A stretch of DNA of 64,000 bases, from the NCBI RefSeq assembly GCF_000027125.1, contig NC_017626.1; one strand, given 5' to 3'. The notes under the pieces were generated by a model. The model had not been told where the DNA came from and did not search any database. It was given only the letters and a program-made list of their open reading frames with translations. How positions within the stretch are numbered: the first letter of the stretch is position 1; every line of letters begins with the position of its first letter. The translations under genes were made by a program, and so were the position numbers. Of this stretch, positions 1-64,000 are shown in pieces. Source of the stretch: Escherichia coli 042. Lineage in GTDB: Bacteria; Pseudomonadota; Gammaproteobacteria; Enterobacterales; Enterobacteriaceae.

Positions 1-248
1 TCACGCTCAATGGCGTTGACCTGGTCGCATTTTTCCTTCGACAGTTTCATATTGGGAAAAACGGTTTTTCCATCCACCACTGTGGCACCCCGACAGATGG
101 TCCATATGCCAGAACCATCGCGGTATGCCATTGTGTGGTTACCTTCTTTTTCGTCCAGAAACTGGTCAAGTATCTGAGGAGCAGATGCGCCAGCACCAAT
201 CAGCGCCAGAACGGCAGCCGACAGGCCGTATCTGATTTTTGTGTTCAT
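1..248 (-). CDS. rrrQ: Prophage lysozyme RrrQ, N-terminal part (gene continues beyond window start)
   Basis: Reverse translation begins MNTKIRYGLSAAVLALIGAGASAPQILDQFLDEKEG; start codon at 246-248 on minus strand; matches recalled Qin lysozyme. Confidence 0.8.
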   Translation of the reverse strand, partial: MNTKIRYGLSAAVLALIGAGASAPQILDQFLDEKEGNHTMAYRDGSGIWTICRGATVVDGKTVFPNMKLSKEKCDQVNAIER

Positions 249-556
249 AGATATTTATGATGAGGACGCTCGTGCTTATTGGCAGGATTTTCAATCTTAA
301 AGGAGTACTGATGCTGCAGATAAGACTCAACTTTTTCTGACAATTTTTCTGCTACTTCCAGGAAGACTTGCCGGACGCTCCTTCTGGCTGCTGCCTCATA
401 AAACTCCAGCGCAGCTCCTTCAACACGGTCCATGGCGACATCTAGGTCAAAAATTTCACCGTCAAAGCGTTCTTTGTCCTGTAAGGCTACAGTTACCGTA
501 ACTTTATTCTCAAAATTACGGACTCCTTTCACAACCAGTTCATAGTCTTGAGTCAT
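245..556 (-). CDS. ydfR: Qin prophage protein YdfR (103 aa)
   Basis: ORF track 103 aa; position between holin and lysozyme; stop overlaps rrrQ start. Confidence 0.65.
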   Translation of the reverse strand: MTQDYELVVKGVRNFENKVTVTVALQDKERFDGEIFDLDVAMDRVEGAALEFYEAAARRSVRQVFLEVAEKLSEKVESYLQHQYSFKIENPANKHERPHHKYL

Positions 557-560
557 TGGA

Positions 561-776
561 TTACTCTCCTCTCGCAGCCTTACGCCTGTCTTCTTTAATC
601 TTGAAATAAAGATTTGTCAGATACGTCAGCAGGCCAAAAACCAGGCTACCCAGCACACCGATTGCAGCCCACTGTGACGGAGTTACTTTATCGAGTAACT
701 GCAATGCCCAGAAACCAGCATTACCCGCCGATGTGCCATAGGCAACACCTGTTGTTAACTTATCCATTGATTTCAT
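561..776 (-). CDS. essQ: Phage holin-like protein EssQ (71 aa)
   Basis: Translation [28 protein letters not shown]... with one TM segment; ATG at 774-776; upstream of lysis genes. Confidence 0.8.
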
Positions 777-995
777 ATCCTCACCCCGATGTACACGGAT
801 GGTGCAATATGTTTGAAAAGATCGGAGTCTACGGGGTAGTTTTGACAGCACACGTTGTTCTCAACGGCGCTAAAAAAACATACACATTAAAAATGTGGGT
901 AATTATTTTGAAAGAAAGTCATATATAAAATAATAATACGAGAAATGTTTTCATATTTAGTGTACTGTATACGGCCATTTATACAGGAAAAGCCT

Positions 996-1166
996 ATGTC
1001 AGAACGTAAAAACTCAAAATCACGCCGTAATTATCTCGTTAAATGTTCCTGCCCAAACTGCACCCAAGAGTCAGAACACAGTTTTTCAAGAGTACAAAAA
1101 GGTGCCCTTTTGATCTGCCCTCATTGCAACAAAGTATTCCAGACAAATCTTAAAGCTGTAGCCTGA
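996..1166 (+). CDS. Hypothetical small zinc-ribbon protein (two CxxC pairs)
   Basis: MSERKNSKSRRNYLVKCSCPNCTQ...ICPHCNKVF; AGGAAAA SD-like upstream; followed by hairpin near 1230-1252. Confidence 0.4.
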   Translation: MSERKNSKSRRNYLVKCSCPNCTQESEHSFSRVQKGALLICPHCNKVFQTNLKAVA

Positions 1167-1529
1167 TTGATTTTATTAGTAACAAGTATTTTTTATATTT
1201 TAATAATATATTTAAAGCAGATAATAAAAAACCCGCCTGAGCGGGTTTGAGATTGTGGTGCTTTTTGTGGGAGTCATCCACTTACGCACTTTGTTTTGCC
1301 ATGCCAGCAGTTAGCTTCTGCTGTAAAACTATTCATGCAGCAAACCTGCACTTCACCACAATGGTTAGCATACTTTTCCTGATTAAGATTTTGCCAAATA
1401 TGCTAGCCATTGTTTCATGTATTGGACCTCCTTACTTTTTATTAAAGAGATCCAATATTCACTACTCTGTCCGTATCTCTACTCAGGCATCAGCCTTCTT
1501 CGTTATCGTATACAGACGAGCGATGAATT

Positions 1530-1745
1530 TTAATCAGTAATGATGACATTTGCTGCTGCAGGACCTTTAGCACCACTCTCTATAGAGAAGGTAACCTTTT
1601 GACCTTCAAATAAGGTTCGATAATTATCATTCTGAATCGCAGAAAAATGCACAAACACATCTTTACTACCATCAACAGGAGAAATAAAGCCGAAACCTTT
1701 ATCAGCGTTAAACCATTTTACTAAACCAGTCATTTTATTTGACAT
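1530..1745 (-). CDS. cspB: Cold shock protein CspB
   Basis: Full-length CSD protein [21 protein letters not shown]...; recalled identity. Confidence 0.95.
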
Positions 1746-2045
1746 TCTACATTCCTTAACTTGAGCCTTTCGGCATAAATGGTTTGCATAACAGAAACGA
1801 CTTCGTACTTAATTGGAGAGACTCAAAGAAGGAATAAGTGAATAACACCTGAAATGAGAACTGCTTTAGTAAACTACTTCGTATATCGTCTGTTCTTCAA
1901 ACCGACGCAATCATTAACGCATAGTTGAACATATGAAGCAATGTTTATTTTAGACATCCAGCCATCTTCAACCCCATCAAAAAACTATAGCTTTCTTCAG
2001 GAACGTGTGTATAGTGCGCCAAGTTATCAGTATTAAGGAATTTTT

Positions 2046-2258
2046 TTGTCCCGTAAAATGACAGGAATTGTCAAAACCTTTGACGGCAAAAGCGGCAAGG
2101 GTCTTATCACCCCATCCGATGGTCGTATCGATGTCCAGCTTCATGTTTCAGCGCTCAATCTCCGCGATGCAGAAGAAATTACCACCGGATTACGCGTGGA
2201 ATTTTGCCGGATAAATGGTCTGCGTGGCCCTTCAGCTGCCAATGTTTACCTTTCATGA
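2046..2258 (+). CDS. cspF: Cold shock protein CspF (TTG start)
   Basis: [23 protein letters not shown]...; divergent from cspB as in K-12. Confidence 0.9.
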
Positions 2259-2550
2259 GCTATATTAAAGCTTTAATTTCAGGCCCCATCGGATCACACA
2301 TGGAGAGTTTTTATGAATAACCCCGTCTGTCTTGATGACTGGTTGATTGGCTTTAAAAGCTTATGCTGTACTTTGGCCGTAATAGCTCTGCTAATAATAT
2401 AATAAGCAGACTCATTGTGTTTAGGGACATTGTACTGGAAGAAAACATTTTAAACATCAGGCAAATAACCAAGTCACCAGCTAAATAATAAGTTAACAGA
2501 CATGAGTCCCGGGATGAGATTCAACATTACCATTGCCCCATTTAAAGCAC

Positions 2551-2574
2551 AAAACCCGCTCATCAGCGGGTTTT
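2551..2574. terminator. Bidirectional Rho-independent terminator between cspF and quuQ
   Basis: aaaaCCCGCTcatcAGCGGGtttt hairpin flanked by A and T tracts. Confidence 0.55.
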
Positions 2575-2679
2575 CTACTTTTTCTTAACGTCGGGTATAC
2601 AAAGCCCATCGTTGAAAAAATTTTATCCATATTTTTTGAAAAATGCAAACATCATGTCGCCATCTTCAGCAAAAATCAT

Positions 2680-3432
2680 TTATCTCGTCACCTTCCTCAA
2701 TTGCGCTTCCGCGTATGCTTCTTCCTGCCAGCACTTTGTTACCAGTTTACCAATGACGTCCGCATACCCCTTATACCACTGATAATCGGTCAGGTCTGGT
2801 ACCAGCTTCTGGACATGACGTCGTGCCAGCGTGGTCGGTAAACGACTAAACCGGTTTCCATTACAACGCCCACAAATCTTATATACCGGTACGCCATGAA
2901 ACCGGGTTCTTTTTTCATCCAGAACAATCCCTTTACCCTTACACCCTCTGCACGCTGTGCTGGCTTCGCCCTTACCATGGCAATGCTGACATAGTTCCTT
3001 CACCCATTCTTCCTTGATTACAGATTCCCCGCGTCTGTAGTGTTTCACCACTTCGCGCAATACATTATAAAATCCCGTACCTGAACAATGCTCACAGCGA
3101 GCCTTACTTGCCGCAGACCTGGAGTAATCAGCAAAGGCAAAACTCACGAGGTAAGGAATAATCTGTAACCGGATTTCTTCACTCAATTTGTTCAATGTCG
3201 GGTTATCCAGTGCCATCGCGTAATTTAGCAGGCCTTCAATCGCAAACTGAGGGTCCTGAACACCAACTTTTGCCAGAAATAAGGCCAACCCAAGTGGTGC
3301 TTTCGACTGCACCATCCCCTGCGCTGCCATTACATCCGTAATTGTTAAACAACCGGTGCCTGTCGCTGGAGCGTCATCGCTCAATTTTGGAGATTTTGGG
3401 GAGTAATATTTTGGTAAGGCTTCAAGGTTCAT
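2680..3432 (-). CDS. quuQ: Late-gene antiterminator Q homolog QuuQ (250 aa from MNLEALPKYY)
   Basis: Cys-rich zinc-binding region CEHCSGTG...CQHCHGKG...CRGCKGKG...CGRCNG typical of Q proteins; recalled identity. Confidence 0.85.
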   Translation of the reverse strand: MNLEALPKYYSPKSPKLSDDAPATGTGCLTITDVMAAQGMVQSKAPLGLALFLAKVGVQDPQFAIEGLLNYAMALDNPTLNKLSEEIRLQIIPYLVSFAFADYSRSAASKARCEHCSGTGFYNVLREVVKHYRRGESVIKEEWVKELCQHCHGKGEASTACRGCKGKGIVLDEKRTRFHGVPVYKICGRCNGNRFSRLPTTLARRHVQKLVPDLTDYQWYKGYADVIGKLVTKCWQEEAYAEAQLRKVTR

Positions 3433-3445
3433 GCTCGTTCTCCAC

Positions 3446-4534
3446 TTACGCCAGTACGCCAATTGCCAGCGCGCGATCGATAAAACGAAATATCAGCTCC
3501 AGTTGGGAGCCATACTTATCTTCAAATGCCACTGTATCCGTATGCAGCTCGTTGTGATGCTTTCTGCACAAAGGCAACACAAAGAGATCATGTGCTTTTG
3601 TTCCCATTCCGCCCTGCCCGTGACCAATCAGATGATGCGGATCGTCGGCTGGCATACCGCAGCAAGCACACGGCTGTGTCTTAACCCAACGTGTGTATTT
3701 CTCCTTAACCCAGCGGCGACGTTTAGGCAGCTTCATGAAAGATTCCGGAGACTCTGGATCAACGGTGATGCTTACCACCGTCTTTTCCTGTGGTGATTTT
3801 TGTTGCTGGTGGGCGTAAGGCAACGGTGCAAGATTTTTTGTGCGTTGTTTCAATATGCTGGTGGCGGTCTGCTCTCCCGGTACGATGTCGCTTTCGCGGT
3901 ACACCGAGCAGATTTTTTCCGCTGGTAATCCCAGCGAACGACGCGATACAGCCTCAGGTAGTGCATCCACCACCTGATTGCAGACCGCCCACCAGGATAA
4001 TTCAGCCAAAGATAATTCCCGCTCCTGCGTACCGCTTATTGCGTGACGGATGACGTCAATCACCCATGCTGTCAGATTTTGTTGAGCAAGCAGCTCCAGT
4101 GATTCCGATGTCTGGTCACGCAGTTGGTTGTCGCAGTGCCAGCACAACACCATTGCGCCGGTACCATAACGGTGAATGACTGTTTCAGTGTGATGGTAAT
4201 CGCCATTAGGCCACTGGCAGGATGTAACATGACGTAATAGCCAGTCGGACAATGCGCCAACGCCGCCAGCAGCACGAATCACCCGTTCGTTACTAAAAAA
4301 CGGCAGCAATGTTTTGTCTTCCGCCAGCGGCTGGCGAACGGCAGGAACGACTCCGGATGGCAGATTACGCATGCTTTTTGGTTCCGGTTCCACCAGCACT
4401 CGAGGATTATGAAATATCTGTATGGATTCACGGCCCGGCTTAAGGACCACCAGCCCAAGCTCAGGCACCAGAACAGGTCTAAGTAATACCCGCACGTTAC
4501 CTCCAGATCCGTTGCTGGAAAGTGCGGGACGCAC
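3446..4534 (-). CDS. ydfU: Qin prophage DUF968-type protein YdfU (start may be internal to ORF)
   Basis: 362-aa ORF with CACCGMPADDPHHLIGHGQGGMGTKAHD motif; recalled YdfU. Confidence 0.75.
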   Translation of the reverse strand: MRPALSSNGSGGNVRVLLRPVLVPELGLVVLKPGRESIQIFHNPRVLVEPEPKSMRNLPSGVVPAVRQPLAEDKTLLPFFSNERVIRAAGGVGALSDWLLRHVTSCQWPNGDYHHTETVIHRYGTGAMVLCWHCDNQLRDQTSESLELLAQQNLTAWVIDVIRHAISGTQERELSLAELSWWAVCNQVVDALPEAVSRRSLGLPAEKICSVYRESDIVPGEQTATSILKQRTKNLAPLPYAHQQQKSPQEKTVVSITVDPESPESFMKLPKRRRWVKEKYTRWVKTQPCACCGMPADDPHHLIGHGQGGMGTKAHDLFVLPLCRKHHNELHTDTVAFEDKYGSQLELIFRFIDRALAIGVLA

Positions 4535-4775
4535 GTGGTGGGCGTTCGGAATAAGGCAGCCTGACAGAGATTATCCAGTGCCGATAGTCGAGACTGAGAG
4601 CTTTCTTAACCTCGAACCCGCGCCTGCGGTAAGAATGAATCAGCCATTCGGCCTGTTCTGCAGTGCATGGAGGGTGCTGGAACCATTCAGACTTGAATGC
4701 GTGAGAATACCGCCCGTGCGTGCAGGCAAGAACGGGCGAATTATCAGAATTGTAATATTTTGCGTTGCGTGCCAT
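4497..4775 (-). CDS. rem: Small prophage protein Rem-like
   Basis: 92-aa ORF immediately upstream of ydfU in K-12 order; identity by position and recollection only. Confidence 0.45.
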   Translation of the reverse strand: MARNAKYYNSDNSPVLACTHGRYSHAFKSEWFQHPPCTAEQAEWLIHSYRRRGFEVKKALSLDYRHWIISVRLPYSERPPRASRTFQQRIWR

Positions 4776-4841
4776 CGGTTTTCTCCGGTGGCACGGTGTT
4801 ACTCAGCGGGAGTTCAGCCCCGCGCAAGATTGTAGATGAGT

Positions 4842-5093
4842 TTATTCTCCTGAAAAAGCAGAAAAGCCAGCTTTTATTCCGATCTCTTTCAATGCCTGTA
4901 ATGAAGTGACAAACTCACCTTCGCGCAAGATAAATCCGTCCGTGACCCGAGCATCCACAAAATTAATTAACGCAGCCCCATTCTTTCGCAAACACATAAT
5001 GCGGTAATGACTAACAAGATTTCCATTTTCAACGCACACAGCATAGAGGCCATCTTCACAAAAAATTTTACGCAGTTCTTCGATGTTCATCAT
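4842..5093 (-). CDS. Hypothetical protein (83 aa)
   Basis: ORF only; lies downstream of the hokD terminator; no recognisable motif. Confidence 0.3.
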   Translation of the reverse strand: MMNIEELRKIFCEDGLYAVCVENGNLVSHYRIMCLRKNGAALINFVDARVTDGFILREGEFVTSLQALKEIGIKAGFSAFSGE

Positions 5094-5220
5094 CAGAATC
5101 CTTCCGGATAATTAGCTCTCCCCTTTAAGGGACCATCCCTCTTATCCCTGCGCGCTACTTAAGTATTTTTGATTCTATTCCGGCACCGTCCAGAACTTCA
5201 AACGCGTTGAAAATAAAAAC

Positions 5221-5240
5221 AAAAACCCGCCGAAGCGGGT
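5221..5240 (-). terminator. Rho-independent terminator downstream of hokD
   Basis: ACCCGCcgaaGCGGGT hairpin preceded on + strand by A-tract (T-tract on minus strand). Confidence 0.5.
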
Positions 5241-5309
5241 TAAGTGCGGGTGCGTTGAGGATGCCTGCCACATCAGAGGTGGCGAGGGATTTCTCCCCCG
5301 CCGGGTCTC

Positions 5310-5465
5310 TTACTCCTCAGGTTCGTAAGCTGTGAAGACAGCGACCTCCGTCTGGCCGGTTCGGATTCGTACCTCGCAGAGGTCTTTCCTCGTTACCAGT
5401 GCCGTCACTATGACGGTTAAACAGATGACGATCAGGGCGATTAACATCGCCTTTTGCTGCTTCAT
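5310..5465 (-). CDS. hokD: Hok-family small membrane toxin HokD (51 aa)
   Basis: Hand translation MKQQKAMLIALIVICLTVIVTALVTRKDLCEVRIRTGQTEVAVFTAYEPEE; below ORF-track size cutoff. Confidence 0.85.
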   Translation of the reverse strand: MKQQKAMLIALIVICLTVIVTALVTRKDLCEVRIRTGQTEVAVFTAYEPEE

Positions 5466-5536
5466 AGCCTGCTTCTCCTGTCAACGCAAAGCAGAAGTGT
5501 CACCTTCGGTGCGAAACAGAGATGTCATGCTTTGGT

Positions 5537-5824
5537 TCAGAGAATGCGTTTGACCGCCTCGCTATATACTTCCGAGCGTTCTCTTTTCCCAACAGAAATC
5601 ACGAAAACGACAACTTTCTCGTCTATAACCTGGTATACAAGGCGATAGCCTGAAGACCGGAGCTTAATCTTGTAACAATCAGGCATACCACGGAGCTTGT
5701 TTGCTTCAATCCGGGGTGACTCAAGTACTTCAACCAGCTTCTTTTTCAACTGTTCACGTACCGTCGAGCCCAGCTTTCGCCATTCCTTTAGTGCCCGCTC
5801 GTCAAAATCCAGAAAATACGCCAT
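5537..5824 (-). CDS. relE: mRNA interferase toxin RelE
   Basis: 95 aa MAYFLDFDERALKEWRKLGSTVREQLKKKL...; recalled identity. Confidence 0.95.
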   Translation of the reverse strand: MAYFLDFDERALKEWRKLGSTVREQLKKKLVEVLESPRIEANKLRGMPDCYKIKLRSSGYRLVYQVIDEKVVVFVISVGKRERSEVYSEAVKRIL

Positions 5825-6063
5825 CAGAGTTCATCCAGCGTCACACGTACTGGCTTAGGATTACGAAGCCGTTCTTTCACTATCTCCACAAGTTCAGCAT
5901 CTTCATCACTCAGGAGTGTCTGTTTGAACGGCAAGCGTTCATTGTCAGCGATATACTCGAGCATGAGACGAAGCGCTTCAGAAGGAGTTACACCCATTTT
6001 TTCAAGCGCGGCGTAAGAACGCGCTTTAAGTTCATCGTCAATACGCAGGTTAATGCTACCCAT
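5824..6063 (-). CDS. relB: Antitoxin RelB
   Basis: 79 aa MGSINLRIDDELKARSYAALEKMGVTPSEALR...; overlaps relE start by 1 nt. Confidence 0.95.
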   Translation of the reverse strand: MGSINLRIDDELKARSYAALEKMGVTPSEALRLMLEYIADNERLPFKQTLLSDEDAELVEIVKERLRNPKPVRVTLDEL

Positions 6064-6087
6064 GTCTTACACCTCTTGTAATTACAA

Positions 6088-6393
6088 ATGTCATTACAAG
6101 TATCGCACTACAACATGCTTAGGGCAAGTCACGAAGGAAGTCAGAAAGTAGTCGTAAGAACGGTGATCACTGTCCGCTTTGTGCCAGGAGCAGCCATTGC
6201 TAAGTCCATCCTGTATTGTGCAGGTCAGCTCGTTTTTAAAGAGTCCGGCCATCATCTTACTGGTACAGACACCATATACTTTGTGACGGTCAGGCTACAT
6301 ATGCACAACTCAACTTATTCATCTATTTTTTGCTTTAGCATGTCAGTGTTGCTTTCTCGTCGGCGGGTGAGCGGTGACCTGACCTGTCGATAA
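6088..6393 (+). CDS. ydfV: Uncharacterised Qin protein YdfV-like (101 aa)
   Basis: 101-aa ORF at the K-12 position between relB and flxA; identity by length and position. Confidence 0.45.
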   Translation: MSLQVSHYNMLRASHEGSQKVVVRTVITVRFVPGAAIAKSILYCAGQLVFKESGHHLTGTDTIYFVTVRLHMHNSTYSSIFCFSMSVLLSRRRVSGDLTCR

Positions 6394-6595
6394 AGGAACG
6401 TAACACGTTTTATGCAACACCCGCATGCGGCAGAAAATTATTGCCGAACGTTTACCCCTGTCAACAAGCTTTACTTTCTGAGGCGCGCCAGCCCGCGAGG
6501 AAAACAATCTGAACATCAAACAATTAATGACACAAGAAATACGATTAAAGATTTTTTTGTGCATGCCGATAGTGCTTTTTTAAAAGGAGAAATCT

Positions 6596-6928
6596 ATGTC
6601 TGTCACAATTCAGGGAAATACCTCAACCGTTATTTCAAACAACTCCGCCCCGGAAGGAACATCAGAAATAGCCAAAATCACAAGACAAATTCAGGTGCTG
6701 ACTGAAAAGCTTGGGAAAATCTCATCGTAAGAGGGGATGACGACACAGCAGAAAAAAGAAATGGCTGCATTGGTACAGAAGCAAATTGAAAGCCTCTGGG
6801 CTCAACTGGAGCAGTTGTTAAGGCAGCAGGCAGAGAAAAAGAATGAAGACGCGACAGTTCAGCCTGATAAAAAAGAAGAGAAAAAAGACGATACAAATAC
6901 CGCTGGCACCATTGATATTTACGTCTAA
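6596..6928 (+). pseudogene. flxA: flxA interrupted by in-frame TAA at codon 45 (6728-6730); downstream 63-aa frame retained
   Basis: Frame MSVTIQGNTSTVISNNSAPEGTSEIAKITRQIQVLTEKLGKISS-stop-EG-MTTQQKKEMAALVQ... gives 110 codons in one frame, matching recalled FlxA length. Confidence 0.55.
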
Positions 6929-7364
6929 GTGACAGCCGTATTGTGGCCCTCATCGGGCCACTTTTCGCCATCAGCCTTTTCTTTAAAGACATATTATCTT
7001 TGTATCATTTCTGATAGTTAACATTACAAGATATAAGTAATGGACGCACTCCCAATTAGTCTATTTAAATCGCCACGAGTTTAACTGACAACCCATGATC
7101 AATTATGAATTGCAACTATTTCTGTAGTCACTTTTGTGGGGACAGTCCACAAAACTGCCAACTTCCGCTTCTTGCTCTTAGCGGACATTAGCATAGGCTA
7201 TTTACCATAACGCCTCATTACGCGCACCGCCCAGACTGACTCAGCGCGTTTCTGGCATATCCCCGGTAAAACAAGTAACAAACCACCCGAAAATGAACAC
7301 CAGAAACGCGACTTAAGAATCTACCCTATGAATGGATATGCACTCAACCGAATCGATCTTGGTT

Positions 7365-8678
7365 TCAATCTTTTTTATCGGGATCAGGCTTCTTTTTAGG
7401 TAACTTCGGGGGCTTAACTTGCTGATGACTTTGCGTTCGGCGCGTAAGCCAGGGATGGTCAGCTTTAGGTTTAACATAGTATTTTGAGCGTAAATCAATA
7501 CGGGCATTATCCACTCGTTCATGGACACTCTTTTCATCATCCAGTGGTATAGGCTCCGGGCCATCAACATACTTTTCCCAGCCCAGCGCTTTCCCGTCAT
7601 ACAGAACGTTAATTTCACCGTCAAAGTTCTCGCATACAGTAACAACCGAATGCCTAAGTCGATATCCCCGGCCCTCACTGCGTACCTGAAACGCACTGCT
7701 TTTGTACTGGAAAGTGAGATTTTTAGACAGAACGCGCTTCGCCTGTAGGCTGAAGATATAACCCAGTTCCTCTTCAGAATGGTGCACATCAAGATGAGCA
7801 TTATCAGTAGTACGAGGCGACGTAGCGAACCGGTTGTTATAGGCTTCAATAAAGGTCGGCAACCATGCATTTGCTGTTTCAATATCACTGATATTCTGAA
7901 GCCGCATTTCTTTGACCAGCCTGTCCTGTAGTGTCTGATTGGCGCGCTCTACCCGCCCTTTTGCCTGCGGGCTGTTGGCATGGATTGGCTCGATGCCCAG
8001 TGTCTTTATCGCACGAGTGAACTGGGTCAGCTCACCTTCCCGCTCTGGGTTATTTACCCTGAATATACTGTGTCTATCAGAGTAGAGAGCGAGCGGTACG
8101 CCATGATCATTAAGGTAACCCCGGAGGGTTTCCATGTAAGCCCGGGTTGTTTCAGCAGGCACAAAACGCAACGCCATCAACGCACTGGTGGCATCATCAA
8201 TGAAAACGATCAGTGTACATCTGGGGCCTCGATTTTCAAACCAGTCATGAGGTGAGCCATCAATCTGGATCAGTTCACCGTAAGATGGTCGTCGCATGCG
8301 GCGTTGATATATACGGGCAATTTTACGACGGCGTTCACGCCATAACCCCTCTTCTACCATCCACTTTCTGAGAGTTTCAACGGATAAAGATAAACCGTGT
8401 ATCTCGCGCAATTTTTCGCACGCAAACGTAGGTCCAAAATCAGCGTAACGGCCTTTGAGGAGTGAAATTACTGTTGCTCTGAATTCAGTAGAAAAGGAAT
8501 TATTAGGACGCTTTCCACGTCGGTGGGAAACCAGACCAGAAGGCCCTTCATTTCTATACCGTTGCACCAGACGTTTAACCTGCCGAATAGAAATGCCAAT
8601 GCGTGCCGCAGCTTGTTCCTGAATAATCTGAAGTCGGTGGAGTTCCTTATGACTCATCGTAACAGTCTCTTTGATCAT
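7365..8678 (-). CDS. DDE (rve-type) transposase, 437 aa, IS481/ISNCY-like
   Basis: N-terminal HTH (RIGISIRQVKRLVQRY) plus integrase-core DDE region (LIQIDGSPHDWF...LIVFIDDATS...SDRHSIF...GRVERANQTL); absent from K-12 at this position by recollection. Confidence 0.7.
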   Translation of the reverse strand: MIKETVTMSHKELHRLQIIQEQAAARIGISIRQVKRLVQRYRNEGPSGLVSHRRGKRPNNSFSTEFRATVISLLKGRYADFGPTFACEKLREIHGLSLSVETLRKWMVEEGLWRERRRKIARIYQRRMRRPSYGELIQIDGSPHDWFENRGPRCTLIVFIDDATSALMALRFVPAETTRAYMETLRGYLNDHGVPLALYSDRHSIFRVNNPEREGELTQFTRAIKTLGIEPIHANSPQAKGRVERANQTLQDRLVKEMRLQNISDIETANAWLPTFIEAYNNRFATSPRTTDNAHLDVHHSEEELGYIFSLQAKRVLSKNLTFQYKSSAFQVRSEGRGYRLRHSVVTVCENFDGEINVLYDGKALGWEKYVDGPEPIPLDDEKSVHERVDNARIDLRSKYYVKPKADHPWLTRRTQSHQQVKPPKLPKKKPDPDKKD

Positions 8679-9012
8679 GAAAAATCCCCCAGAGAATTGT
8701 CTGGGGACATTTTAGAATGGTTCAAAGGGGACATTACAGCTTGGTGTTAACAATAGCCTGCTTCTCCGTGCCTTTCGGCACGTAAGAGGCTAACCTACAT
8801 GTGTCTAGCATGAAATTGGCCTCAGATTAATGTTAAGCGTCTTGCAGGACGCGTAATGTTAACTGGGGCTTTTCTCTATCTGCCGTTGGTGTCCATGCCC
8901 GAGGCAGATAGCCTCAAGCACCCGCAGTCATTCTACTTAACTAAGATTTCCCCGCAAACCGTTTTTGTCCAGCACAGTAAATATCCAACTAAACCAATGG
9001 AGTTCGCTGTAT

Positions 9013-9192
9013 TTACCGCCAGTATTCAATGCACATGACCGCCATGAACACCCCTAAAAAAAGGGCATTTATATATCCAAATATTAATATCAAAACATCA
9101 ACTTTTTCCATATACCTTGCTGTGAAGATGATGGGCATACATGATGCGAACAACCAGAACGCAACAAACAAAAACTGCAATGCGTTTTTCAT
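9013..9192 (-). CDS. Small two-TM membrane protein (59 aa)
   Basis: AGGAGG 6 nt upstream of ATG; MKNALQFLFVAFWLFASCMPIIF...LILIFGYINALFLGVFMAVM hydrophobic. Confidence 0.45.
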   Translation of the reverse strand: MKNALQFLFVAFWLFASCMPIIFTARYMEKVDVLILIFGYINALFLGVFMAVMCIEYWR

Positions 9193-9446
9193 TATTCCTC
9201 CTACAATCAATGTGCAATTACATTTAAACACACCTCAATTTGGCCGGACATATAAATATCTAAACCAGAAAAAATCACTTACATAGCGTTACAAACTCTT
9301 TAGTCTAAAGGTTCATCGTAAAACATTCCCCATACTTATCAGTCCGTTCCGCGCCAGGTAGCTCATTGCCTTATCTGGCAACCTGTAATCAGGTTTCCGC
9401 TTTTTCAGTTGGCTGGTCGTTTAACCGACATAGTTAATCCATTAAT

Positions 9447-9734
9447 CTAGTTGCCGGATGTTGGTGGATTTTCGCGTTTTAGTTGTTCATAAAAGTGCAC
9501 AGCTTTAACCAGTTCTTCTGATGTAACTGGGACTGGTGAGGCAGTGAATAAGGCCTGAATTTGATAGTTCGGCCTGTCGTTACAATCCTCTTTTTTCGGT
9601 ACATATTTCCAGTCACCAGACCACTACTTCCCCTGAAAGTCCGTAACGCCTTTTTTCACGTAGCGATATCGCCATGCCACTGGTTTTGCTTGCCCCGCCG
9701 TTTCATGCCCTTCCTGATAATTAATCTCGCTCAT
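9447..9734 (-). pseudogene. Prophage ORF with in-frame amber (TAG) at codon 37
   Basis: MSEINYQEGHETAGQAKPVAWRYRYVKKGVTDFQGK-amber-WSGDWKYVPKKEDCNDRPNYQ... reads through a single TAG at 9624-9626. Confidence 0.35.
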
Positions 9735-10344
9735 TCATCGCCCCACTCATCACAATATGCTTCGACCGGAGTTTTTCCCGCTTCATAGTCATCACGCTAG
9801 GATTCGACATCAGCAGCACTTCCACCGCGTAACTCACCATAGTCCATTAATAGTTCATCCCGCTCTTCAAAACTGATGTTATATTTAGCTGAACAAAAAT
9901 CAGCCACTTTGTTCTTCCTCATCGTCTTTTATTTCGTGGTATGAGTAATTGCAGTAGTTAAAGAAAATTTCTTATGCTCCGTCATGAATTTCCTCAGGTG
10001 TTGCGTCATCGTCCACTTCGAATACATCCTCAAAATCTCCACCAGCTATTCCCGTTTCAATAATAATTTTGAACTTTCGCATTTCACTACCGCCCTTTCG
10101 GGCGGCCTCCTGATGTTCTGAGGGTGCAGAAATCCATCCGGTTAAGGATTAAATTTTATTTACAGAACTGAATTTAATTATTCAGATATACGTATCTGTA
10201 GCCTTACGAATCTACTCACTGGATGCCTCTTTCATAAAAATAATCCAGTGGGTTTTATCGTTTTTTCCCTGTTCGTTGACAGATAACAGGTTTTCTGTCT
10301 GTCAGTGCCAGAATCTGGCTTACCGGTATTTGCGTTTCATTCCA

Positions 10345-10701
10345 TTAAAAAATCAGAACGCCGTGCGGCCTCAACACCCGAAAGGCTTCTTTAAATCTCT
10401 GTCGCGAATCATCACGCCAGGCATCTTTATTCAGCCGTCCATATTTCTTTCCCATCCAGGCGTTATCACCAACACTCTCAAGATGCGGAGGGTCTAATAC
10501 AACCATCGAAAAAGATGCGTCTGCAAATGATAATGCACGAAAATCTGCGATAATGTCAGGGCTGATAATCAAGCGTCTCCCATTGCGTAATGTGTATCCT
10601 TCTTTTCTGATATCGCTGAATATCGCCCGTTCGTCAGACTTATCGAACCAGAACATGCGGCTGCCACAGCACATATCAAGAATGGTTGCCGGTGCACTCA
10701 C
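10345..10701 (-). CDS. Small SAM-dependent methyltransferase-like protein (118 aa), probably phage DNA MTase
   Basis: Motif I-like ILDMCCGSRMFW and motif IV-like VVLDPPH; nin-like region of lambdoid prophage. Confidence 0.45.
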   Translation of the reverse strand: MSAPATILDMCCGSRMFWFDKSDERAIFSDIRKEGYTLRNGRRLIISPDIIADFRALSFADASFSMVVLDPPHLESVGDNAWMGKKYGRLNKDAWRDDSRQRFKEAFRVLRPHGVLIF

Positions 10702-11120
10702 TGCGCCACGTCCTGAAAATTACCCTGATAGAAAGCCAGTATGCGCTGCATAACTTCGCTCTTCCGGCACTCGCGACAGATTATGTTTAGGCGACTGTCG
10801 TAGCGACGTATTTCTCCGTCAGGTGATGACCAGATAAGGTCCGGATCAACCACAGCAGGTTTCTTCACCTTTGCCCTCGAGAGTTTTTTGCGGGCGTTTT
10901 GCCAGTCCTTACGCGCCTGTTCAGAGGGGAATAACCCGTAGCCGGAGTTGTATACATCGCCACTGGCTACCAGCTCTCTGGCAAGAACGCTCATCAGATA
11001 TCTAGTCGCACCTGTTTTAGCTTCCAGTTGCCGTAACGTCTCACGGCCGCTCTGGCGCACGAGTTCCACCACCTGCCATTTAATTTTTTCCCGCTCTTCT
11101 TGTGTAAAAACTTTTGCCAC
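10698..11120 (-). CDS. Hypothetical phage early protein (140 aa)
   Basis: ORF in operon with replication gene; stop overlaps downstream gene start. Confidence 0.45.
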   Translation of the reverse strand: MAKVFTQEEREKIKWQVVELVRQSGRETLRQLEAKTGATRYLMSVLARELVASGDVYNSGYGLFPSEQARKDWQNARKKLSRAKVKKPAVVDPDLIWSSPDGEIRRYDSRLNIICRECRKSEVMQRILAFYQGNFQDVAQ

Positions 11121-11160
11121 AAGTCCCCCTTAAAATTACCTCATGACCTGAAATCAACAC

Positions 11161-12126
11161 TTATCCTCTGAAACCAGGCGGAATTTCTGTATCCGGTTCA
11201 GAAATATGATTAACACAACGCTGTACAGGTGAACGTCCCAGGCGGATGACCAGTTCGTCCCATTTTTCGCGGAGCTTTGACGGGCTCATGATGTTTTTGA
11301 CCCAGAATGGATCTCGCTGAACCCGACCAAACATTTCGCAAATTTGTCTGTGGCTTCTGCCATCCAGCATCCGCATTGTGCGCACGTCATTGGCCCAGGC
11401 AGTCCAGTTAGGCTCTTTTGGTCGCATGATCTCGCCATCATCACTGGCTGCCTGTTCGTAGAGACCCACGATCCGCCCCCAGATCCACTGCGCACACGCC
11501 AAATCCTCCCTGCTACCCCACTGGCGTTTTTTCGCACTAAACACAACCGCGTCGGAGTTCCGGGTTAAAAAATCCTGTTCAGTCGTCTGCGGGTCCGGTT
11601 GCGAAGCTTCCGGACGAAAAGTGTTTTTATTCTCTGTAGTAGTCTCTGTTGTATTCTCTGTAAGATCATCAGGCCATTTTGACCCGATGACATTGGGTCG
11701 TTTTGAACCAATGGAGCGTTTCATTTTGACCTCTTCCATCGTGTCATTTTGACCTGATGGAGCGGCGCATTTTGAACCGATGGATTCGCTCAATTTGCCA
11801 CCATCTAAAAGCTCGCTCCCATAGTTGATCGTGTAGAAATTGGTCATATCGCGCTTTGATTTATTGAGCTTTTCACAACGCAAAAGCCCCAGCGTTTTCA
11901 GACTTGCAAACGCGCGCTTTAACGTTGACTCTGACCAGAATGGGAACTGTTCCAGCCATTGTTCCGTTGTGTTATAAATCCAGCGAACACCATCACATTC
12001 CATGCCGGAGTTGGTATCTCTCAACCAGTAGTGCAGTTGTTGCAAAACAATGGCTTCGTTTAAGCCAATTTTCATTGCCAGCTGCGTGTTTATAACCAGT
12101 GGGCGTTCAGCAAAAAGAAGGCTCAT
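11161..12126 (-). CDS. Putative phage replication initiation protein (HTH N-domain)
   Basis: Position downstream of cro-like dicC; N-terminal region LNEAIVLQQLHYWLRD...WIYNTTEQWLEQFPFWSESTLKRAF resembles replisome-organiser HTH domains; start chosen at MSLLFAERP. Confidence 0.5.
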   Translation of the reverse strand: MSLLFAERPLVINTQLAMKIGLNEAIVLQQLHYWLRDTNSGMECDGVRWIYNTTEQWLEQFPFWSESTLKRAFASLKTLGLLRCEKLNKSKRDMTNFYTINYGSELLDGGKLSESIGSKCAAPSGQNDTMEEVKMKRSIGSKRPNVIGSKWPDDLTENTTETTTENKNTFRPEASQPDPQTTEQDFLTRNSDAVVFSAKKRQWGSREDLACAQWIWGRIVGLYEQAASDDGEIMRPKEPNWTAWANDVRTMRMLDGRSHRQICEMFGRVQRDPFWVKNIMSPSKLREKWDELVIRLGRSPVQRCVNHISEPDTEIPPGFRG

Positions 12127-12628
12127 AATTCCATCCAGCTTTTTGTTGGTATTGCTGTCGATACGCAAGTTTGAAAGCAATTGCTTTTTCTATAAGTTCG
12201 TCAGTTTCACGATCCACTACGGCAGGATCAGCAAAAAGCAGTCCGGACTCCACCACATCGCCATATTCTTTGTTTAACCCGGCGATCATGCACGTGATGC
12301 TTTTTCCGTCAGTAATTTCACGATACAACCTGAAATCATTAATCCGGATAGCCTCCATAATTGCAGGCACTAGCGCCGTGAACTTTTCACGCTTATCCCT
12401 GGTGTCGATAGCCTTCCAGCGTTCAAATATCTTCACTCGATTAACGCCAAGCGCTCGCTGATCAATCGCGCCACCTTCATATGTGACACGCTGAACATCG
12501 ATGTTCGGGCGCTCTTTCAAAGCCCAGAATGCTTCAGTGATTAATATCGTCGCCTGCTCCTGTGTCATTCCTGGTCGACATATCCAGGCATCCAGAGCCT
12601 CACGAGCCTGTTCAGGAGTGATTTTCAT
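12107..12628 (-). CDS. Phage early protein, YdfX-like (173 aa)
   Basis: ORF directly downstream of dicC in same operon. Confidence 0.45.
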   Translation of the reverse strand: MKITPEQAREALDAWICRPGMTQEQATILITEAFWALKERPNIDVQRVTYEGGAIDQRALGVNRVKIFERWKAIDTRDKREKFTALVPAIMEAIRINDFRLYREITDGKSITCMIAGLNKEYGDVVESGLLFADPAVVDRETDELIEKAIAFKLAYRQQYQQKAGWNYEPSFC

Positions 12629-12842
12629 TGTTCAACCGCCCCGCCCGCTTCGTCTTACGATATTCATCATAAACTTTGGGATCATACTGAAGCTCCCCGC
12701 CAGATGCCTCCTGTAGACGCATCGCGCGACCTTCGGGAACTAAATCCCCTTTCCAGCTATAAAGCGAAGCCAAACGAATACCTGCTGCTTGTGCAAGTTT
12801 TGTTTTTGAACCGAAATACAAAAGAGCGTCAGTTTTAAGCAT
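12612..12842 (-). CDS. dicC: Cro-like repressor DicC
   Basis: 76 aa MLKTDALLYFGSKTKLAQAAGIRLASLYSWKGDLVPEGRAMRLQEASGGE...; divergent from dicA. Confidence 0.9.
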   Translation of the reverse strand: MLKTDALLYFGSKTKLAQAAGIRLASLYSWKGDLVPEGRAMRLQEASGGELQYDPKVYDEYRKTKRAGRLNNENHS

Positions 12843-12925
12843 TTAAAACACCTTTATTGTTAGCCATAACTAACAAGATAGATGTTAACAAAAACATAGT
12901 CAATACGATTTAGCATTAGCTAACT

Positions 12926-13333
12926 ATGGAAACAAAAAATTTAACTATCGGCGAACGCATCAGGTATCGTCGGAAAAACCTCAAACACACCCAAAGGTCT
13001 CTTGCTAAAGCCCTGAAAATCTCCCATGTGTCTGTATCACAATGGGAACGGGGTGATAGTGAACCTACAGGGAAGAACCTTTTTGCCCTCAGCAAAGTAT
13101 TGCAATGCTCACCAACATGGATTCTATTTGGCGATGAAGACAAGCAACCAACACCACCTGTTGAGAAGCCAGTTGCCTTATCCCCCAAAGAACTAGAGCT
13201 CCTTGAGCTGTTTAATGCACTGCCAGAATCAGAACAGGATACCCAGCTCGCCGAAATGCGAGCTCGAGTAAAAAACTTCAATAAACTCTTTGAAGAATTA
13301 CTAAAAGCCCGTCAGCGGACAAATAAAAGATAA
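12926..13333 (+). CDS. dicA: CI-like HTH repressor DicA
   Basis: 135 aa METKNLTIGERIRYRRKNLKHTQRSLAKALKISHVSVSQWERGD...; recalled identity. Confidence 0.95.
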   Translation: METKNLTIGERIRYRRKNLKHTQRSLAKALKISHVSVSQWERGDSEPTGKNLFALSKVLQCSPTWILFGDEDKQPTPPVEKPVALSPKELELLELFNALPESEQDTQLAEMRARVKNFNKLFEELLKARQRTNKR

Positions 13334-13499
13334 CATCATCAATGAGTTATCTTTTACCACATCAATTATGTTAGCTATAGCATACAAAATCACTTGACCG
13401 ATATGTTAGTCATGGCTAATCTTGTTTGCATCAACACACCGCACGGTGTTCTCAGCAAACAGTTCCGCTACCCCAGCGTTAAGGGGAAATGAGGTCAGC

Positions 13500-13655
13500 A
13501 TGGATACTATCGATCTTGGCAACAACGAATCTCTGGTGTACGGCGTGTTTCCAAACCAGGACGGCACGTTCACCGCAATGACGTATACCAAAAGCAAAAC
13601 GTTTAAAACCGAAAATGGTGCCCGTCGCTGGCTGGAAAGAAACTCAGGTGAGTGA
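13500..13655 (+). CDS. ydfA: YdfA (51 aa)
   Basis: MDTIDLGNNESLVYGVFPNQDGTFTAMTYTKSKTFKTENGARRWLERNSGE. Confidence 0.8.
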   Translation: MDTIDLGNNESLVYGVFPNQDGTFTAMTYTKSKTFKTENGARRWLERNSGE

Positions 13656-13656
13656 T

Positions 13657-13785
13657 ATGGATTTCGACACAATCATGGAAAAGGCTTACGAAGAATACTT
13701 CGAAGGCCTTGCCGAAGGCGAAGAAGCTCTCAGCTTCAGTGAGTTTAAACAGGCGCTTTCCAGTTCGGCAAAATCTAACGGCTGA
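13657..13785 (+). CDS. ydfB: YdfB (42 aa)
   Basis: Hand translation MDFDTIMEKAYEEYFEGLAEGEEALSFSEFKQALSSSAKSNG. Confidence 0.75.
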   Translation: MDFDTIMEKAYEEYFEGLAEGEEALSFSEFKQALSSSAKSNG

Positions 13786-13814
13786 TAAGCGAAACAGCAC
13801 CGCGAGGAATCAGT

Positions 13815-14033
13815 ATGCAGAAACGAGAACCCGTCATCATCGCGCCAGACTATACCGATGATGAACTTTATGAGTGGATGCGCCAGAAAATTAATGCAGC
13901 GCAGGATCTGAAATGGGCTAATGAAGCCAGGGCTAAGCAGGCTGAAAATCTGTCCGCTCTGGAGCAGGATATCACCAATCTGGAAAAAGCAGCGGCATTA
14001 AGCATTGCCAGAATGATTACATACCCGCGTTAG
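13815..14033 (+). CDS. ydfC: YdfC (72 aa)
   Basis: MQKREPVIIAPDYTDDELYEWMRQKINAAQDLKWANEARAKQAENLSALEQDI... Confidence 0.85.
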   Translation: MQKREPVIIAPDYTDDELYEWMRQKINAAQDLKWANEARAKQAENLSALEQDITNLEKAAALSIARMITYPR

Positions 14034-14373
14034 TAGCTAATCAACAAAGCTAAGGTTAGTAATTAAGGAGTTCTCCACGGGTGAGGTGGAGTGCGTGCGC
14101 CGGACACGGGTGCGCATCCGGAACTGACAGTTTACTGAAAGGATATTTCCCTGAAAAGTCAGACCATAACGCGAAAGCGCACGGCGAGGTAGCTGGTTCA
14201 TAGATAGCCTGTCGTTAAATTTTCGTCGACCGTGCGCTTCCGGTTGTGGCAACCCGCGAAATGGCGCGGCGGTAAGTATGGCGGGGTTATTCCTTCCCCG
14301 TTGAGGACACCGGGTTGTCAGGTTGACCATACGCTTAAGTGACAACCCCGCTGCAACGCCCTCTGTTATCAAT

Positions 14374-14431
14374 TTTCTGGTGACGTTTGGCGGTATCAGT
14401 TTTACTCCGTGACTGCTCTGCCGCCCTTTTT
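14374..14431 (+). ncRNA. dicF: DicF small RNA (ftsZ-inhibiting sRNA of dicB operon)
   Basis: TTTCTGGTGACGTTTGGCGGTATCAGTTTTACTCCGTGACTGCTCTGCCGCCCTTTTT matches recalled DicF incl. terminator hairpin plus U-tract; boundaries approximate. Confidence 0.7.
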
Positions 14432-14600
14432 AAAGTGAATTTTGTGATGTGGTGAATGCGGCTGAGCGCACGCGGAACAGTTAAAACCAAAAACAGTGTT
14501 ATGGGTGGATTCTCTGTATCCGGCGTTAATTGTTAACTGGTTAACGTCACCTGGAGGCACCAGGCACTGCATCACAAAATTCATTGTTGAGGACGCGATA

Positions 14601-14789
14601 ATGAAAACGTTATTACCAAACGTTAATACGTCTGAAGGTTGTTTTGAAATTGGTGTCACTATCAGTAACCCAGTATTTACTGAAGATGCCATTAACAAGA
14701 GAAAACAAGAACGGGAGCTATTAAATAAAATATGCATTGTTTCAATGCTGGCTCGTTTACGTCTGATGCCAAAAGGATGTGCACAATGA
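14601..14789 (+). CDS. dicB: Cell division inhibitor DicB (62 aa)
   Basis: MKTLLPNVNTSEGCFEIGVTISNPVFTEDAINKRKQERELLNKICIVSMLARLRLMPKGCAQ. Confidence 0.9.
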   Translation: MKTLLPNVNTSEGCFEIGVTISNPVFTEDAINKRKQERELLNKICIVSMLARLRLMPKGCAQ

Positions 14790-14977
14790 ATTCAGCATTT
14801 GTGCTTGTTCTGACAGTTTTTCTTGTTTCCGGAGAGCCAGTTGATATTGCAGTCAGTGTTCACAGGACAATGCAGGAGTGTATGACTGCAGCAACCGAAC
14901 AGAAAATTCCCGGTAACTGTTACCCGGTCGATAAAGTTATTCACCAGGATAATATCGAAATCCCGGCAGGTCTTTAA
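14786..14977 (+). CDS. ydfD: YdfD (63 aa), small membrane protein
   Basis: MNSAFVLVLTVFLVSGEPVDIAVSVHRTMQECMTAATEQKIPGNCYPVDKVIHQDNIEIPAGL; start overlaps dicB stop. Confidence 0.8.
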   Translation: MNSAFVLVLTVFLVSGEPVDIAVSVHRTMQECMTAATEQKIPGNCYPVDKVIHQDNIEIPAGL

Positions 14978-15069
14978 AACAGTTCCGTAATAAATATCCG
15001 GTTTCATTCTTATATGCCAGCAATGGCAGGGATTTGTTCATCCTTAAATCTGTCATGAGGTTAAAACAA

Positions 15070-17541
15070 ATGAGTAAAGTCTTTATTTGCGCCGCTATTC
15101 CTGACGAACTGGCAACAAGGGAAGAAGGCGCTGTGGCTGTAGCCACAGCCATTGAAGCTGGCGACGAACGCCGTGCTCGAGCAAAATTTCACTGGCAATT
15201 CCTGGAACATTATCCGGCTGCTCAGGACTGCGCTTATAAATTTATTGTCTGCGAGGATAAACCTGGCATACCCCGCCCTGCCCTCGATTCATGGGATGCT
15301 GAATATATGCAGGAAAACCGCTGGGATGAGGAGTCTGCTTCTTTTGTCCCGGTTGAGACTGAATCCGATCCGATGAACGTCACTTTTGACAAGCTGGCCC
15401 CTGAAGTACAGAACGCTGTCATGGTTAAGTTCGACACATGTGAAAACATCACCGTTGATATGGTTATTAGCGCACAGGAATTGTTGCAGGAAGACATGGC
15501 AACATTCGACGGACATATCGTTGAAGCGTTGATGAAAATGCCAGAAGTTAACGCCATGTATCCGGAGCTTAAGTTGCACGCCATTGGGTGGGTTAAGCAT
15601 AAATGTATTCCTGGTGCTAAATGGCCCGAAATTCAGGCAGAGATGCGCATCTGGAAAAAACGTCGCGAAGGTGAACGCAAGGAAACCGGAAAATACACGT
15701 CTGTTGTTGATCTCGCCCGCGCCAGAGCCAATCAACAGTACACTGAAAATTCAACAGGAAAAATCAGCCCGGTCATTGCTGCCATTCATCGCGAATACAA
15801 GCAGACATGGAAAACACTGGATGACGAACTGGCCTACGCTCTCTGGCCTAGTGATGTGGATGCCGGAAACATTGACGGCAGCATCCATCGCTGGGCAAAA
15901 AAAGAAGTTATCGACAACGACCGCGAAGACTGGAAGCGTATCTCGGCATCAATGCGCAAACAGCCTGATGCCCTTCGCTACGACCGCCAAACTATTTTTG
16001 GCCTTGTCCGTGAGCGTCCGATCGACATTCACAAAGATCCCGTAGCACTGAACAAATATATCTGCGAATACCTGACGACAAAGGGCGTGTTTGAGAATGA
16101 AGAAACAGACCTGGGCACTGTTGATGTTCTCCAGTCATCAGAAACACAAACTGATGCAGTGGAAACTGAGGTATCTGATATCCCAAAAAATGAAACCGCG
16201 CCGGAAGCTGAACCATCTGTAGAGCGTGAGGGGCCGTTCTATTTCCTCTTCGCAGATAAGGACGGAGAAAAATACGGTCGCGCAAACAAACTCTCTGGTC
16301 TGGATAAGGCACTGGCTGCTGGCGCCACTGAAATCACAAAAGAAGAATATTTTGCCCGAAAAAATGGCACATACACGGGCTTACCGCAAAATGTAGATAC
16401 CGCTGAAGATTCAGAACAACCAGAGCCGATAAAAGTTACCGCTGACGAAGTAAACAAAATTATGCAGGCAGCCAATATCAGCCAGCCTGACGCCGATAAG
16501 TTGCTTGCTGCATCACGTGGTGAATTTGTTGAAGGGATTAGTGACCCGAATGATCCGAAATGGGTTAAGGGGCTCCAGACCCGCGATTCTGTGAACCAGA
16601 ACCAGCATGAATCGGAACGGAACTACCAAAAAGCGGAACAAAACAGTCCAAATGCGTTACAAAACGAGCCAGAAACGAAACAGCCTGAACCAGTAGCGCA
16701 ACAGGAAGTGGAAAAAGTCTGCACCGCCTGCGGTCAGACCGGCGGCGGCAACTGCCCTGATTGTGGCGCGGTGATGGGCGACGCAACATACCAAGAAACA
16801 TTCGATGAAGAGTATCAGGTTGAAGTTCAGGAAGATGATCCGGAGGAAATGGAAGGCGCTGAACATCCACACAAGGAGAACACTGGCGGCAATCAGCATC
16901 ACAATAGCGATAATGAAACTGGCGAGACGGCAGATCACCCAATTAAGGTGAACGGTCATCACGAAATCACATCCACCAGCAGGACGTGTGACCATCTAAT
17001 GATCGACCTTGAAACCATGGGAAAAAATCCTGATGCCCCGATCATCTCAATAGGTGCAATATTTTTCGATCCGCAAACCGGAGATATGGGACCGGAATTT
17101 AGTAAGACTATCGATCTGGAAACTGCTGGCGGAGTCATTGATCGGGACACCATTAAATGGTGGCTTAAGCAATTACGCGAAGCGCAATCTGCCATTATGA
17201 CCGATGAAATCCCGTTAGATGATGCACTGTTACAATTGCGAGAATTTATCGACGAAAACTCCGGTGAATTTTTTGTTCAGGTTTGGGGAAATGGAGCCAA
17301 CTTCGACAACACGATTTTGCGCCGTTCATACGAACGGCAGGGGATCCCCTGCCCGTGGCGTTACTACAACGATCGCGATGTACGCACAATCGTTGAGCTG
17401 GGGAAAGCCATAGACTTCGATGCCAGAACGGCTATTCCATTCGAAGGTGAGCGCCATAATGCACTTGATGACGCCCGTTACCAGGCAAAATACGTTTCAG
17501 TTATCTGGCAAAAACTGATCCCGAGTCAGGCTGATTCTTAA
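15070..17541 (+). CDS. ydfE: Intact YdfE-family protein with C-terminal DEDDh 3'-5' exonuclease domain (ORF-track frame 835 aa)
   Basis: N-terminus MSKVFICAAIPDELATREEG...; C-terminal motifs MIDLETMG, WGNGANFDNTIL, HNALDDARYQAKY; central CTACGQTGGGNCPDCG zinc ribbon and acidic linker. Confidence 0.7.
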   Translation: MSKVFICAAIPDELATREEGAVAVATAIEAGDERRARAKFHWQFLEHYPAAQDCAYKFIVCEDKPGIPRPALDSWDAEYMQENRWDEESASFVPVETESDPMNVTFDKLAPEVQNAVMVKFDTCENITVDMVISAQELLQEDMATFDGHIVEALMKMPEVNAMYPELKLHAIGWVKHKCIPGAKWPEIQAEMRIWKKRREGERKETGKYTSVVDLARARANQQYTENSTGKISPVIAAIHREYKQTWKTLDDELAYALWPSDVDAGNIDGSIHRWAKKEVIDNDREDWKRISASMRKQPDALRYDRQTIFGLVRERPIDIHKDPVALNKYICEYLTTKGVFENEETDLGTVDVLQSSETQTDAVETEVSDIPKNETAPEAEPSVEREGPFYFLFADKDGEKYGRANKLSGLDKALAAGATEITKEEYFARKNGTYTGLPQNVDTAEDSEQPEPIKVTADEVNKIMQAANISQPDADKLLAASRGEFVEGISDPNDPKWVKGLQTRDSVNQNQHESERNYQKAEQNSPNALQNEPETKQPEPVAQQEVEKVCTACGQTGGGNCPDCGAVMGDATYQETFDEEYQVEVQEDDPEEMEGAEHPHKENTGGNQHHNSDNETGETADHPIKVNGHHEITSTSRTCDHLMIDLETMGKNPDAPIISIGAIFFDPQTGDMGPEFSKTIDLETAGGVIDRDTIKWWLKQLREAQSAIMTDEIPLDDALLQLREFIDENSGEFFVQVWGNGANFDNTILRRSYERQGIPCPWRYYNDRDVRTIVELGKAIDFDARTAIPFEGERHNALDDARYQAKYVSVIWQKLIPSQADS

Positions 17542-17613
17542 TGTTCAACTGTCGCCGGTTGTGACTGGTATTCTGCAACCGGCGCTCGTCTGATGTAAGA
17601 GATAAAGAAATCG

Positions 17614-17865
17614 ATGAGCGAAGTAATCATGATTGTCTCTCCCGGCAAATGGGTATCCGAAGAGCAGTTAATTGCGCTGAAAGGAATAAAAAAAGGTACG
17701 TTAAAAAAGGCCCGAGAAAAATCGTTTATGGAAGGAAGGGAATATAAGTATGTCGCTCATGACGGTATGCCATGGGATAACAGTCCATGCTTTTACAACC
17801 TGGAAGAAATTGATCGCTGGATTGAGCGCCAGGCATCAGCGAGACCAAGACGTCATCTTACTTGA
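17614..17865 (+). CDS. Excisionase-like small protein (83 aa)
   Basis: Small basic protein immediately upstream of integrase gene. Confidence 0.45.
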   Translation: MSEVIMIVSPGKWVSEEQLIALKGIKKGTLKKAREKSFMEGREYKYVAHDGMPWDNSPCFYNLEEIDRWIERQASARPRRHLT

Positions 17866-17884
17866 CTAAAAGCCACACTAACTA

Positions 17885-19180
17885 ATGAGAGAAGTTGAAA
17901 TGAAATATCCGACAGGCGTGGAAAACCATGGAGGGAAATTACGTATCTGGTTTGTTTATAAAGACGTAAGAGTCAGGGAAAATCTGGGGGTTCCTGACAC
18001 AGCAAAAAACAGGCGCGTTGCAGGTGAACTACGCTCCTCTGTTTGTTACGCAATAAAAACTGGTGTTTTCGACTATGCAAAACAGTTTCCCTCCTCACGC
18101 AATCTGGAAAAATTTGGTGAGGCCCGACAAGATTTAACCATAAAAGAACTGGCTGAAAAATTTCTGGCACTGAAAGAAACTGAAGTCGCCAAAACATCAC
18201 TCAACACATACCGTGCCGTCATCAAAAATATCCTGAGCATAATCGGTGAAAAAAATCTTGCCTCATCGATTAATAAAGAAAAATTACTGGAGGTTCGTAA
18301 AGAGTTACTGACTGGATACCAGATCCCCAAAAGTAACTATATTGTTACACAACCAGGGAGATCGGCTGTAACTGTAAATAATTACATGACAAATCTTAAC
18401 GCCGTGTTCCAGTTTGGTGTTGATAACGGTTACCTGGCAGATAATCCGTTTAAGGGGATCTCGCCATTAAAGGAATCAAGAACCATTCCGGATCCTCTTT
18501 CGCGGGAAGAATTTATCCGTCTTATCGATGCGTGCAGAAATCAGCAAGCAAAAAATTTATGGTGTGTTTCTGTTTATACTGGAGTTCGCCCTGGTGAGCT
18601 GTGTGCACTTGGATGGGAGGACATAGATCTGAAAAATGGAACAATGATGATCAGGAGAAATTTAGCAAAAGACCGTTTCACGGTACCAAAAACACAGGCG
18701 GGAACCAATCGGGTCATTCATCTTATTAAGCCAGCAATCGACGCTCTCCGGAGTCAGATGACATTAACGAGACTGAGCAAAGAGCATATCATTGATGTTC
18801 ACCTCAGAGAGTATGGCAGAACAGAAAAACAAAAATGCACCTTTGTTTTTCAACCTGAAGTGTCAGCGAGAGTAAAAAATTATGGTGACCATTTTACCGT
18901 TGACTCAATAAGGCAGATGTGGGACGCAGCGATAAAACGTGCCGGACTCCGCCATCGAAAATCATATCAGTCGAGACATACTTATGCCTGCTGGTCGCTG
19001 ACAGCTGGTGCTAACCCGGCATTTATAGCAAACCAGATGGGCCATGCAGATGCGCAAATGGTATTTCAGGTATACGGAAAATGGATGTCTGAAAACAATA
19101 ATGCACAGGTAGCTTTGTTAAATACACAGTTAAGCGAGTTTGCCCCAACCATGCCCCATAACGAAGCAATGAAAAATTAA
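17885..19180 (+). CDS. intQ: Prophage tyrosine integrase IntQ (apparently intact)
   Basis: 431-aa ORF with C-terminal tyrosine-recombinase catalytic region (…GVRPGELCALGWEDIDL…HTYACWSLTAGANPAFIANQMGHADAQMVFQVYGKW); adjacent to rspB as in K-12. Confidence 0.85.
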   Translation: MREVEMKYPTGVENHGGKLRIWFVYKDVRVRENLGVPDTAKNRRVAGELRSSVCYAIKTGVFDYAKQFPSSRNLEKFGEARQDLTIKELAEKFLALKETEVAKTSLNTYRAVIKNILSIIGEKNLASSINKEKLLEVRKELLTGYQIPKSNYIVTQPGRSAVTVNNYMTNLNAVFQFGVDNGYLADNPFKGISPLKESRTIPDPLSREEFIRLIDACRNQQAKNLWCVSVYTGVRPGELCALGWEDIDLKNGTMMIRRNLAKDRFTVPKTQAGTNRVIHLIKPAIDALRSQMTLTRLSKEHIIDVHLREYGRTEKQKCTFVFQPEVSARVKNYGDHFTVDSIRQMWDAAIKRAGLRHRKSYQSRHTYACWSLTAGANPAFIANQMGHADAQMVFQVYGKWMSENNNAQVALLNTQLSEFAPTMPHNEAMKN

Positions 19181-19367
19181 TTTAATATTTATCAAATAGT
19201 TAACACGCATGACTCTTGAAATCCATAAATTCAAGCGCAGTGCCCAGCCATCCCGATACTGCTGCTTTCACCAAATCCTTAGTGCTTCTTTCGTGTTTTT
19301 CTATTGTCATAATGGTTATCTCTAAAAAAGAGGTAAGATGCGTACTACTTACTCGCCGTTATTGGTA

Positions 19368-20387
19368 TTATTCAGAAAAAGTGAGTAAGACTTTGCAGCA
19401 ATGCTTTTGATCCTGTTCAAATAAACTAATGGCATCAGCAACATGCTGGAAATCAAACGTATGGGTAATTAGTTTTTCTGGTTTAATTAACCCTTTACTT
19501 AACCAGTCGATAACGACCGGGAATTTATTTGCATTTAAGCGTGAAGAGAAAATAGAGAGTTCTTTTCCGGTAATTCCTTGCTGAATCACTTCAGACGGTT
19601 CACTGGAGAAGCCCATCAATACAATACGTGCCGCTGGAGAAGCCAGCGTTACGGCTTCTTTCAGGATTGAAGGATGACAAGCCGCATCGATAATTAATGT
19701 CGGCTTTATGCCTTTTTCAGCGAAAATCTCGCCAAGCGGTGTCTGGCTGTTATTAATCGCCCAGTCTGCCCCGCTCTCTTTCGCTTTTTCCAGTCGTTCA
19801 TCAATGCGATCGGCAACAATCACATTCTTAACGTTATAGACGCCTTTTAATACCTGAACGATCGTCAGGCCGATTGGACCTGCACCGTAAACCAGAACGG
19901 TATCATTTTCAGTCGGTTGCCCATGACCGGTAACGTTAGCCGCAATGGTAAAAGGTTCGATCATCACCGCATATTGATCGGCCACTGCTTCAGGAATTTT
20001 CCACGCATTTTTTGCCGGCACCATGGCATATTCACTGAAACCACCGTCAGCGTGCACACCTAATACAGCCAGTGTCGTACAAACGTTCGGCTTACCTATA
20101 GAGCACGGATAGCAATGCCCACAGCTGACCACCGGATCGACAGCAACGCGTTCACCGACTCTGGCGCTTTCCACGCCTTCACCCACTGCATCAATGACGC
20201 CAAAGAATTCATGACCAATGACGCGCGGATATTTCGCAAAAGGATTATGCCCACGATAAATATGGCTATCTGAACCACAAATTCCGGCAAGTTTCACTTT
20301 TACTCGTACTTCACCCGCTGACGGGGTGGGTATTTCACGTTCGATAATTGCCAGTTGATTCGGTTTTTCAATTAAAATGCTTTTCAT
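19368..20387 (-). CDS. rspB: Starvation-sensing protein RspB (Zn-dependent dehydrogenase)
   Basis: MKSILIEKPNQLAIIEREIPTPSAGEVRVKVKLAGICGSDSHIY...; recalled identity. Confidence 0.95.
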   Translation of the reverse strand: MKSILIEKPNQLAIIEREIPTPSAGEVRVKVKLAGICGSDSHIYRGHNPFAKYPRVIGHEFFGVIDAVGEGVESARVGERVAVDPVVSCGHCYPCSIGKPNVCTTLAVLGVHADGGFSEYAMVPAKNAWKIPEAVADQYAVMIEPFTIAANVTGHGQPTENDTVLVYGAGPIGLTIVQVLKGVYNVKNVIVADRIDERLEKAKESGADWAINNSQTPLGEIFAEKGIKPTLIIDAACHPSILKEAVTLASPAARIVLMGFSSEPSEVIQQGITGKELSIFSSRLNANKFPVVIDWLSKGLIKPEKLITHTFDFQHVADAISLFEQDQKHCCKVLLTFSE

Positions 20388-20398
20388 TATCTTACTCC

Positions 20399-21613
20399 TT
20401 ACCAGTTCCACAGCGTGCCATCTTCCAGACGTGCGACTGGCAGATAAGCAGGTTCATAGGGATATTTCGCCGCCAGCTTTTCATCGAATTCGATGCCAAG
20501 ACCCGGTTTGTCTCCCGGATGCATATAGCCGTTATCGAAAGTCCAGTTGTGCGGGAAGACTTCGAGCATTTGTTCGGAATAACCCATGTATTCCTGGACA
20601 CCGAAATTGGGGACCCACAGATCAAAGTGCAGCGCCGCAGCCATGCAGACTGGTGACAAATCGGAAGGACCGTGTGAGCCAGTACGTACCTGATACAACG
20701 AAGCAAAATCGGCAATCCGGCGCATACCGGTAATTCCGCCTGCATGGGTCAGCGTGGTGCGGATATAATCGATAAGTTGCTCTTCAATCAGTTGCTTGCA
20801 GTCCCAGATGCTGTTGAAGACTTCACCCACCGCGATGGGTGTGACGGTATGTTGGCGAATGAGACGGAAGCATTCCTGGTTTTCCGCAGGCGTCGGGTCT
20901 TCCATCCAGAACATGCGATAATCTTCAATGCTTTTACCAAAGCGCGCCGCTTCAATAGGCGTTAAGCGATGGTGCATGTCATGCAGCAAATGTTCATTAA
21001 AACCAAACTTGTTACGTACCGCGTCAAACAATTTCGGCATGAAATCGAGGTATTTCTCCGTCGACCACAGCTGCTCTTCCGGCCACTGTCCTTTGGTTGC
21101 GGGTTCATAAGCCAGACCTTTACCTTTCGACATGCCGTAGGTGGTTTTCATACCAGGGATTCCGCACTGCACGCGGATGGCTTTGAATCCCAGCTCCTGA
21201 TGACGGGCATAATCATCCAGAGCTTCATCAATACTGTGACCGGTGGTATGGCAATAAACCATCACCCCTTCACGAGACGCGCCGCCGAGTAACTGGTAAA
21301 GCGGCATGTTGGCAGCTTTGGCTTTAATATCCCACAGCGCCATATCAACCGCTGAAATGGCCGACATCGTCACCGGGCCGCGACGCCAGTAAGCTCCTTT
21401 ATAGAAAAACTGCCAGATATCTTCGATACGGTGTGCATCGCGACCAATAAGCTGCGGACAAAGGTGATCCTGCAAATAAGAGGCCACGGAAAGCTCACGT
21501 CCATTGAGGGTGGCATCCCCAAGGCCCGTAATACCGTCCTCAGTGGTGATTTTTAATGTGACGAAATTACGCCCCGGACAGGTAACAAAAACTTCAGCCT
21601 TTACGATCTTCAT
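20399..21613 (-). CDS. rspA: Starvation-sensing protein RspA (mannonate dehydratase family)
   Basis: [40 protein letters not shown]...; 404 aa. Confidence 0.95.
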
Positions 21614-21818
21614 GTTCGATTCCTTGCATCGCTTGTCGTGATGCATGAAATCTACGCAACTGAGCTACTACCATACAAGTATGAAAATCGAAAAAAGCCG
21701 GAGTGATCACAAAAAAAGGCGTATATTTGCGCCGTGAATGGTTGACAAAAGATGAAATAGAATACCTTTTGTCAGCTGACACTTCCTTGTATCTTATTGA
21801 TAAAATGGATTTATGTCC

Positions 21819-22145
21819 TTACGCGCGCCCCCAGCCCGCAACAATGATCAACATGCCGCAAAGCGCAATCAACGCCCCCGTCCAGTCATAAAGACTCAGT
21901 TTCACGCCATCCACAACGCGCAGCCAAATCAATGCCGTGCAGACATAAACGCCACCATAAGCCGCGTAAACACGCCCACTCGCCGCAGGATGCAACGTTA
22001 ACAACCAGACAAACAGTGCCAGAGAAATCCCCGCCGGAAGCAACAGCCAGATACTGGCGTTTCGTTTTAACCACAACCAGGGCAGAAAGCATCCAATAAT
22101 TTCACACAGCGCAGTAGCAAAAAATAGTAACGTTGTTTTAATCAT
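21819..22145 (-). CDS. ynfA: UPF0060 membrane protein YnfA
   Basis: [28 protein letters not shown]...; 108 aa. Confidence 0.9.
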
Positions 22146-22279
22146 CTTTGTCACTTATTGACATCATGTATAGTTATAGGACGACATAATATCATCAATA
22201 TAAACATCCTCCTGGTACGTTTTGCGTTCGCAGTGGATGGTGTAGAATCACCTTTAATCATTCATACAGGGAATGAATT

Positions 22280-22621
22280 ATGAAAATTACTCTCAGCAAA
22301 CGAATTGGCCTGCTCGCTTTTCTGCTGCCTTGCGCAATGGCATTGAGCACAACTGTTCATGCCGAAACTAACAAACTGGTGATTGAGTCTGGCGACAGTG
22401 CACAAAGCCGCCAGCACGCCGCTATGGAAAAAGAGCAATGGAATGAAACGCGCAATCTGCGCCAGAAAGTGAATAAACGCACTGAAAAAGAGTGGGATAA
22501 AGCCGACGCCGCTTTTGATAACCGCGATAAATGTGAGCAAAGCGCCAACATCAATGCCTACTGGGAGCCAAATACTTTGCGCTGCCTGGACCGTCGAACT
22601 GGCCGCGTTATTACCCCCTAA
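22280..22621 (+). CDS. ynfB: Secreted protein YnfB
   Basis: [28 protein letters not shown] signal peptide; 113 aa. Confidence 0.9.
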
Positions 22622-22655
22622 CCTGTTATTGATTTAAGGAATGTAAGGACACGTT

Positions 22656-23216
22656 ATGCCAAGCGCCCACAGTGTTAAGCTACGCCCGCTGGAGCGTGAA
22701 GATTTACGCTATGTACATCAACTCGACAATAACGCCAGTGTGATGCGTTACTGGTTTGAGGAACCCTACGAAGCCTTTGTTGAACTCTCTGATCTGTATG
22801 ATAAGCATATTCACGATCAGAGCGAACGGCGCTTTGTGGTGGAATGTGACGGCGAAAAAGCCGGTCTGGTGGAGCTGGTGGAAATTAACCATGTTCATCG
22901 CCGCGCAGAATTTCAGATAATTATCTCCCCGGAGTATCAAGGGAAAGGTCTGGCAACCCGTGCCGCCAAATTAGCAATGGACTATGGCTTCACCGTTCTC
23001 AATCTCTATAAGCTGTATCTGATCGTTGATAAAGAGAATGAAAAAGCGATTCACATTTACCGCAAGCTTGGCTTTACGGTTGAAGGTGAATTGATGCATG
23101 AGTTTTTTATTAATGGTCAATATCGTAATGCTATTCGCATGTGTATATTCCAGCATCAGTATCTGGCAGAGCACAAAACACCGGGTCAGACTCTCCTGAA
23201 GCCGACCGCACAATAG
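22656..23216 (+). CDS. speG: Spermidine N1-acetyltransferase SpeG
   Basis: [41 protein letters not shown]...; GNAT motifs. Confidence 0.95.
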
Positions 23217-23218
23217 CA

Positions 23219-23929
23219 TTAATAATAATCGATAGTATTTTTGATGGTGTAAACCCGTTCGACGGCGGGTTTTACTCCTTCATCAACAATGATTAGCTGA
23301 CAGTCCACCGGATTGGCGTGACTGTCATATTCACAGCTCTGTTTTACATTACCAACCCTTTGATTATTCAGTAAAGTAACCGCTGTGTAATCTAATTTTT
23401 TGATCGGATCCGTTGATGGCGTGGCGCTGACAGATAATGTTTTGTCGTTACTTTTCGTGGTTTTACCCAGCGGATACCCCTGATCATCATAGCGATATTC
23501 CATCTGCATCTGTTTGCTGCTGGCTTTAATCACAAAGCCATTATCATCGGTTTCCCAACTCACCCCGGCAGAAGGTAATTCTGCTAGCTGGCATTTTCCC
23601 TGCAAACGAACTCTTTTCTCCAGTGTCTGGGCATCACGGTAATAATTGGCGTCCAGTACCAGGGCAACCACGGTATTATTTTCCAGATCCAGTAATTCGA
23701 GTGAATCAAAACAGCCTTCTTCCGACAAAGTCCCCGAAACACGTTTCGTCACTTCACCTTGCTCATCCATTAATGTCTGAGTGAAATCTTTTACCGGACC
23801 ACGCAGCGGATCAAAATCGAATTCATTAGAGAAACTGGCCATCTCAGGGGTAAAGGAAAGTGTTACCTCTGTGCGGTCACATCCTGTGAGGAATATCGCG
23901 AGTAAGCATGGCAGTAATTTGTATTTCAC
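23219..23929 (-). CDS. ynfC: Lipoprotein YnfC (GTG start, 236 aa)
   Basis: MKYKLLPCLLAIFLTGCDRTEV lipobox. Confidence 0.85.
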   Translation of the reverse strand: MKYKLLPCLLAIFLTGCDRTEVTLSFTPEMASFSNEFDFDPLRGPVKDFTQTLMDEQGEVTKRVSGTLSEEGCFDSLELLDLENNTVVALVLDANYYRDAQTLEKRVRLQGKCQLAELPSAGVSWETDDNGFVIKASSKQMQMEYRYDDQGYPLGKTTKSNDKTLSVSATPSTDPIKKLDYTAVTLLNNQRVGNVKQSCEYDSHANPVDCQLIIVDEGVKPAVERVYTIKNTIDYY

Positions 23930-24036
23930 AACAGTCACCAGAGAGTAGAGATGATTCTCAATCATAGTAGCAAATACAGTACTTTACACGTTAAATGCTA
24001 TGCTTAAAGAAGTTATCTTCGCGTAAGGAGCTTATG

Positions 24037-24342
24037 ATGAAACTCTCAACCTGCTGTGCCGCGCTTCTGCTCGCCCTCGCCTCACCCGCGGTACTCGCCG
24101 CGCCGGGATCCTGTGAGCGCATACAGAGCGATATATCACAGCGCATTATCAATAATGGCGTACCCGAAAGCAGCTTCACGTTAAGTATTGTACCCAATGA
24201 CCAGGTTGATCAGCCTGATTCCCAGGTCGTCGGGCATTGCGCTAATGATACGCATAAAATTCTCTACACCCGCACCACCAGCGGTAACGTCTCTGCTCCC
24301 GCGCAGTCTACCCAGGATGGCGCGCCTGCCGAACCGCAGTAA
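24037..24342 (+). CDS. ynfD: Secreted protein YnfD
   Basis: MKLSTCCAALLLALASPAVLAAPGSCERIQS...; 101 aa. Confidence 0.85.
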   Translation: MKLSTCCAALLLALASPAVLAAPGSCERIQSDISQRIINNGVPESSFTLSIVPNDQVDQPDSQVVGHCANDTHKILYTRTTSGNVSAPAQSTQDGAPAEPQ

Positions 24343-24540
24343 CACATTATCGACTGAACGCCGGATACGACACATCCGGCGATTTGAACATACAACATAA
24401 TCCCACCTTATTACTCATACCCTTCTATTGATATGGATTAATAATTCTTAACCCAAAATAGGTAGACTTCCTCTATTGTTAGCGCGCTAAATATTCAATA
24501 TATAAACTTTTATATAACGATAAAGAACAGGGAGTGAGTT

Positions 24541-26967
24541 ATGTCCAAAAATGAACAAATGGTGGGCATCAGCCGCAGAACACTCGTTAAATCTACCGCG
24601 ATAGGTTCTCTGGCGCTGGCTGCAGGCGGTTTTTCTTTACCGTTCACCCTGCGCAGTGCAGCGGCAGCGGTACAACAGGCCAGCGAGAAAGTGGTCTGGG
24701 GTGCCTGTTCCGTCAACTGTGGTAGCCGCTGTGCACTTCGTCTGCATGTTAAAGATAATGAAGTGACCTGGGTGGAAACTGACAACACCGGCAGCGATGA
24801 GTATGGCAATCATCAAGTACGTGCCTGTTTGCGCGGTCGCTCCATCCGTCGGCGTATTAATCATCCCGATCGCTTGAATTACCCAATGAAACGCGTGGGC
24901 AAACGCGGCGAAGGCAAATTCGAACGGATTAGCTGGGATGAAGCCCTGGATACTATCGCCAGTAGCCTGAAAAAAACCGTCGAACAATATGGCAATGAGG
25001 CTGTATATATTCAGTACTCTTCGGGGATTGTTGGCGGCAATATGACCCGCTCTTCACCATCAGCCTCGGCGGTCAAACGCCTGATGAACTGCTACGGCGG
25101 TTCACTCAATCAGTATGGCTCCTACAGCACCGCGCAAATTTCCTGTGCCATGCCCTACACCTACGGCAGTAATGATGGCAACAGCACCACGGATATTGAA
25201 AACAGCAAGCTGGTCGTGATGTTTGGTAACAACCCGGCAGAAACCCGCATGAGCGGCGGTGGCATCACTTATCTTCTTGAAAAAGCGCGCGAGAAATCGA
25301 ACGCCAAAATGATTGTTATCGATCCGCGATATACCGATACAGCTGCTGGTCGTGAAGACGAATGGCTACCTATTCGCCCGGGCACCGATGCCGCGCTGGT
25401 TGCGGGTATTGCCTGGGTATTGATTAACGAAAATCTCGTTGATCAACCTTTTCTCGATAAATACTGCGTCGGCTATGACGAAAAAACCTTACCCGCAGAT
25501 GCACCAAAAAATGGTCACTATGAAGCCTATATTCTTGGTGAAGGTGACGATAAAACAGCGAAAACGCCGCAGTGGGCTTCGCAAATTACCGGTATCCCGG
25601 TGGAGCGTATCATCAAACTGGCGCGTGAAATTGGCACAGCAAAACCCGCTTATATCTGCCAGGGCTGGGGACCGCAACGCCAGGCAAACGGCGAGCTGAC
25701 TGCACGTGCTATTGCGATGTTGCCTATTCTGACGGGCAATGTCGGCATCAGCGGCGGGAGTAGTGGCGCGCGTGAATCGACCTATACCATTACCATAGAA
25801 CGCCTGCCGGTGCTGGATAATCCGGTCAAAACGTCAATCTCCTGCTTCAGCTGGACGGATGCTATCGATCATGGCCCGCAAATGACGGCAATCCGCGACG
25901 GTGTCCGGGGCAAAGATAAACTGGATGTGCCCATTAAGTTCATCTGGAACTACGCGGGAAATACCCTGGTTAATCAGCATTCTGACATCAACAAAACGCA
26001 TGAAATTCTGCAGGACGAATCGAAATGCGAAATGATTGTGGTCATCGAAAACTTTATGACCTCATCGGCAAAATATGCCGACATTCTGCTGCCAGACCTG
26101 ATGACCGTTGAGCAGGAAGATATTATTCCTAACGACTACGCCGGTAACATGGGATATCTCATTTTCCTTCAGCCAGTCACCAGCGAAAAATTCGAACGCA
26201 AACCGATTTACTGGATCCTGAGTGAGGTCGCGAAACGTCTTGGACCTGACGTCTATCAAAAGTTCACAGAAGGTCGCACGCAGGAACAATGGTTGCAACA
26301 TCTGTACGCCAAAATGCTTGCCAAAGATCCGGCGTTACCGTCTTACGACGAACTGAAAAAAATGGGTATCTATAAGCGTAAAGATCCTAATGGTCATTTT
26401 GTCGCCTACAAAGCATTTCGTGACGACCCCGAGGCAAATCCACTTAAAACGCCTTCCGGTAAGATTGAAATTTATTCCAGCAAGCTGGCGGAAATTGCCC
26501 GTACCTGGGAACTGGAAAAAGATGAAGTGATAAGCCCACTGCCGGTTTATGCCTCAACCTTTGAAGGCTGGGACTCCCCTGAACGTAGTACCTTTCCACT
26601 GCAACTGTTTGGTTTCCATTACAAATCCCGTACTCACTCGACCTACGGCAACATTGATGTCCTGAAGGCTGCCTGCCGTCAGGAGGTGTGGATCAACCCT
26701 ATAGACGCACAGAAACGTGGGATTGCCAACGGCGATATGGTGCGGGTGTATAACCATCGTGGCGAAGTTCGGCTACCAGCCAAAGTGACACCACGCATTC
26801 TCCCTGGGGTTAGCGCTATGGGCCAGGGAGCCTGGCACGAGGCCAATATGTCTGGCGATAAAATCGACCATGGCGGCTGTGTGAATACGCTAACCACTCT
26901 GCGCCCTTCACCACTGGCGAAGGGAAACCCGCAGCACACTAATCTGGTCGAGATCGAAAAAATATAA
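24541..26967 (+). CDS. ynfE: Tat-exported molybdopterin oxidoreductase YnfE (DmsA paralog, selenate reductase)
   Basis: Twin-arginine leader SRRTLVKSTAIGSLALAAGGF; CSVNCGSRC 4Fe-4S motif; 808 aa. Confidence 0.95.
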   Translation: MSKNEQMVGISRRTLVKSTAIGSLALAAGGFSLPFTLRSAAAAVQQASEKVVWGACSVNCGSRCALRLHVKDNEVTWVETDNTGSDEYGNHQVRACLRGRSIRRRINHPDRLNYPMKRVGKRGEGKFERISWDEALDTIASSLKKTVEQYGNEAVYIQYSSGIVGGNMTRSSPSASAVKRLMNCYGGSLNQYGSYSTAQISCAMPYTYGSNDGNSTTDIENSKLVVMFGNNPAETRMSGGGITYLLEKAREKSNAKMIVIDPRYTDTAAGREDEWLPIRPGTDAALVAGIAWVLINENLVDQPFLDKYCVGYDEKTLPADAPKNGHYEAYILGEGDDKTAKTPQWASQITGIPVERIIKLAREIGTAKPAYICQGWGPQRQANGELTARAIAMLPILTGNVGISGGSSGARESTYTITIERLPVLDNPVKTSISCFSWTDAIDHGPQMTAIRDGVRGKDKLDVPIKFIWNYAGNTLVNQHSDINKTHEILQDESKCEMIVVIENFMTSSAKYADILLPDLMTVEQEDIIPNDYAGNMGYLIFLQPVTSEKFERKPIYWILSEVAKRLGPDVYQKFTEGRTQEQWLQHLYAKMLAKDPALPSYDELKKMGIYKRKDPNGHFVAYKAFRDDPEANPLKTPSGKIEIYSSKLAEIARTWELEKDEVISPLPVYASTFEGWDSPERSTFPLQLFGFHYKSRTHSTYGNIDVLKAACRQEVWINPIDAQKRGIANGDMVRVYNHRGEVRLPAKVTPRILPGVSAMGQGAWHEANMSGDKIDHGGCVNTLTTLRPSPLAKGNPQHTNLVEIEKI

Positions 26968-27027
26968 CCCACTACAACCATAAATTCTGGCATGACATTT
27001 TGTTTGAAAAGCAATAAGTGAGTAATG

Positions 27028-29451
27028 ATGAAAATCCATACCACAGAGGCGCTCATGAAGGCTGAAATCAGCCGTAGAAGTCTGATGAAAACCTCCGCAC
27101 TTGGCAGTCTCGCGCTGGCAAGCAGTGCTTTCACTCTGCCATTTTCCCAAATGGTCCGAGCGGCAGAGACACCGGTAGAAGAGAAAGCGGTCTGGAGTTC
27201 CTGCACCGTTAACTGCGGGAGCCGCTGTCTGTTACGTTTGCATGTGAAAGATGACACCGTGTACTGGGTGGAGTCTGATACGACAGGAGACGACGTCTAC
27301 GGTAATCATCAGGTTCGAGCGTGTTTACGCGGGCGCTCTATCCGTCGACGGATGAATCATCCTGATAGGTTGAAATATCCCATGAAGCGCGTCGGCAAGC
27401 GCGGTGAAGGTAAATTTGAACGGATAAGTTGGGATGAAGCCCTGGATACCATCAGTGATAATCTTCGGCGGATCCTTAAAGATTACGGCAATGAGGCTGT
27501 ACATGTTCTCTATGGAACAGGCGTAGATGGCGGAAACATCACCAACTCAAACGTCCCGTACCGTCTGATGAACTCTTGCGGTGGTTTTCTCAGTCGCTAT
27601 GGCAGCTACAGTACCGCTCAAATCAGTGCCGCAATGAGTTATATGTTCGGTGCCAATGATGGCAACAGCCCGGATGATATCGCCAATACGAAACTGGTCG
27701 TTATGTTCGGAAATAACCCGGCAGAAACGCGGATGAGCGGCGGTGGTGTCACTTACTACGTCGAGCAAGCCCGAGAACGTTCAAACGCACGCATGATCGT
27801 CATCGATCCACGTTATAACGACACTGCTGCCGGGCGTGAAGATGAATGGCTGCCAATTCGCCCAGGCACCGATGGCGCACTGGCCTGTGCGATTGCCTGG
27901 GTACTGATTACTGAAAACATGGTCGATCAGCCATTTCTCGACAAATATTGTGTTGGTTACGATGAAAAAACGCTGCCCGCCAACGCACCACGTAACGCGC
28001 ATTATAAAGCCTATATTCTGGGCGAAGGGCCTGACGGCATAGCTAAAACGCCGGAATGGGCAGCAAAAATCACCAGCATCCCGGCAGAAAAAATTATCCA
28101 GTTGGCACGAGAGATCGGTTCAGCAAAACCTGCTTATATTTGTCAGGGTTGGGGGCCACAACGACACTCCAACGGCGAGCAAACGTCCCGCGCTATTGCC
28201 ATGCTTTCCGTTCTCACCGGTAACGTCGGCATAAACGGCGGCAACTCAGGTGTACGCGAAGGTAGCTGGGATCTGGGGGTAGAATGGTTCCCGATGCTCG
28301 AGAATCCTGTTAAAACGCAGATTTCCGTCTTTACATGGACAGATGCCATCGACCATGGTACGGAAATGACCGCGACCCGTGATGGTGTTCGTGGAAAAGA
28401 AAAACTGGATGTCCCCATCAAGTTTTTATGGTGCTACGCCAGTAACACATTGATCAATCAACATGGCGACATCAATCACACCCATGAGGTGCTTCAGGAT
28501 GACAGCAAGTGCGAGATGATTGTTGGCATTGACCACTTCATGACGGCCTCGGCTAAGTATTGCGATATCCTGTTGCCCGACCTGATGCCAACAGAGCAAG
28601 AAGACCTTATCTCTCATGAATCTGCAGGGAATATGGGCTATGTGATCCTCGCCCAACCCGCAACCTCAGCAAAATTTGAACGCAAACCCATCTACTGGAT
28701 GCTGAGTGAAGTCGCCAAACGCTTAGGACCGGACGTTTATCAAACCTTTACTGAAGGTCGCAGTCAGCATGAATGGATCAAATATCTCCATGCGAAAACG
28801 AAGGAACGTAACCCTGAGATGCCCGACTACGAGGAGATGAAAACGACCGGGATCTTTAAGAAAAAATGCCCGGAAGAACACTACGTCGCTTTCCGCGCAT
28901 TCCGTGAAGATCCACAGGCAAACCCGTTGAAAACACCTTCGGGGAAAATCGAAATTTATTCTGAACGACTGGCGACGATTGCGGATACCTGGGAATTGAA
29001 AAAAGATGAAATTATTCATCCCCTTCCTGCGTATACCCCAGGTTTTGATGGCTGGGACGATCCCCTGCGGAAAACCTATCCACTGCAGTTAACGGGCTTC
29101 CACTACAAAGCGCGTACCCACTCCAGCTACGGCAATATTGATGTGTTACAGCAGGCCTGCCCACAAGAGGTGTGGATCAACCCTATTGATGCTCAGGCAC
29201 GCGGTATCCGTCATGGCGATACCGTGCGGGTATTTAACAATAATGGAGAAATGCTGATTGCCGCAAAAGTGACTCCGCGTATTCTGCCTGGCGTTACCGC
29301 CATCGGGCAAGGTGCGTGGCTTAAAGCGGATATGTTTGGTGACCGGGTCGATCACGGCGGCAGTATCAATATTCTGACCTCTCACCGCCCTTCACCGCTG
29401 GCAAAGGGAAACCCGTCGCACAGCAATCTTGTCCAGATCGAAAAGGTTTAA
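27028..29451 (+). CDS. ynfF: Tat-exported molybdopterin oxidoreductase YnfF (DmsA paralog)
   Basis: SRRSLMKTSALGSLALASSAF Tat leader; CTVNCGSRC; tandem paralog of ynfE. Confidence 0.95.
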   Translation: MKIHTTEALMKAEISRRSLMKTSALGSLALASSAFTLPFSQMVRAAETPVEEKAVWSSCTVNCGSRCLLRLHVKDDTVYWVESDTTGDDVYGNHQVRACLRGRSIRRRMNHPDRLKYPMKRVGKRGEGKFERISWDEALDTISDNLRRILKDYGNEAVHVLYGTGVDGGNITNSNVPYRLMNSCGGFLSRYGSYSTAQISAAMSYMFGANDGNSPDDIANTKLVVMFGNNPAETRMSGGGVTYYVEQARERSNARMIVIDPRYNDTAAGREDEWLPIRPGTDGALACAIAWVLITENMVDQPFLDKYCVGYDEKTLPANAPRNAHYKAYILGEGPDGIAKTPEWAAKITSIPAEKIIQLAREIGSAKPAYICQGWGPQRHSNGEQTSRAIAMLSVLTGNVGINGGNSGVREGSWDLGVEWFPMLENPVKTQISVFTWTDAIDHGTEMTATRDGVRGKEKLDVPIKFLWCYASNTLINQHGDINHTHEVLQDDSKCEMIVGIDHFMTASAKYCDILLPDLMPTEQEDLISHESAGNMGYVILAQPATSAKFERKPIYWMLSEVAKRLGPDVYQTFTEGRSQHEWIKYLHAKTKERNPEMPDYEEMKTTGIFKKKCPEEHYVAFRAFREDPQANPLKTPSGKIEIYSERLATIADTWELKKDEIIHPLPAYTPGFDGWDDPLRKTYPLQLTGFHYKARTHSSYGNIDVLQQACPQEVWINPIDAQARGIRHGDTVRVFNNNGEMLIAAKVTPRILPGVTAIGQGAWLKADMFGDRVDHGGSINILTSHRPSPLAKGNPSHSNLVQIEKV

Positions 29452-29461
29452 GGAGTAGCCC

Positions 29462-30079
29462 ATGACCACACAATATGGATTTTTTATCGATTCCAGCCGC
29501 TGTACTGGCTGTAAAACCTGCGAACTGGCGTGCAAAGATTTTAAAGATCTTGGCCCGGAAGTCAGTTTCCGCCGTATTTATGAATATGCTGGCGGCGACT
29601 GGCAGGAAGATAATGGCGTCTGGCACCAGAACGTGTTCGCTTATTATCTCTCCATCTCCTGTAACCATTGCGATGACCCCGCATGTACAAAAGTCTGCCC
29701 CAGCGGCGCAATGCATAAGCGTGAAGATGGCTTTGTGGTGGTTGATGAAAATGTTTGTATCGGCTGCCGCTACTGCCACATGGCTTGTCCGTACGGCGCG
29801 CCACAGTACAATGCTGAAAAAGGGCACATGACGAAGTGCGATGGTTGTTATTCGCGCGTCGCCGAGGGGAAACAACCCATATGTGTCGAATCCTGCCCGC
29901 TGCGTACACTTGAGTTCGGTCCAATTGAAGAGCTGCGCCAGAAGCACGGCACTCTTGCTGCCGTCGCGCCACTGCCGCGCGCGCATTTCACAAAACCCAA
30001 TATCGTTATCAAACCTAACGCCAACAGCCGCCCGACCGGCGATACCACTGGTTATCTGGCTAATCCGGAGGAAGTGTAA
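29462..30079 (+). CDS. ynfG: Fe-S subunit YnfG (DmsB-like)
   Basis: Four ferredoxin Cys clusters (CTGCKTCELACK, CNHCDDPAC, CIGCRYCHMACP, CDGCYSRV...CVESCP). Confidence 0.95.
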   Translation: MTTQYGFFIDSSRCTGCKTCELACKDFKDLGPEVSFRRIYEYAGGDWQEDNGVWHQNVFAYYLSISCNHCDDPACTKVCPSGAMHKREDGFVVVDENVCIGCRYCHMACPYGAPQYNAEKGHMTKCDGCYSRVAEGKQPICVESCPLRTLEFGPIEELRQKHGTLAAVAPLPRAHFTKPNIVIKPNANSRPTGDTTGYLANPEEV

Positions 30080-30080
30080 A

Positions 30081-30935
30081 ATGGGAAATGGATGGCATGA
30101 ATGGCCACTGGTTATCTTTACCGTATTGGGTCAATGCGTAGTAGGCGCGCTGATTGTTAGCGGAATTGGCTGGTTCGCCGCCAAAAATGACGCAGACCGT
30201 CAGCACATTGTTCGTGGCATGTTTTTCCTCTGGCTGTTGATGGGCATCGGGTTTATTGCCTCTGTCATGCACCTGGGATCGCCACTGCGGGCGTTTAACT
30301 CGCTGAATCGAATCGGAGCTTCTGGTCTGAGTAACGAGATTGCTGCCGGTTCAATATTTTTTGCCGTAGGCGGATTATGGTGGCTGGTGGCGGTCATCGG
30401 TAAAATGCCGCAAGCGTTGGGGAAACTCTGGTTACTTGTCAGCATGGCGCTCGGCGTCATTTTCGTCTGGATGATGACCTGCGTGTATCAAATCGACACA
30501 GTGCCAACCTGGCATAACGGTTACACTACGCTGGCTTTCTTCCTGACAGTATTGTTGAGCGGTCCAATACTTGCTGCCGCAATTCTGCGGGCAGCCCGCG
30601 TTACATTTAATACCACACCATTTGCCATCATTAGCGTTCTGGCGCTGATCGCTTGTGCCGGGGTGATTGTGCTGCAAGGTTTGTCTCTGGCGTCTATTCA
30701 CTCATCCGTACAACAAGCCAGCGCACTGGTACCAGATTACGCCTCCTTACAGGTCTGGCGTGTGGTATTGTTATGCACAGGTCTAGGATGCTGGCTTTGT
30801 CCGCTCATTCGTCGCCGTGAACCTCACGTTGCCGGACTTATTCTGGGGCTAATCCTCATACTTGGCGGTGAGATGATCGGGCGTGTGCTCTTTTATGGCC
30901 TGCACATGACGGTAGGAATGGCCATTGCAGGTTAA
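30081..30935 (+). CDS. ynfH: Membrane anchor subunit YnfH (DmsC-like)
   Basis: MGNGWHEWPLVIFTVLGQCVVGALIVSG...; polytopic; ATG at 30081 one nt after ynfG stop. Confidence 0.9.
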   Translation: MGNGWHEWPLVIFTVLGQCVVGALIVSGIGWFAAKNDADRQHIVRGMFFLWLLMGIGFIASVMHLGSPLRAFNSLNRIGASGLSNEIAAGSIFFAVGGLWWLVAVIGKMPQALGKLWLLVSMALGVIFVWMMTCVYQIDTVPTWHNGYTTLAFFLTVLLSGPILAAAILRAARVTFNTTPFAIISVLALIACAGVIVLQGLSLASIHSSVQQASALVPDYASLQVWRVVLLCTGLGCWLCPLIRRREPHVAGLILGLILILGGEMIGRVLFYGLHMTVGMAIAG

Positions 30936-30977
30936 CAAATTGGTGCGGGGCAACCCGCACATTTCAGGATGTTAGGA

Positions 30978-31592
30978 ATGACCCATTTTTCACAGCAAGA
31001 TAATTTTTCTGTCGCGGCGCGCGTGTTGGGCGCGCTGTTTTATTACGCTCCAGAGAGTGCGGAAGCCGCACCACTGGTTGCGGTACTCACCAGTGACGGC
31101 TGGGAAACTCAGTGGCCTCTACCAGAAGCGTCATTAGCGCCGCTGGTGACGGCTTTTCAGGCACAGAGTGAAGAGACTCGCGCCCAGGCCTGGCAACGTT
31201 TGTTTGTCGGTCCGTGGGCTCTGCCATCACCGCCGTGGGGGTCGGTCTGGCTGGATCGCGAATCTGTGCTGTTTGGCGATTCAACATTGGCACTTCGTCA
31301 GTGGATGCGCGAGAAAGGCATTCAGTTTGAAATGCAGCAAAACGAACCGGAAGATCATTTTGGTTCACTGCTGTTGATGGCTGCGTGGTTGGCGGAGAAT
31401 GGTCGCCAGACAGAATGCGAAGAATTGCTGGCATGGCACCTTTTTCCGTGGTCAACACGTTTTCTTGACGTTTTTATCGAAAAAGCAGAACACCCTTTCT
31501 ACCGTGCACTGGGTGAACTGGCTCGCTTAACGCTGGCGCAATGGCAATCACAACTGTTAATTCCTGTCGCGGTTAAACCACTCTTTCGATAG
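30978..31592 (+). CDS. dmsD: Tat proofreading chaperone DmsD
   Basis: MTHFSQQDNFSVAARVLGALFYYAPESAEAAPLVAVL...; 204 aa. Confidence 0.95.
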   Translation: MTHFSQQDNFSVAARVLGALFYYAPESAEAAPLVAVLTSDGWETQWPLPEASLAPLVTAFQAQSEETRAQAWQRLFVGPWALPSPPWGSVWLDRESVLFGDSTLALRQWMREKGIQFEMQQNEPEDHFGSLLLMAAWLAENGRQTECEELLAWHLFPWSTRFLDVFIEKAEHPFYRALGELARLTLAQWQSQLLIPVAVKPLFR

Positions 31593-31785
31593 GATCACCG
31601 TAATATTGCCGGATGGTGGCGATTACGCGCAATTCGGCAATAATAGGTTACAGTGTCACGTTTTTTATCTCTTAAAGCACGCACTGCTTTTGCGTCTGGC
31701 TTCTTTTGCCGCAAAATAGTCGCCCGTGTTTCATTGCCCATTTCTGCTCATGCATCATCTACACATCTATCCGGATCTGCGCACT

Positions 31786-33042
31786 ATGTTCCGCCGTCTG
31801 CTTATCGCAACAGCTGTCGGTATTCTCGCGGCCTTTGCCGTTGCCGGGTTTCGTCATGCGATGCTGCTACTGGAGTGGTTGTTCCTCAATAATGACTCGG
31901 GCAGTCTGGTCAATGCAGCGACAAATCTTTCCCCGTGGCGACGGCTTCTAACTCCGGCGCTCGGCGGACTGGCGGCGGGTTTGTTGTTGATGGGCTGGCA
32001 GAAATTTACCCAGCAACGCCCTCATGCGCCGACCGATTACATGGAAGCGTTGCAAACCGATGGGCAGTTTGATTACGCAGCAAGCCTGGTTAAATCCCTT
32101 GCCTCTCTGCTGGTAGTAACCAGCGGCAGTGCAATTGGTCGCGAAGGTGCGATGATTCTTTTAGCTGCCCTTGCTGCCTCCTATTTTGCGCAACGTTTTA
32201 CGCCACGCCAGGAGTGGAAATTTTGGATCGCCTGTGGAGCTGCGGCGGGAATGGCTGCGGCCTATCGTGCCCCGCTTGCTGGCAGTTTATTTATAGCCGA
32301 AGTGCTGTTTGGCACTATGATGTTGGCCTCTCTCGGCCCGGTGATTATTTCCGCCGTCGTGGCGTTGCTGGTTAGCAATCTGATTAATCATAGCGACGCG
32401 TTACTCTACAGCGTACAACTCTCAGTGACGGTTCAGGCTCGTGACTATGCGCTGATTATCAGTACAGGTGTGCTGGCAGGTCTGTGCGGACCACTGTTGT
32501 TAACGTTGATGAACGCCTGTCATCGTGGATTTGTAAGTCTCAAGCTTGCGCCGCCCTGGCAACTGGCACTGGGCGGGTTGATCGTGGGTCTGCTTTCCCT
32601 GTTCACACCTGCAGTGTGGGGCAACGGCTATAGCACCGTACAATCCTTTTTAACCGCTCCGCCACTGTTAATGATCATTGCCGGGATCTTCCTCTGTAAA
32701 CTGTTTGCCGTGCTGGCGAGTAGTGGTTCTGGCGCGCCCGGTGGTGTCTTTACACCGACGCTATTTATCGGTCTTGCCATTGGCATGTTGTATGGTCGTA
32801 GCCTGGGATTATGGTTCCCTGATGGCGAAGAAATGACGCTTTTACTCGGATTGACCGGGATGGCGACACTGTTGGCGGCAACCACGCACGCGCCGATTAT
32901 GTCGACGTTGATGATATGTGAAATGACCGGGGAATATCAGCTACTCCCCGGTTTATTGATTGCCTGCGTAATTGCGTCGGTAATTTCGCGGACGTTACAC
33001 CGTGACTCTATCTACCGCCAGCACACTGCGCAGCATAGCTAA
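31786..33042 (+). CDS. clcB: Voltage-gated ClC-type chloride channel ClcB
   Basis: [33 protein letters not shown]...; GREG and GxFxP-type motifs. Confidence 0.9.
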
Positions 33043-33690
33043 GCGGATGTATTGCCCCAGTTCACGCTGTTCGGCGCGCGGCAGATAAGGCAGTTCACCA
33101 ATGAGCGGTGCCGGAAGTTTTTTACCCAGCACATCAATGATTTCCGCATAATGCGCCAGTCCTGGATTGATTCGGTTAGCCACCCAGCCAATGAGCGGCA
33201 GCCCGTCGTTGGCAATCGCCTGAGCTGTTAGTAGTGCATGGTTAATGCAACCTTCCTGAATACCGACAACCATCAATACCGGCAGTTGTTCCTGCACCAC
33301 CCATTCAGAGAGTGGACGCAAATCATTCATCAGACTGCGCCAGCCGCCAGTCCCTTCTACCACGACATGATCGACTTTTTCGGTCAGGTTTGCCAGGCCG
33401 TTTGAAATGAGGGTGTAATTGATTGGGCAACTGTGCGCCACGCTACTTTCTTCTTCGCTTAACGCGATAGGATTAACTGCTTCATAAGGCAGTTCGATGG
33501 TTGAAACACTCTGCAACACCAGGGCATCTTTATTACGCAGCCCTTCGGGTGTCTCTTTGCTCCCCTTCGCTACGGGTTTATATCCCGCAACCGTTTTTCC
33601 CTGGGAGGCTAACGCTTGTAGCAATGCGCGGGAAACCACCGTTTTCCCTACAGAAGTGTCTGTACCGGTAATAAAGAAACGCTTCAGCAT
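32995..33690 (-). CDS. ynfK: Dethiobiotin synthetase paralog YnfK/BioD2
   Basis: [28 protein letters not shown]-loop; convergent 3' overlap with clcB. Confidence 0.9.
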
Positions 33691-33814
33691 CACTAACTCC
33701 ACCGTTATGCTTCACAAATATAAACTAGGAAAATAATTAACTTTGAAAGTCTAAGTTATGCTTTCCTGGCCCAAATTGAGATAGCGCAAATTTTGGTAGA
33801 ACAGTTAAAAAATG

Positions 33815-35035
33815 TTAACCCTGCAACAGACGAATCAACAAAGAACCGTTATACATCGCGTCTTTTACCAGCGCAGCCCCTGCCATCGTACCCTGGTTAG
33901 AAAACTGAGTACTCTCAACGCTAATGTGCTGACTATACGCAGGAAGGGCCTGCTGACGGATGCTGTCCGAGATGACCGGGAAGAGGATATCTGCCGCTTT
34001 ACTTAACGGTGAGCCAATCAGTATTTTTTGTGGGTTAAATAAATTCACCATGATGGCAAGAATGCGCCCGACATGCGCGCCCACCCCGGTAATGATGTCT
34101 TTTGCCAGCAGATCGCCGCGCAATGCCGCCTGACACAATGAGTCCACGGTTAACGGCTGTCCATGTAACATCGAGCTCATGGATTGATTGAGACGCAGCT
34201 GTGCCAGCTCAAGAATACTGTCCACACTGGCGATGGTTTCGAGGCAGCCGTGATTCCCGCAATAACAACGTTTCCCATACGGGTCGACCTGTGTGTGGCC
34301 TATTTCCACGAGACTACTGCTGCCTGCGTGTAGCAGATGACCATCGGTAATGACGCCCGCCCCCACGTTGTGATCGATAACCACCTGAATCACATCGCGC
34401 GCCCCGCGTGAGGCACCAAACAAGGCCTCAGCCATCGTCCATGCGCTGATATCATGCTGAATATAAACCGGTACGCCGGTATGCTGCTCCAGCGCCTCGC
34501 CGAGCGGCATCTCTTTTACATCCTCGTAGAACGGCATGCGATGTACAATACCATTTTCCGTATCAATAATTCCCGGCAAGGTAATGGCAATCGAAGTCAG
34601 ACGCTCAAGTTTTTTCTGATGGCGGATAAAAAACTGATCGATATGGGAAATAATACGATCCAGCAATGGCAAGTCATCTTTTAACGCCAGTTCCTGCGAC
34701 TCTTCCACCACCAGTTTGCTGCTCAGATCGCGCAGAGCAAGGAAAATCTCCCCGCGACTAATGCGCAGAGAAAGATAGTGCCAGGCTTCAGTTTCAACCA
34801 CCAGCCCCACCGCCGGACGGCCACGGTTCCCCGCTTCTTTGATTTCCAGCTCTTGCACCAGGTGTGCTTCGAGCATCTCACGGACAATTTTAGTGATACT
34901 GGCAGGAGCCAGTTGCGCCAGACGGGAAAGATCGATACGCGAGACTGGACCAAGCTGATCAATCAGGCGATAAACCGCGCCCGCGTTGGTCTGCTTTATT
35001 TGATCAATGTGCCCAGGCTGGTTTTCAGCAACCAC
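33815..35035 (-). CDS. mlc: ROK-family global regulator Mlc (DgsA)
   Basis: MVAENQPGHIDQIKQTNAGAVYRLIDQLGPVSRIDLSRLAQL...; 406 aa. Confidence 0.95.
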   Translation of the reverse strand: MVAENQPGHIDQIKQTNAGAVYRLIDQLGPVSRIDLSRLAQLAPASITKIVREMLEAHLVQELEIKEAGNRGRPAVGLVVETEAWHYLSLRISRGEIFLALRDLSSKLVVEESQELALKDDLPLLDRIISHIDQFFIRHQKKLERLTSIAITLPGIIDTENGIVHRMPFYEDVKEMPLGEALEQHTGVPVYIQHDISAWTMAEALFGASRGARDVIQVVIDHNVGAGVITDGHLLHAGSSSLVEIGHTQVDPYGKRCYCGNHGCLETIASVDSILELAQLRLNQSMSSMLHGQPLTVDSLCQAALRGDLLAKDIITGVGAHVGRILAIMVNLFNPQKILIGSPLSKAADILFPVISDSIRQQALPAYSQHISVESTQFSNQGTMAGAALVKDAMYNGSLLIRLLQG

Positions 35036-35169
35036 CGCATACTCCCTATATTTTCGCGCTCCGAAATAATCTGTAGGCTATGGTGAAGCACTTCAATACG
35101 TGTCGTCAAATTTTTACTTAGGCATGTGATTAACAGCACATTTTTCGGGCTTTTTCGCTGAAATTTCCC

Positions 35170-36063
35170 TCACCTGAGAGCATTCAGCAGATGAATACGA
35201 AAGTTACGCGCAGCTGGACTTTGTTCATGATGTTTCGGCCAGACCAACCACATTTCAGAAACTGCATCCTCTTCAGCAATCGGCACCCAGCGCATTTCGT
35301 TGAGCTGAACACGTTTAAATGACGCAGGCAAAATTGAAACACCCAGACCGGCGGAAACCAGACCGATGATGGTCATTGCCTCGCCCACCTCCTGAGTGAT
35401 GACGGGCGTCAAATGGTAACGTCGCATCAGTCCGAGAATATCGTCATACAGCCCTGTCCCTACATGCGGATCAAAAAAGACAAAGGGTTCTTTCGCCAGT
35501 TCAGCCAGCGTTACATTCGGGTTATTTGCCAGGGGATGATCGTGCGGGATCATCGCCATAAGCGGTTCATGGACGATGACTGCGTGTTCAAGCGTCTCCG
35601 GTAACGCTGTGTTACGCAGCAATCCCATATCCAGCGTTCCTTCAATGAGCGGGGCGATTTGCTCGCGAGTGTTCATTTCGCGGGTTTGTAAATGGACATC
35701 AGGATAATCACGGCGAAACAGCGATAACGTATCGGACACCGCCCGAATAAAAGGAGCGGACGAAGTAAAACCAATGCGCAACTCCCCCGCTTCGCCCTGA
35801 TGCAGCCTTTCAGCGCGAGCGGCAGCGTCATCCACCATAGACAGGATTTGCCGACTATCTGCAAGAAACTGTTTTCCTGCTGCCGTCAGCAATACACTGC
35901 GATTGGTCCGTGCCAGCAGTCGGGCACCGATTTGTTGCTCCAGTGCCTGAATCTGCTGACTTAGCGGCGGTTGCGAAATATTCAGGCGGGCAGCCGCGCG
36001 CCCAAAATGCAGCTCTTCCGCAACAGCAACAAAGTAACGCAGATGACGAAGTTCAATATTCAT
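35170..36063 (-). CDS. ynfL: LysR-family transcriptional regulator YnfL
   Basis: MNIELRHLRYFVAVAEELHFGRAAARLNISQPPLSQQIQALE. Confidence 0.9.
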   Translation of the reverse strand: MNIELRHLRYFVAVAEELHFGRAAARLNISQPPLSQQIQALEQQIGARLLARTNRSVLLTAAGKQFLADSRQILSMVDDAAARAERLHQGEAGELRIGFTSSAPFIRAVSDTLSLFRRDYPDVHLQTREMNTREQIAPLIEGTLDMGLLRNTALPETLEHAVIVHEPLMAMIPHDHPLANNPNVTLAELAKEPFVFFDPHVGTGLYDDILGLMRRYHLTPVITQEVGEAMTIIGLVSAGLGVSILPASFKRVQLNEMRWVPIAEEDAVSEMWLVWPKHHEQSPAARNFRIHLLNALR

Positions 36064-36169
36064 ATTTAAAACATCTTATTTGAGATTATTAATATATTAG
36101 ACAGAACAATTCCATTTTCCTACCCTATGTATAAACCTGATCCACAGGCATACTTAGCAAGGATTTCAA

Positions 36170-37423
36170 GTGAGCCGTACTACAACTGTTGATGGCGCTC
36201 CGGCAAGCGACACTGACAAGCAAAGCATTTCTCAGCCAAATCAATTTATTAAACGCGGTACGCCGCAATTTATGCGCGTCACCCTGGCGCTGTTCTCTGC
36301 CGGACTGGCAACCTTCGCACTTCTCTATTGTGTGCAACCTATCCTTCCGGTGCTTTCACAAGAGTTTGGCTTAACGCCTGCTAACAGTAGTATTTCACTG
36401 TCCATTTCAACGGCGATGTTGGCTATCGGTTTGCTGTTTACTGGCCCGCTATCCGATGCCATTGGTCGCAAACCAGTGATGGTCACGGCGCTACTGTTGG
36501 CCTCCATTTGTACGTTACTTTCGACAATGATGACCAGCTGGCACGGCATTTTGATTATGCGCGCCTTGATTGGGCTTTCGTTAAGTGGCGTGGCAGCTGT
36601 TGGCATGACTTATCTTAGCGAGGAAATCCACCCCAGTTTCGTGGCCTTTTCGATGGGGTTGTATATCAGCGGCAACTCAATTGGCGGTATGAGCGGACGC
36701 TTAATTAGCGGTGTCTTCACGGACTTTTTCAACTGGCGAATTGCTTTGGCGGCAATCGGTTGTTTCGCGCTGGCCTCGGCGTTGATGTTCTGGAAAATCC
36801 TCCCGGAATCACGCCATTTTCGCCCGACTTCACTGCGCCCTAAGACGTTATTCATCAACTTTCGTCTGCACTGGCGTGACCGGGGATTACCGTTATTGTT
36901 CGCAGAAGGCTTTTTGCTGATGGGGTCGTTCGTCACGCTGTTTAATTACATCGGCTATCGGTTGATGCTCTCTCCCTGGCATGTCAGCCAGGCCGTGGTT
37001 GGCTTATTATCGCTGGCCTATTTGACCGGTACATGGAGCTCCCCCAAAGCCGGAACCATGACCACCCGCTATGGGCGCGGTCCGGTGATGTTGTTTTCGA
37101 CGGGGGTTATGCTGTTTGGTTTACTGATGACCTTATTTAGCTCGCTGTGGCTGATCTTTGCCGGAATGTTACTCTTCTCAGCCGGATTCTTCGCAGCCCA
37201 CTCAGTAGCCAGCAGCTGGATCGGCCCCCGCGCAAAACGCGCTAAAGGCCAGGCCTCCTCGCTGTATCTGTTCAGTTACTATCTGGGGTCGAGTATTGCC
37301 GGGACGCTGGGTGGTGTTTTCTGGCATAACTATGGCTGGAACGGCGTCGGCGCATTTATTGCTCTGATGCTGGTCATTGCTCTGCTGGTCGGGACGAGTT
37401 TGCATCGTCGTCTGCACGCCTGA
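36170..37423 (+). CDS. ynfM: MFS transporter YnfM
   Basis: 12-TM MFS profile; divergent from ynfL. Confidence 0.9.
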   Translation: MSRTTTVDGAPASDTDKQSISQPNQFIKRGTPQFMRVTLALFSAGLATFALLYCVQPILPVLSQEFGLTPANSSISLSISTAMLAIGLLFTGPLSDAIGRKPVMVTALLLASICTLLSTMMTSWHGILIMRALIGLSLSGVAAVGMTYLSEEIHPSFVAFSMGLYISGNSIGGMSGRLISGVFTDFFNWRIALAAIGCFALASALMFWKILPESRHFRPTSLRPKTLFINFRLHWRDRGLPLLFAEGFLLMGSFVTLFNYIGYRLMLSPWHVSQAVVGLLSLAYLTGTWSSPKAGTMTTRYGRGPVMLFSTGVMLFGLLMTLFSSLWLIFAGMLLFSAGFFAAHSVASSWIGPRAKRAKGQASSLYLFSYYLGSSIAGTLGGVFWHNYGWNGVGAFIALMLVIALLVGTSLHRRLHA

Positions 37424-37846
37424 AAAATAAGTCCGGACTGCGGTAAATACCCATCCGGACTTATTGCCTGCTCAAACCAACGTTAATAGCCATCCTAAAA
37501 TAGACGAAGCGCCAGCCAATTCCCGCAGCGCATCTAGCGTCATCAGGATTATAAGTACCCAAATAAACGGATTCATTTTGCTGTGTGTCATTTATTACTG
37601 ATGCGCAGTTATTCTACCGCTTTGTAAGTAGTAAAATAGTTAACCTGATCAAGACTACTATTATTGGTAGCTAAATTTCCCTTAAGTCACAATACGTTAT
37701 TATCAACGCTGTAATTTATTCAGCGTTTGTACATATCGTTACACGCTGAAACCAACCACTCACGGAAGTCTGCCATTCCCAGGGATATAGTTATTTCAAC
37801 GGCCCCGCAGTGGGGTTAAATGAAAAAACAAATTGAGGGTATGACA

Positions 37847-38155
37847 ATGAAAAAAGTATTAGCTCTGGTTGTTGCCGCTGCTATGGGTCTGTCTTCTGCT
37901 GCCTTTGCTGCAGAGACTGCGACCACACCTGCTCCGACTGCGACGACCACCAAAGCAGCGCCGGCGAAAACCACACATCATAAAAAACAGCATAAAGCAG
38001 CACCTGCCCAGAAAGCGCAGGCGGCTAAAAAGCATCATAAAAATGCCAAAGCTGAACAGAAAGCTCCTGAACAAAAAGCGCAGGCAGCGAAGAAACACGC
38101 CAAGAAACACAGCCATCAGCAACCGGCAAAACCTGCTGCACAACCCGCAGCGTAA
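37847..38155 (+). CDS. asr: Acid shock protein Asr
   Basis: [21 protein letters not shown] signal peptide, Lys/Ala/His-rich repeats. Confidence 0.9.
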
Positions 38156-38247
38156 GTTATCAATAGTAATGCTGGCGCGCCCCCTCGCGCCTGAAAATTA
38201 CGGTGCTAAGCGGATAACGTTTAGCACCGCCTTTAGCGGAGGGTAGT

Positions 38248-38331
38248 ATGGTGGGCCGTTATCGCTTTGAGTTCATTCTTATCATCCTTATTTTATGCGC
38301 ACTGATTGCCGCCCGTTTTTATCTTTCCTGA
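38248..38331 (+). CDS. ydgU: Small membrane protein YdgU (27 aa)
   Basis: Hand translation MVGRYRFEFILIILILCALIAARFYLS. Confidence 0.65.
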   Translation: MVGRYRFEFILIILILCALIAARFYLS

Positions 38332-38430
38332 TCGTAGTTATCTGATTTTACTCCCACTTTCATCCCGTCCCGTCTATAGTATTTATGAGGGTTTGCTTTT
38401 AATAATCATAATTACCCACCAGAGTGTGAT

Positions 38431-39252
38431 ATGCGTACAACCATTGCTGTAGTGTTGGGTGCAATTAGTTTGACGTCTGCTTTTGTGTTTGCAGATAAAC
38501 CAGACGTTGCCAAATCGGCAAACGATGAGGTCAGCACCCTGTTTTTTGGTCATGATGATCGTGTGCCAGTGAATGACACGACCCAATCACCGTGGGATGC
38601 GGTTGGCCAACTGGAAACGGCCAGCGGCAATTTATGTACGGCGACGCTGATTGCACCCAATCTGGCATTAACGGCAGGACACTGTTTATTGACGCCGCCA
38701 AAGGGTAAAGCCGATAAAGCGGTAGCGCTGCGTTTCGTGTCAAATAAAGGTCTTTGGCGCTATGAGATCCACGACATAGAAGGCCGCGTTGATCCGACAC
38801 TGGGAAAGCGGTTAAAAGCAGATGGGGATGGCTGGATTGTACCTCCCGCAGCTGCGCCCTGGGATTTCGGTTTGATTGTGCTACGTAATCCCCCTTCTGG
38901 CATTACACCGTTGCCGTTATTTGAGGGAGATAAAGCCGCGCTTACCGCCGCATTAAAAGAGGCAGGTCGTAAAGTGACTCAGGCGGGATACCCTGAAGAT
39001 CATCTCGATACGTTGTACAGTCATCAAAACTGTGAAGTGACTGGCTGGGCGCAAACGTCGGTGATGTCGCATCAGTGCGATACCTTGCCGGGTGACAGCG
39101 GTTCGCCTCTGATGTTGCATACCGATGACGGCTGGCAATTAATTGGGGTGCAAAGTTCGGCTCCTGCCGCGAAAGATCGCTGGCGCGCCGATAACCGGGC
39201 CATTTCTGTTACCGGTTTTCGCGACAGGCTGGATCAACTGTCGCAAAAATAA
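38431..39252 (+). CDS. ydgD: Secreted trypsin-like serine peptidase YdgD
   Basis: Signal peptide; TAGHC and GDSGSP catalytic motifs. Confidence 0.9.
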
Positions 39253-39290
39253 TGTTCAAACGCTGCCCGACAGCGCGGGCAGCGTGTTCA

Positions 39291-39620
39291 TCAGGCAAGT
39301 TTCACCATGATCATTCCAGCCAACAGCAAGACCAGGCCAATCCAGCCTTTACGATTTAACCGTTGACCAAACAAGATCCAACCTGCGGCTAACGTGGCGG
39401 CAATACCAAACCCGCCCCACAATGCATAAGCGACAGACAAGTCGATCCCTTTAACGGCCTGAGAAAGCGCACTAAAGGCAGCCAGCACCGCCGACAGGGA
39501 GAGCAAGCCAAATATTTTGCGACGAAAGCCGTCAGAAAATTTCAAAAAGACGTTAGCAACGATTTCCAGCACGATTGCCAATGCCAGCCAGGCGGCGTGA
39601 ACCCATTCAAACTGCGCCAT
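39291..39620 (-). CDS. mdtI: SMR-family spermidine exporter subunit MdtI
   Basis: 109 aa, 4 TM; overlaps mdtJ. Confidence 0.95.
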
Positions 39621-39972
39621 GGTTCACCTCCAGTTCAGGTTTACGCGCTTTACGGGTACCTGATTTGATCAATACAATCCCGGCCACCAGGGTGGTTAAC
39701 CCGGCAATTTTCATCAGCGATAAACTTTCGTCGAATAACAAAACGCTAAACAAGGTAATAAATAAAATACCGATACCTTCCCACAGCGCATAAGCCACGC
39801 CTAAGGCGATTTTTTTAACGGCGAAAGAGAGAAATATATACGACAGAGAAATCATCACCAGCATTAAAATAAAGCCGCCATTTCCCTCACTGACGCTCGC
39901 CCATTTCATGGACAGCGTACCGGTAATTTCTGTAGCAATAGCCAGGCCTAATAAAATCCAATAAATATACAT
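39607..39972 (-). CDS. mdtJ: SMR-family spermidine exporter subunit MdtJ
   Basis: 121 aa, 4 TM. Confidence 0.95.
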
Positions 39973-40383
39973 TGTCCTTCTCCTGCAAGAGAATTATTTT
40001 AATTTTCGCTTAATTCAGCGAAACCAAAGTAAAGTGGTCAAGCCCCGCGCTTAGCGCAAGCTTTGGCAGAAGAAAGGACTAAAGCGCGTTGCGCCAGTGC
40101 TGCTCACCTACGAGCAAGATAGTGGATGAGGTACGAAGATGGGTAAATGTAGAAAATAACGTCCTGAACAAATTGTCCATAATATTACAATTATCCGCAG
40201 TGTTGCTTCTCGTCATCGCGGATGATAATTGTCCTCGGTAGTTGAACACGCCTGATTTGTATCATAGCTTAAGAATTAACTCAAAATATTTTCACTTCTT
40301 TACCTGAGCGGTTTGATTTTCGTTATGATGACGGAGCGAAAAAGACATTATTATTAGCAAAGGAAGAAAAAACGGGGACAAGC

Positions 40384-40530
40384 ATGGCAAAGCCGATCAT
40401 CACGCTCAATGGCCTAAAAATCGTCATTATGTTGGGAATGCTGGTCATTATTCTCTGCGGTATCCGTTTTGCCGCCGAGATCATCGTGCCGTTTATTCTC
40501 GCATTATTTATTGCTGTTATATATAACTAA
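40384..40530 (+). pseudogene. tqsA: tqsA 5' fragment (first 46 native codons, then island-derived I-Y-N-stop)
   Basis: [46 protein letters not shown] then frame leaves native sequence at 40521. Confidence 0.85.
40512..40520. repeat. attL core direct repeat TGCTGTTAT
   Basis: Identical 9-mer at 51546-51554; joining the flanks restores ...[18 protein letters not shown]... of TqsA. Confidence 0.65.
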
Positions 40531-40593
40531 TTTCACTTAACGCATTGATTTAATTAAATGATTTGCACTACAAAAAGTGCCATAAATCGCAAA

Positions 40594-40617
40594 ATGACTA
40601 CACCAGTGACTACACCG
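40594..40617. repeat. Arm-type tandem repeat ATGACTACACC-AGTGACTACACCG near attL
   Basis: Same 23-24 nt tandem motif present at 51395-51418 near attR in same orientation. Confidence 0.55.
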
Positions 40618-40934
40618 TTCGGTGCACTGTATGAAACAACGTGGAACAAATAGACACAAGAAATATACAGGCGGGTCATCTTTCCAGGGGGAAGCGCGCT
40701 AATTCATGAGGGGCGTTAATGTTGATATGGGGATCCCCATAACGGGGCTACCGGATTTTTTTTCCGGTTAACTGTTAATCAGGCTGGTGGGCTTTACCTG
40801 TTTTGTAGGAGTGGTCATTATGACCATTCAGACAATGACCTTAATCAGAACTTTTCGCTAAAAAATGACGTTGGTCACGTCGTCCGGAAAGCACAAAATC
40901 CCGTCAATTTTTAATTAACGGTTAAACCGTCTTT

Positions 40935-40980
40935 TGTCACGGCGTGTCACTGGTTGTCACTCTCCGTCACGGTATGTCGC
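40935..40980. repeat. Five GTCAC-type half-sites phased at exactly 10 bp
   Basis: tGTCACggcgtGTCACtggttGTCACtctccGTCACggtatGTCGC; GTCAC is the reverse complement of the GTGAC of the arm repeats. Confidence 0.5.
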
Positions 40981-40986
40981 TACTCG

Positions 40987-41268
40987 TTAACGCCGTAACC
41001 GCTCCGGCTTCTTCCAGTGGTACGTAATTTTCTCCGTTTCCCGATACAGTGCCACGCGGCGATTGTAGGCCAGCATTTCAAGAACGCGGATCCGTATGTT
41101 GCGCATATCCACATCATTAAGCTGGATACCATCACGGCGCATCACCTCAGCAACCACACGCGCGTAATTTTCGGCGGTCACGCTGTCCGGCTGCGTGGCC
41201 TGTTCGTCATGCTGCTGGCTGATTCCGGTAACGCGGCGGATTAATCCCAGTAGTTCGGCTTCTGTCAT
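40987..41268 (-). CDS. Hypothetical island protein (93 aa from MTEAELLGLIRR)
   Basis: ORF; start chosen downstream of cos copy 1 with GGGGG SD-like upstream; longer ORF-track N-terminus would read through cos. Confidence 0.35.
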   Translation of the reverse strand: MTEAELLGLIRRVTGISQQHDEQATQPDSVTAENYARVVAEVMRRDGIQLNDVDMRNIRIRVLEMLAYNRRVALYRETEKITYHWKKPERLRR

Positions 41269-41301
41269 TGTGCCCCCATCGCTCTGATAGTCTGGTGTCG
41301 T

Positions 41302-41366
41302 CGGGTCCTTCCTGGAATTATGGCCCGTTACGGGGCGGCGACCTCGCGCGTTTTCACTATTTATGA
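41302..41366 (+). other. Lambda-type cos site copy 1 (cosN GGGCGGCGACCT at 41333-41344), followed by ACCGGACAT repeats at 41383-41479
   Basis: cgggtccttcc...gttacgGGGCGGCGACCTcgcgcgttttcactatttatgaaaatttt closely matches recalled lambda cosQ-cosN-left-end sequence. Confidence 0.7.
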
Positions 41367-41547
41367 AAATTTTTCGGGATCCATGTCCGGTTTCTCTGCA
41401 AGTTAACCATATGAAAAATATAAAAACATGCTTTCCATGAACCGGACATGCGCAAAAAACAGACACTAAAACCGGACATCGAACCAGTTAACCGAAAGTG
41501 TGCACAAATCACATGCATTGCTGCGAGTGATTAACAAGTTATCGGCT

Positions 41548-41982
41548 TTACTGTTCTGTATCGGCTGATTGCTCCATGCTGGCACGGCGAACGCTTATGG
41601 CATGACGCCACCCAGCCAGAAAGCCAGCCATTTTATTTCGTGCCTTGCTCACATCTTCCGGTGAATAGCCGTAAATCTGCAAACCTTCATCAAATCGATG
41701 TTCTGTTTCTTCACTGGAGTACTCGTCACGCTCAGATGAAAGCAGCCTGGCAAACATAATTTTTTCCAGCGCACTGGTTTCTACGTGATATCTGATGGTC
41801 TCAAGACGGCTTTTACCTGAAGACCAAAGCAATGTATGCCCGATGTGATAACCGCCAGACTTTCCGCGATCCGCATTAAGATACGGCATCCCCTGTTTGG
41901 TCCATGCGCGAATAGTGGTTCTGTTAACCTTGAAATGTTCAGCTATTTCCTGCTGACTTACAAAACAAGCTTTATCAATCAT
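41548..41982 (-). CDS. Nu1-like small terminase / packaging-specificity protein (144 aa)
   Basis: N-terminus VSQQEIAEHFKVNRTTIRAWTKQGMPYL parallels lambda Nu1 VNKKQLADIFGASIRTIQNWQEQGMPVL winged-HTH. Confidence 0.65.
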   Translation of the reverse strand: MIDKACFVSQQEIAEHFKVNRTTIRAWTKQGMPYLNADRGKSGGYHIGHTLLWSSGKSRLETIRYHVETSALEKIMFARLLSSERDEYSSEETEHRFDEGLQIYGYSPEDVSKARNKMAGFLAGWRHAISVRRASMEQSADTEQ

Positions 41983-42049
41983 AATGTTACCTTAACTGCA
42001 TGGTTAAATATTAATCAAGTGGTGGTGGTGTCACCTTCACGGAAAAACG

Positions 42050-42115
42050 TCATAAATAGCGAAAACCCGCGAGGTCGCCGCCCCGTAACGGGCCATAATT
42101 CCAGGAAGGACCCGT
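42050..42115 (-). other. Lambda-type cos site copy 2, inverted relative to copy 1 (cosN complement at 42072-42083), 88 bp upstream of terS
   Basis: Reverse complement reads ...gttacgGGGCGGCGACCTcgcgggttttcgctatttatga; 63/65 identity to copy 1. Confidence 0.7.
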
Positions 42116-42137
42116 AAAAAAGCCGGATTTCTCCGGC
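42115..42137 (-). terminator. Rho-independent terminator ending capsid operon
   Basis: Minus strand GCCGGAgaaaTCCGGC followed by T-tract. Confidence 0.6.
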
Positions 42138-42143
42138 CTTGTC

Positions 42144-42557
42144 TCAGATGTTTTTCAGTATGCGATCGATGTCGCCGTCATCGCCCTGGTTTCTGCCATC
42201 GTATGCCATGCCAGCTGATACGGCTTGCGGGCTGTGCATGTCCATAAAGTTTTCAAAGGCTGCGGTAAGTTCCGGCGCAACCTTCGGACGTTCCTGCTCT
42301 ATGGTCATGCTAAGGATGCTTTTAGCCGTACCAACATCGATACAAGGCACGTTTGCCATTGCACGCAACAGCGGCTGATAGTCTTTATGCTCATGAAGCG
42401 CCATAATCGCATCAGCGCGCGGCTTGTCCTGCTCTTCCAGTTTGTTTAGTTGATGTACGGCCTCATAGGTTGATAAACCTCTGTCAGCCATTGCCCGCGC
42501 TTCGACTTTAAATTTACTCGCCAGCGGTAGCGTCATGATGCTTTCATTCGTTGCCAT
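42144..42557 (-). CDS. Hypothetical island protein (137 aa), last gene of capsid operon
   Basis: ORF co-directional and tightly spaced after D-like gene. Confidence 0.45.
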   Translation of the reverse strand: MATNESIMTLPLASKFKVEARAMADRGLSTYEAVHQLNKLEEQDKPRADAIMALHEHKDYQPLLRAMANVPCIDVGTAKSILSMTIEQERPKVAPELTAAFENFMDMHSPQAVSAGMAYDGRNQGDDGDIDRILKNI

Positions 42558-42569
42558 CGTTCCCCCTGC

Positions 42570-42905
42570 TTATCGGGCCAGCGGCTGAACGGATACGCCG
42601 GAACCCGCAAAGGCGGCGCATTTTTTCGCATCGGTGTCGACGCTCTCAGGCCAGTTAACGGCGGCAATATTGAATATCCCCGTCTTGTAACACTGTGCTG
42701 ATTTCTGCTTTGACGTGTCCACAGGGTACGAGGTCAGATAAACAGCCTTGCCAGATTCCTGACCATCCCACGGCTTAAACTCGCCATTGTCTGCCAGCAT
42801 CAGCGGGGTAAATTCCTGAATAACGCCAGCATCAGCGGCAAAATGTACCAACGTCGTGGATACCTGCTGACTGCCTGCAAATAACTCAATGTATGGAGTG
42901 TCCAT
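42570..42905 (-). CDS. Head decoration protein, lambda gpD homolog (111 aa)
   Basis: TPLMLADNGEFKPWDG...YKTGIFNIAAVNWPESVDTDAKKCAAFAGSGVSV parallels lambda D TPLMLDTSSRKLVAWDG...[35 protein letters not shown]. Confidence 0.8.
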   Translation of the reverse strand: MDTPYIELFAGSQQVSTTLVHFAADAGVIQEFTPLMLADNGEFKPWDGQESGKAVYLTSYPVDTSKQKSAQCYKTGIFNIAAVNWPESVDTDAKKCAAFAGSGVSVQPLAR

Positions 42906-42917
42906 AGAATCCCCCCG

Positions 42918-43973
42918 TTAACCAATTTTGACGGTAACAAATTTGCGAATATCTGCCGGTACCGGCTGCGGTGCACTGTGTGTCTGCACGTACTCAATCG
43001 CCGGATCGCCGTCCTCAATCCAGTTTTTCGGGTAAAACATGTTTTGTGTTGCGCCCGTTCTTACCGCTTCCTGATCCATTATCGCACCATAGGCCACCAG
43101 CCCTTTATTGTTGGTGTTACCCAGGACCAGCAAATCAGGCTCAAGGAAATATTTTTCGGTACCATCGCTGTCAGTGTATTTGCCGGAATAGACGATAAGG
43201 GCCAGATCACCAAGATAGCCTTTAAAGCTCACCACTTCGCCCAGGTTTTTACAGGCCAGTTCGGCGGCGGATTCTGAACCACGGGAAAGATCGTACAGCT
43301 CACGGAATTTTTTAAAGCTGCGTAATGTGCGCCATACCTCAGCGCCCATAATCATGACGTTTGCGGGGCAACCAGCCTGATCAGCATAAAGCTCGATGTC
43401 ATAGATTGGGTCGTGCATGTCTTTATCCTGCTCGGACCATTTTTTACCCTTGGCCTGCTCTATGATGCAGTTTTCCGGTATTTTCCAGTCGATTTCATAG
43501 CGTTCTATGCCTTCGCCCTCAATGATGTTTTTTCCGGTCGTTACCGCATTCACCGCCAGCCATTCCACGCGTGCCTTAATGGCGTTTATCTGGCGGCGCA
43601 TGTTGCCAGTAATCAGGCGCATACGGCGATAGGTAGGGTCGTTAAGCTGTGCCGGATCTTCTCCAGCCATGCGCATGATGGTTTTCGTTGGATCGATTTC
43701 GTGCTTTGGCTTCATGTAGCCAGGTTTGATTGTGCTGGTTTCGTACCCTTTATCGCGCTGAACCTGGCTACCCACCATAGGCGAACAAAACGCCGACATG
43801 GTGACTTCTTCAATGTCCAGGGTATCCAGCATGATGTTTTGCGTGCTGAATGTCGCCACGTTCGGGAAAAACAGCGTGGTAAACAGAGGGCTGAATTTAA
43901 AATCCGCAATATCCCCGCGATTCAGGTACATGAAAAGCTGGTTAGTGTTAAGTGCCGTTGCTTTGCCTGCCAT
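42918..43973 (-). CDS. Major capsid protein, lambda gpE homolog (351 aa)
   Basis: KPGYMKPKHEIDP, DPTYRRMRLITGNMR, VSFKGYLGDLALIVYSGKY, YPKNWIEDGDPA align along recalled lambda E. Confidence 0.85.
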   Translation of the reverse strand: MAGKATALNTNQLFMYLNRGDIADFKFSPLFTTLFFPNVATFSTQNIMLDTLDIEEVTMSAFCSPMVGSQVQRDKGYETSTIKPGYMKPKHEIDPTKTIMRMAGEDPAQLNDPTYRRMRLITGNMRRQINAIKARVEWLAVNAVTTGKNIIEGEGIERYEIDWKIPENCIIEQAKGKKWSEQDKDMHDPIYDIELYADQAGCPANVMIMGAEVWRTLRSFKKFRELYDLSRGSESAAELACKNLGEVVSFKGYLGDLALIVYSGKYTDSDGTEKYFLEPDLLVLGNTNNKGLVAYGAIMDQEAVRTGATQNMFYPKNWIEDGDPAIEYVQTHSAPQPVPADIRKFVTVKIG

Positions 43974-44179
43974 TATTCACCCCCATAATTTTTATGCATC
44001 CCAAGCGCCGCAAGTAAATAAGAGCGTACAAGTGAACCTATCGACGGCTCCGGCGTCATCAGCGGATCCAGTCCAGCCGCAACGCCAGCTTCATAGTTTT
44101 TTTTGTGGCGCTGCTTGAGCACCTCCACGATTTCGGGGCTTATGTACACCGAAACACCGCCTTTTTTCTCTTCAGCCAT
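43973..44179 (-). CDS. Small protein upstream of capsid gene, possible ribbon-helix-helix fold (68 aa)
   Basis: MAEEKKGGVSVYISPEIVEVLKQRHKK; GAGGA SD; stop overlaps capsid start. Confidence 0.35.
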   Translation of the reverse strand: MAEEKKGGVSVYISPEIVEVLKQRHKKNYEAGVAAGLDPLMTPEPSIGSLVRSYLLAALGMHKNYGGE

Positions 44180-44208
44180 AGTAAGAAATTCCTCTTCGAC
44201 TAAAAAAA

Positions 44209-44236
44209 TCATAACTGGATGTTTATCCAGTTATGA
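44209..44236. promoter_or_regulatory. Perfect 12-bp inverted repeat TCATAACTGGAT-gttt-ATCCAGTTATGA in capsid-operon promoter region
   Basis: Seen directly; 30 bp upstream of operon start; second palindrome ATTGCATtttATGCAAT at 44248-44264. Confidence 0.5.
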
Positions 44237-44388
44237 TTATAATCAGAATTGCATTTTATGCAATGATATTGAGTTATGTTGCAAATTATGAAATGATTAT
44301 CCCGATCACGAACGCCAGTGCATCCAAAAACCTCATATGCAAAAGCCCGATAAGAACCCTCTGACCTTATCGGGCTTTTTTTGGGCGC

Positions 44389-44410
44389 AAAAAAGCCGGA
44401 TTGCTCCGGC
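44389..44410 (-). terminator. Rho-independent terminator after 74-aa gene
   Basis: Same GCCGGA-loop-TCCGGC module plus T-tract; preceded by second hairpin 44345-44382. Confidence 0.55.
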
Positions 44411-44430
44411 TATGTGTGCTGTGTGCTGGC

Positions 44431-44655
44431 TCAGTCTCTGATCTCTTTCAGAAATTCTATCAATGCATCTATCTGTTCAGGATTTACCGCCAGCATTTCA
44501 CCGGATAGAGCACATCTCACAAAACCATGCTGATCCTTTTCAATCAGTGCGCCCGTCTCCAGGAATGCGCGGTAATCATTGATGCTCATCGTCTCCATGT
44601 TGTCAGCATGGTATTTATCACGCTGTTTTAATATCTCATCAAATTTCATCGGCAT
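44431..44655 (-). CDS. Hypothetical island protein (74 aa)
   Basis: ORF bracketed by terminators. Confidence 0.4.
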   Translation of the reverse strand: MPMKFDEILKQRDKYHADNMETMSINDYRAFLETGALIEKDQHGFVRCALSGEMLAVNPEQIDALIEFLKEIRD

Positions 44656-44751
44656 TGTTTTTTTCCTCTGTTGTGTCTGTTTGTTTCAGATAGTAACTAT
44701 GCCTGACCGTGACGAAAACCCGGTAATGCGCCATACCGTTTCAACTGGTGC

Positions 44752-44774
44752 AAAAAAAGCCGGATTTCTCCGGC
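44752..44774 (-). terminator. Rho-independent terminator after PerC-like gene
   Basis: GCCGGAgaaaTCCGGC plus T7 on minus strand. Confidence 0.6.
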
Positions 44775-44781
44775 TGTTTGA

Positions 44782-45054
44782 TTAGCTGTCCTGGTAATTG
44801 CGCCATATTTCATCACCAGCACCATCTATACCCATTTCGGCATAAGTGCGATCGACTGCCTTTTTCAGGTCTCCGAAATTATCCGGCGGCTCCGGTGCCC
44901 TCTGTGCCTTCCTTGAACATTCCAGCCGTCGCATCGTGATGTGATGCCGTTCCTTGTCTGTCTCCACCAGCTGCATGACTTCACCCCATCGCGCCGCCGC
45001 CCTCCGGTAAAAGCCTTTCGCCTCCAGTTCCTCCGCTATGCGGTCATGTACCAT
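44782..45054 (-). CDS. PerC/Pch-family transcriptional regulator (90 aa)
   Basis: AEELEAKGFYRRAAARWGEVM resembles recalled Pch/PerC signature (…LEAQGLWRRAAARW…); GAGGGGG SD before ATG. Confidence 0.55.
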   Translation of the reverse strand: MVHDRIAEELEAKGFYRRAAARWGEVMQLVETDKERHHITMRRLECSRKAQRAPEPPDNFGDLKKAVDRTYAEMGIDGAGDEIWRNYQDS

Positions 45055-45064
45055 CGTCACCCCC

Positions 45065-45475
45065 TCAGAACGAAATATCATCACCGTAAGGGTCATCGCC
45101 TCCCGCTGGTGGCTGATTACCCTGTGTGCCTGTGGTTTTGCGTCTGTTCCCGCCTGGACGTGCCGCGCGGGCACTGATTACGCTGTCTGCGATAACCTGC
45201 CAGCCCTGCCGCGTTTCTCCGTTCTGTCCGGTCCACTGGCTTACCTGCATCGTGCCGGATACGCTGGCAACATCGCCTTTTTGATGTTTAGCCAGGAAGT
45301 CGGCCTGTTTGCCAAATGCGATGACCGATAACCATAACGTCGCCTGTCCGTCCTGTGCCTGGCTGCATGGCAAAGATACCGCCATACGCGCCAGCGTCAT
45401 CGGTGTGCCCTTGCTGGTCTGTTTTACCTGCGGGTCGTCCACCAGCCGCCCGTAAGCGGCTATCTGTGCCGTCAT
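45065..45475 (-). CDS. ssb: Single-stranded DNA-binding protein (SSB)
   Basis: OB-fold region and Gly/Pro-rich tail ending DDPYGDDISF (cf. E. coli SSB C-terminal DDDIPF). Confidence 0.8.
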   Translation of the reverse strand: MTAQIAAYGRLVDDPQVKQTSKGTPMTLARMAVSLPCSQAQDGQATLWLSVIAFGKQADFLAKHQKGDVASVSGTMQVSQWTGQNGETRQGWQVIADSVISARAARPGGNRRKTTGTQGNQPPAGGDDPYGDDISF

Positions 45476-45723
45476 AATTCCACCTCTCCGGTTTTAACGT
45501 TGATGGTTGTTACCTGTTCCGCTTCGGCAATCTCCCGTTCTGTCAGCGTGGCAAAGTTTGCCGCCGCCGTGGTCATGAATGCGCTTATCAGGTCGGGATG
45601 TTCCTTCGCGTATCCTTCCCGCGTGTGGCGGTCTATCGTTCTGATTGCCACCTTTAAGGTGTGCTCAGTCATGTCTAACGCTTTATATTTTGGCTCTGTT
45701 CTGTCTCTGCGTTTTTGGGTCAT
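45472..45723 (-). CDS. Hypothetical small protein between ori and ssb
   Basis: ORF; start uncertain (45723 or 45672). Confidence 0.3.
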   Translation of the reverse strand: MTQKRRDRTEPKYKALDMTEHTLKVAIRTIDRHTREGYAKEHPDLISAFMTTAAANFATLTEREIAEAEQVTTINVKTGEVEL

Positions 45724-45734
45724 TTCTCGCAACC

Positions 45735-45926
45735 TCTCACTTTTTCGCCTCACTTTTTCAAGCGTCTCACTTCGTCGCAGTTGGGATTTTCGGTTTTTCT
45801 ATGTGTGTGTTTCATAAGTATTTTTTTACCCCTCACTTTTGAGGATGTATACAGGTCGAAAAGTGAGGGAGAGCGGGCTAATTTTGGCCCTCTTTCTATC
45901 CCCCTCGCTTTTGCTCCTCACTTTTA
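45735..45926. repeat. Iteron array (CTCACTTTT, at least 6 copies, both orientations) with AT-rich spacer: putative island replication origin
   Basis: Copies at 45735, 45748, 45766, 45832, 45858 (inverted), 45916; directly 3' of pri-rep gene. Confidence 0.55.
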
Positions 45927-47324
45927 TAGCGGCGCTACATCATCCCCATCGATACGAATAACCCCATCTTTTTCCAGCTTGTACAGCCAGCGCCGGAAGT
46001 TTTTCATTTCATACCCCAGCTTTTTCATGTCATCACGTAACAGCGGGATCGTGCACTTGTCGCCGTTCTGTGTGCGTGAACGGATGCACCCCCATAGCGC
46101 GGTATGGTTTTCCGTCTTGTTCCCTGCCTCCTCGATGCGCTCCAGTTCAACAGGAGGGCGCGGATCATCCACCACCACCAGCGACGTGATTAATTCACCG
46201 TCAGCGTCGGTAAAAAGCTCCACCACGCGTAAGTCATATGCGGCTTCTTTGAGTTCCTCCGCGTCCTTCATTTTGGTGCATGAGATAACCAGCGCTTCGC
46301 TTCCTGCGTCCTCCCTGCGTATCCGGTATTCAGCATCCAGCGAAGCACGAAATGCACTGGAACCGCGCGCGCCTTTCGTCTCATCCTTGCCGGAATGGTG
46401 AACCACCAGCACCGTGGCCCCTGTGCGTCGTTTCAGTTCGTCACAACCACGGATAAACGCCCCCATATCACGGGAATCATTTTCATCATTCCCACCAAAG
46501 CAACGCGCCAGCGTATCCAGAATAATCATGCGTACAGGTTTACCCGTTTCCCGCTCCACCTGACGGGCAGCGATAACCATTTCATCAACATCAAGCGGGG
46601 CAGCCGGAAAGATGGGGCGGTTTACCAGATACAGATTTTTCACCTGCTCATCGTGCACAACCTCCCAGGCTTTTACACGACGCGGAACACCTATACCGCC
46701 TTCACCAACCACATAGAGAACCGCACCATGTGCAACCCTGCGGCCTCCCCACTGGCGACCAGTGGCAACATGGCACGCCCACGATCCAGCAAGGAATGAT
46801 TTATAGGACCCGCTAGCCCCGTATATGCTGCATAGCGATACCGCCGGAATAATCCCCTTAACCACGTAATCCAGTTGCGTGTCGTATCCGGTAGATCCAA
46901 CGCTCATCGGTAGCGTGGTTTTTCGCTGGTGTTTTTTTTCTTCCGCCGGCTCTTTCCCGCGCACCCGTTCCAGGTATTCGCGCCAGTTCTCCCGCATATG
47001 GCTGTGCATCCCTTCGGGGTAATAATTCGCATCAGTTACACCCGCCGCCGCCAGCTTGTGCGCAATGGCATTAATATTTGATGGCCTGATGTGGCCTGCC
47101 TTGTACAGCCGGACACAATAGCGCCCCTCGTCGATGATTCTCAGGTCTGCCAGTTCATCCAGTTGATCATCAGCCAGCACAACGGGAGGCACATTATCGC
47201 CAGCCAGTCGCCCGTCCTGTTCCTGCCACTGTTTCGCATGTGCCCAGGCATCACTACCCGCAAAAATAATGACTTCGGTCATCTTGTCGTAAGGCTGTTT
47301 TTTTAAGTTCGGTGCGCTTTTCAT
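45924..47324 (-). CDS. Primase/replicase-type AAA ATPase (RepA/AAA_25-like, 466 aa)
   Basis: Walker A GASGSYKS, Walker B MIILDTLARCFGG, VVHHSGKDETKGARGSSAF sensor region. Confidence 0.8.
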   Translation of the reverse strand: MKSAPNLKKQPYDKMTEVIIFAGSDAWAHAKQWQEQDGRLAGDNVPPVVLADDQLDELADLRIIDEGRYCVRLYKAGHIRPSNINAIAHKLAAAGVTDANYYPEGMHSHMRENWREYLERVRGKEPAEEKKHQRKTTLPMSVGSTGYDTQLDYVVKGIIPAVSLCSIYGASGSYKSFLAGSWACHVATGRQWGGRRVAHGAVLYVVGEGGIGVPRRVKAWEVVHDEQVKNLYLVNRPIFPAAPLDVDEMVIAARQVERETGKPVRMIILDTLARCFGGNDENDSRDMGAFIRGCDELKRRTGATVLVVHHSGKDETKGARGSSAFRASLDAEYRIRREDAGSEALVISCTKMKDAEELKEAAYDLRVVELFTDADGELITSLVVVDDPRPPVELERIEEAGNKTENHTALWGCIRSRTQNGDKCTIPLLRDDMKKLGYEMKNFRRWLYKLEKDGVIRIDGDDVAPL

Positions 47325-47620
47325 TTCTTGCCCCTGAATCCGTTAACCATGGTTTTCAGCTTCTGGATGTTTGCCCGTGCCCTGGCGTTGCTGGTGGGCA
47401 CGTTATGCGGCGCGGTCTGTACCAGAGAAAAATCACGCCGGAACTGATAAACAGGCATCACGCAATCATATTCGTAACCTTCACGGCGGTAGGTTACGCG
47501 CCGTTCTTCCACGTCCTTAATCATTACCGTGCCGCCGTACTGGTCGCGGTAAATATCACCGCGCGTAAATTTAGGGTGAGTGTTGCCACTGGCAGTTAAG
47601 CCAGAATATTTAAGTTTCAT
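47321..47620 (-). CDS. Hypothetical island protein (99 aa)
   Basis: ORF in tight operon; stop overlaps pri-rep start. Confidence 0.45.
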   Translation of the reverse strand: MKLKYSGLTASGNTHPKFTRGDIYRDQYGGTVMIKDVEERRVTYRREGYEYDCVMPVYQFRRDFSLVQTAPHNVPTSNARARANIQKLKTMVNGFRGKK

Positions 47621-47625
47621 TATTT

Positions 47626-47859
47626 TTATTCTCCGGTGTGCTGTTCTTTATATCTGTCGTGCAATAGATCTATTTCTTGCAGTTCCATTATTACAGGCTC
47701 AAGAAGCGTTATTAATGCTGTGGCAATTCTTGATTTTTGTTTGTCGCGTTCATTGTCGCCAAGTGTTTCAAGCCATATGCGCAATATTTCCATCATGTTT
47801 TCACTGTGAGAAAGTGCAAGAAATGCGCGGTCTATTGTTTGGTGGTAAATATCACGCAT
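47626..47859 (-). CDS. Hypothetical island protein (77 aa)
   Basis: ORF in operon. Confidence 0.4.
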   Translation of the reverse strand: MRDIYHQTIDRAFLALSHSENMMEILRIWLETLGDNERDKQKSRIATALITLLEPVIMELQEIDLLHDRYKEQHTGE

Positions 47860-48319
47860 GGCTTACATCCTCAGGAAATTTTCTTCTATAACGCGCCTCT
47901 GCCACATATTCCGCATAATCGGCGGCGATATTCAGTACATCAAGCCCCGTTGATTTATATTCTCTCGTGGAAAGTAAGAAAAAAGCCGCTCTAATAAGTT
48001 CTGGCATTGACGAAAGCGCATCAGCCGCATCATCAGGAACGCCGGAAAATTCCTGTTTCAGGGAATTAAAACGATCATCACGCATAACCCCCCCCCCATT
48101 TTCACAATCAGCAATCAGGATAGCTTTGGCCTCATTCAGCGCCGTATCAGCACTAAATTGCATGACAGCCAGTGAGTGAGGAACGAAAGCACCGGCATAT
48201 TCTGTTTCGCTGGTGGCGTGCTTATGTGCCCTGTCCGCGATAACAGAAATATCAATCAGCGCGTGCATCAGCGTTTTGATGGCTTCGGCGGCTGCGTCCG
48301 GTGTGGTTTTATTGTGCAT
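47852..48319 (-). CDS. Hypothetical island protein (155 aa)
   Basis: ORF in operon. Confidence 0.45.
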   Translation of the reverse strand: MHNKTTPDAAAEAIKTLMHALIDISVIADRAHKHATSETEYAGAFVPHSLAVMQFSADTALNEAKAILIADCENGGGVMRDDRFNSLKQEFSGVPDDAADALSSMPELIRAAFFLLSTREYKSTGLDVLNIAADYAEYVAEARYRRKFPEDVSHA

Positions 48320-48521
48320 AAAGCATCCCCTGAATATTCGTGTTAATCATTCCGGCACGTTTTGTGATTTCCTGTAATGATTCCCTTGTGGCGACAATTG
48401 CTTCATCTGGTAAGTGGTAATTACACACCACGCGACCTTTATCCACATTGACCAGTAGCTGCCCTGTGAATTTCTCACGAAACTGAATGCGGTTAAGGTC
48501 AGTAAGTGACAGATTAATCAT
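48309..48521 (-). CDS. Hypothetical island protein (70 aa)
   Basis: AGGAGG immediately upstream of ATG at 48521. Confidence 0.45.
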   Translation of the reverse strand: MINLSLTDLNRIQFREKFTGQLLVNVDKGRVVCNYHLPDEAIVATRESLQEITKRAGMINTNIQGMLYAQ

Positions 48522-48711
48522 GGCGCACCTCCTGACGAATACGGGCGGCAAATACAGCAACACAACCGGACGGGCAACGGTTACGCGCTTCGCGTTCCGT
48601 CCAGGCGGTTACGTGGATGATTTGAGATTCTCCGGCACTCAGTGCCAGAAAACGCCACACAAAGGCCGTTTGTGTGTGTACAAGGTGTGGTATATGATTT
48701 ACAGCAACCAT
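48514..48711 (-). CDS. Hypothetical island protein (65 aa), first gene of leftward operon
   Basis: AGGAG SD upstream of ATG at 48711. Confidence 0.4.
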   Translation of the reverse strand: MVAVNHIPHLVHTQTAFVWRFLALSAGESQIIHVTAWTEREARNRCPSGCVAVFAARIRQEVRHD

Positions 48712-48804
48712 AACGGCTCCTAGTTTACGTTGTTGGTTAGAAGCCCTGCGAGTGGTAACGACACTTGCGGGGCTTTGTCTTTTCATCGATTACCTTGATA
48801 AAGG

Positions 48805-48884
48805 TGTCAGCCACTATATTAGTAACGGGTGTCAGCCACGTCAATAGTGTTTTTCCGTTTTCTTGTGTGTATACTGTCAGCCAC
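48805..48884. promoter_or_regulatory. Three direct repeats TGTCAGCCAC in divergent promoter region, with TATACT -10-like element
   Basis: Repeats at 48805-48814, 48830-48839, 48875-48884. Confidence 0.5.
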
Positions 48885-48905
48885 CTAATAACGAGGAAAT
48901 CAGAT

Positions 48906-49085
48906 ATGGCAACAAAAGCAGTTAATGCAAAATCCAAAAAGCTTGAGGCTCGAGTACCACACGCAATAGCTGATGCTGTAGAAAATTTAAAGGAAGATGG
49001 CGAAAGTACAGGGCAATTTATCGTTTCGGCACTTGAAGGCGAGATCAAACGCCGCCAGCGCCGCAAGGCCAAAGAATCAGAATAA
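48906..49085 (+). CDS. Ribbon-helix-helix (CopG/Arc-like) putative repressor (59 aa)
   Basis: KKLEARVPHAIADAVENLKEDGESTGQFIVSALEGEIKR fits beta-strand/helix/helix RHH pattern; divergent from main operon. Confidence 0.5.
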   Translation: MATKAVNAKSKKLEARVPHAIADAVENLKEDGESTGQFIVSALEGEIKRRQRRKAKESE

Positions 49086-49127
49086 TCACTATCAGCGCCG
49101 TGGTGTGAGGTATTACGGCGCATTGCT

Positions 49128-49316
49128 ATGCAGGACAACACAATGACCGATAAAGAATTGACCAAAACATTATCACCGGCACGGAAAAGACGGCGCAGAA
49201 AGATAGAGCATGAATCAGAAAGATTCGCACCATGTGCTTTTGCCCTTGAGCAATTCCTTAAAGAGTACAGGGAAAAGCGCTCATTGCAGGTATGGCAACG
49301 AACTGAACCAGACTGA
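49128..49316 (+). CDS. Hypothetical small basic protein (62 aa or shorter from MTDKEL)
   Basis: ORF followed by hairpin plus T7 at ~49410-49440. Confidence 0.3.
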   Translation: MQDNTMTDKELTKTLSPARKRRRRKIEHESERFAPCAFALEQFLKEYREKRSLQVWQRTEPD

Positions 49317-49585
49317 TTGCATTGCCCACCAGCCTGATAGCGGCTATCATCCCCGTGCTTATGTTTGGGATCACACACACAAACGGCGCAGCGGGTTATC
49401 TGTTCAGAAAGGCGGCTCCATTTCGGGGCCGCTTTTTTTATACCTGAAAAACCCCAATTTTGTTGTTTTTCAGTTTCACCAGGGCGAACGAATCCCCGCC
49501 CACGTTCTGGCGTATATTCAATCTTCATGGTTATAGCTCTGTGTTCAGATGATTGATGTGTGGCGGCTGCGTGCCGCCAGCGTGA

Positions 49586-49774
49586 TTAATGAACTGCCTT
49601 GCAGCTATCCTTCCAGGCCAGAACCTCGGATAAAGACCAGCCAACGGAACGACCGCCAAGTTTACGACGTGATGGGAATTGTCCGGCCTTTTCCAGGCGG
49701 TAGCGACACGTACGGCTAAGGCCGGTTAGTTTTTCGCATTCTTTTTCACGTATAAACCGATCAGTGCTTAACAC
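49586..49774 (-). CDS. alpA: AlpA-family excision/transcription regulator
   Basis: 62 aa MLSTDRFIREKECEKLTGLSRTCRYRLEKAGQFPSRRKLGGRSVGWSLSEVLAW. Confidence 0.8.
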   Translation of the reverse strand: MLSTDRFIREKECEKLTGLSRTCRYRLEKAGQFPSRRKLGGRSVGWSLSEVLAWKDSCKAVH

Positions 49775-50048
49775 TATTGCCCCCCCTTTCGTTTCTTAAA
49801 GAGTCATCAGGTGTCTTATTGTGTCGTATTGTTCCCGCTAGAGTGATGAATGGCAAATATTGAGGATGTATGATTTACAGAAAATGAAACAGTAAGAATA
49901 AAATCTTTTAAATTCATGTTAATACAAAGGCATAAAATATTGTTTCATGCCTTTTTTCTCGCTCTTTAAAGAGTGATTCGCTAGTGTATAAAAAACCAGT
50001 GACACATTAAAAATCAGCCACTTATAAATCTGTATGCTTTTTCGCCTC

Positions 50049-50123
50049 TTGTTCGTGGTTGTTCCACATTGTTGCTCATTGTTGCACGTTGTATCTGTTC
50101 GCATATACAGTATGCGCATACTG
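50049..50123. promoter_or_regulatory. Five TTGTTSC-like repeats at ~10-bp spacing plus 16-bp perfect palindrome CAGTATGCGCATACTG (50108-50123) in int-alpA intergenic region
   Basis: Seen directly. Confidence 0.4.
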
Positions 50124-50140
50124 AAAAAACACGAAAAAAA

Positions 50141-51370
50141 TTATTTTCTTCTGGCTACTGGTAGCGTGGTTACGTTTTCATGTGTTCCCGCCAGTATCCC
50201 TAACCGCTCCGTCCACATATCCAGCGCATTGCGTTTAGCATCCAGATAACGGGAATGATTATAAACTCGCTGCATTCCTGGCATCTGGTGGCCTGTAAGC
50301 TGCTCCACGACATGCGGATCAACGCCTAAATCGTTCAGCATGGTTGTAAAGGTGCGCCGGATGTCATGCAGTGACCAGTGAGGATGATTAAGCCTCCTGT
50401 GCGCTAATCTTCCATACTGCGATACGCTGGCCTCCTGTTTCACTTCCCCCAGCAATAAGCCCGTGTGCCTGTTCTGCTCCACCAGCTGCGTGACGAACGG
50501 CAGGATCGCTTCCGGTATGGGCCGGAATATTGCGACCTTCGTTTTGCTGTGCTCCTTCGGAACGGTCCATAGCATTTCCGTAAAATCCCACTCCCCGATC
50601 TCCGATAACCTCAGTTCTACCGTTCTGGCTCCGAAGACAATCAGGAGGCGGATTAACGCGACGTAGTAAGGGGAGAATATTTTTTTGTCCAGTGCCTGCA
50701 ATAATTCGCCAAGTTCTTTGTTACTTAAGACACGTTCGCTTATATCCGGTTTTTTCCCAACGTCCGCCACGTTCAGATCGTCCAGAACGTTGCTGATTGC
50801 ATAGCGCCGCCTACGGCAGAACTTAAGCGCCTGTTTGCACGCCTGTAGCACGAATCCGGCAGTAACAGGCGTTCGCTTTGCCACCTGGTCAAAACAGGCC
50901 AGCCAGTGCCGTAGCTCGCATTTATCCAGCGGCATAGCACCAATCTGCTGTATTACGTGATTATTAAGTCGCCTTTTCAGGGCGATATAATCCACGCGGT
51001 TTTCCTTTACGTAATACTCAAGCCAGTAGGTGAGCGCATCGCCAACCGTTACCGGCTTTAACGCTTCCTGTACGGTGTAATTAAGCTCATGACGTGGATT
51101 TTTCCCCTCTGCCAGCCATGCGCGACACTGGGCGGCTTTTTCCCTGGCTGATTTCAGGCTCAGATCAGGATAACTTCCCAGCTTAATGCGTTCGGGTCGT
51201 GTCTCCCTTCCCGTTCCGGCCCTGTATGTGAAATACCAGGTCAATTTCCCTGATGTTAAATATTTCACGCTCAGGTTTCCGCCATCACTATAAAACGTGT
51301 TTTTCTCCGCTGGCTTACCATGAAGTTTCCTTAGCAAGGTATCGCTCAGTTTGTTCATTGCTCTGCTCAC
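50141..51370 (-). CDS. int: P4-type tyrosine integrase (start GTG 51370 or ATG 51358)
   Basis: 409-aa ORF; catalytic region ...HDIRRTFTTMLNDLGVDPHVVEQLTGHQMPGMQRVYNHSRY; adjacent to attR. Confidence 0.9.
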   Translation of the reverse strand: MSRAMNKLSDTLLRKLHGKPAEKNTFYSDGGNLSVKYLTSGKLTWYFTYRAGTGRETRPERIKLGSYPDLSLKSAREKAAQCRAWLAEGKNPRHELNYTVQEALKPVTVGDALTYWLEYYVKENRVDYIALKRRLNNHVIQQIGAMPLDKCELRHWLACFDQVAKRTPVTAGFVLQACKQALKFCRRRRYAISNVLDDLNVADVGKKPDISERVLSNKELGELLQALDKKIFSPYYVALIRLLIVFGARTVELRLSEIGEWDFTEMLWTVPKEHSKTKVAIFRPIPEAILPFVTQLVEQNRHTGLLLGEVKQEASVSQYGRLAHRRLNHPHWSLHDIRRTFTTMLNDLGVDPHVVEQLTGHQMPGMQRVYNHSRYLDAKRNALDMWTERLGILAGTHENVTTLPVARRK

Positions 51371-51394
51371 GTTTTACCCCCTCTTTACGAAAAA

Positions 51395-51418
51395 GTGACT
51401 ACACCAGTGACTACACCG
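51395..51418. repeat. Arm-type tandem repeat GTGACTACACC-AGTGACTACACCG near attR
   Basis: Matches 40594-40617. Confidence 0.55.
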
Positions 51419-51545
51419 ATCGTTGCACAAAGGGCTACAACGTGAAACAAGCTGGAACAAGGAAAATCACAAATCTGTTGATAATCAAAAACATAATGCA
51501 CAGCCTGAAACATTATGAAACAGCAAAAAACACCAAATGATAAAA

Positions 51546-51554
51546 TGCTGTTAT
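51546..51554. repeat. attR core direct repeat TGCTGTTAT
   Basis: Identical to 40512-40520. Confidence 0.65.
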
Positions 51555-51567
51555 TCTTAACCCGCTG

Positions 51568-52452
51568 GTGCAACACATGGTCCGCTGGCGAGTGCCGCGT
51601 GTACTGGCGGTGTCGATTTTGATGACCATCATCGTGATGGCGATGGTGTTGCTGTTAGCTTATCTGGGTTCCGCGCTCAACGAGTTGACGCGGACGTTAC
51701 CGCAATATCGCAACTCTATTATGACGCCGCTGCAAGCGATTGAACCGTTGTTGCAACGCGTAGGGATTGATGTCTCAGTTGACCAACTGGCGCATTACAT
51801 TGATCCGAACGCGGCGATGACGTTGCTCACCAACTTATTGACGCAGTTATCTAATGCCATGTCATCAATATTTTTATTGCTGCTGACGGTGCTGTTTATG
51901 CTGCTCGAAGTGCCACAATTGCCCGGAAAATTTCAGCAAATGATGGCGCGTCCGGTTGAAGGGATGGCGGCGATTCAGCGTGCGATTGACAGTGTTTCTC
52001 ATTATCTGGTGCTGAAAACAGCCATCAGCATCATCACCGGCCTGGTCGCCTGGGCGATGCTCGCCGCACTCGATGTTCGCTTCGCTTTTGTCTGGGGATT
52101 GCTGGCCTTTGCGCTTAATTACATCCCTAATATTGGTTCAGTTCTCGCAGCAATTCCCCCTATCGCTCAGGTACTGGTGTTTAATGGCTTCTACGAAGCG
52201 TTGTTGGTGCTGGCGGGATATCTGCTGATTAATCTGGTCTTCGGCAATATTCTGGAGCCGCGCATCATGGGACGTGGGCTGGGGCTTTCGACATTGGTGG
52301 TATTTTTGTCGTTGATTTTTTGGGGATGGTTGTTAGGACCGGTGGGTATGCTGCTTTCCGTGCCGTTGACAATTATTGTCAAAATTGCGCTTGAACAAAC
52401 AGCGGGAGGTCAAAGCATCGCCGTTCTGTTAAGCGATCTCAATAAAGAGTGA
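51568..52452 (+). pseudogene. tqsA: tqsA 3' fragment (lacks first ~55 codons; internal GTG/ATG present)
   Basis: [26 protein letters not shown]... continues TqsA frame to native stop. Confidence 0.85.
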
Positions 52453-52476
52453 CGGCCTCCGCAGAGGCCGTCAGGG

Positions 52477-53868
<1,392 letters not shown>

Positions 53869-53875
53869 TTACCCC

Positions 53876-55471
<1,596 letters not shown>

Positions 55472-55931
55472 TCATGTACGAGCTAAATGTTACTCCGTTA
55501 AAATAAATTAGTAACAAACGCCCTATAACGTACTGAAAATTATGCCTGTGATCTAGCGCCAAAAATCAGTATTTCGGCGTGAACTCGCAAAATATTAACG
55601 ATTCAGCCGTGATAGTGGGATAAACACCTTAGAACGCCGGATAAAGACTGATAATTGTCTTCGACGGTCGGGTAAAACGTGATATCACCCCGGCACGAAT
55701 CACTACTTAACATTAAATTAACTTATACAATTCAGTTGCTTCAGTAGTATTGATGCTGATACGGCTGTTTTTTAAGCATAGACGGTCATTTGAGCAGGAT
55801 TAAAATTGGCTTAAGGAATGTGATATGAAAAATGACGCAGACAGTTACACCGTTTAAATGCAATAATCAGCCACGTTTCTCGTTAATAACAATACCAGTA
55901 CCTGGTTTGCGCAAGGCGAAGGATTATTTTT

Positions 55932-56876
55932 ATGAAGCTTAAGAACACCCTCCTGGCGTCGGCACTGCTTTCTGCTACGGCATTCTCCGTTAACGCAGCA
56001 ACAGAACTGACACCGGAGCAAGCGGCAGCGGTTAAACCTTTTGACCGTGTAGTGGTTACCGGTCGTTTTAATGCTATTGGCGAAGCGGTGAAAGCCGTTT
56101 CTCGTCGCGCAGATAAAGAAGGTGCCGCCTCTTTTTATGTTGTCGACACTTCTGATTTTGGTAACAGCGGTAACTGGCGTGTGGTCGCTGACCTCTATAA
56201 AGCCGATGCTGAAAAAGCAGAAACTGAAAAGAATCGTGTCTTCAACGGGGTAATTGAACTGCCTAAAGACCAGGCTGTTTTGATCGAACCGTATGACACA
56301 GTTACCGTCCAGGGCTTCTTCCGCAGCCAACCGGAAGTGAACGATGCCATCACCAAAGCGGCAAAAGCGAAAGGTGCCTACTCTTACTACATCGTTCGTC
56401 AAATCGATGCCAACCAGGGCGGCAACCAGCGTATTACTGCATTCATCTATAAAAAAGATGCAAAGAAACGTATCGTCCAGAGCCCGGATGTAATCCCGGC
56501 AGATTCCGAAGCAGGACGTGCAGCTCTGGCTGCCGGTGGCGAAGCCGCGAAGAAAGTTGAGATTCCGGGTGTTGCGACTACCGCATCACCAAGCTCTGAA
56601 GTCGGTCGCTTCTTTGAAACCCAGTCATCAAAAGGCGGGCGTTACACCGTCACGCTCCCGGATGGCACTAAAGTCGAAGAACTGAACAAAGCGACCGCAG
56701 CGATGATGGTCCCGTTCGACAGCATCAAATTCTCTGGCAACTACGGCAACATGACTGAAGTCTCCTATCAGGTTGCGAAACGTGCCGCGAAGAAAGGTGC
56801 TAAGTATTACCACATCACCCGCCAGTGGCAGGAACGTGGTAATAACCTGACCGTCAGCGCAGATCTGTATAAATAA
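55932..56876 (+). CDS. ydgH: Periplasmic DUF1471-repeat protein YdgH
   Basis: Signal peptide MKLKNTLLASALLSATAFSVNA; 314 aa. Confidence 0.9.
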   Translation: MKLKNTLLASALLSATAFSVNAATELTPEQAAAVKPFDRVVVTGRFNAIGEAVKAVSRRADKEGAASFYVVDTSDFGNSGNWRVVADLYKADAEKAETEKNRVFNGVIELPKDQAVLIEPYDTVTVQGFFRSQPEVNDAITKAAKAKGAYSYYIVRQIDANQGGNQRITAFIYKKDAKKRIVQSPDVIPADSEAGRAALAAGGEAAKKVEIPGVATTASPSSEVGRFFETQSSKGGRYTVTLPDGTKVEELNKATAAMMVPFDSIKFSGNYGNMTEVSYQVAKRAAKKGAKYYHITRQWQERGNNLTVSADLYK

Positions 56877-57061
56877 CTATTCAGTTACTCCTATAAGGCG
56901 GCTTGATGCCGCCTTTCGCATTTTTAGTCACAAATTTCCCCGCGACCATTGCATGCAGACACATCTCTTCGTAAAATCCCGCGCTTCAGTGGCAAACTCC
57001 ATTTTTATGCGTTTTGCCCTAATATTTATTCTTCTTATCACGTTTTAATCACTGGATATCG

Positions 57062-58444
57062 ATGGAAAAGAAACTGGGACTGAGCGCACTCACCGCGCTG
57101 GTATTAAGCTCAATGCTGGGCGCGGGTGTTTTCAGTCTGCCGCAAAATATGGCGGCAGTTGCCAGCCCGGCAGCACTGCTCATCGGCTGGGGCATTACTG
57201 GCGCTGGCATTTTATTGCTGGCCTTTGCCATGCTGATCCTCACGCGCATTCGTCCCGAACTTGACGGCGGTATCTTTACCTATGCCCGCGAAGGGTTTGG
57301 CGAGCTAATCGGCTTTTGTTCCGCATGGGGATACTGGCTGTGCGCAGTCATCGCCAACGTCTCCTATCTGGTGATCGTTTTTTCCGCGTTAAGCTTTTTT
57401 ACGGACACGCCGGAATTGCGCCTGTTTGGCGATGGTAATACCTGGCAATCGATCCTCGGTGCATCGGCTTTATTGTGGATTGTTCACTTTTTGATCCTGC
57501 GCGGAGTGCAAACCGCTGCCAGCATTAACCTGGTGGCGACACTGGCAAAATTGTTGCCGCTGGGTCTGTTTGTTGTGCTGGCGATGATGATGTTCAAACT
57601 GGATACCTTCAAGCTCGACTTCACCGGACTTGCACTTGGCGTACCCGTTTGGGAACAGGTGAAAAACACCATGCTGATCACCCTGTGGGTTTTCATTGGT
57701 GTGGAAGGTGCCGTGGTTGTTTCTGCGCGTGCGCGTAATAAACGTGATGTTGGCAAAGCGACACTGCTGGCGGTTCTCTCCGCTCTGGGCGTTTACTTGC
57801 TGGTAACGCTGCTTTCGCTGGGCGTGGTGGCACGTCCTGAACTGGCTGAAATTCGTAACCCGTCAATGGCCGGTCTGATGGTGGAAATGATGGGACCGTG
57901 GGGCGAAATCATCATCGCTGCCGGTTTGATCGTTTCCGTTTGCGGCGCGTACTTAAGCTGGACCATCATGGCGGCAGAAGTTCCGTTCCTGGCTGCCACT
58001 CATAAAGCATTCCCACGCATTTTTGCGCGCCAGAACGCACAAGCTGCGCCATCCGCCTCACTGTGGTTGACCAACATCTGCGTGCAAATTTGTCTGGTAC
58101 TCATCTGGCTGACCGGTTCCGATTACAACACGTTGCTGACCATCGCCTCAGAAATGATTCTGGTGCCCTATTTCCTGGTCGGCGCGTTCTTGCTGAAAAT
58201 CGCAACCCGTCCACTGCATAAAGCGGTAGGTGTCGGTGCCTGCATTTATGGCTTATGGTTATTGTACGCCTCTGGTCCAATGCACTTGCTGTTATCCGTT
58301 GTTCTGTATGCGCCGGGGCTGCTGGTTTTCCTGTATGCGCGTAAAACGCATATACATGATAACGTACTGAACCGTCAGGAAATGGTGCTAATTGGCATGC
58401 TGTTAATTGCCTCAGTTCCGGCGACCTGGATGCTGGTGGGATAA
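57062..58444 (+). CDS. ydgI: Putative arginine:ornithine antiporter YdgI (ArcD-like)
   Basis: 460-aa APC-family transporter. Confidence 0.9.
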   Translation: MEKKLGLSALTALVLSSMLGAGVFSLPQNMAAVASPAALLIGWGITGAGILLLAFAMLILTRIRPELDGGIFTYAREGFGELIGFCSAWGYWLCAVIANVSYLVIVFSALSFFTDTPELRLFGDGNTWQSILGASALLWIVHFLILRGVQTAASINLVATLAKLLPLGLFVVLAMMMFKLDTFKLDFTGLALGVPVWEQVKNTMLITLWVFIGVEGAVVVSARARNKRDVGKATLLAVLSALGVYLLVTLLSLGVVARPELAEIRNPSMAGLMVEMMGPWGEIIIAAGLIVSVCGAYLSWTIMAAEVPFLAATHKAFPRIFARQNAQAAPSASLWLTNICVQICLVLIWLTGSDYNTLLTIASEMILVPYFLVGAFLLKIATRPLHKAVGVGACIYGLWLLYASGPMHLLLSVVLYAPGLLVFLYARKTHIHDNVLNRQEMVLIGMLLIASVPATWMLVG

Positions 58445-58480
58445 CGTTCATCCCATCGTTGGATAGCAAAGGAGATAACG

Positions 58481-59203
58481 ATGGGTAAAGCCCAGCCCTT
58501 GCCAATATTAATTACTGGCGGAGGTCGTCGCATCGGCCTCGCACTCGCCTGGCATTTCATTAATCAAAAGCAACCGGTGATTGTCAGCTATCGGACGCAC
58601 TATCCAGCCATTGATGGACTGATTAAGGCAGGTGCGCAGTGTATTCAAGCTGATTTTTCGACCAACGACGGTGTGATGGCGTTTGCCGATGAAGTACTAA
58701 AAAGTACCCATGGTCTGCGTGCTATTTTGCATAACGCCAGCGCGTGGATGGCGGAAAAACCGGGTGCGCCACTGTCCGACGTGCTGGCTTGCATGATGCA
58801 GATCCACGTTAATACCCCATACCTGCTCAACCATGCGCTAGAAAGATTACTGCGTGGGCACGGACACGCCGCCAGCGATATCATTCACTTTACCGATTAT
58901 GTGGTGGAGCGCGGTAGCGACAAACATATTGCCTATGCTGCAAGCAAAGCGGCACTGGATAATATGACCCGCTCGTTTGCCCGCAAGCTGGCACCGGAAG
59001 TGAAAGTGAATTCTATTGCGCCATCGCTGATCCTGTTTAATGAACATGATGATGCCGAATATCGACAACAGGCGCTGAATAAATCACTGATGAAAACCGC
59101 GCCTGGCGAGAAAGAAGTGATCGACCTGGTCGATTACTTACTTACCAGCTGCTTTGTCACCGGACGCAGTTTCCCTCTTGATGGCGGTCGTCATCTGCGT
59201 TAA
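58481..59203 (+). CDS. folM: Dihydromonapterin reductase FolM (SDR)
   Basis: ILITGGGRRIGLALA Rossmann motif, YAASKAAL catalytic motif. Confidence 0.95.
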   Translation: MGKAQPLPILITGGGRRIGLALAWHFINQKQPVIVSYRTHYPAIDGLIKAGAQCIQADFSTNDGVMAFADEVLKSTHGLRAILHNASAWMAEKPGAPLSDVLACMMQIHVNTPYLLNHALERLLRGHGHAASDIIHFTDYVVERGSDKHIAYAASKAALDNMTRSFARKLAPEVKVNSIAPSLILFNEHDDAEYRQQALNKSLMKTAPGEKEVIDLVDYLLTSCFVTGRSFPLDGGRHLR

Positions 59204-59535
59204 TGCAGCTTAATCCAGCATATAATCAACACCCATACGCTTATCCCCCAGCATGCAACAGAACCAACAAAAGCGGCGGGCAAGCGCATCATTCCGGTGA
59301 AATACCACAGCGACGCCAGGTAAACAAAATAGGGAATAATCGACCACATGCTAAAAATGATGGTTGCGCGTAAGGCTTCAATGCCGCGTTCGCTGGCAAC
59401 AATATAATGCGCGATGAGCGCAAAGGTCGGGAAAAGTGGGATCAGCCCGGCGATATAATAATTTTTCGTTTTTGCTAAAACACCAATCAACAGCACTACC
59501 AGCGCACCGAGCGCGGCTTTGATTACCAGCCCCAT
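59200..59535 (-). CDS. ydgC: GlpM-family membrane protein YdgC
   Basis: 111 aa, 4 TM. Confidence 0.9.
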   Translation of the reverse strand: MGLVIKAALGALVVLLIGVLAKTKNYYIAGLIPLFPTFALIAHYIVASERGIEALRATIIFSMWSIIPYFVYLASLWYFTGMMRLPAAFVGSVACWGISVWVLIICWIKLH

Positions 59536-59663
59536 CTTTTTACCTTAACACTTCCATAACAAGTCATCAGTAGAATACCTGATGAAACCTTGTTTAGAAA
59601 CGATTGATAGTAAGTAAAAACAGCGCGGTGTATTGTGACGTTTTTATATCTACCGTGAATAAT

Positions 59664-60383
59664 ATGAACACTATCGTATTTGTGGAAGATGATGCGGAAG
59701 TCGGTTCACTGATTGCTGCGTACCTGGCAAAACATGATATGCAGGTTAACGTAGAGCCGCGCGGCGACCAGGCCGAAGAAACTATTCTGCGAGAAAATCC
59801 GGATTTGGTGTTACTCGACATCATGCTACCAGGCAAGGATGGCATGACCATTTGTCGTGATTTACGCGCAAAGTGGTCCGGACCGATTGTTCTTCTAACC
59901 TCTCTCGATAGCGATATGAACCACATCCTGGCACTGGAAATGGGTGCCTGCGACTATATTCTCAAAACGACACCCCCTGCTGTATTGTTAGCGCGCTTAC
60001 GTTTGCATTTGCGTCAAAATGAGCAAGCCACACTGAGCAAAGGTCTTCAGGAAACGTCTCTGACGCCCTACAAAGCCCTGCATTTCGGCACGTTGACCAT
60101 CGATCCCATCAACCGCGTAGTCACCCTCGCTAACACTGAAATCTCGCTCTCGACAGCTGATTTCGAATTATTGTGGGAATTAGCTACCCATGCTGGGCAA
60201 ATTATGGACCGCGATGCATTGCTGAAAAATTTACGCGGCGTCAGTTATGACGGACTGGATCGTAGCGTGGACGTGGCTATTTCGCGGTTAAGAAAAAAAC
60301 TGCTCGATAACGCCGCAGAACCTTATCGCATTAAAACTGTGCGTAACAAAGGCTATCTTTTTGCGCCTCATGCATGGGAATAA
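59664..60383 (+). CDS. rstA: Two-component response regulator RstA
   Basis: MNTIVFVEDDAEVGSLIAAYL...; receiver plus OmpR-type winged helix; 239 aa. Confidence 0.95.
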   Translation: MNTIVFVEDDAEVGSLIAAYLAKHDMQVNVEPRGDQAEETILRENPDLVLLDIMLPGKDGMTICRDLRAKWSGPIVLLTSLDSDMNHILALEMGACDYILKTTPPAVLLARLRLHLRQNEQATLSKGLQETSLTPYKALHFGTLTIDPINRVVTLANTEISLSTADFELLWELATHAGQIMDRDALLKNLRGVSYDGLDRSVDVAISRLRKKLLDNAAEPYRIKTVRNKGYLFAPHAWE

Positions 60384-60386
60384 GCG

Positions 60387-61688
60387 ATGAAAAAACTGTT
60401 TATCCAGTTTTACCTGTTATTGTTTGTCTGCTTCCTTGTGATGTCTCTGCTGGTTGGGCTGGTGTACAAATTTACCGCCGAACGCGCGGGCAAACAGTCG
60501 CTGGATGATTTGATGAACAGTTCGCTGTATCTGATGCGCAGCGAATTGCGTGAGATCCCCCCACACGACTGGGGTAAGACGCTGAAAGAGATGGATTTAA
60601 ATCTCTCTTTCGATCTGCGTGTCGAGCCACTGAGTAAATATCATCTTGATGATATTTCCATGCACCGGCTGCGTGGCGGCGAAATTGTCGCCCTGGACGA
60701 TCAGTACACGTTTTTGCAACGTATCCCGCGCAGCCACTACGTGCTGGCAGTTGGTCCTGTTCCTTATCTTTATTACCTCCATCAGATGCGATTACTGGAT
60801 ATCGCCCTGATCGCTTTTATTGCCATTTCCCTCGCCTTTCCGGTGTTTATCTGGATGCGTCCGCACTGGCAGGATATGTTAAAACTGGAAGCAGCGGCGC
60901 AACGATTTGGCGATGGGCATCTCAATGAGCGTATCCACTTTGATGAGGGTTCGAGCTTTGAACGACTTGGCGTCGCATTTAACCAGATGGCGGACAATAT
61001 CAACGCCTTGATTGCCAGCAAAAAACAGCTTATTGACGGTATCGCTCATGAACTGCGAACACCGTTAGTGCGCCTGCGTTATCGACTGGAGATGAGCGAT
61101 AACCTGAGCGCCGCCGAATCCCAGGCGTTGAATCGCGATATCAGTCAACTTGAAGCTTTAATTGAAGAGCTGCTGACTTATGCCCGACTCGATCGCCCAC
61201 AAAACGAGCTTCATCTTAGCGAACCAGACCTGCCGTTGTGGCTGTCAACGCATCTGGCAGACATTCAGGCAGTAACGCCCGATAAAACGGTACGGATTAA
61301 AACGCTCGCGCAAGGCCATTATGCGGCGTTGGATATGCGCTTAATGGAGCGCGTGCTGGATAATTTGCTCAATAACGCCCTGCGCTACTGTCACTCAACG
61401 GTTGAAACCAGCCTGCTACTGTCGGGGAATAGAGCGACATTAATTGTTGAGGATGATGGCCCAGGGATTGCCCCAGAAAACCGCGAACATATCTTTGAAC
61501 CTTTTGTTCGCCTCGATCCCAGCCGGGATCGCTCAACCGGCGGCTGCGGGCTGGGGCTGGCAATTGTCCACTCTATAGCACTGGCAATGGGCGGTACGGT
61601 TAATTGTGACACCAGCGAACTGGGTGGTGCTCGCTTCTCGTTTAGCTGGCCGTTATGGCATAACATCCCGCAATTTACCTCTGCCTGA
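60387..61688 (+). CDS. rstB: Sensor histidine kinase RstB
   Basis: HAMP, H-box IAHELRTPL, GGCGLGLAIV G-box. Confidence 0.95.
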   Translation: MKKLFIQFYLLLFVCFLVMSLLVGLVYKFTAERAGKQSLDDLMNSSLYLMRSELREIPPHDWGKTLKEMDLNLSFDLRVEPLSKYHLDDISMHRLRGGEIVALDDQYTFLQRIPRSHYVLAVGPVPYLYYLHQMRLLDIALIAFIAISLAFPVFIWMRPHWQDMLKLEAAAQRFGDGHLNERIHFDEGSSFERLGVAFNQMADNINALIASKKQLIDGIAHELRTPLVRLRYRLEMSDNLSAAESQALNRDISQLEALIEELLTYARLDRPQNELHLSEPDLPLWLSTHLADIQAVTPDKTVRIKTLAQGHYAALDMRLMERVLDNLLNNALRYCHSTVETSLLLSGNRATLIVEDDGPGIAPENREHIFEPFVRLDPSRDRSTGGCGLGLAIVHSIALAMGGTVNCDTSELGGARFSFSWPLWHNIPQFTSA

Positions 61689-61730
61689 CACTACGCGCAC
61701 GATGGTCAAGTCACCACCATTGTGCTATAA

Positions 61731-64000
<2,270 letters not shown>

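Follow-up and report, generated by a model that had tools for sequence, protein, structure and literature searches.

The adjacency of relBE and hokD in the Qin-type prophage of Escherichia coli 042 is an otherwise ordinary observation that very probably records a transposon insertion, of which it would be the scar. The window analysed is a stretch of 64,000 nucleotides from this genome (contig NC_017626.1), and all positions given below refer to it. We are confident that relBE constitutes the right arm of a transposon, and that insertion of this element at the start of a hok gene built the relB-relE-hokD operon. This reading draws on what the sequences demonstrate: identity, element ends, target duplications, empty sites that exist intact, and repeated occurrence at hok starts. 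For K-12 it is established what these genes are, that they form an operon, and that hokD has neither sok nor mok.

The interval 5310–6063 is bounded exactly by the hokD stop codon and the relB start codon, with all genes on the minus strand. relB (5824–6063) encodes a 79 aa antitoxin and autorepressor, relE (5537–5824) a 95 aa ribosome-dependent mRNA interferase toxin, and hokD, also named relF (5310–5465), a 51 aa Hok-family membrane toxin that is the third cistron of the relBEF operon. The relB stop overlaps the relE start (ATGA) at 5824. RelB matched Pfam RelB (1e-32) and the NCBIfam equivalog NF008412 (133 bits, for a cut-off of 96), RelE matched Pfam ParE_toxin (2.2e-13) and NCBIfam RelE_StbE TIGR02385 (54.7 bits, for a cut-off of 27.9), and the hokD product matched Pfam HOK_GEF (1.2e-23, 82.9 bits). 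Both members of the pair match, over their full length, proteins of known structure: RelB that of the solved RelBE complex (PDB 4FXE), and RelE those of 4FXE and 4V7J. The active-site residues of RelE, K52, K54, R61, R81 and Y87, were all read directly in its translation. PADLOC defence models gave no match to these proteins. The identical RelE of K-12 is ribosome-dependent and cuts mRNA in the ribosomal A site after degradation of RelB, the labile, Lon-degraded antitoxin that neutralises it, and the two proteins jointly repress PrelB. HokD (RelF) is a small membrane-depolarising peptide, which kills by membrane damage when over-produced.

The relBEF promoter/operator region (6064–6135, minus strand) contains inverted repeat I4 and direct repeat D1. 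A candidate operator palindrome, CTTGTAATTACA-AA-TGTCATTACAAG, is located at 6075–6100, and its two arms of 12 nt each (6075–6086 and 6089–6100) are 92% complementary. The -35 (TTGCCC) and -10 (GATACT) boxes, read by eye, are weak (8/12) and under the threshold of the promoter scan. On the other side of the operon, the minus-strand segment 5220–5309 comprises the hok 3′ UTR, with a fbi-type element CCTCAACGCACCC, and an intrinsic terminator, as determined by a terminator scan and by homology to phage mEp460. The stem of this terminator (5224–5241), downstream of hokD, was the sole terminator-like site found. Sub-threshold matches to isrK/rsmX at 5220–5325 were rejected, since they correspond to the hok 3′ UTR and terminator, and mEp460 gives the same match.

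Promoter and terminator scans revealed no promoter-like or terminator-like site between relE and hokD. In K-12, probes for relB, relE and relF reveal one shared full-length transcript, deletion of PrelB abolishes induction, and the relF portion accumulates after toxin-induced cleavage (PMC3598666). Given the single K-12 transcript and the absence of any such site between relE and hokD, relB, relE and hokD form one operon, and HokD is probably expressed from the relBEF transcript. A preliminary description of this interval had placed a Hok toxin next to the RelBE pair, as elements that might stabilise the prophage or abort infection. The genes are indeed present and adjacent, but their proximity is not coincidental, as they belong to one operon that was in all likelihood made by an insertion.

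By itself, hokD falls short of a complete type I module that could stand alone. The Rfam sok model RF01794, which spans the hok leader, the mok start and the Sok region, gives 114–119 bits on intact loci (hokC, a phage-plasmid hokD-like locus and phage mEp460), and it detected nothing beside hokD in window 4000–8000, even at E≤1. The expression “clustered toxin-antitoxin modules” used in the preliminary description is therefore inadequate, hokD having no Sok/mok leader. Homology to plasmid and phage hok loci begins abruptly at 5479, just 5′ of the hok Shine-Dalgarno sequence, and then continues via hok, the 3′ UTR and the terminator into rem; from hok through rem, identity to the intact hok locus of mEp460 is about 99%. 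Of the mok frame, a remnant lacking a start overlaps hokD (ORF 5317–5484), and the start of mok, rather than being coupled to hok, is isolated at 8811. The Sok region is 3.3 kb off, past the transposon, and hokD has no Sok antisense in cis. As for the structural elements of the hok mRNA, the fbi-type 3′ element is kept at hokD and tac is stranded on the far side of the transposon. Pedersen and Gerdes, in 1999, reportedly ascribed hokD inactivation to “a major genetic rearrangement”.

The relE-hokD region is predicted to fold with unusual stability (z = −3.3), and the minimum free energy (MFE) fold partly pairs the Shine-Dalgarno region of hokD with the 3′ UTR. In this predicted fold, the transposon tip GCGTTGA pairs with the hokD fbi element, as a replacement for tac might do. 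The pairing may be a coincidence, and with R1-type fbi sequences the tip forms merely 4–5 bp, as judged by eye. No TadA-type anticodon-like hairpin was predicted by local folding at the UACG site of hokD.

The 5′ half of the hok locus is located at 8753–8960, on the minus strand, where Rfam, the sequence itself, the ORF list and co-linearity with mEp460 identify promoter, tac, mok start and Sok region. A scan of the whole window with RF01794 gave a full-model match at 8752–8923 on the minus strand, with 104 bits for a gathering score of 59. Along this strand are found successively a -10-like TAGAAT (8935–8930), the tac element GGGTGCTTGAGG (8917–8928), the mok ATG and then ...GGCACGGAGAAGCAGGCTAT, after which the sequence breaks into TGTTAACACCAAGCTGTAATGTCCCC... 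(TGTTAAC...). The transposase gene (437 aa, 8678–7365) follows this break, beyond a hairpin at 8681–8713. What is left of mok is a truncated ORF of 25 aa (8734–8811), which starts at 8811 and stops within the left end of the transposon. The hokD-side junction reads ...GCTTTGCGTTGACA up to the breakpoint and GGAGAAGCAGGCTATGAAG beyond it. The orphaned half matches the mEp460 leader and is co-linear with it.

The transposon extends from 5479 to 8752 (3,274 bp, minus strand). In the orientation of the transposase gene (tnp), it is composed of the left terminal inverted repeat (IRL), tnp, flxA and ydfV on the opposite strand, relB, relE, 28 nt and the right terminal inverted repeat (IRR), and its ends are of the form 5′-TGT...ACA-3′. 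IRL (8723–8752) begins with 5′-TGTTAACACCAAGCTGTAATGTCCCC... and has a subterminal TGTCCCC repeat (D7) 24 nt inward, and IRR (5479–5508), located 28 nt downstream of the relE stop, has ...GCGTTGACA-3′ as its outer end. The two repeats share 22 of their 30 positions, a score that 0 of 100000 shuffles reached. A second repeat, TGTC(C/A)CC, is present about 24 nt inward at both ends. The same IRR end is also found in plasmids, phages and genomes. A target-site duplication of 15 bp borders the element. Its right copy (5464–5478), of minus-strand sequence GGAGAAGCAGGCTAT, covers the hok Shine-Dalgarno sequence to the “AT” of the hokD ATG, and its left copy (8753–8767) is an exact direct repeat (D10) of the right one.

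The transposase (7365–8678, minus strand) is a DDE enzyme of the IS1202/ISEsa1 family (ISNCY). It matched NCBIfam NF033594 ISNCY with 455.5 bits, for a cut-off of 250, contains the Pfam domains HTH and rve_3, and is named “IS1202-like element ISEsa1 family transposase” by PGAP in other records. Its 437 aa fall within the range of about 390–510 aa that we used for HTH-DDE transposases of the IS1202 family. Relative to the 446 aa plasmid copies, it has a 9 aa in-frame deletion in the N-terminal HTH region, and because of this deletion the window copy of the transposon may be inactive; its ancestor was presumably mobile. The cargo of the element consists of ydfV and flxA, both on the plus strand. 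ydfV (6088–6393), divergent from relB and annotated YdfV in K-12, had no Pfam or NCBIfam match, and is replaced by different cargo in plasmid versions of the transposon. flxA (6596–6928) is broken by a nonsense mutation at 6728 (G to T, Glu45 to stop relative to K-12).

Comparison with K-12 MG1655 showed 100% identity for hokD, relE and relB, as well as for the whole segment 5100–6400. This segment is equally identical in many other E. coli, and at least 80% of it is contained in 1158 of 5426 complete E. coli genomes. Window 1–7549 corresponds to K-12 Qin with 3 SNPs, none of them within 5310–6063, and no gaps. The preliminary description was thus correct in regarding hokD and relBE as conserved K-12 orthologues, in placing them in a prophage, here of the Qin type, and in noting a neighbouring region that differs from K-12. 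This difference amounts to 4.8 kb (window 7550–12348) absent from K-12, which comprise the N-terminus of the transposase, IRL, the 5′ hok half and several phage genes. The remnant in K-12 is an element with a right end only, together with ydfW, which is a C-terminal fragment of the transposase. The transposase/left-end region is present over at least 80% in 784 complete E. coli genomes, compared with 1158 for relBE-hokD, so that the complete form appears to be the commoner one. The further statement that nothing beyond the K-12 comparison was needed was wrong: this comparison is insufficient, because the key evidence has been deleted from K-12.

Copies of the whole transposon, about 99% identical, were found on plasmids. 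On a Salmonella IncI plasmid the copy lies within the pnd locus (pndA), beside trbA, with TGGAGGGGCTATGAT on both flanks, and on three Enterobacter IncF plasmids it lies in an R1-like hok locus, with flanks GGAGAAGAAGGCCAT. In Qin, as in PhiR42_1 (from ECOR13), a deposited phage genome with the complete transposon, the flanks are GGAGAAGCAGGCTAT. At all three types of locus (Qin, pnd and R1-like hok), relE points towards a hok-family ORF, and the last two letters of the duplication are the “AT” of the start codon.

Empty sites were reconstructed by removing the transposon and joining the flanks with one copy of the repeat. The Qin site aligned without gaps to phage mEp460 over 555 nt, with 99.1% identity. 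The pnd site is intact, with 100% identity over 400 nt, in numerous IncI plasmids, ColIb-P9 among them, and 1799 plasmids contain at least 80% of it. The R1-like hok site was found in Enterobacter plasmids (99.3% over 288 nt). Three different 15-bp duplications, together with intact empty sites, indicate a mobile element of the IS1202 family that moved more than once.

Relatives with the same ends differ in content. One of 12,843 bp keeps both the ends and the relBE arm, and carries nickel/chromate resistance cargo between tnp and relBE (ncrYCBA, a methyltransferase, chrBA and HupE/UreJ). The right arm relB-relE-hok (R1-like) is present in 451 plasmids. In another variant (L015), a DUF1778/GNAT toxin-antitoxin pair constitutes the right arm, also in a hok start site. 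Relatives of 1.9 kb, non-autonomous, have neither tnp nor relBE, and show 13/15 duplications at non-hok sites (L017, L113). These relatives indicate that the centre of the transposon holds variable cargo between two conserved arms, tnp and relBE. The ISfinder entry ISEsa1, 1609 bp long and without target-site duplication (PMC10132070), is at odds with the ends that we define. A search within the element for a right end compatible with 1609 bp revealed none, the best internal candidate having 12/26 mismatches, versus 7/26 for the true end.

Exact matches to the right-end 19-mer were collected from species-representative genomes (18 loci), viral contigs (46 loci) and metagenome contigs (49 loci), and their flanks were classified. 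Over the genome, viral and metagenome surveys, element ends adjoin at least eight distinct hok-family start sequences (GGAGAAGCAGGCTAT; GGAGAAGAAGGCCAT; GGAGAAGAAGGCTAT; GGAGAAAAAGGCTAT; GGAGAAGTAAGCTAT; GGAGGAGTAAACCAT; GAGATGAAGGCTAT; TGGAGGGGCTATGAT), and each of these eight is followed by the G of the ATG and then by a Hok or PndA ORF. Tandem arrays were present in two contigs (L086 and L092), where IRR is followed immediately by a single 15-bp target, and this target by the IRL of a second element. The same 15 bp were therefore used twice, and the second element of L092 differs from the first as a sequence variant. Some ten right-end junction classes correspond to non-hok DNA, and the orientation of one copy (L028) is reversed. 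Judging from these junctions, the preference for hok starts appears strong, yet not absolute, because of the non-hok classes and of the inverted copy. One of the non-hok copies (L030) is accompanied by a 6-bp repeat alone, and a search for its reconstructed empty site gave no match. A genuine preference for hok sites is likely, and it may be the transposase itself that selects the hok start region.

The excess of hok starts could alternatively be produced by survival and sampling bias acting on near-random insertions, if those at hok starts are harmless or stabilising and if plasmids and phages are heavily sequenced. Non-hok DNA accounts for about half of the distinct junction classes, databases are dominated by plasmids and prophages, and the IS1202-family paper gives no target for the ISEsa1 subgroup (PMC10132070), all of which fit this explanation. 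However, an insertion anywhere between mok and hok would be equally harmless, so that selection leaves unexplained why the duplication always stops, to the nucleotide, at the “AT” of the start codon in no fewer than eight diverged hok/pnd alleles. The tandem arrays, produced by repeated insertion in the same 15 bp, also speak against it. We consider such a bias an improbable source of the pattern.

Even less probable is a single ancient insertion that would have spread, with no target specificity, by homologous recombination or gene conversion between hok flanks. Donor-type flanks should then have travelled along with the element, but at each locus both 15-bp repeats are of the local type up to the element ends, and deleting the element and one repeat gives the local intact locus at 99–100%. 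Conserved stretches do exist around the Shine-Dalgarno sequence of hok loci, but the pnd and hokD flanks are too diverged to recombine at the boundary. In one viral contig (L065), the left flank is of the pnd type and the right flank of the hokD type, which attests to recombination between copies, or to a chimeric assembly. Two differing element variants in tandem around a single 15-bp target are also not expected from such a spread. Finally, the idea that two autonomous modules, a type I hokD/sokD and a type II relBE, merely sit side by side has almost no credit left and is already contradicted: both gene families are present, and so annotated in RefSeq, and hok loci are enriched in prophages (bioRxiv 10.1101/2025.08.07.668861), but no Sok/mok leader exists within 4 kb of hokD save the orphaned half past the transposon, homology to intact hok starts at the Shine-Dalgarno sequence, K-12 makes a single transcript (PMC3598666), and the junction consists of a transposon end and a 15-bp duplication.

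The insertion that we favour can be described as follows. A transposon of the IS1202/ISEsa1 family with a relBE arm would have entered the hok/mok/sok locus of a lambdoid phage at the Shine-Dalgarno/start codon region, and produced the 15-bp target duplication. The hok promoter, tac, the mok start and the Sok region would have been stranded at 8753–8960, and the hok initiation region and ORF put directly downstream of relE, with no terminator between them. The hok Shine-Dalgarno sequence and ATG would have been preserved because both are within the duplicated 15 bp. Since the locus was split, hok would be freed from Sok antisense control and placed under RelB/RelE autoregulation. Transcription of relBEF would proceed on the minus strand from the autorepressed promoter (operator at 6075–6100) to the terminator at 5224–5241. 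hokD would then be a second toxin gene under RelB/RelE transcriptional control, without an RNA antitoxin of its own, and the Sok gene remaining at 8753–8923 would have no target on the relBEF mRNA. The outward-reading relBE arm may stabilise the replicon that receives the transposon, and hok loci may serve as landing sites that are nearly always on a plasmid or a phage. The 4.8-kb deletion would afterwards have removed from K-12 the left end, the 5′ hok half and the greater part of the transposase gene, and would thereby have hidden the transposon origin in this strain.

The K-12 Qin relBEF locus agrees with the window in gene order, operator and terminator, and in the neighbouring genes rem, ydfV and flxA, and differs in that the window keeps 4.8 kb (left end, full transposase and 5′ hok half) and has a nonsense mutation in flxA. 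Lambdoid hok-mok-sok loci (hokW-sokW of Sp5, mEp460) share with the window the hok ORF, the 3′ UTR, the terminator and rem (99% with mEp460), and hokW-sokW is a working type I toxin-antitoxin system assisting phage release (PMC8621323). In contrast to these intact loci, the window locus is split by 3,274 bp, and its hok gene is joined to the relBE transcript, without promoter, tac, mok coupling or Sok target.

Members of the IS1202 family have TGT...ACA ends, imperfect terminal inverted repeats and an extra internal repeat near each end (PMC10132070). The window element resembles them in its ends and internal repeats, and in the family, the size and the domains (N-terminal HTH and DDE) of its transposase. 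Part of the family makes unusually long duplications, and “transporter IS” members carry passenger genes (PMC10132070), as the window element does. ISEsa1 is listed as a 1609-bp element with no duplication and no known target (PMC10132070), whereas the window element is 3.3 kb long (relatives range from 1.9 to 12.8 kb), has a 15-bp duplication and a conserved relBE right arm, and is of a type that recurs at hok start sites.

For site choice, the closest analogies are the site-specific ISAjo2 group of the IS1202 family (dif/pdif) and Tn7 (attTn7), which have a related TnsB-like transposase, are often plasmid-borne (PMC10132070), and likewise insert at a set spacing from a conserved target sequence and in a set orientation. 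Their targets are a Xer site or glmS, whereas that of the window element is the translation-initiation region of a toxin gene; moreover its preference is non-exclusive, and no accessory targeting protein is evident. Some Tn3-family transposons contain integral toxin-antitoxin pairs (bioRxiv 10.1101/848275 / PMC7157771), and in these too the type II pair is conserved beside the transposition functions rather than among the variable cargo. The window element belongs to another transposon family, and its toxin-antitoxin pair is placed at the outward-reading end, where it captures a type I toxin at the target.

In the limited literature searched, we found no description of relBE, flxA, ydfV and ydfW as one IS1202-family transposon, nor of its 15-bp duplication, variable cargo and recurrent insertion at hok starts, although a prior description is possible. 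On balance, we lean towards regarding K-12 relBE as the conserved end-module of IS1202-type transposons that home to hok-family start codons and thereby rewire Hok to RelB control.

relBE is one of the reference type II toxin-antitoxin systems, and relBEF/hokD has so far been treated as a chromosomal or cryptic-prophage oddity. At this locus K-12 is a misleading reference, the insertion event being visible only via the more complete copy of the window. If correct, our interpretation would account for a hokD gene deprived of sok and mok, and for a type I toxin that shares its transcript with a type II pair. It would also supply a target and a duplication length for an IS1202 subgroup with neither known, and define a vehicle of 1.9 to 12.8 kb, metal-resistance cargo included, moving among phages and IncI, IncF and IncHI plasmids. 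The same scaffold would bear nickel and chromate resistance on enterobacterial plasmids. More generally, toxin-antitoxin loci may act as landing pads for transposons, and homing to hok would offer a route onto mobile DNA, as hok/sok loci are almost always borne by plasmids or phages.

Compared with the 446-aa plasmid copies, the transposase gene of the window copy (tnp, 7365–8678, minus strand) carries an in-frame deletion of nine amino acids. The missing residues, QESINRHIT, follow residue 19 and belong to the N-terminal HTH region. Outside this deletion, the element of the window is 99.75% identical to a Salmonella IncI plasmid copy, and a 3301-bp form was found at the same site in some viral contigs. 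Directly upstream of the transposase ATG, a hairpin (8681–8713, minus strand, −14 kcal/mol) is followed by AUUUUU. It looks like a read-through terminator, which would protect tnp against reading from outside, both from the hok promoter and through the truncated mok frame. On the relBE side, a near-consensus sigma-70-like site (6437–6464, minus strand; TTGACA and AATAAT separated by 16 nt, 11/12 matches) is antisense to ydfV and directed toward relB. The known relBEF promoter does not include this site.

Inspection of related elements revealed copies with other cargo or another right arm. A 12.8-kb relative on an Enterobacter plasmid (L075, NZ_CP058192.1 69029–81871) has the same ends, tnp and relBE arm as the window element, with nickel (ncrABCY) and chromate (chrBA) resistance genes between tnp and relBE, and its insertion site is the plasmid hok locus. 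A right arm of the type relB-relE-hok, with an R1-like hok, was present in 451 plasmids, the majority from Klebsiella and Enterobacter. At another locus (L015, 1–1300), which is also sited in a hok start site, the right arm is a DUF1778/GNAT (TacAT-like) toxin-antitoxin pair. Two non-autonomous derivatives of 1.9 kb, one from Mangrovibacter (L017, 8180–10117) and one from a metagenome contig (L113, 7984–9906), are devoid of both tnp and relBE; they are flanked by 13/15 duplications and surrounded by non-hok DNA.

Tandem elements were found at two loci (L086, 11714–11730, and L092, 2736–2752), where the right end of one element is followed immediately by one 15-bp hok target and then by the left end of a second element; in L092, this second element represents another sequence variant. 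Irregular copies were also observed. At L065, the left flank is of the pnd type and the right flank of the hokD type, a pattern that points to recombination between copies or else to a chimeric assembly. The L030 copy lies in non-hok DNA with a repeat of only 6 bp, and in a group of contigs (L076, L097 and L124) hokD is deleted directly after the target GGAG.

In the window, the right tip of the transposon (5479–5492, minus strand, UGCGUUGA-CA-GG) is complementary to a fbi-type element in the 3' region of hokD (around 5251–5262, minus strand, CCUCAACGCA), and the MFE fold pairs the two, so that the tip bears a resemblance to the tac element that was lost. Its complementarity to R1-type fbi sequences, inspected by eye, is poor. 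The predicted pairing may be a coincidence or a later adaptation. The hok 3' UTR and terminator are covered by a sub-threshold match to the Rfam isrK family (5220–5301, minus strand; 25 bits versus a gathering score of 50), and the same match covers the corresponding region of phage mEp460, whose hok locus is intact (L006, 2679–2760).

Within hokD, codon 47 (Tyr, UAC) precedes a G (5322–5325, minus strand), giving the TadA editing motif UACG. Local folding predicted no anticodon-like hairpin around it. Tyr-to-Cys recoding at the position of hokD Tyr47 was reported for hokC, hokD and hokE in a preprint (bioRxiv 10.1101/2025.08.07.668861). Elsewhere in the prophage, the cspA-type thermoregulator 5' UTR of cspB (1514–1906, minus strand) and the DicF sRNA (14375–14426, plus strand) are both in line with what is expected for Qin.

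Comparison with K-12 showed a G to T change at 6728 in the cargo gene flxA (6596–6928, plus strand). It replaces the Glu45 codon by a stop codon and thereby makes flxA a pseudogene in Escherichia coli 042. Besides this change, the first 7.5 kb contains just two SNPs, at positions 443 and 3870. Two blocks are absent from K-12. The first (7550–12348) contains the transposase N-terminus, IRL, the hok 5' half, a DUF7167 remnant, a SAM methyltransferase, a DUF977 protein, a 321-aa ORF and a YdaT-family protein. The second (15837–18020) contains the exonuclease 3' end, the excisionase and the integrase 5' end, and its place is taken in K-12 by an IS2 remnant. The Qin-type prophage of the window is far more complete than K-12 Qin.

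Follow-up and report, generated by a model that had tools for sequence, protein, structure and literature searches.

The flxA gene of Escherichia coli 042 is interrupted by a single premature stop codon, and we consider it very likely that this is a genuine, inherited and lineage-specific nonsense allele, produced by neutral decay of a prophage gene that is dispensable. Within the 64,000 nucleotides of contig NC_017626.1 that were analyzed (the window), the flxA frame occupies positions 6596–6928 of the plus strand; it opens with an ATG at 6596, runs through 44 sense codons and meets an in-frame TAA at 6728–6730, which is codon 45. The terminal TAA at 6926–6928 is in the same frame as both the ATG and the premature TAA. 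In the list of open reading frames the gene consequently appears as two plus-strand pieces, a 44-residue frame at 6596–6730 that encodes the predicted disordered head and first helix of FlxA, and a 63-residue frame at 6737–6928 that encodes the predicted second helix and the charged tail. Reading through the TAA gives 110 codons that are the same as those of K-12 FlxA except at codon 45. As the alignment to K-12 MG1655 shows, a T at 6728 takes the place of the G of the GAA codon for Glu45 (G133T, E45*), and this G-to-T change is the sole mismatch to K-12 in the 701 bp spanning window positions 6400–7100. The K-12 gene is translated without interruption into 110 amino acids with Glu at codon 45, and since K-12 lacks the stop, the 63-residue product is not the normal FlxA protein. 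The sense codon GAA, the ancestral state, is found in the closest complete genome as well. The original prediction, which was made from the letters alone, had placed the TAA at codon 45 with coordinates that prove to be exact, and it had given the length of FlxA as 110 codons, which agrees with K-12. It had also named a K-12 gene carrying the same stop as a result that would overturn it, and the GAA codon of K-12 disposes of that objection.

The surroundings of the gene confirm that it was correctly taken to be flxA. In addition to matching K-12 flxA at 332 of 333 nucleotides, it lies at the same position as K-12 flxA (b1566, in the Qin cryptic prophage), flanked by ydfV on one side and the ydfW/transposase region on the other, in a prophage of the Qin type. 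The window, K-12 and the closest complete genome share the gene order relE-relB-ydfV-flxA-ydfW/transposase, which identifies the gene as the ortholog of K-12 flxA. The FliA promoter, the ribosome-binding site and the terminator are identical to those of K-12, and the difference lies in codon 45, GAA there and TAA here. The prophage carries lysis genes, cspB/cspF, an antiterminator, hokD, relBE, ydfV, flxA and a transposase open reading frame, beyond which follow dicC/dicA, dicB, an exonuclease, an excisionase and an integrase, and then the chromosomal rspBA genes. It is more complete than the Qin prophage of K-12, in that it has the integrase, the excisionase, a full exonuclease gene and an uninterrupted transposase reading frame of 437 amino acids. 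The closest complete genome (H41) is that of a human isolate from Tanzania, which is collinear with the first 25 kb of the window at 99.7% identity; the two differ there by 65 substitutions and 0 indels, with 12 of the substitutions in the prophage part (1–19,180). In this genome flxA is intact.

The signals that surround the frame appear to be in working order. A putative class-3-type FliA (sigma-28) promoter is found on the plus strand at 6546–6572, where TAAAGATT and GCCGATAG are separated by an 11-nt spacer; the sigma-28 consensus is TAAAGTTT, an 11-nt spacer and GCCGATAA. The pattern TAAAGATT-N11-GCCGATAG occurs once in the 64 kb, where shuffled sequence gives an expectation of 0, and it is identical to the FliA ChIP motif listed for K-12 flxA (PMC4183435). 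In that study the flxA RNA of K-12 stands at 280 in the wild type vs 2 in a fliA deletion (PMC4183435), and an older array study reported flxA to be 28-fold lower in a fliA deletion (PMC1935009). FliA dependence has thus been demonstrated in K-12, and the identical promoter suggests that it would extend to the present strain, in keeping with the initial description of the gene as a FliA-dependent prophage gene. A Shine–Dalgarno element, AAGGAG, can be read from the sequence at 6584–6589 (plus strand), 6 nt before the flxA ATG, and its pairing with the anti-Shine–Dalgarno sequence, at −8.7 kcal/mol, ranks among the strongest 1.3% for ATGs of the window. Downstream, a hairpin resembling an intrinsic terminator occupies 6943–6965 on the plus strand (GTGGCCC, loop TCATC, GGGCCAC, then TTTT), starting 15 nt past the flxA stop, and it folds at −17.3 kcal/mol (z-score −2.5). 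It was found by folding and missed by the consensus terminator scan because its T run consists of 4 T only. The gene 3′ of flxA is on the opposite strand, and the flxA unit is monocistronic. Given its own promoter and terminator and a next gene on the other strand, no neighbor is expected to be affected by the stop. No Rfam family overlaps flxA. A 104-aa open reading frame at 6678–6992 was considered as an antisense gene over flxA and set aside, as it is annotated in neither of the two annotated genomes examined. As a separate observation, a sigma-70-like promoter on the minus strand at 6437–6464, between ydfV and flxA, points back into ydfV; it consists of TTGACA, a 16-nt spacer and AATAAT, and with 11 of 12 matches it is near consensus.

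The allele is rare, and it is shared. A 701-bp query around flxA finds a match in 1,203 of the 5,426 complete RefSeq genomes of E. coli; ∼78% of them lack the locus. The best of these matches are 99.9% identical, none of the 5,426 genomes gives 100%, and flxA is intact in the best-matching records among the 1,203 genomes that have the locus. We then used a 41-base query centered on the T of 6728, which allows megablast seeding only if the T is present; it has no match in any of the 5,426 complete genomes (0/5,426), and the allele must therefore be rare. In a large protein collection, the exact 44-aa product is found on 64 contigs and the exact 63-aa product on 178 contigs. One of the four contig classes with the 44-aa product (L006) is, however, a contig-end truncation that carries the G allele, so that 64 contigs is an upper bound for the T allele, and the look-up is only partly valid as an allele count.

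Inspection of the contig DNA itself reveals the identical TAA at codon 45 in four independent assemblies: the ENA metagenome scaffold ERZ28598688 scaffold_7, the draft genome GCA_036599265.1, which matches the window at every position over 6,135 bp, the NCTC chromosome LR134238.1 and the draft genome GCA_012820675.1 (the change is found in loci L003/L008, L004, L005/L014 and L010). A haplotype table compiled over window positions 4000–9400 links the allele to a second site, as every T-allele locus has C at 8357 and all eight of the G-allele loci that cover this position have T. The shared TAA in independent assemblies, always with C at 8357, indicates one origin followed by inheritance. These data point to a T allele that would have arisen in a single mutation event on one prophage haplotype and then been inherited within a rare lineage. 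On the sequences compared, then, the change is an allele specific to a rare E. coli lineage, not to a single strain. The original prediction had called it a strain-specific nonsense allele; the nonsense allele stands, and the restriction to one strain does not, since the haplotype is present in several isolates and in a metagenome.

To gauge what the stop removes, the translated products were compared with the Pfam FlxA family (PF14282), which has a curated cut-off of 26.3 bits. The read-through protein of 110 residues belongs to the family, scoring 53.8 bits over residues 7–101; the 44-aa fragment scores 17.4 bits, under the cut-off, and the 63-aa fragment 27.8 bits, just over it. An AlphaFold2 model of FlxA built from the single sequence (mean pLDDT 71, with block means of 86–96 for residues 21–80) predicts a disordered head, a helix at residues 20–44, a loop at 45–49, a second helix at 50–85 and a disordered charged tail. 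Codon 45 corresponds to the first residue of the predicted inter-helix loop, and Met48 is located in this loop likewise. A stop in this loop would remove half of the predicted hairpin, leaving helix 1 alone as the primary product. With the flagellar cascade switched on, flxA would be transcribed from its intact sigma-28 promoter, and ribosomes would start at the ATG at 6596 and terminate at the TAA at 6728; the 44-aa peptide that they release would be without helix 2 and the C-terminal tail. A strain with the T allele would make no full-length FlxA, and FlxA function would presumably be lost with it. Restart at the ATG 6 nt further on may allow a small share of the ribosomes to produce the 63-aa C-terminal piece.

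The presence of that ATG raises the question of whether the gene is split rather than null, with restart at 6737 supplying helix 2 and the tail (63 aa) for reassembly with helix 1 (44 aa) into a functional protein. The arrangement is suggestive in several respects. The stop and Met48 both fall within the predicted hairpin loop, only 6 nt separate the stop from the ATG, and the Pfam cut-off is passed by the 63-aa piece. The ATG is directly abutted by GAGGGG, an SD-like run that together with the Met48 codon makes up a possible restart site at 6731–6739 on the plus strand; its anti-Shine–Dalgarno pairing of −7.0 kcal/mol is in the top 3.3% of window ATGs and ends at the ATG. However, an SD run that abuts its ATG is too close for efficient independent initiation, although it is compatible with termination-coupled restart. 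Furthermore, GAGGGGATG is also present in the intact flxA of K-12, and a restart-like site that exists in the intact gene was neither created by nor selected with the stop. Finally, the allele is rare and confined to a single haplotype. Restart at 6737 is possible, but we regard a split gene that retains its function as unlikely.

Neutral decay, the reading that we favor, is in line with the pattern of recent substitutions around the gene. When the window is compared with the closest complete genome, 7 of the 11 coding differences in the prophage (1–19,180) change the protein, versus 3 of 43 in the chromosomal flank (19,181–25,000), with a Fisher p of 1.8e-4. The mostly protein-changing character of recent substitutions in this cryptic prophage indicates relaxed constraint, and it is on this basis that the loss of flxA would be neutral. 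Among the 37 genes compared, flxA is the only one that is broken. Owing to its many Glu, Lys and Gln codons, 49 of the 110 codons of flxA lie a single substitution away from a stop, and of all possible point changes in the gene 5.7% yield one. For 11 coding differences in the prophage the probability of one or more nonsense changes is ∼0.39, and one substitution producing one stop is within chance for a neutrally drifting gene. Apart from this change flxA is identical to K-12 and shows no further decay, which fits a recent mutation and offers no independent sign of lost constraint. The allele therefore resembles the nonsense pseudogenes of cryptic prophages, in which a single premature stop interrupts a non-essential accessory gene and prophage substitutions are mostly protein-changing. 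It differs from them in no respect of kind, its only mildly unusual point being that the stop coincides with a loop in the predicted hairpin and has an in-frame ATG adjoining it.

A selective account can be built on the same gene, in which a null allele spares the cell the cost of a strongly expressed FliA-dependent protein, or removes some interference by it, so that nulls recur. The strong transcription of flxA with active FliA, evident from the K-12 measurements quoted above, lends this some weight, as do independent lesions of the gene elsewhere. An IS66-family insertion is present in flxA at about nt 88 in three loci (L009, L011 and L013) and at about nt 102–116 in another (L012), and in L016 the gene is joined to unrelated sequence at about nt 122. 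Like the window allele, these lesions interrupt the N-terminal half and leave over the 63-aa C-terminal frame, which annotators call as a separate gene in such assemblies; unlike it, they are insertions, whereas the point nonsense leaves the mRNA collinear. Two further candidates do not add to this count. Two NCTC assemblies (L007 and L015; GCA_900449375.1 and GCA_900449295.1) have an indel in a GGGG run of flxA that splits the gene into 47-aa and 63-aa frames, and as several scattered 1-bp indels are found across 5.4 kb of these assemblies, the frameshifts are probably homopolymer assembly errors rather than independent lesions. An IS1 in H1–H5 was likewise not counted as a disruption, and in H2 the IS1 is upstream of an intact flxA. 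Against selection, the best-matching records among the 1,203 genomes with the locus are intact and the allele occurs in none; relaxed constraint throughout the prophage is enough to explain occasional lesions, and in 11 coding differences chance alone would be expected to give one nonsense change. Selected loss thus appears improbable, marginally more so than the split gene.

The decay of flxA by a real mutation also has to be distinguished from an error in the record, with G as the true base at 6728. Such errors do exist in other public assemblies of the region, as the scattered 1-bp indels of the two NCTC assemblies illustrate, but the present change is a substitution outside any homopolymer rather than an indel, no other gene among those compared is broken, and the same substitution recurs in four independent assemblies, from differing projects and sample types, each with the 8357 marker; a sequencing or assembly error, which had been named at the outset as a possible refutation, is thus very improbable and is not upheld. 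Programmed recoding or read-through was rejected, as the stop is limited to one rare haplotype, all other loci have GAA, and there is neither a tRNA gene nor an Rfam overlap. A nearby suppressor tRNA was rejected, as the window contains no tRNA gene of any kind. The premature stop is UAA followed by G. UAA is an efficient terminator in E. coli, and it is not known to be used for selenocysteine or pyrrolysine.

The established biology of flxA is slight. A search of the literature for the function of "FlxA" or "FlxA-like" found nothing past regulon membership and a listing in one overexpression screen, and the only established property of the gene is FliA-dependent transcription. No obvious part in motility or in the synthesis of flagella has been ascribed to it (PMC4183435), no assay for FlxA is known, and in 2024 FlxA was still counted among the uncharacterised Qin genes of K-12 (PMC11551758). 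The allele is thus an ordinary nonsense pseudogene of a gene that is absent from most E. coli, and as such it matters very little. Public assemblies already contain it, with annotation either as two small genes or as a partial FlxA. For annotation, the 44-aa and 63-aa calls should be marked as one pseudogene. The combination of T at 6728 and C at 8357 is a convenient marker of one rare Qin-prophage haplotype, and should a phenotype for FlxA be found, the T allele would provide what is presumably a natural flxA null.

Several other elements of the window deserve mention. In the prophage, Rfam detects a full-length DicF small RNA at 14375–14426 on the plus strand (76.7 bits) and a full-length leader of the cspA thermoregulator type upstream of cspB at 1514–1906 on the minus strand (158.8 bits). 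The 437-aa reading frame at 7365–8678 (minus strand) is an uninterrupted ISNCY-type transposase with HTH and rve_3 domains. It is also open in the closest complete genome, with one amino-acid difference, where RefSeq splits it into a 49-aa "ydfW" and a transposase pseudogene; in K-12 only the ydfW/ydfX remnants of it are left. The split label looks like K-12 annotation carried over, hiding an intact transposase gene. Directly upstream of this gene, at 8752–8923 on the minus strand, is a sok antitoxin RNA (RF01794, 104 bits vs a gathering score of 59). A tblastn search with HokD finds no Hok-like frame near it, and the annotated hokD at 5310–5465 has no Rfam sok match of its own. The RNA may be the orphaned relic of a hok/sok locus. 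Outside the prophage, an island of ∼11 kb is inserted in tqsA at about 40,500–51,500 of the window, parts of which share only 77–93% identity with the nearest complete genomes. Judged by its similarity to L017, the island would encode an integrase, an Icd-like inhibitor, a RepA-family helicase and an SSB, together with a major capsid protein, a head decoration protein, a head–tail connector and a small terminase, and in this putative gene content the island resembles a capsid-forming phage satellite.

Follow-up and report, generated by a model that had tools for sequence, protein, structure and literature searches.

Evidence for an IS1202-family, ISEsa1-type transposon with four passenger genes in the hokD locus of a Qin-like prophage of Escherichia coli 042, and for relatives of it at type I toxin loci

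The window analysed in this study is a stretch of 64,000 nucleotides from Escherichia coli 042 (contig NC_017626.1). It includes the hokD locus of a Qin-like prophage, a type I toxin locus that in this strain is divided in two by relE, relB, ydfV, flxA and a transposase gene. The features of the locus are as follows (positions of the window).

5310-5465, minus strand: hokD coding sequence, the target gene (open reading frame; annotated as hokD in K-12 and in the empty-site strain)
5464-5478: left copy of the 15-bp target duplication, ATAGCCTGCTTCTCC, spanning the Shine-Dalgarno sequence of hokD and the letters "AT" of its ATG; single in the empty site
5479-5504, plus strand: IRR, the transposase-distal terminal inverted repeat, TGTCAACGCAAAGCAGAAGTGTCACC, matching the other end at 19 of 26 positions
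5537-5824, minus strand: relE toxin gene, cargo (Pfam ParE_toxin, 51 bits; annotated as relE in K-12 and in plasmids)
5824-6063, minus strand: relB antitoxin gene, cargo (Pfam RelB, 112 bits)
6088-6393, plus strand: ydfV, cargo (annotated as ydfV in K-12 and in plasmids; no Pfam match)
6596-6928, plus strand: flxA, cargo, interrupted by a nonsense codon
7016-7027, plus strand: left 12-mer, internal cargo sequence and not an end
7365-8678, minus strand: DDE transposase of the IS1202 family (ISNCY_2), 437 amino acids (open reading frame, domains, NF033594, DDE residues)
8617-8627, minus strand: place where, compared with plasmid copies, 27 bp are deleted in frame, between short direct repeats
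8686-8707, minus strand: terminator-like hairpin between IRL and the transposase start codon (consensus scan only)
8727-8752, minus strand: IRL, the transposase-proximal terminal inverted repeat, TGTTAACACCAAGCTGTAATGTCCCC on the minus strand
8752-8923, minus strand: orphaned 5' hokD leader, the mok/Sok region (Rfam RF01794, sok)
8753-8767: right copy of the 15-bp target duplication, ATAGCCTGCTTCTCC
8853-8864, plus strand: right 12-mer, in a hairpin of the hok/sok leader and outside the element

The initial annotation had described a 437-amino-acid transposase of the rve type. The open reading frame and its nature as the DDE transposase of a mobile element were confirmed; the rve_3 domain itself was only borderline in the window copy (24.2 bits, just below the Pfam cut-off of 26.5) and reached 28.3 bits in a 446-amino-acid form of the protein. 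The strongest assignment was to the NCBIfam model NF033594, "ISNCY family transposase" (455.5 bits against a cut-off of 250), and the IS481, IS21 and IS3 models matched weakly. The N-terminal part contains the Pfam helix-turn-helix domains HTH_28, HTH_29 and HTH_32. The DDE residues, placed by motif position and by inspection without a family reference alignment, are D140, D161-D162, D201, E244 and Q251. This arrangement fits the signature of the IS1202 family given by Siguier and colleagues, namely two extra aspartates between D1 and D2, and glutamine rather than lysine or arginine at E+7. The locus encodes a single transposase in the range of 400 to 500 amino acids, with an N-terminal helix-turn-helix and a DDE core matching the family model. 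The imperfect terminal repeats, of the 24-26-bp kind beginning 5'-TGT, have a second conserved block (TGTC) at positions 20-23, and the 15-bp duplication falls in the 15-17-bp class of the three length classes known in the family (5-6, 15-17 and 27-28 bp). The transposon is a member of the IS1202 family (formerly ISNCY) and is of the ISEsa1 type; the 446-amino-acid version is annotated by NCBI as "IS1202-like element ISEsa1 family transposase".

A comparison with an uninterrupted hokD locus (L002), along the lines recommended by the initial annotation, defined the terminal inverted repeats and the target duplication. In L002, hokD is joined directly to its own upstream leader, without any element. 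Positions 5000-5479 of the window align to L002 3537-4016 and positions 8753-9399 to L002 4001-4646, and the two alignments share an overlap of 15-16 bp. The sequence responsible is the perfect 15-bp duplication, present twice in the window and once in L002 (4001-4015). The mobile unit is thus 3274 bp in length, from 5479 to 8752. Boundaries had been placed with uncertainty at about 7000 and 8870, and these were not the ends, while the terminal repeats and target duplication that had been looked for do exist.

The two 26-bp repeats, TGTCAACGCAAAGCAGAAGTGTCACC and TGTTAACACCAAGCTGTAATGTCCCC, are imperfect and both begin with TGT. A subterminal repeat extends IRR to about 5530, and a corresponding one lies beside IRL at 8703-8721. 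When the region 5300-9000 was scanned, full-scoring matches were found at the two termini only, the next best (18/26) being the subterminal repeat beside IRL. In the same scan, the stretch after the transposase stop codon (7100-7364) yielded no further distal repeat. GGGGACA-like motifs at 7137 and 7182 were considered as a distal repeat and rejected, as their orientation was wrong and their scores were poor. A search of complete E. coli genomes returned three classes of match: identical across 6700-9300, K-12-like up to 7549, and from 8753 onwards ("hokD"), L002 belonging to this last class. At least 80% of 6700-9300 was present in one piece in 760 of 5426 complete E. coli genomes.

The insertion had been placed between flxA and the phage early region. 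Instead, flxA, ydfV, relB and relE lie inside the element, which entered the translation-initiation region of hokD (start codon at 5463-5465). Read on the sense strand of hok, the 15 duplicated bp are GGAGAAGCAGGCTAT, comprising the Shine-Dalgarno sequence and, of the ATG, the A and the T. The leader left on the other side of the element shares 98% identity with the hokD upstream region of L002, where the Hok-family coding sequence and its mok/Sok leader are contiguous as in a complete hok/sok locus. The Rfam sok model matched this leader end to end (104.1 bits, E = 1.1e-23, model positions 1-157); the leader is intact to the "AU" of the hok start codon and the match stops at the element junction. 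The hokD coding sequence is cut off from its own promoter, mok and the Sok region, and its present position is 71 nt downstream of relE, in agreement with the relE-hokD spacing in the literature and with co-transcription of relBEF. Transcription of the transposase gene from the hok promoter was also considered, and is weakened as an idea by the terminator-like hairpin directly upstream of the transposase start codon. The genes relE, relB, ydfV and flxA are passengers in the sense that they are not transposition genes, lie between the terminal repeats and move together with the unit.

The same unit was found at other sites, with the same end nucleotides as in the window. In an IncF plasmid of Enterobacter roggenkampii (L004) it is 99.65% identical and is flanked by the 15-bp duplication ATGGCCTTCTTCTCC; in an IncI plasmid of Salmonella (L006) it is 99.75% identical and is flanked by the 15-bp duplication ATCATAGCCCCTCCA. 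In both plasmids it is inserted between a Hok-family coding sequence and the leader of that gene. A variant of 12,843 bp (L008), with the IncF duplication, has kept the relE-relB end and the transposase end, with chromate and nickel resistance genes between them. Two further elements at the IncF site, of 4237 and 4600 bp (L062 and L070), are flanked by a duplication of 16 bp rather than 15 bp, and therefore represent separate insertion events.

The range of targets was surveyed from the transposase-proximal end. By exact-match scans, 91 loci were found in species-representative genomes, viral contigs and metagenomes, and these were pooled with relatives found through their proteins. Among 37 distinct 44-nt flanks at this end, 29 were of the hok/pnd type and one was ldr, so that type I toxin leaders made up 30 and other sequences seven, although many of the hok-type flanks may trace back to a small number of old insertions, so that raw counts overstate the strength of the target preference. 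The hok/pnd-type flanks have the form ...CTCC/TTGCCTTNCGGCA...GGCTA, and about eleven different duplication sequences occur at hok-type sites. At sites reading GGACCCATACAACTCC the start codon is five bases further in, which suggests that the distance is set from the side of the hairpin and not from the ATG. Orientation was constant, the leader adjoining the transposase-proximal end and the toxin coding sequence the distal end, and Rfam sok matches end at the junction in other copies too.

More distant relatives use the same kind of site. In Salmonella, a compact, cargo-free insertion sequence of 1448 bp (L118) with a 76%-identical transposase (P0037) has repeats complementary at 24 of 30 positions. 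There is almost no difference between its distal repeat, TGTCAACGCAAAGCAGAAATGTCCCC, and window 5479-5504, and the homology extends for about 50 bp, through the subterminal repeat. A perfect 15-bp duplication, CAAGGCGGCTATATG, borders this insertion sequence and terminates at the ATG of an Ldr type I toxin; an rdlD RNA (75 bits) was detected about 50 nt outside the other end of the element. Common to the hok and ldr targets, more clearly than any linear motif, is an inverted repeat that sequesters the start codon (CATAGCC...GGCTAT). A clade with transposases about 80% identical (P0018, P0023 and P0025) and one with 87% identity (P0006) are inserted at hok sites, at the same nucleotide. In the 80% clade a convergent gene pair for a ParE-family toxin and its antitoxin always adjoins the transposase gene, with variable cargo beyond it that includes ars genes and GmrSD. 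For a Vibrio relative with 62% identity (L127), neither the distal end nor a duplication could be defined, and the targeting was seen within the clade of at least 76% identity. One complete copy (L016) lies downstream of a phage Q gene, at a site not related to hok, with a flanking repeat of only 6 bp; no closer empty site for this copy was found in the phage collection, and the comparison site was from E. coli and 82.7% identical.

The listing of ISEsa1 suggests a shorter element. According to ISfinder, as cited by Harmer and Hall, ISEsa1 is 1609 bp in length, with terminal repeats matching at 15 of 22 positions, a 439-amino-acid transposase and no duplication found, and these authors placed it in a separate small subgroup outside both main subgroups. 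The likeness to ISEsa1 lies in the family name of the 446-amino-acid transposase and in the hosts, which are again Enterobacteriaceae. Compared by its published description, the listed ISEsa1 differs from the unit, which is 3274 bp long (3301 bp when undeleted), encodes a transposase of 437 or 446 amino acids, and has repeats matching at 19 of 26 positions, a 15-bp duplication and four passenger genes. It could accordingly be proposed that a plain ISEsa1 of 1.6 kb (about 7150-8752) came to lie beside a pre-existing, immobile relBE-ydfV-flxA block, and that the repeat at 5479 is the relic of another element. The ISfinder length would agree with this, as would the junctions of the cargo variants, which all join the transposase core within 7160-7198, and the occurrence of 1.6-kb cores, about 90% identical, alone and without relBE (L077 and L089). 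However, three different duplication sequences flank the whole 3.27-kb unit at three loci, which a 1.6-kb insertion sequence beside a resident relBE block cannot explain, and a duplication flanks the 12.8-kb variant also. There is no repeat-like sequence near 7150, and in the lone cores neither a distal repeat nor a duplication was found, as Harmer and Hall had reported; their left ends abut a 34-nt remnant of the end of another insertion sequence. This explanation is therefore considered very unlikely. From the common junction zone and the state of the lone cores, we infer that the listed left end of ISEsa1 probably falls where cargo and core are joined, does not represent a real terminus and was misplaced.

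Even less credence can be given to an insertion sequence of about 1.85 kb bounded by the 12-mers (7016-8864) and inserted between flxA and the phage early region. The 12-mer AGTTAACATTAC is indeed present with its inverted partner, 1-2 nt away from the positions first given, and nowhere else in the window. The pair brackets the transposase gene, and an equally perfect 12-nt pair, inverted and with at least 1 kb between its arms, arose in only 4.4% of Markov-1 simulations of 6800-9200, which makes it mildly unusual and not compelling. Against this, the right arm lies within the Rfam sok match and is already present in the element-free hokD locus (L002 position 4101), whereas the left arm has moved along with the element to plasmids and to a phage that lack the right partner; the two arms are functionally unlinked. 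The 12-mers are not flanked by any duplication, and homology with the empty and plasmid sites breaks at 8752/8753 and not at 8864, so these comparisons rule the pair out as the ends. A different objection concerns the targets: homologous recombination or the integration of plasmids might have carried the block from one hok locus to another, the apparent preference then reflecting shared hok ancestry. Leaders of hok genes are homologous enough to recombine, and two copies (L048 and L083) are indeed recombinant, with flanks from different hok loci. Yet recombination does not make exact duplications of 15-16 bp that differ from site to site, does not bring relatives that differ in ends and cargo to one and the same nucleotide, and leaves the insertion of the same geometry in an unrelated ldr locus unexplained. 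As the general explanation it is highly improbable. The reading preferred here, in which 5479-8752 is one 3274-bp IS1202-family, ISEsa1-type transposon with four passengers, inserted in hokD and belonging to a group that reinserts at type I toxin loci, is held with high confidence. It is a unit transposon, and could also be called a "transporter IS".

The copy in the window is probably disabled. Judged from its sequence, the 27-bp deletion removes QESINRHIT, the first helix of the helix-turn-helix, and the HTH_28 profile was covered from position 16 to 52 in this copy, compared with 1 to 52 in the 446-amino-acid form. Because of this loss of nine amino acids, the window copy is probably not autonomous, and probably immobile by itself. 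Forms of 3274 and 3301 bp are both found at the Qin site, so the deletion arose after the insertion. The flxA gene is interrupted by a G6728T change, which creates a TAA at 6728-6730; the base was G in all 46 other copies compared.

It had also been suggested that K-12 has other content at this position. On the contrary, K-12 matches the window up to 7549, with one mismatch in 3850 nt, and then lacks 7550-12348. This deletion took most of the transposase gene, IRL, the second copy of the duplication and the hok leader. The K-12 gene "ydfW" corresponds to the last 49 codons of the transposase, and ydfX is cut at the deletion junction. By sequence comparison, K-12 is a later deletion derivative of the transposon-bearing locus. 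Its Qin prophage has the same gene order as the window, hokD-relE-relB-ydfV-flxA, but the transposon is no longer recognisable there, whereas the window keeps the complete structure. Ramisetty and colleagues state that relBE was acquired from plasmids and integrated into an ancestral hokD; in the literature, relBE is described as integrated into an ancestral hokD/mok locus, and relBEF as co-transcribed.

The element consists of one transposase gene at one end, with relE, relB, ydfV and flxA between that gene and the distal repeat. The sequence comparisons show its ends, the duplication, the empty site, the independent insertions, the identity of the target, the recurrent use of this target in one orientation, and the cargo variants. 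For the action of the transposase on these ends, the mode of target recognition and any benefit of the cargo, we infer the following course of events, partly by analogy with other DDE transposases. The transposase would bind the terminal and subterminal repeats and cleave at the TGT/ACA ends, which would then be joined to the target at strand positions 15-16 bp from each other, next to the small hairpin upstream of the toxin ribosome-binding site. In the hokD locus of the Qin-like prophage, staggered cuts of 15 bp across the hok Shine-Dalgarno/ATG region would have led to duplication of this stretch. The insertion has left hokD and one copy of the ribosome-binding site behind relE, with their own promoter gone, an arrangement known as relBEF. 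On the other side, next to the transposase end, the promoter of hok is stranded together with mok and the Sok leader, which points into the element, where the hairpin predicted by the consensus scan may block read-through. The group reinserts in a single orientation at the same position in hok, pnd and ldr loci, with several members carrying a type II toxin-antitoxin pair, and it can be hypothesised that this type II cargo compensates for the destroyed addiction function of hok/sok.

We lean slightly towards a broader proposal, that the IS1202-family group with transposases at least 76% identical consists of dedicated type I toxin-locus hunters. Its members might recognise the Shine-Dalgarno/start-codon DNA of hok, pnd and ldr genes beside the sequestering hairpin, inserting in one orientation with duplications of 15-16 bp and uncoupling the toxin from its promoter and antisense RNA. 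They would often bring a type II pair of their own, relBE or ParE-type, which could replace the addiction function, and the relBE genes of K-12 would be such a cargo. At non-preferred sites the same enzyme may also yield duplications of 6 bp, about one helical turn shorter.

The preferred reading offers an explanation for an oddity of K-12, in which relBE fused to a truncated hokD ("relF"), with the orphan ydfV, flxA and ydfW alongside, would be the wreck of one transposon. It also probably resolves the position of ISEsa1 as an odd family member without a duplication, the listed distal end being likely misplaced. Type I toxin loci would be a second kind of precise target for the IS1202 family, besides dif/pdif. 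These loci are common on plasmids, prophages and chromosomes, and would therefore make a good vehicle for spread. With larger variants, genes for resistance to chromate, nickel and arsenic enter the hok loci of plasmids, which is relevant to plasmid evolution and stability.

Among described members of the family, ISAba32 and ISAjo2, which use the XerC/D sites dif and pdif, and ISTde1, with duplications of 15-17 bp, resemble the window element in architecture, DDE signature and imperfect TGT repeats. The two subgroups, ISAba32/ISAjo2 and ISTde1, also share with it an oriented insertion at a fixed distance from a conserved short palindrome, with one copy of the duplication between. Whereas ISAba32 and ISAjo2 use Xer sites, the element described here targets type I toxin genes, at their translation-initiation region. 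Siguier and colleagues reported a target preference only for the IS1202 subgroup with 5-6-bp duplications, and passengers in their account are single hypothetical genes, compared with the four cargo genes of the window element. A search of the literature found no description of the element, its cargo or its targeting of toxin genes, and it is not mentioned in a 2026 survey of Hok. Insertions of IS150 and IS186 next to chromosomal hok loci reportedly disrupt hok regulation, and these are usually explained by selection. Those insertions involve other IS families and varied positions, whereas the related elements described here return to one nucleotide position and keep one orientation.

The 4.8 kb at window positions 7550-12348 were absent from K-12 (junction at 3850/3851 of the K-12 locus, L001). 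The K-12 gene ydfW corresponded to the final 49 codons of the element's transposase gene, and ydfX was cut off at the junction of this deletion. The flxA gene of the window copy had a G-to-T change at position 6728, which converted a GAA codon to the stop codon TAA and interrupted the gene; a G was present at this position in K-12 and in all 46 other fetched copies. The transposase gene of the window copy had an in-frame deletion of 27 bp (window 8617-8627), flanked by short direct repeats, which cost 9 amino acids of the N-terminal HTH. The same Qin site was occupied by the deleted form in some genomes and by the undeleted form in others. On the minus strand at window 5220-5301, an isrK-like Rfam match overlapped the terminator 3' of hokD; at 25 bits it was weak and did not reach the gathering threshold.

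Two copies of the element were arranged head to tail on a metagenome contig (L080, OLJC01000099.1), with the 15-bp duplication ATAGCCTTTTTCTCC as the sole spacer between them, the layout to be expected if the regenerated target had received another insertion. In a viral sequence (L016, IMGVR_UViG_2912051188_000002), a complete 3301-bp copy was located downstream of a phage Q antiterminator gene, with a flanking repeat of only 6 bp (AAGGCG), approximately one helical turn less than the usual 15-16 bp. As the left and right flanks derived from different hok loci in L048 and L083, these two loci indicate recombination between copies of the element at different sites. Separately, an IS481-family element (393-aa transposase; NF033577, 236 bits) was present in L079 and L092, and its end, TGTGTAAGTTCACAC, adjoined the duplication exactly at the expected start of the hok hairpin.

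A 12.8-kb version of the element was found in the hok locus of an IncFII/IncR plasmid (L008, CP032294.1 81257-94099), in which chrBA, for chromate resistance, and ncrABCY, for nickel resistance, separated relB from the transposase gene. An imperfect 16-nt palindrome (GTAGTCACTTTTGTGG / CCACAAAACTGCCAAC) was noted at window 7124-7162; it stops precisely at the point where the relBE-type and metal-resistance cargoes diverge (7160). A related clade with an approximately 80% identical transposase (L123-L139) was represented on plasmids and chromosomes of Citrobacter, Kosakonia and Salmonella. In this clade the transposase gene was always adjoined by a convergent ParE-family toxin gene (94 aa) and an 82-aa partner, followed by arsenic-resistance genes or GmrSD, and all copies were located at hok sites.

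Follow-up and report, generated by a model that had tools for sequence, protein, structure and literature searches.

A 59-codon gene for a predicted small membrane protein in the early region of a Qin-like prophage of Escherichia coli 042

Introduction

Does a short open reading frame (ORF) in the early region of a defective prophage of Escherichia coli 042 encode a protein, and if so, what might that protein do? The frame lies on the minus strand of a 64,000-nucleotide stretch of contig NC_017626.1 (assembly GCF_000027125.1), which we refer to throughout as the window, and a sequence-only reading of this DNA had proposed that it is a gene for a small membrane protein. Here we compare the frame with a distant relative found elsewhere in E. 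coli, and consider its predicted architecture, genomic setting and distribution. On balance we favour the explanation that this is a real and essentially unannotated gene of a lambdoid prophage, whose product would be an inner-membrane hairpin made from the early operon and perhaps acting by perturbing the membrane.

Results and Discussion

The reading frame and its translation signals

The minus-strand ORF of 59 codons translates in the window as the peptide MKNALQFLFVAFWLFASCMPIIFTARYMEKVDVLILIFGYINALFLGVFMAVMCIEYWR, and is listed with its neighbouring features in Table 1. The sequence-only reading had placed a gene at 9013-9192 preceded by a consensus Shine-Dalgarno sequence, and both statements proved exact, with the strand being minus, AGGAGG found 4 nt 5' of the ATG, and coding backed by the comparison with a paralogue described below. 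Some alleles carry AGGGGG as the Shine-Dalgarno sequence, and the paralogue has AGGGA 7 nt 5' of its own ATG. A program-made list of ORFs had stretched the same frame to a GTG at 9231, which would give 72 aa and is the start used in some GenBank entries. This start was rejected, as it has no Shine-Dalgarno sequence and the paralogue contains an in-frame stop five codons before its ATG. Because of that upstream stop, the conserved start by this comparison is the ATG at 9192, not the GTG at 9231.

Taken alone, the combination of Shine-Dalgarno sequence and ORF is not beyond chance expectation: AGGAGG followed 3-10 nt on by a start codon and at least 50 open codons occurs twice in the window, versus 1.17 +/- 1.15 times in shuffled sequence, and the reality of the gene therefore rests on comparative evidence. 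GC content of the ORF is 37%, against 48.6% for the window. The spacer upstream of the ATG contains no match to the sigma-70 consensus (0 sites), a weak negative because the consensus-based promoter scan also misses the hok promoter region. RNA structure at the Shine-Dalgarno sequence and spacer is not significant (fold z-score -0.25), and neither a structure masking the Shine-Dalgarno sequence nor a terminator belonging to the ORF itself was detected. The same spacer contains, directly after the stop of the upstream gene, a palindrome of 13 bp (9298-9310; minus-strand sequence CTTTAG-A-CTAAAG) that occurs once in the window and is represented at the paralogue locus by CTTCAG-T-CTGAAG, a compensatory double change.

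Table 1. Coordinates of the 59-codon gene and of associated features in the window
Feature	Positions	Strand	Evidence and remarks
CDS, 59-aa small membrane protein (predicted)	9013..9192	-	ATG 9192-9190, TAA 9015-9013; translation and paralogue comparison
Shine-Dalgarno sequence AGGAGG	9197..9202 (9202-9197)	-	4-nt spacer before ATG
AT-rich spacer of about 120 nt, from upstream pseudogene stop to ATG	9193..9312	-	Holds the Shine-Dalgarno sequence; GC 35-40%
Predicted membrane helix 1, codons 4-25	9118..9183	-	Hydropathy, AF2; invariant W13, S17, C18, P20, I21, I22, T24
Predicted membrane helix 2, codons 33-55	9028..9096	-	Hydropathy, AF2; invariant F38, G39, N42, A43, L44, G47
hok mRNA leader / sok antisense element	8752..8923	-	Rfam RF01794, 104 bits, E 2e-23; starts 90 nt past the ORF stop
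IS1202/ISNCY-family element, 3,274 bp	5479-8752		437-aa transposase 8678-7365; passengers flxA, ydfV, relB, relE

Conservation of the frame between two families

When the protein was compared exhaustively by phmmer with 1.84 billion representatives, the matches were close copies from E. coli and Shigella and one distant full-length relative, P0037, which is exactly 59 aa long, is 41% identical to the window protein (24/59; E 1e-8), and is a member of a second E. coli family (P0042/P0046) that includes HMPREF0358_2809 of strain 83972. The window gene aligns with this paralogue (L007 829-1008) with zero gaps and with start and stop in register. Identity at the three codon positions is 58, 69 and 47%, an excess of third-position change (p = 0.01), and dN is 0.47 with dS about 2 (saturated), giving a dN/dS of about 0.24. 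Only the 59-codon frame, out of six, is open in both families, and its BLOSUM62 score is 145 versus 13, 56, 31, 55 and -10 for the other frames. A column-shuffle null gave 39 +/- 20 (mean and standard deviation), with none of 20000 shuffles reaching 145; no neutral-mutation simulation reached this score, and the ORF stayed open in 2.6%. Flanking DNA of the window gene and the paralogue aligns with 44-54% identity and 28-34 gaps. Because the conservation between the two families is both ungapped and specific to this frame, we consider with high confidence that the 59-codon ORF is a genuine protein-coding gene. At the level of sequence, the same alignment, which constitutes a single deep comparison (one species group, two subfamilies), demonstrates long-term purifying selection on it. 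The reading of the frame as a chance ORF in T-rich DNA, hydrophobic by default and no gene at all, is strongly disfavoured by this comparison and seems extremely improbable, since equal length, zero gaps, amino acid conservation confined to one frame under two nulls (0/20000) and the third-position excess outweigh an unexceptional count of Shine-Dalgarno sequences with ORFs, AT-rich sequence, the lack of synonymous polymorphism and the absence of a RefSeq/PGAP call in 40/40 sampled records.

An overlapping 85-aa ORF on the opposite strand (9029-9286, +) was considered and rejected: it is interrupted by two stops in the paralogue, and its BLOSUM score is 55. Three phage records contain the 59-codon ORF and all have this antisense frame annotated: PV340562.1, ON470612.1 and ON470619.1 show an antisense ORF of 83-85 aa at the locus, named 'hornerin' in two of them and otherwise hypothetical. 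From the pattern of conservation, these calls are probably mis-annotation.

Neither 59-aa family matched Pfam, PHROGs or PADLOC at E <= 10 (0 matches), and NCBIfam at the same threshold gave nothing but a sub-threshold match of the paralogue to TIGR03647 (E 0.12), which we judged compositional. No third family emerged when the two-family alignment was used as a profile, or when viral contigs and 100,044 genomes, one per species, were scanned with peptide patterns. The sole match of the species scan was a contig (L091, JAIJJM010000167.1; 44.5% GC) of a metagenome-assembled genome labelled Collinsella sp., which is 99.9% identical to window 6016-10853 and is almost certainly mis-binned E. coli prophage DNA. 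Nothing was found in the literature on either of the two peptides, on a locus tag, or on a small protein adjacent to hokD. The family thus looks restricted to E. coli and Shigella, with two subfamilies. It is a small family absent from these profile libraries, and of an ordinary kind, the small membrane proteins of prophages.

Predicted architecture of the protein

The protein had been described from sequence as strongly hydrophobic, with two transmembrane segments, and prediction agrees on both counts. Its GRAVY is 1.27, and Kyte-Doolittle hydropathy in 19-residue windows peaks at 2.14 (about residues 7-25) and at 2.39 (about residues 33-52), with RYMEKVD between the peaks. AlphaFold2 (AF2), working from a shallow alignment, modelled helices at residues 2-26 and 28-58 with a pLDDT of 74. 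Foldseek comparison of this model with the PDB returned generic hairpins only (E >= 5.7). Neither homology nor fold points to a particular mechanism. Across both families 20 columns are invariant, including the C-terminal E56-x-W58-R59, and those in the second helix form a small-xxx-small face with a buried Asn. The N-terminus carries a charge of +1 or +2 and the loop a charge of 0 or -2, a pattern that fits an N-in orientation.

We are fairly confident that the 59-aa product is a membrane protein, and the model makes it likely that it is an uncleaved hairpin of two helices. Its topology would be N-in/C-in with a periplasmic loop of about 7 residues, given a positive N-terminus, a neutral or acidic loop and two predicted helices of membrane-spanning length. 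The other architecture to be weighed is that of a small lipoprotein, in which residues 1-17 would be a signal peptide and signal peptidase II would cut at S17|C18, leaving a lipid-modified peptide of 42 aa with one C-terminal membrane helix. Both families satisfy a loose PROSITE-type lipoprotein rule (K or R within residues 1-7, an uncharged stretch and [AGS]-C, with the Cys at 18), S17-C18 is invariant across families, and VIS|C in the paralogue is a strict lipobox. However, the window family has Phe at -3 (FAS|C18) and so fails the strict lipobox [LVI][ASTVI][GAS]C, and the loose rule is passed by 8-9% of shuffled helix-1 sequences. Furthermore, the MPIIFTA stretch after Cys18 is hydrophobic and continues the helix, where typical mature lipoprotein N-termini differ, and AF2 models residues 2-26 as one unbroken helix. 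Because of the Phe at -3, the hydrophobic stretch after Cys18 and the rate at which shuffled sequences pass, the lipoprotein is the less likely architecture, and we regard both the cleavage and the resulting peptide as improbable.

Distribution and annotation

Of 5426 complete E. coli genomes, 1567 (about 29%) carry the DNA of the ORF, always at 95% identity or more. No annotated feature covers it in any of 40 records sampled across the ranking, and ATCC 8739, with identical DNA, has no gene call at the ORF. A few GenBank submissions list a 'hypothetical protein' of 59 or 72 aa. The paralogue, single-copy in 1045 of the 5426 genomes (19%), is likewise without annotation in 15/15 sampled records. 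Its locus is the ttcA (Rac-type) site, within what is left of a badly degraded prophage, at about 7230-7409 of L009 from JJ1886, in the order integrase fragment, DUF1627 fragment, ORF and frameshifted metal-transporter permease gene. No intact phage record contained the paralogue, and tblastn found no remnant of the window's upstream genes at its locus.

K-12 MG1655 (L090) lacks the ORF, owing to a 4.8-kb deletion in Qin that corresponds to window 7550-12348. We note that the hok leader, the bulk of the transposase gene and genes of the replication region are lost with it. As K-12 is without the region, surveys of small proteins in K-12 could not have caught the 59-aa gene. If it is expressed, the protein would be one more small membrane protein absent from E. 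coli annotation; the relevance is that of a correction for annotation pipelines, and no new concept is opened.

Prophage setting and proposed role

The neighbouring genes identify the host element as a Qin-like defective lambdoid prophage. With dicA on the plus strand, the minus-strand genes upstream of the ORF are dicC, a ydaT-like gene, an O-like replication gene, a DUF977 gene, a SAM methyltransferase gene and three small interrupted genes. Downstream lie the hok/sok leader, an ISNCY-type transposase gene, flxA, ydfV, relB, relE and hokD, followed by rem, ydfU and the Q-like ydfT. The assignment to the prophage early region made from sequence alone is borne out, as the ORF shares the coding strand of the early-right operon and has the replication module on one side and the Q-like antiterminator on the other. 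The gene belongs to the delayed-early (nin-like) accessory stretch that runs from the replication genes to Q, and stands directly before hok/sok. Four upstream genes that were searched gave no Pfam match. The three interrupted genes, at 9313-10082 (-), are a DUF7167 gene and hypotheticals of 58 and 104 aa, each with an in-frame stop and the third also with an insertion; all three are intact in a related locus (L005).

Read-through of the early-right operon, once a DicA-type repressor is lifted, is the mode of transcription that we propose, because a promoter of its own was not detected in the weak scan, and expression as part of the early operon seems reasonably likely. As the three genes directly upstream are interrupted and the prophage is defective, transcription and anti-polarity in the window itself are doubtful. 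Translation would be independent, from the strong Shine-Dalgarno sequence. The product would then form a helical hairpin in the inner membrane, with its C-terminal IE-x-WR at the cytoplasmic face. S17-C18-x-P20, T24 and G39-xx-N42-A43-xxx-G47 could provide for packing between helices, which is to be expected because small-xxx-small faces with a buried Asn typically mediate packing, and this might be self-association or binding to an inner-membrane protein of the host. A burst of synthesis on induction would perturb the membrane or inhibit growth, as other small early prophage proteins do. A toxic or membrane-perturbing role of this kind is put forward tentatively, and topology, timing of expression, oligomerisation and phenotype are each what we infer from the evidence above.

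Known small proteins offer partial parallels to this proposal. GhoT/OrtT of E. coli (57 aa, PF10753) is of nearly equal size, with two helices, a short loop and few soluble residues, and proteins of this kind damage the membrane when made. However, there is no sequence similarity, with no match to PF10753 at a Pfam E <= 10, and the window gene has no adjacent ghoS-like antitoxin, is carried by a prophage and is confined to E. coli and Shigella. Lambda Kil, Rac KilR, Qin DicB and YdfD are, as the window gene would be by analogy, products of short genes in an early operon under repressor control, which are silent in the lysogen and come on with derepression, and YdfD is in addition membrane-associated and annotated 'lysis protein'. 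These proteins are unrelated in sequence to that of the window, whose gene is on the right-hand arm (replication to Q) and not on the left-hand dicB arm; Kil and DicB are soluble division inhibitors, in contrast to the predicted integral membrane hairpin. No holin match was found in Pfam or PHROGs, and the gene follows the replication genes and precedes Q, whereas the lysis genes come after Q.

Recent polymorphism and the possibility of a silent relic

DNA identity among copies of the same family is 95-100%, and tests of polymorphism consequently have low power. Among 85 copies of the prophage family the ORF has 5 polymorphic sites, all nonsynonymous (A16V, V31I, I37M, Y40H and L44I), and the paralogue family has two polymorphisms, also both nonsynonymous (V6M and R33I). 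Purifying selection is thus not evident in recent polymorphism, 7/7 changes across both families being nonsynonymous, with few events in all. Most of the within-family substitutions are conservative, and I37M and Y40H lead to the residues of the paralogue (M37 and H40). Polymorphic sites number 5/180 in the ORF versus 15/206 in the adjacent spacers (Fisher p = 0.064), the upstream spacer alone having 9 versus 5 in the ORF. All 85 sampled copies are intact, in a sample retrieved by peptide patterns, which favours intact copies. Variants in protein databases include frameshifts at homopolymer runs and truncations at other junctions, and at least some of these look like assembly errors, as in L008, a contig riddled with homopolymer indels.

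These observations bear on the view that the family is real but that the gene in this window is a silent relic, a passenger in a cryptic prophage that is decaying, with no present function in the host. Around it lie pseudogenes (the three interrupted genes upstream, and flxA at 6596-6928 (+), which has an internal stop) and a severed hok leader, the polymorphisms are nonsynonymous throughout, and the region has gone from K-12 without known consequence. Selective retention of the ORF amid decayed neighbours was considered and rejected as an argument, because 3 stops in 222 upstream codons predict about 0.8 in 59 codons, and intactness is accordingly not significant. Against the relic stand the intactness of every copy in this admittedly biased sample, the polymorphism somewhat below that of the flanks, and the conservative nature of the substitutions, two of which revert to paralogue residues. 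We therefore consider a silent relic to be unlikely, if a serious candidate, and continue with the reading of the gene as one for a membrane-perturbing early protein.

Superinfection exclusion and other roles in conflict

The sequence-only reading had named superinfection exclusion and membrane-targeting toxicity as frequent roles of proteins of this sort in prophage early regions, which is a reasonable guess here. The main functional rival of the toxicity reading is phage exclusion, in which the inner-membrane protein would block DNA entry of an incoming phage and so protect the lysogen or the induced cell. A small inner-membrane protein encoded by an AT-rich gene in the accessory region of a prophage would suit this role, as would all-nonsynonymous polymorphism in a conflict gene. 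Plasmid hok/sok has been linked to phage exclusion, and the ORF is co-inherited with a hok/sok element. Among known exclusion proteins, T4 Imm and HK97 gp15 block the DNA entry of incoming phages, and Llp and Cor are small lipoproteins; the window protein is like T4 Imm, HK97 gp15, P22 SieA, Llp and Cor in being a small envelope protein of a phage, in its accessory position and in its possible lipobox. However, it matches none of these families: Imm, Sie and the PADLOC models all lack similarity to it, and PADLOC, PHROGs and Pfam gave no homology to superinfection-exclusion or defence proteins (0 matches). Constitutive exclusion would need a promoter of its own for expression in the lysogen, and none was detected, if by a weak scan. 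The predicted protein also has essentially no periplasmic domain, and almost no extramembrane residues with which to touch the injection apparatus, and the polymorphism count is too small for diversifying selection. Exclusion is consequently an improbable role, even with the link between plasmid hok/sok and phage exclusion that is made in the discussion of 10.1101/2025.08.07.668861.

A broader proposal is that the two families constitute an unrecognised class of prophage membrane effectors specific to E. coli, kept by the host for its own benefit and acting in conflict between phages or between phage and host, alone or with hok/sok and possibly lipid-modified. The prophage family is intact in Qin-like cryptic prophages, and the paralogue in the ttcA-site remnant, itself highly degraded, of about 1,000 genomes (JJ1886 included). 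We regard such a class as speculative and rather remote, and retain the ordinary membrane-perturbing protein of the early operon as the preferred reading.

Relationship to the adjacent hok/sok element

The ORF is closely associated with hok/sok. A hokD gene is found downstream in 77 of 85 loci, and in 53 of these its ATG follows the ORF stop by 258-270 nt; there is no terminator between the ORF and hok/sok. A putative hok promoter (-35 at 8957-8952 and -10 at 8935-8930, assigned by eye) begins about 55 nt past the ORF stop. The genes farther upstream vary among prophages, and so the ORF and hok/sok travel together. This arrangement suggests that the ORF might be an accessory of hok/sok, either through a protein that modulates the insertion or activity of Hok, or through an influence of its translation or transcription on read-through hok mRNA. 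However, no hok/sok element was found near the paralogue (Rfam scan, E <= 5), so the linkage is not obligatory, and a wider 801-nt query that includes the hok leader matches 4331 genomes versus 1567 for the ORF, from which most hok-leader loci appear to be without it. In the window and in 24/85 loci the hokD CDS is displaced by 3.3 kb and the ORF is intact. The classic hok loci are not known to require a partner of this sort. An accessory role is therefore very improbable.

Nor does the window protein itself resemble Hok beyond its general properties. Both Hok/Gef and the window protein are tiny hydrophobic peptides of the inner membrane (as predicted for the latter), encoded on one strand of a shared cassette, with about 260 nt between them. 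Hok has about 50 aa, one helix, a periplasmic tail containing Cys, and control by mok/sok and mRNA folding. The window ORF, in contrast, has two predicted helices, an exposed consensus Shine-Dalgarno sequence and no match to the Hok/Gef profile (PF01848) at a Pfam E <= 10. It also has no antisense RNA match, as the only Rfam match over the ORF, to sok on the plus strand (18.9 bits, E 0.89), is at noise level, and a weak consensus scan found no promoter-like site on either strand.

The displacement of hokD in the window may be due to an insertion sequence. The hok leader is severed from the hokD CDS at 8753, with the hokD ATG at 5465, whereas the same hok/sok element runs straight into hokD in three intact cassettes (L003, L004 and L005). 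The intervening element has imperfect inverted repeats with a TGT start, 18/25 matching, exactly at its junctions, and on either side of it stands an exact direct repeat of 15 bp, GGAGAAGCAGGCTAT (5464-5478 and 8753-8767). In the intact cassettes GGAGAAGCAGGCTAT occurs once, directly before and overlapping the hokD ATG, and constitutes the empty site. The transposase has HTH and rve domains and is assigned to the ISNCY family by RefSeq in identical DNA. Direct repeats of 15-17 bp, TGT termini and occasional passenger genes are features of the ISTde1 subgroup of the IS1202 family (10.1101/2022.12.17.520857). The relB-relE-hokD (relF) order of Qin, without a hok leader, thus looks like the result of a cargo-carrying IS that landed at the hokD start codon, and we propose that this is why hokD follows relBE there.

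Two minor observations were made in this region. YdfW of K-12 matches the final 49 codons of the ISNCY-type transposase ORF (window 7365-7514), of which it is a C-terminal remnant. Just downstream of hokD, at 5220-5301 (-), is a weak isrK-like match in Rfam (25 bits, E 0.037) that stays under the gathering score and ends in a GC-rich hairpin and a U-run, and it may simply be the terminator of the hok/rel operon.

Follow-up and report, generated by a model that had tools for sequence, protein, structure and literature searches.

The stretch of DNA analysed here, 64,000 nucleotides of the chromosome of Escherichia coli 042 and referred to as the window throughout, contains the lambdoid prophage Qin and within it a 95-codon frame that is interrupted by an amber codon and lies close to two short open reading frames of 36 and 41 codons. 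This raises the question of whether these are small genes in their own right, parts of a gene whose expression depends on amber suppression, or genes in decay. Our analysis makes it very likely that these are dispensable genes undergoing mutational decay in a resident Qin prophage kept under repression. Decay was one of two options that a first-pass annotation of the DNA had offered for the amber codon, and it is borne out by uninterrupted orthologs, by several further disabling lesions and by the pseudogene labels that PGAP has given to two of the three genes concerned, A and C, in the Qin prophage of E. coli ATCC 8739.

Between positions 9300 and 10400 the window is 100% identical to strains ATCC 8739, W, IAI39 and many others. 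The genes that we call A, B and C are three consecutive small genes on the minus strand, with replication genes and a methyltransferase gene upstream and a hok/sok remnant and an IS element downstream. In ATCC 8739 they are preceded on the same strand by dicC, a YdaT-like gene, an O-like replication gene, a DUF977 gene and a SAM methyltransferase gene, and are followed by genes for an ISNCY transposase, ydfW, flxA, ydfV, relBE, hokD, rem, ydfU and ydfT (antiterminator). By this gene order they reside between replication genes and a Q-like late antiterminator in the rightward early operon, and the earlier placement in a 'prophage nin-like region' is therefore a fair label, based on a comparison by position and not via lambda's own nin genes. 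The flanking methyltransferase, DUF977 and replication genes are still open, unlike A, B and C. The features on which the following rests are:

12926-13333, plus strand: DicA, recognised in the ORF list
12612-12842, minus strand: DicC, recognised in the ORF list
10090-10111, minus strand: leader of gene A, with AGGAGG at 10106-10111 followed by the hairpin CCGCCC-GAAA-GGGCGG at 10090-10105, from folding and haplotype comparison
9900-10082, minus strand: gene A pseudogene, DUF7167 / PHROG 1997, 60 aa if intact, corresponding to ECOLC_RS26670 ('internal stop')
9972-9974, minus strand: ochre at codon 37 of gene A, AAA>TAA, from comparison with intact relatives
9731-9907, minus strand: gene B pseudogene, PHROG 519, 58 aa if intact, without PGAP annotation
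9905-9907, minus strand: native ATG start of gene B, now GTG (M1V), from comparison with intact relatives
9797-9799, minus strand: amber at native codon 37 of gene B, TGG>TAG (W37*), from comparison with intact relatives
9313-9734, minus strand: gene C pseudogene, PHROG 660 family, corresponding to ECOLC_RS26235 in E. coli ATCC 8739 ('frameshifted; internal stop')
9624-9626, minus strand: the originally reported amber at codon 37 of gene C, where two thirds of the sampled orthologs have sense codons
9467/9468, minus strand: junction of an in-frame deletion, flanked by AATCCRCCAG direct repeats, that removed 90 nt from gene C as compared with the 171-aa form
9447-9449, minus strand: second premature amber in gene C, CAG>TAG, with CAG aligned in L037 and L008
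9416/9417, minus strand: 4-nt frameshift deletion in gene C (TGGT in long-form relatives), from alignment

ECOLC_RS26670 and ECOLC_RS26235 are identical in sequence and coordinates to 9900-10082 and 9313-9734 of the window, respectively.

Uninterrupted orthologous versions, the comparison proposed with the first-pass annotation, exist in phage vB_EcoS-689R5 (URC08891-URC08893; A, B and C of 60, 58 and 119 aa), in vB_Apl-pPE4 (gp18-gp20; 57, 58 and 119 aa) and in most of 120 IMG/VR contigs, a sample retrieved with a degenerate pattern spanning codon 37 of gene C. Both phage modules show ~89-90% DNA identity to the window and share its gene order, overlaps and leader, whereas their gene C ends in a different C-terminal module (...ETGAWKDAVDWVLKEAC...). 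Intact gene C orthologs are also present in mEp460 and in IMG/VR loci. In functional relatives the genes are closely spaced, and stop and start overlap at both junctions, as ATGGCTGA from A to B and as ATGA from B to C, which implies translational coupling. The record of vB_Apl-pPE4 (L005, PP818812.1, 'Actinobacillus phage vB_Apl-pPE4') names Actinobacillus pleuropneumoniae as the host; it features an E. coli lambdoid module with ~90% DNA identity together with a Hok/Gef gene, and the Actinobacillus host assignment looks doubtful.

Profile searches place all three genes in phage protein families. When its TAA is restored to a Lys codon, gene A matches Pfam PF23768 (DUF7167) with 51.6 bits against a gathering cut-off of 24.4, covering model positions 1-60, and PHROG 1997 with E=1.6e-29; as encoded, only residues 1-36 can be made. 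Homologs of DUF7167 were found in E. coli only, and the family is absent from papers in the searchable literature. Gene B with its stop replaced matches PHROG 519 (E=5.3e-14) and gene C matches PHROG 660 (E=8.8e-29). Gene C is a member of a large, mosaic family of hypothetical proteins (1,645 matches, nearly all from E. coli), and its relatives measure 119-171 aa. Sequence searches of Pfam, NCBIfam and PDB with B and C returned nothing informative. Pfam matched neither the restored gene C protein of the window nor the 171-aa long form, and neither qualifies as an Ead/Ea22-like (PF13935) protein; that domain is found only in some gene C relatives, as the N-terminal part of a fusion (P0083). For the 171-aa form, AlphaFold2 gave a model with a pLDDT of 51.5, which is of low confidence and unusable.

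Against this background the three frames described originally can be read as parts of longer genes. Their coordinates are exact (9972-10082 for the 36-codon ORF, 9797-9922 for the 41-codon ORF and 9447-9734 for the interrupted frame, all on the minus strand), and the label 'acidic' is apt for both short ORFs (pI 4.05 and 4.61). The view of the latter as independent genes with their own ribosome-binding sites did not hold, as they are N-terminal stumps of the nonsense-truncated 60-aa and 58-aa genes. The start codon of the 41-codon ORF (ATG, 9920-9922) arose through GAA>GAT in the tail of gene A and is confined to the window's lineage. The interrupted frame does carry TAG at codon 37 and translates as MSEINYQEGHETAGQAKPVAWRYRYVKKGVTDFQGK*WSGDWKYVP...ENPPTSGN*, i.e. 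36 aa, TAG (9624-9626), 58 aa and TAG. Its terminal TAG (9447-9449) is a second premature stop and not the natural end; gene C runs on to 9313, and its native C-terminus (...PDYRLPDKAMSYLARNGLISMGNVLR) and stop at 9313-9315 are out of frame after the 4-nt deletion. The 90-nt deletion is shared by otherwise intact natural variants (P0035), so it may be harmless and need not inactivate the gene. The nearest sense allele that shares the flanks of the codon-37 amber has TGG at this position.

A, B and C thus qualify as pseudogenes: intact, constrained homologs exist elsewhere, and the window carries K37* in A, M1V and W37* in B, and two ambers plus a 4-nt frameshift in C. In the window's lineage gene A was inactivated by AAA>TAA, gene B by the loss of its ATG and by TGG>TAG, and gene C by an amber (TGG or CAG to TAG), a second amber (CAG to TAG) and the 4-nt frameshift deletion. 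Full-length products of A, B and C are impossible, and at most short N-terminal stumps might appear, only upon lifting of DicA repression. The loss would probably represent neutral decay of dispensable resident-prophage genes.

The comparison of intact and broken copies points in the same direction. Outside the window's lineage, nearly all loci of the IMG/VR sample have open A and B genes, and among 32 in-register intact haplotypes pN/pS amounts to 0.20 for A and 0.17 for B; such low values indicate that they are real genes under constraint. The changes specific to the window's lineage comprise one synonymous and five non-synonymous or nonsense changes in gene A and three synonymous and seven non-synonymous changes plus the amber in gene B. 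Taken together, 4 synonymous stand against 13 non-synonymous or nonsense changes (Fisher p=0.03 versus intact polymorphism), although counts are small and the single genes yield p=0.19 and 0.15; with this restriction the pattern is suggestive of relaxed constraint in the window's lineage.

The broken alleles are by no means peculiar to one strain. Among 5,426 complete E. coli genomes, the gene C amber (exact 41-mer) is present in 914 (17%), the gene B amber (exact 39-mer) in 497 and the gene A ochre (exact 39-mer) in 481, all matches being chromosomal. Some homolog of gene C, judged by its first 175 nt, is present in 1,734 of the 5,426 genomes, such that about half of these (914/1,734) have the amber. 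Identical alleles in hundreds of independently assembled genomes must therefore be real and not sequencing errors. In strain TUM17668 the gene C amber, in an allele with TAG and 8 A's, resides in the Rac prophage (racR, ydaS, ydaT, kilR, trkG) beside intact A and B, and PGAP labels this gene (RJ647_RS12380) 'frameshifted; internal stop'. The amber is accordingly shared by Qin and, judging from the single genome examined for this, Rac, that is, by two cryptic prophages at different chromosomal sites, which is consistent with modular exchange among lambdoid elements. It also occurs in phage records, e.g. that of 640R1, and genes of the A-B-C set are broken in the records of both 640R1 and PhiR42_1; a literature search on the latter phage found nothing. 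The Rac gene of TUM17668 and that of 640R1 have TAG at codon 37 and flanks identical to the window, but differ from it by 8 instead of 6 A's upstream, equivalent to an extra frameshift, by a 57-nt deletion and by intact A and B genes. More generally, the A-run located 30 nt upstream of the amber consists of 6, 7 or 8 A's depending on the TAG-bearing sublineage, some of which have the further 57-nt deletion. These differences are independent secondary lesions, as expected of a dead gene.

The truncated alleles of A and B belong to a single lineage (16 of 74 module-bearing sampled sequences, the window included). We infer that gene C was lost first and that A and B followed later in a Qin sublineage, because the gene C amber is about twice as widespread and is common to Rac-type prophages. 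In native numbering all three stops fall on codon 37 (9972-9974, 9797-9799 and 9624-9626), at a spacing of 175 and 173 nt. This is most likely a coincidence because the lineage in which the gene C amber arose is another and an older one than that of the stops in A and B. In the record of 640R1, URC10046.1 (2623-2880 of L003) is annotated as an 85-aa 'hypothetical protein' and represents gene C read in the wrong frame after the run of 8 A's; it bypasses the TAG only through this frameshift, its C-terminal 57 residues are basic junk, and it is an annotation artefact over a pseudogene.

Could the loss itself have been advantageous? Early accessory genes of lambdoid phages, kil among them, are often toxic, and nonsense alleles might be selected in the course of domestication if intact early genes harm the lysogen, for example by toxicity on leaky expression. 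Nonsense mutations in each of three adjacent genes with open genes on either side would fit, as would the high frequency of the gene C amber in complete E. coli genomes and its presence in two different cryptic prophages; its travelling in phage records such as that of 640R1 could likewise reflect selection for loss. In IMGVR_UViG_2703718816_000016 (L019), a member of an unrelated lineage with an otherwise intact module and CAG at codon 37 of gene C, a stop is present at Trp-37 of gene B. This is a parallel, independent nonsense mutation in the very codon struck in the window, and it too can be counted in favour of selection. There is, however, no sign that A, B or C are toxic, and other resident prophages commonly carry intact copies. 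The high allele frequency is explained equally well if old cryptic prophages were inherited vertically, and secondary lesions accumulate in the same way under neutral decay. We therefore regard adaptive inactivation as unlikely. Selected silencing of costly or toxic A-B-C genes in both Qin and Rac with the gene C amber spread by recombination, or, as a different possibility, a gene A leader that is a natural split Shine-Dalgarno enhancer, appears quite improbable.

Functional micro-protein genes with their own translation signals are another reading of the 36- and 41-aa acidic ORFs. The stump of gene A does retain the conserved leader, AGGAGG and ATG, and 36-aa versions have been called by gene callers in public data (P0179, P0185). 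Against this, both ORFs truncate longer conserved genes, the truncated alleles are restricted to the one lineage mentioned above, the remainder of each gene is still recognisable after the stop, and lineage-specific changes are mostly non-synonymous. In addition, the 41-codon ORF owes its ATG to a substitution in gene A's tail, and inspection short of a formal scan revealed no ribosome-binding site ahead of this ATG. It is thus very improbable that the two ORFs are genes of this kind, although stumps of 36-41 aa might conceivably be translated.

The second option offered originally for the amber was expression dependent on a suppressor, i.e. decoding of the gene C TAG by an amber-suppressor tRNA of host or phage or by leaky termination, yielding a protein of 95 aa or more. 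The frame is protein-like and homologous to real proteins on both sides of the TAG, and the allele is widespread. Yet the stop is not conserved: in IMG/VR and reference loci (n=128) codon 37 is CCG in 40 cases, CAG in 25, ATG in 11, TTG in 6, CTG and TGG in 2 each and TAG in 42, such that two thirds of the sampled sequences (86/128) have one of six different sense codons. Downstream of the TAG, the second TAG (9447-9449) and the frameshift (9416/9417) intervene before the native C-terminus is reached, TAG sublineages contain the additional A-run frameshifts 30 nt upstream, and the stop in the adjacent gene A is TAA, a codon that an amber suppressor does not read. ARAGORN detected no tRNA gene in the 64-kb window, so the window supplies no suppressor. 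Suppressor-dependent expression is accordingly extremely improbable. Programmed frameshifting or transcriptional slippage at the run of 6 A's was considered separately and discarded, as the products of sister lineages having 7 or 8 A's are unrelated and not conserved.

Chance open frames in non-coding DNA or sequencing or assembly errors have a negligible probability, since strong homology to phage families, intact orthologs under purifying selection and alleles present in hundreds of complete genomes outweigh the fact that such frames are common (~79 ATG-started frames of at least 95 codons with exactly one internal stop per mononucleotide-shuffled window, 190 in the real window). By these figures the frame alone is within reach of chance, and it is homology, not its length, that marks 9447-9734 as a gene remnant.

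We thus return to decay as the preferred reading. Our best guess, by inference, is that the early right operon carries the intact A-B-C genes as dispensable accessory genes. Resident prophages are known to decay via pseudogenisation of accessory genes, as Bobay, Touchon and Rocha reportedly described in 2014. The decay as such is largely known already from the RefSeq/PGAP annotation of A and C as pseudogenes; gene B (9731-9907) was overlooked by PGAP and is added here together with the individual lesions and their distribution. The locus shows cleanly how dispensable accessory genes decay step by step in old cryptic prophages of E. coli, and the dead gene C allele common to Qin and Rac illustrates module exchange between resident prophages. 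For annotation, the apparent micro-ORFs at A and B should not be counted as small-protein genes, and some phage records carry frame-shifted junk ORFs over gene C, the 85-aa ORF in 640R1 being an example.

Some observations concern the surroundings of the three genes. A scan for promoters and terminators gave nothing above chance within 9447-10082, and an Rfam scan of 8600-10800 detected only sok RNA, outside A-B-C. This antitoxin RNA (8752-8923, minus strand) is of full length and scores 104 bits against a gathering score of 59. Homology to phage 640R1 ends exactly at the start codon of hok, where the IS element begins (junction near 8752); the transposase ORF of the element encodes 437 aa (7365-8678). 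It appears that the hok toxin gene has been replaced by the IS element, with the sok/mok leader left behind as an orphan. A small conserved ORF (9013-9192, minus strand), situated between gene C and the remnant of sok, encodes a hydrophobic product of ~59 aa starting with MKNALQFLFVAFWLF..., likely a membrane protein, and has GGAGG 5 nt ahead of its ATG. Its copy in 640R1 is 99% identical; the record of that phage instead has 'hornerin' annotated on the other strand. On the other side, a terminator-like hairpin with a T-run (10346-10379, minus strand) covers the final codons of the methyltransferase gene (10345-10701) and is separated from gene A by a spacer of ~260 nt; a tR-type terminator in front of the nin-like genes is one possible interpretation.

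The leader of gene A deserves a closer look. The 'strong' ribosome-binding site claimed for the 36-codon ORF stands insofar as AGGAGG is present; it is situated 23 nt from the ATG, however, which is not a normal Shine-Dalgarno spacing. The CCGCCC-GAAA-GGGCGG stem in the gap is seen in both the MFE and the centroid structure and is kept across 18 leader haplotypes with one compensatory (CCACCC/GGGTGG, L010) and one single-sided variant. It lacks a T-run and is therefore not an intrinsic terminator, a possibility we had considered. Within the 3' arm of the hairpin, at 8 nt from the ATG, there is a weaker Shine-Dalgarno-like GGCGGT that might be the true ribosome-binding site of gene A.

Three comparisons with known systems help to put the locus into perspective. 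Phage genes that depend on amber suppressors are familiar from laboratory mutants (e.g. lambda Sam7 or Pam80), and natural read-through from the A1 protein of Q-beta. Gene C shares with them an in-frame stop inside a phage gene but differs in that its stop is not conserved, the downstream frame is broken further and the window provides no suppressor tRNA. Genes 38 and 25 of phage T4 have split Shine-Dalgarno leaders, in which a hairpin draws a distant Shine-Dalgarno sequence near the AUG. Gene A would be a candidate for this type: 23 nt separate AGGAGG from the AUG, and a stable hairpin with a GNRA loop, itself conserved, fills precisely this gap, which is the structural hallmark of such leaders, a distance of more than 15 nt filled by a stable hairpin. 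A point of difference is the weaker GGCGGT 8 nt from the AUG. Finally, while gene C of the window contains neither an Ead/Ea22-like (PF13935) nor a DUF551 (PF04448) domain, its core (AWRYRYVKK...GDWKYVP.KEDCNDRP.YEIQALF) occurs in lambdoid mosaics fused to Ead/Ea22-like N-termini or DUF551 C-termini, and the proteins of these two types are, just as gene C, encoded by small accessory genes in early/nin regions.

Follow-up and report, generated by a model that had tools for sequence, protein, structure and literature searches.

The open reading frame (ORF) at 10345-10701 of the window (the whole 64,000-nucleotide stretch of the Escherichia coli 042 chromosome analyzed here) is very probably the 5' three-quarters of a pseudogene, the ancestor of which, in prophage Qin, would have encoded a stand-alone SAM-dependent methyltransferase of phage type, about 162 aa long. 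Two mutations are proposed to have disabled this ancestor, an AAA to TAA change at codon 119 and the insertion of a G 26 codons further on. The 118-aa remnant would retain the SAM-binding half of the enzyme, with motif I, D30, D53 and the DPPH motif.

The truncated ORF and the coding sequence beyond its stop

The ORF begins with a GTG codon and encodes a product of 118 aa (MSAPATILDMCCGSRMFWFDKSDERAIFSDIRKEGYTLRNGRRLIISPDIIADFRALSFADASFSMVVLDPPHLESVGDNAWMGKKYGRLNKDAWRDDSRQRFKEAFRVLRPHGVLIF). This product matches 1630 database proteins at E<=1e-3 (best 4.7e-74), with matches to homologues that cover 100% of its own length, and a full-length relative used as the query matches 2008 cluster representatives (50% identity); the ORF is thus far beyond what chance would produce. 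Pfam searches with the native ORF return only Methyltransf_11 and Methyltransf_25, both weakly. The initial annotation had pointed to motif I-like and DPPH elements in an ORF of these same coordinates, and both are present: ILDMCCGSRMFW occupies residues 7-18, with motif I (ILDMCCGS) at residues 7-14, and the DPPH motif IV occupies residues 70-73. D30 and D53 are likewise found in the ORF. In the structural model described below, ILDMC is predicted to form strand b1 (7-11) and to lead into the glycine loop, while DPPH would come right after b4 (64-70). The motif reading holds because these are the places where class I methyltransferases have motif I and motif IV.

The ORF had also been described as unusually short and as possibly a truncated phage methyltransferase, and both descriptions are borne out: intact homologues are 157-170 aa long, and the part missing from the 118-aa product is still encoded after the stop (Table 1). 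In homologues of normal architecture, ...GVLIF is followed by KWNETQIPVSQILALTD.KP.I.QRTGK.DKTHWIIF.KE, and the window translated straight through the stop reads ...GVLIF*WNETQIPVSQILALTDRKPVICQRTGKKR*. The search for a continuation past the stop is therefore positive, with WNETQIPVSQILALTDRKPVICQRT in frame and the final 18 codons, GKNDKTHWIIFMKEASSE*, one base out of frame. Roughly 900 E. coli genomes carry a copy of the gene. The lesion comparison took in five alleles, and the DNA alignment reveals exactly two disabling differences from the intact alleles of RM9088 and 95NR1. Codon 119, which is AAA (Lys) in the intact alleles, is TAA in the window, and K119 is invariant in 65 family members. 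The other difference is a single added G, located 26 codons beyond the codon-119 stop, which corresponds to a gap at alignment column 433 in RM9088, O157:H7 1130 and 95NR1 (three alleles of <90% identity). A 75%-identical form of 119 aa (protein P0032) terminates directly after K119.

Table 1. Features at and around the methyltransferase ORF (window coordinates, except for the H15 copy)
Feature	Position	Strand	Basis or location
Truncated ORF (codons 1-118 and premature stop)	10345..10701	minus	ORF listing, homologue matches
Premature stop TAA, codon 119	10345..10347	minus	DNA alignment with intact alleles; conservation
In-frame continuation, 25 codons, WNETQIPVSQILALTDRKPVICQRT (residues 120-144 of intact homologues)	10270..10344	minus	read-through translation
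GGG run with extra G (intact alleles GG), +1 frameshift	10267..10269	minus	DNA alignment
Last 18 codons and original stop, out of frame, GKNDKTHWIIFMKEASSE*	10212..10268	minus	matches C-terminus of 162-aa homologues
DUF977 gene, PHROG 142 'Ren-like exclusion protein'	10698..11120	minus	directly upstream
DUF7167 remnant, internal stop	9900..10082	minus	downstream
Hypothetical gene, frameshift and stop	about 9313-9734		downstream, also decayed
ISNCY-family transposase ORF, 437 aa	7365..8678	minus	inside prophage
H15 pseudogene copy, same two lesions	L002 1523-1967		RefSeq annotation

Conservation, predicted fold and the loss of the C-terminal part

An alignment of 65 diverse family members contains eleven invariant columns (D30, P48, D70, P71, P72, H73, W95, E105, R108, K119 and W120), and P138, W152, F155 and K157 are conserved in at least 90% of the members. 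The N-terminal invariants (D30, P48, D70-P-P-H73, W95, E105 and R108) are all kept in the window ORF. The core of ~155 aa, which includes K119, W120, P138, W152, F155 and K157, is incomplete in it, with the stop at 119 and the frameshift after codon 144. All 64 of the aligned homologues carry this C-terminal part. The window allele is also unusual at conserved positions 58, 69, 102 and 141, and its residues at 58, 102 and 141 are never seen in the 64 homologues.

AlphaFold gave a confident model of the repaired 162-aa protein (pLDDT 94.7, pTM 0.89). Its first part consists of strand b1 (7-11), strand b2 (26-30), a hairpin (34-46) and strand b4 (64-70) followed by DPPH; the later part contains a long helix (95-109) and strands b5 (110-121), b6 (140-144) and b7 (150-156). 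Seven strands, a glycine-rich motif I and an acidic residue that ends b2 place the protein in the class I SAM-dependent superfamily. According to the model, the 118-aa product would stop inside b5 and lack b6 and b7, two of the seven core strands. With K119, W120, the end of b5, and b6 and b7 all missing, it is most likely inactive, and probably also unstable.

The parent family

The repaired 162-aa sequence matches three profiles over their full length: PHROG 954 'DNA methyltransferase' (E 6.7e-80, residues 5-161), PADLOC MTase_II PDLC03288 (E 1.8e-66, residues 6-159) and PADLOC orphan-MTase PDLC03730 (E 3.4e-45). In tblastn searches the gene is found in ~250 phage genomes at 35-86% identity. 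The enterobacterial phages include Stx2c-converting phages, Salmonella Oslo and Pectobacterium ZF40; the others infect Vibrio, Acinetobacter, Streptococcus, Listeria, Enterococcus, Staphylococcus, Lactobacillus, Gordonia, Corynebacterium, Bacteroides and Porphyromonas, and there is a match in a haloarchaeal virus as well. The conservation of the PHROG 954 family across host phyla is unusually high for a phage gene. Identity to the family of the window ORF is 59% in Gordonia phages, 45-55% in Streptococcus, Listeria and Enterococcus phages, and 35% in the haloarchaeal virus.

Members of the PHROG 954 family (~155-170 aa) include WP_000004203.1 of E. coli 95NR1 and the proteins of Salmonella phage vB_SosS_Oslo, Pectobacterium phage ZF40, Listeria phage A006 (gp44) and Lactobacillus phage A2. 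Residues 1-118 of the window copy align with them end to end, at 70-87% identity to the enterobacterial members and 45-59% to the members from Gram-positive and actinobacterial phages, and the motifs and the position in an early or replication module are as in the window copy. The window copy differs in that it stops at the invariant K119, carries the +1 frameshift and comprises only the first 118 residues. Judged from these alignments, it appears to be a pseudogene of the PHROG 954 / PDLC03288 family rather than a functional member.

In the AlphaFold prediction the core lacks both a recognition domain and any helices between b1 and b4. Family members are mildly basic in this core, with a median pI of 8.5, and Lys and Arg residues are conserved. 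Homologues of 200-318 aa exist, and one might expect an extra conserved domain in them, perhaps one linked to DUF977. Both ideas were rejected, because the N-terminal extensions are heterogeneous, often resemble mis-called starts, and share no Pfam domain. Since the longer entries have no N-terminal domain in common, the functional unit is taken to be the ~155-aa core, which lacks a target-recognition domain. The word 'minimal' in the initial annotation therefore suits the parent family, at ~160 aa and with no target-recognition domain, but does not suit the 118-aa copy as a working enzyme.

Searches of the PDB with a single sequence gave no match, and the only match of the family profile, to PH0226 (a generic methyltransferase), was marginal (E 9.6e-5), so that neither kind of sequence search returned a close solved relative of the family. 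No literature on an experimental substrate or characterization of the family was found. The methyltransferases of pneumophage SpSL1 (PMC6755750) were considered as family members and set apart by description, not by sequence, as the text gives no connection. S. aureus PamA, which has an NPPY motif and acts on GATC (bioRxiv 10.1101/2024.04.17.589803), was likewise set apart by its different motif IV and not by sequence comparison.

Class of methyltransferase and probable substrate

The Dam family (E. coli Dam and T4 Dam, PF02086; phage Dam, PF05869) resembles the window family in its class I SAM fold, in a D-P-P-aromatic/His motif IV and in its occurrence in phages, and the initial annotation had raised a Dam-type identity for the ORF. 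Dam-like genes are common in lambdoid prophages, and the alpha-class Dam enzymes have their recognition domain between motif I and motif IV. In the window family, motif I (9-14) and DPPH (70-73) are only ~58 residues apart, a space that the model fills with b2, the hairpin and the motif III loop, and the Dam-type recognition domain between the two motifs is absent. None of the 65 members matches PF02086 or PF05869 at E<=0.01. Alignment of the family profile with T4 Dam by hhalign yields a probability of 7.2%, over just 26 columns around DPPH/DPPY, and it pairs the DPPH at residue 70 with the T4 Dam DPPY at ~171. The ORF also sits in a lambdoid prophage, and its DPPH resembles the DPPY of Dam; but with no profile match, nothing inserted between the motifs, and a complete family of ~160 aa that is ~100 aa shorter than Dam, it is exceedingly unlikely to be a truncated Dam-type (alpha-class, GATC-like) phage N6-adenine methyltransferase.

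The order of the motifs is gamma-like and linear, not that of the alpha class (Dam). The family also falls outside the beta class PF01555 (N6_N4_Mtase), in that its motif I precedes motif IV; 11 of the 65 members match PF01555, weakly (best E 0.0012), and a member scored singly (P0132) reaches 18.0 bits against a threshold of 26.7 bits, over the DPPH segment only. The gamma-class enzyme M.TaqI and the RNA relatives Trm11, TrmN and RsmC similarly have motif I before (D/N)PP(Y/F). These proteins, however, possess a C-terminal TRD, a THUMP or an N-terminal domain of their own together with the normal helices aA-aC, whereas the family model has neither an extra domain nor helices aA-aC, and identity to M.TaqI, Trm11, TrmN or RsmC is only 15-20%.

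Enzymes that have a (D/N/S)PP(Y/F/W/H) loop after b4 characteristically transfer the methyl group to an exocyclic or amide nitrogen. Most likely, then, the intact family would transfer a methyl group from SAM to the exocyclic amino group of a DNA base (N6-adenine or N4-cytosine) via the DPPH loop. The intact enzyme would be made early after induction or infection, and replicating phage DNA could in this way escape host restriction. The motif, the replication-module position and the database labels all argue for a phage orphan DNA amino-methyltransferase, and DNA is the probable substrate of the intact family. The parent family might instead act on RNA (m2G-type, like Trm11, RsmC and TrmN), on a protein amide or on a small molecule, in which case the window copy would be just as dead. 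This is the less likely substrate assignment, even though the solved structures that come closest belong to generic methyltransferases of small molecules and RNA, and not to DNA methyltransferases. The PHROG and PADLOC (REBASE-derived) labels name a DNA, Type II or orphan methyltransferase, and there are the weak PF01555 matches of 11 of the 65 members. Significant Foldseek matches include M.TaqI and N4-cytosine DNA methyltransferases, the gene is consistently found in phage replication and recombination modules, and the core is basic, its Lys and Arg residues being conserved. These points against a non-DNA substrate are circumstantial. Small as it is, the ~155-aa core keeps 45-59% identity between phages of Proteobacteria, Firmicutes and Actinobacteria. 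It is quite improbable that the parent family represents an uncharacterized kind of DNA (or RNA) amino-methyltransferase, with an unusual specificity that is possibly sequence-independent or partner-dependent; on this reading, toxicity in hosts with methylation-dependent restriction could account for the repeated inactivation in E. coli prophages.

Spread of the allele and alternative readings of the ORF

RefSeq lists the 118-aa ORF under WP_001310834.1 as a 'class I SAM-dependent methyltransferase', and in ATCC 8739 and many other genomes it is not flagged as a pseudogene. Both lesions are shared with the H15 allele, which is 98.6% identical and is labeled there by RefSeq as 'frameshifted; internal stop'. 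Hundreds of finished genomes carry the window allele at 100% identity, and the lesions are therefore no sequencing error. None of the listed proteins at >=95% identity has a normal C-terminus, and so the lesions appear to be fixed in the lineage of the window allele. In an evenly spaced sample, most copies related to the window allele either have the 118-aa form or are annotated as pseudogenes. The copy in O157:H7 str. 1130 (L004 1538-2011) has a TGG to TAG change at W95.

Substitution patterns give mixed signals. The window and H15 alleles differ at six sites, four synonymous and two nonsynonymous; a gene that died long ago should show more nonsynonymous change than this 4:2 split does, which counts against a pseudogene, with numbers that are very small. 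The window allele has 24-27 nonsynonymous differences from intact alleles versus 12 between intact alleles, and this roughly twofold count would fit relaxed constraint. Pairwise dN/dS is 0.13-0.23 for the window allele versus 0.10 for intact against intact, a comparison that is weakly informative and on which the case for a pseudogene does not rest.

One might argue that the 118-aa protein is a functional minimal methyltransferase, or a SAM-binding protein under selection that serves as an anti-restriction methylase or SAM sponge. It keeps motif I, D30, D53 and DPPH, RefSeq treats it as a protein, translational coupling ties its start to DUF977, and its identity over hundreds of genomes could be read as conservation. 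That identity, however, also matches vertical inheritance of a cryptic prophage, and clonal inheritance explains it. The fragment has neither of the invariant residues K119 and W120 and is missing strands b6-b7, it has non-family residues at conserved sites, and the C-terminal part is carried by 64 of 64 aligned homologues. The missing part is moreover still encoded after the stop, and a second lesion has accumulated there. A functional fragment, which would retain SAM binding and some role and is the one novel reading of the window copy, is accordingly very unlikely, and the earlier proposal of a working minimal methylase fails for a product without two invariant residues and two core strands, from an allele lineage that bears the second lesion. 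It is scarcely credible that errors of sequencing or assembly created the stop and frameshift, or that programmed recoding bypasses them to give a full-length enzyme. The frameshift does lie in a short G/A homopolymer region, but the sequence is 100% identical in many independently finished genomes and both lesions occur in the diverged 98.6% allele. Restoration would require TAA readthrough plus a compensating frameshift, and intact alleles need neither.

The ORF is thus a pseudogene of an ordinary kind, in a prophage that is decaying; RefSeq already contains it but flags it inconsistently. Other E. coli prophage copies of this methyltransferase family bear similar inactivating changes of independent origin. 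The biological weight of the finding is small, since it adds one more decayed Qin gene of which near-identical copies are already flagged as pseudogenes. WP_001310834.1 is best treated as a pseudogene product, which is relevant to E. coli methylome and restriction-modification inventories. Temperate phages very commonly carry the parent family, and an intact member, unlike the window copy, is a reasonable small target for characterization.

Prophage setting

The window is E. coli chromosome, ~99% identical to ATCC 8739, and the ORF belongs to the early-right (replication) operon of Qin, a cryptic lambdoid prophage. The genes there are, in order, dicA and, running divergently from it, dicC, a YdaT-family gene, an O-like replication gene (PHROG 391), the DUF977 gene and the methyltransferase ORF. 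Downstream are the DUF7167 remnant, the frameshifted hypothetical gene, the ISNCY transposase, ydfW, flxA, relBE and hokD. The TGA stop of DUF977 and the GTG start of the methyltransferase ORF overlap by 4 nt (GTGA), arguing that the two belong to one operon, and the overlap is also present in 95NR1. An obligatory partnership with DUF977 was rejected, as the intact copies in RM9088 and O157:H7 have other upstream genes. A scan of 9800-12900 found promoter-like sites at chance level, and a scan of the same interval found 10 terminator-like sites against a mean of 2.7 in shuffles.

The neighborhood of the methyltransferase remnant is also decaying (Table 1). Other decayed genes of the cryptic E. 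coli prophages Qin, Rac and e14 were inactivated in the same way, by point mutation and frameshift. The likeness extends to a repressed, non-inducible prophage with adjoining IS insertions and pseudogenes, and the window copy is a typical example. The near-identical copy of the ISNCY transposase in ATCC 8739 is annotated as incomplete.

Elsewhere in the window, ~11 kb at 40521-51545 are absent from ATCC 8739, where the flanks join with a 9-bp overlap inside the annotated tqsA CDS. O55:H7 and other strains have this element at 97.9% identity. It resembles a chromosomal island of the phage-inducible kind or a satellite that forms capsids, and its annotated genes encode an integrase, a RepA-family helicase, a major capsid protein, a small terminase and Icd-like proteins.
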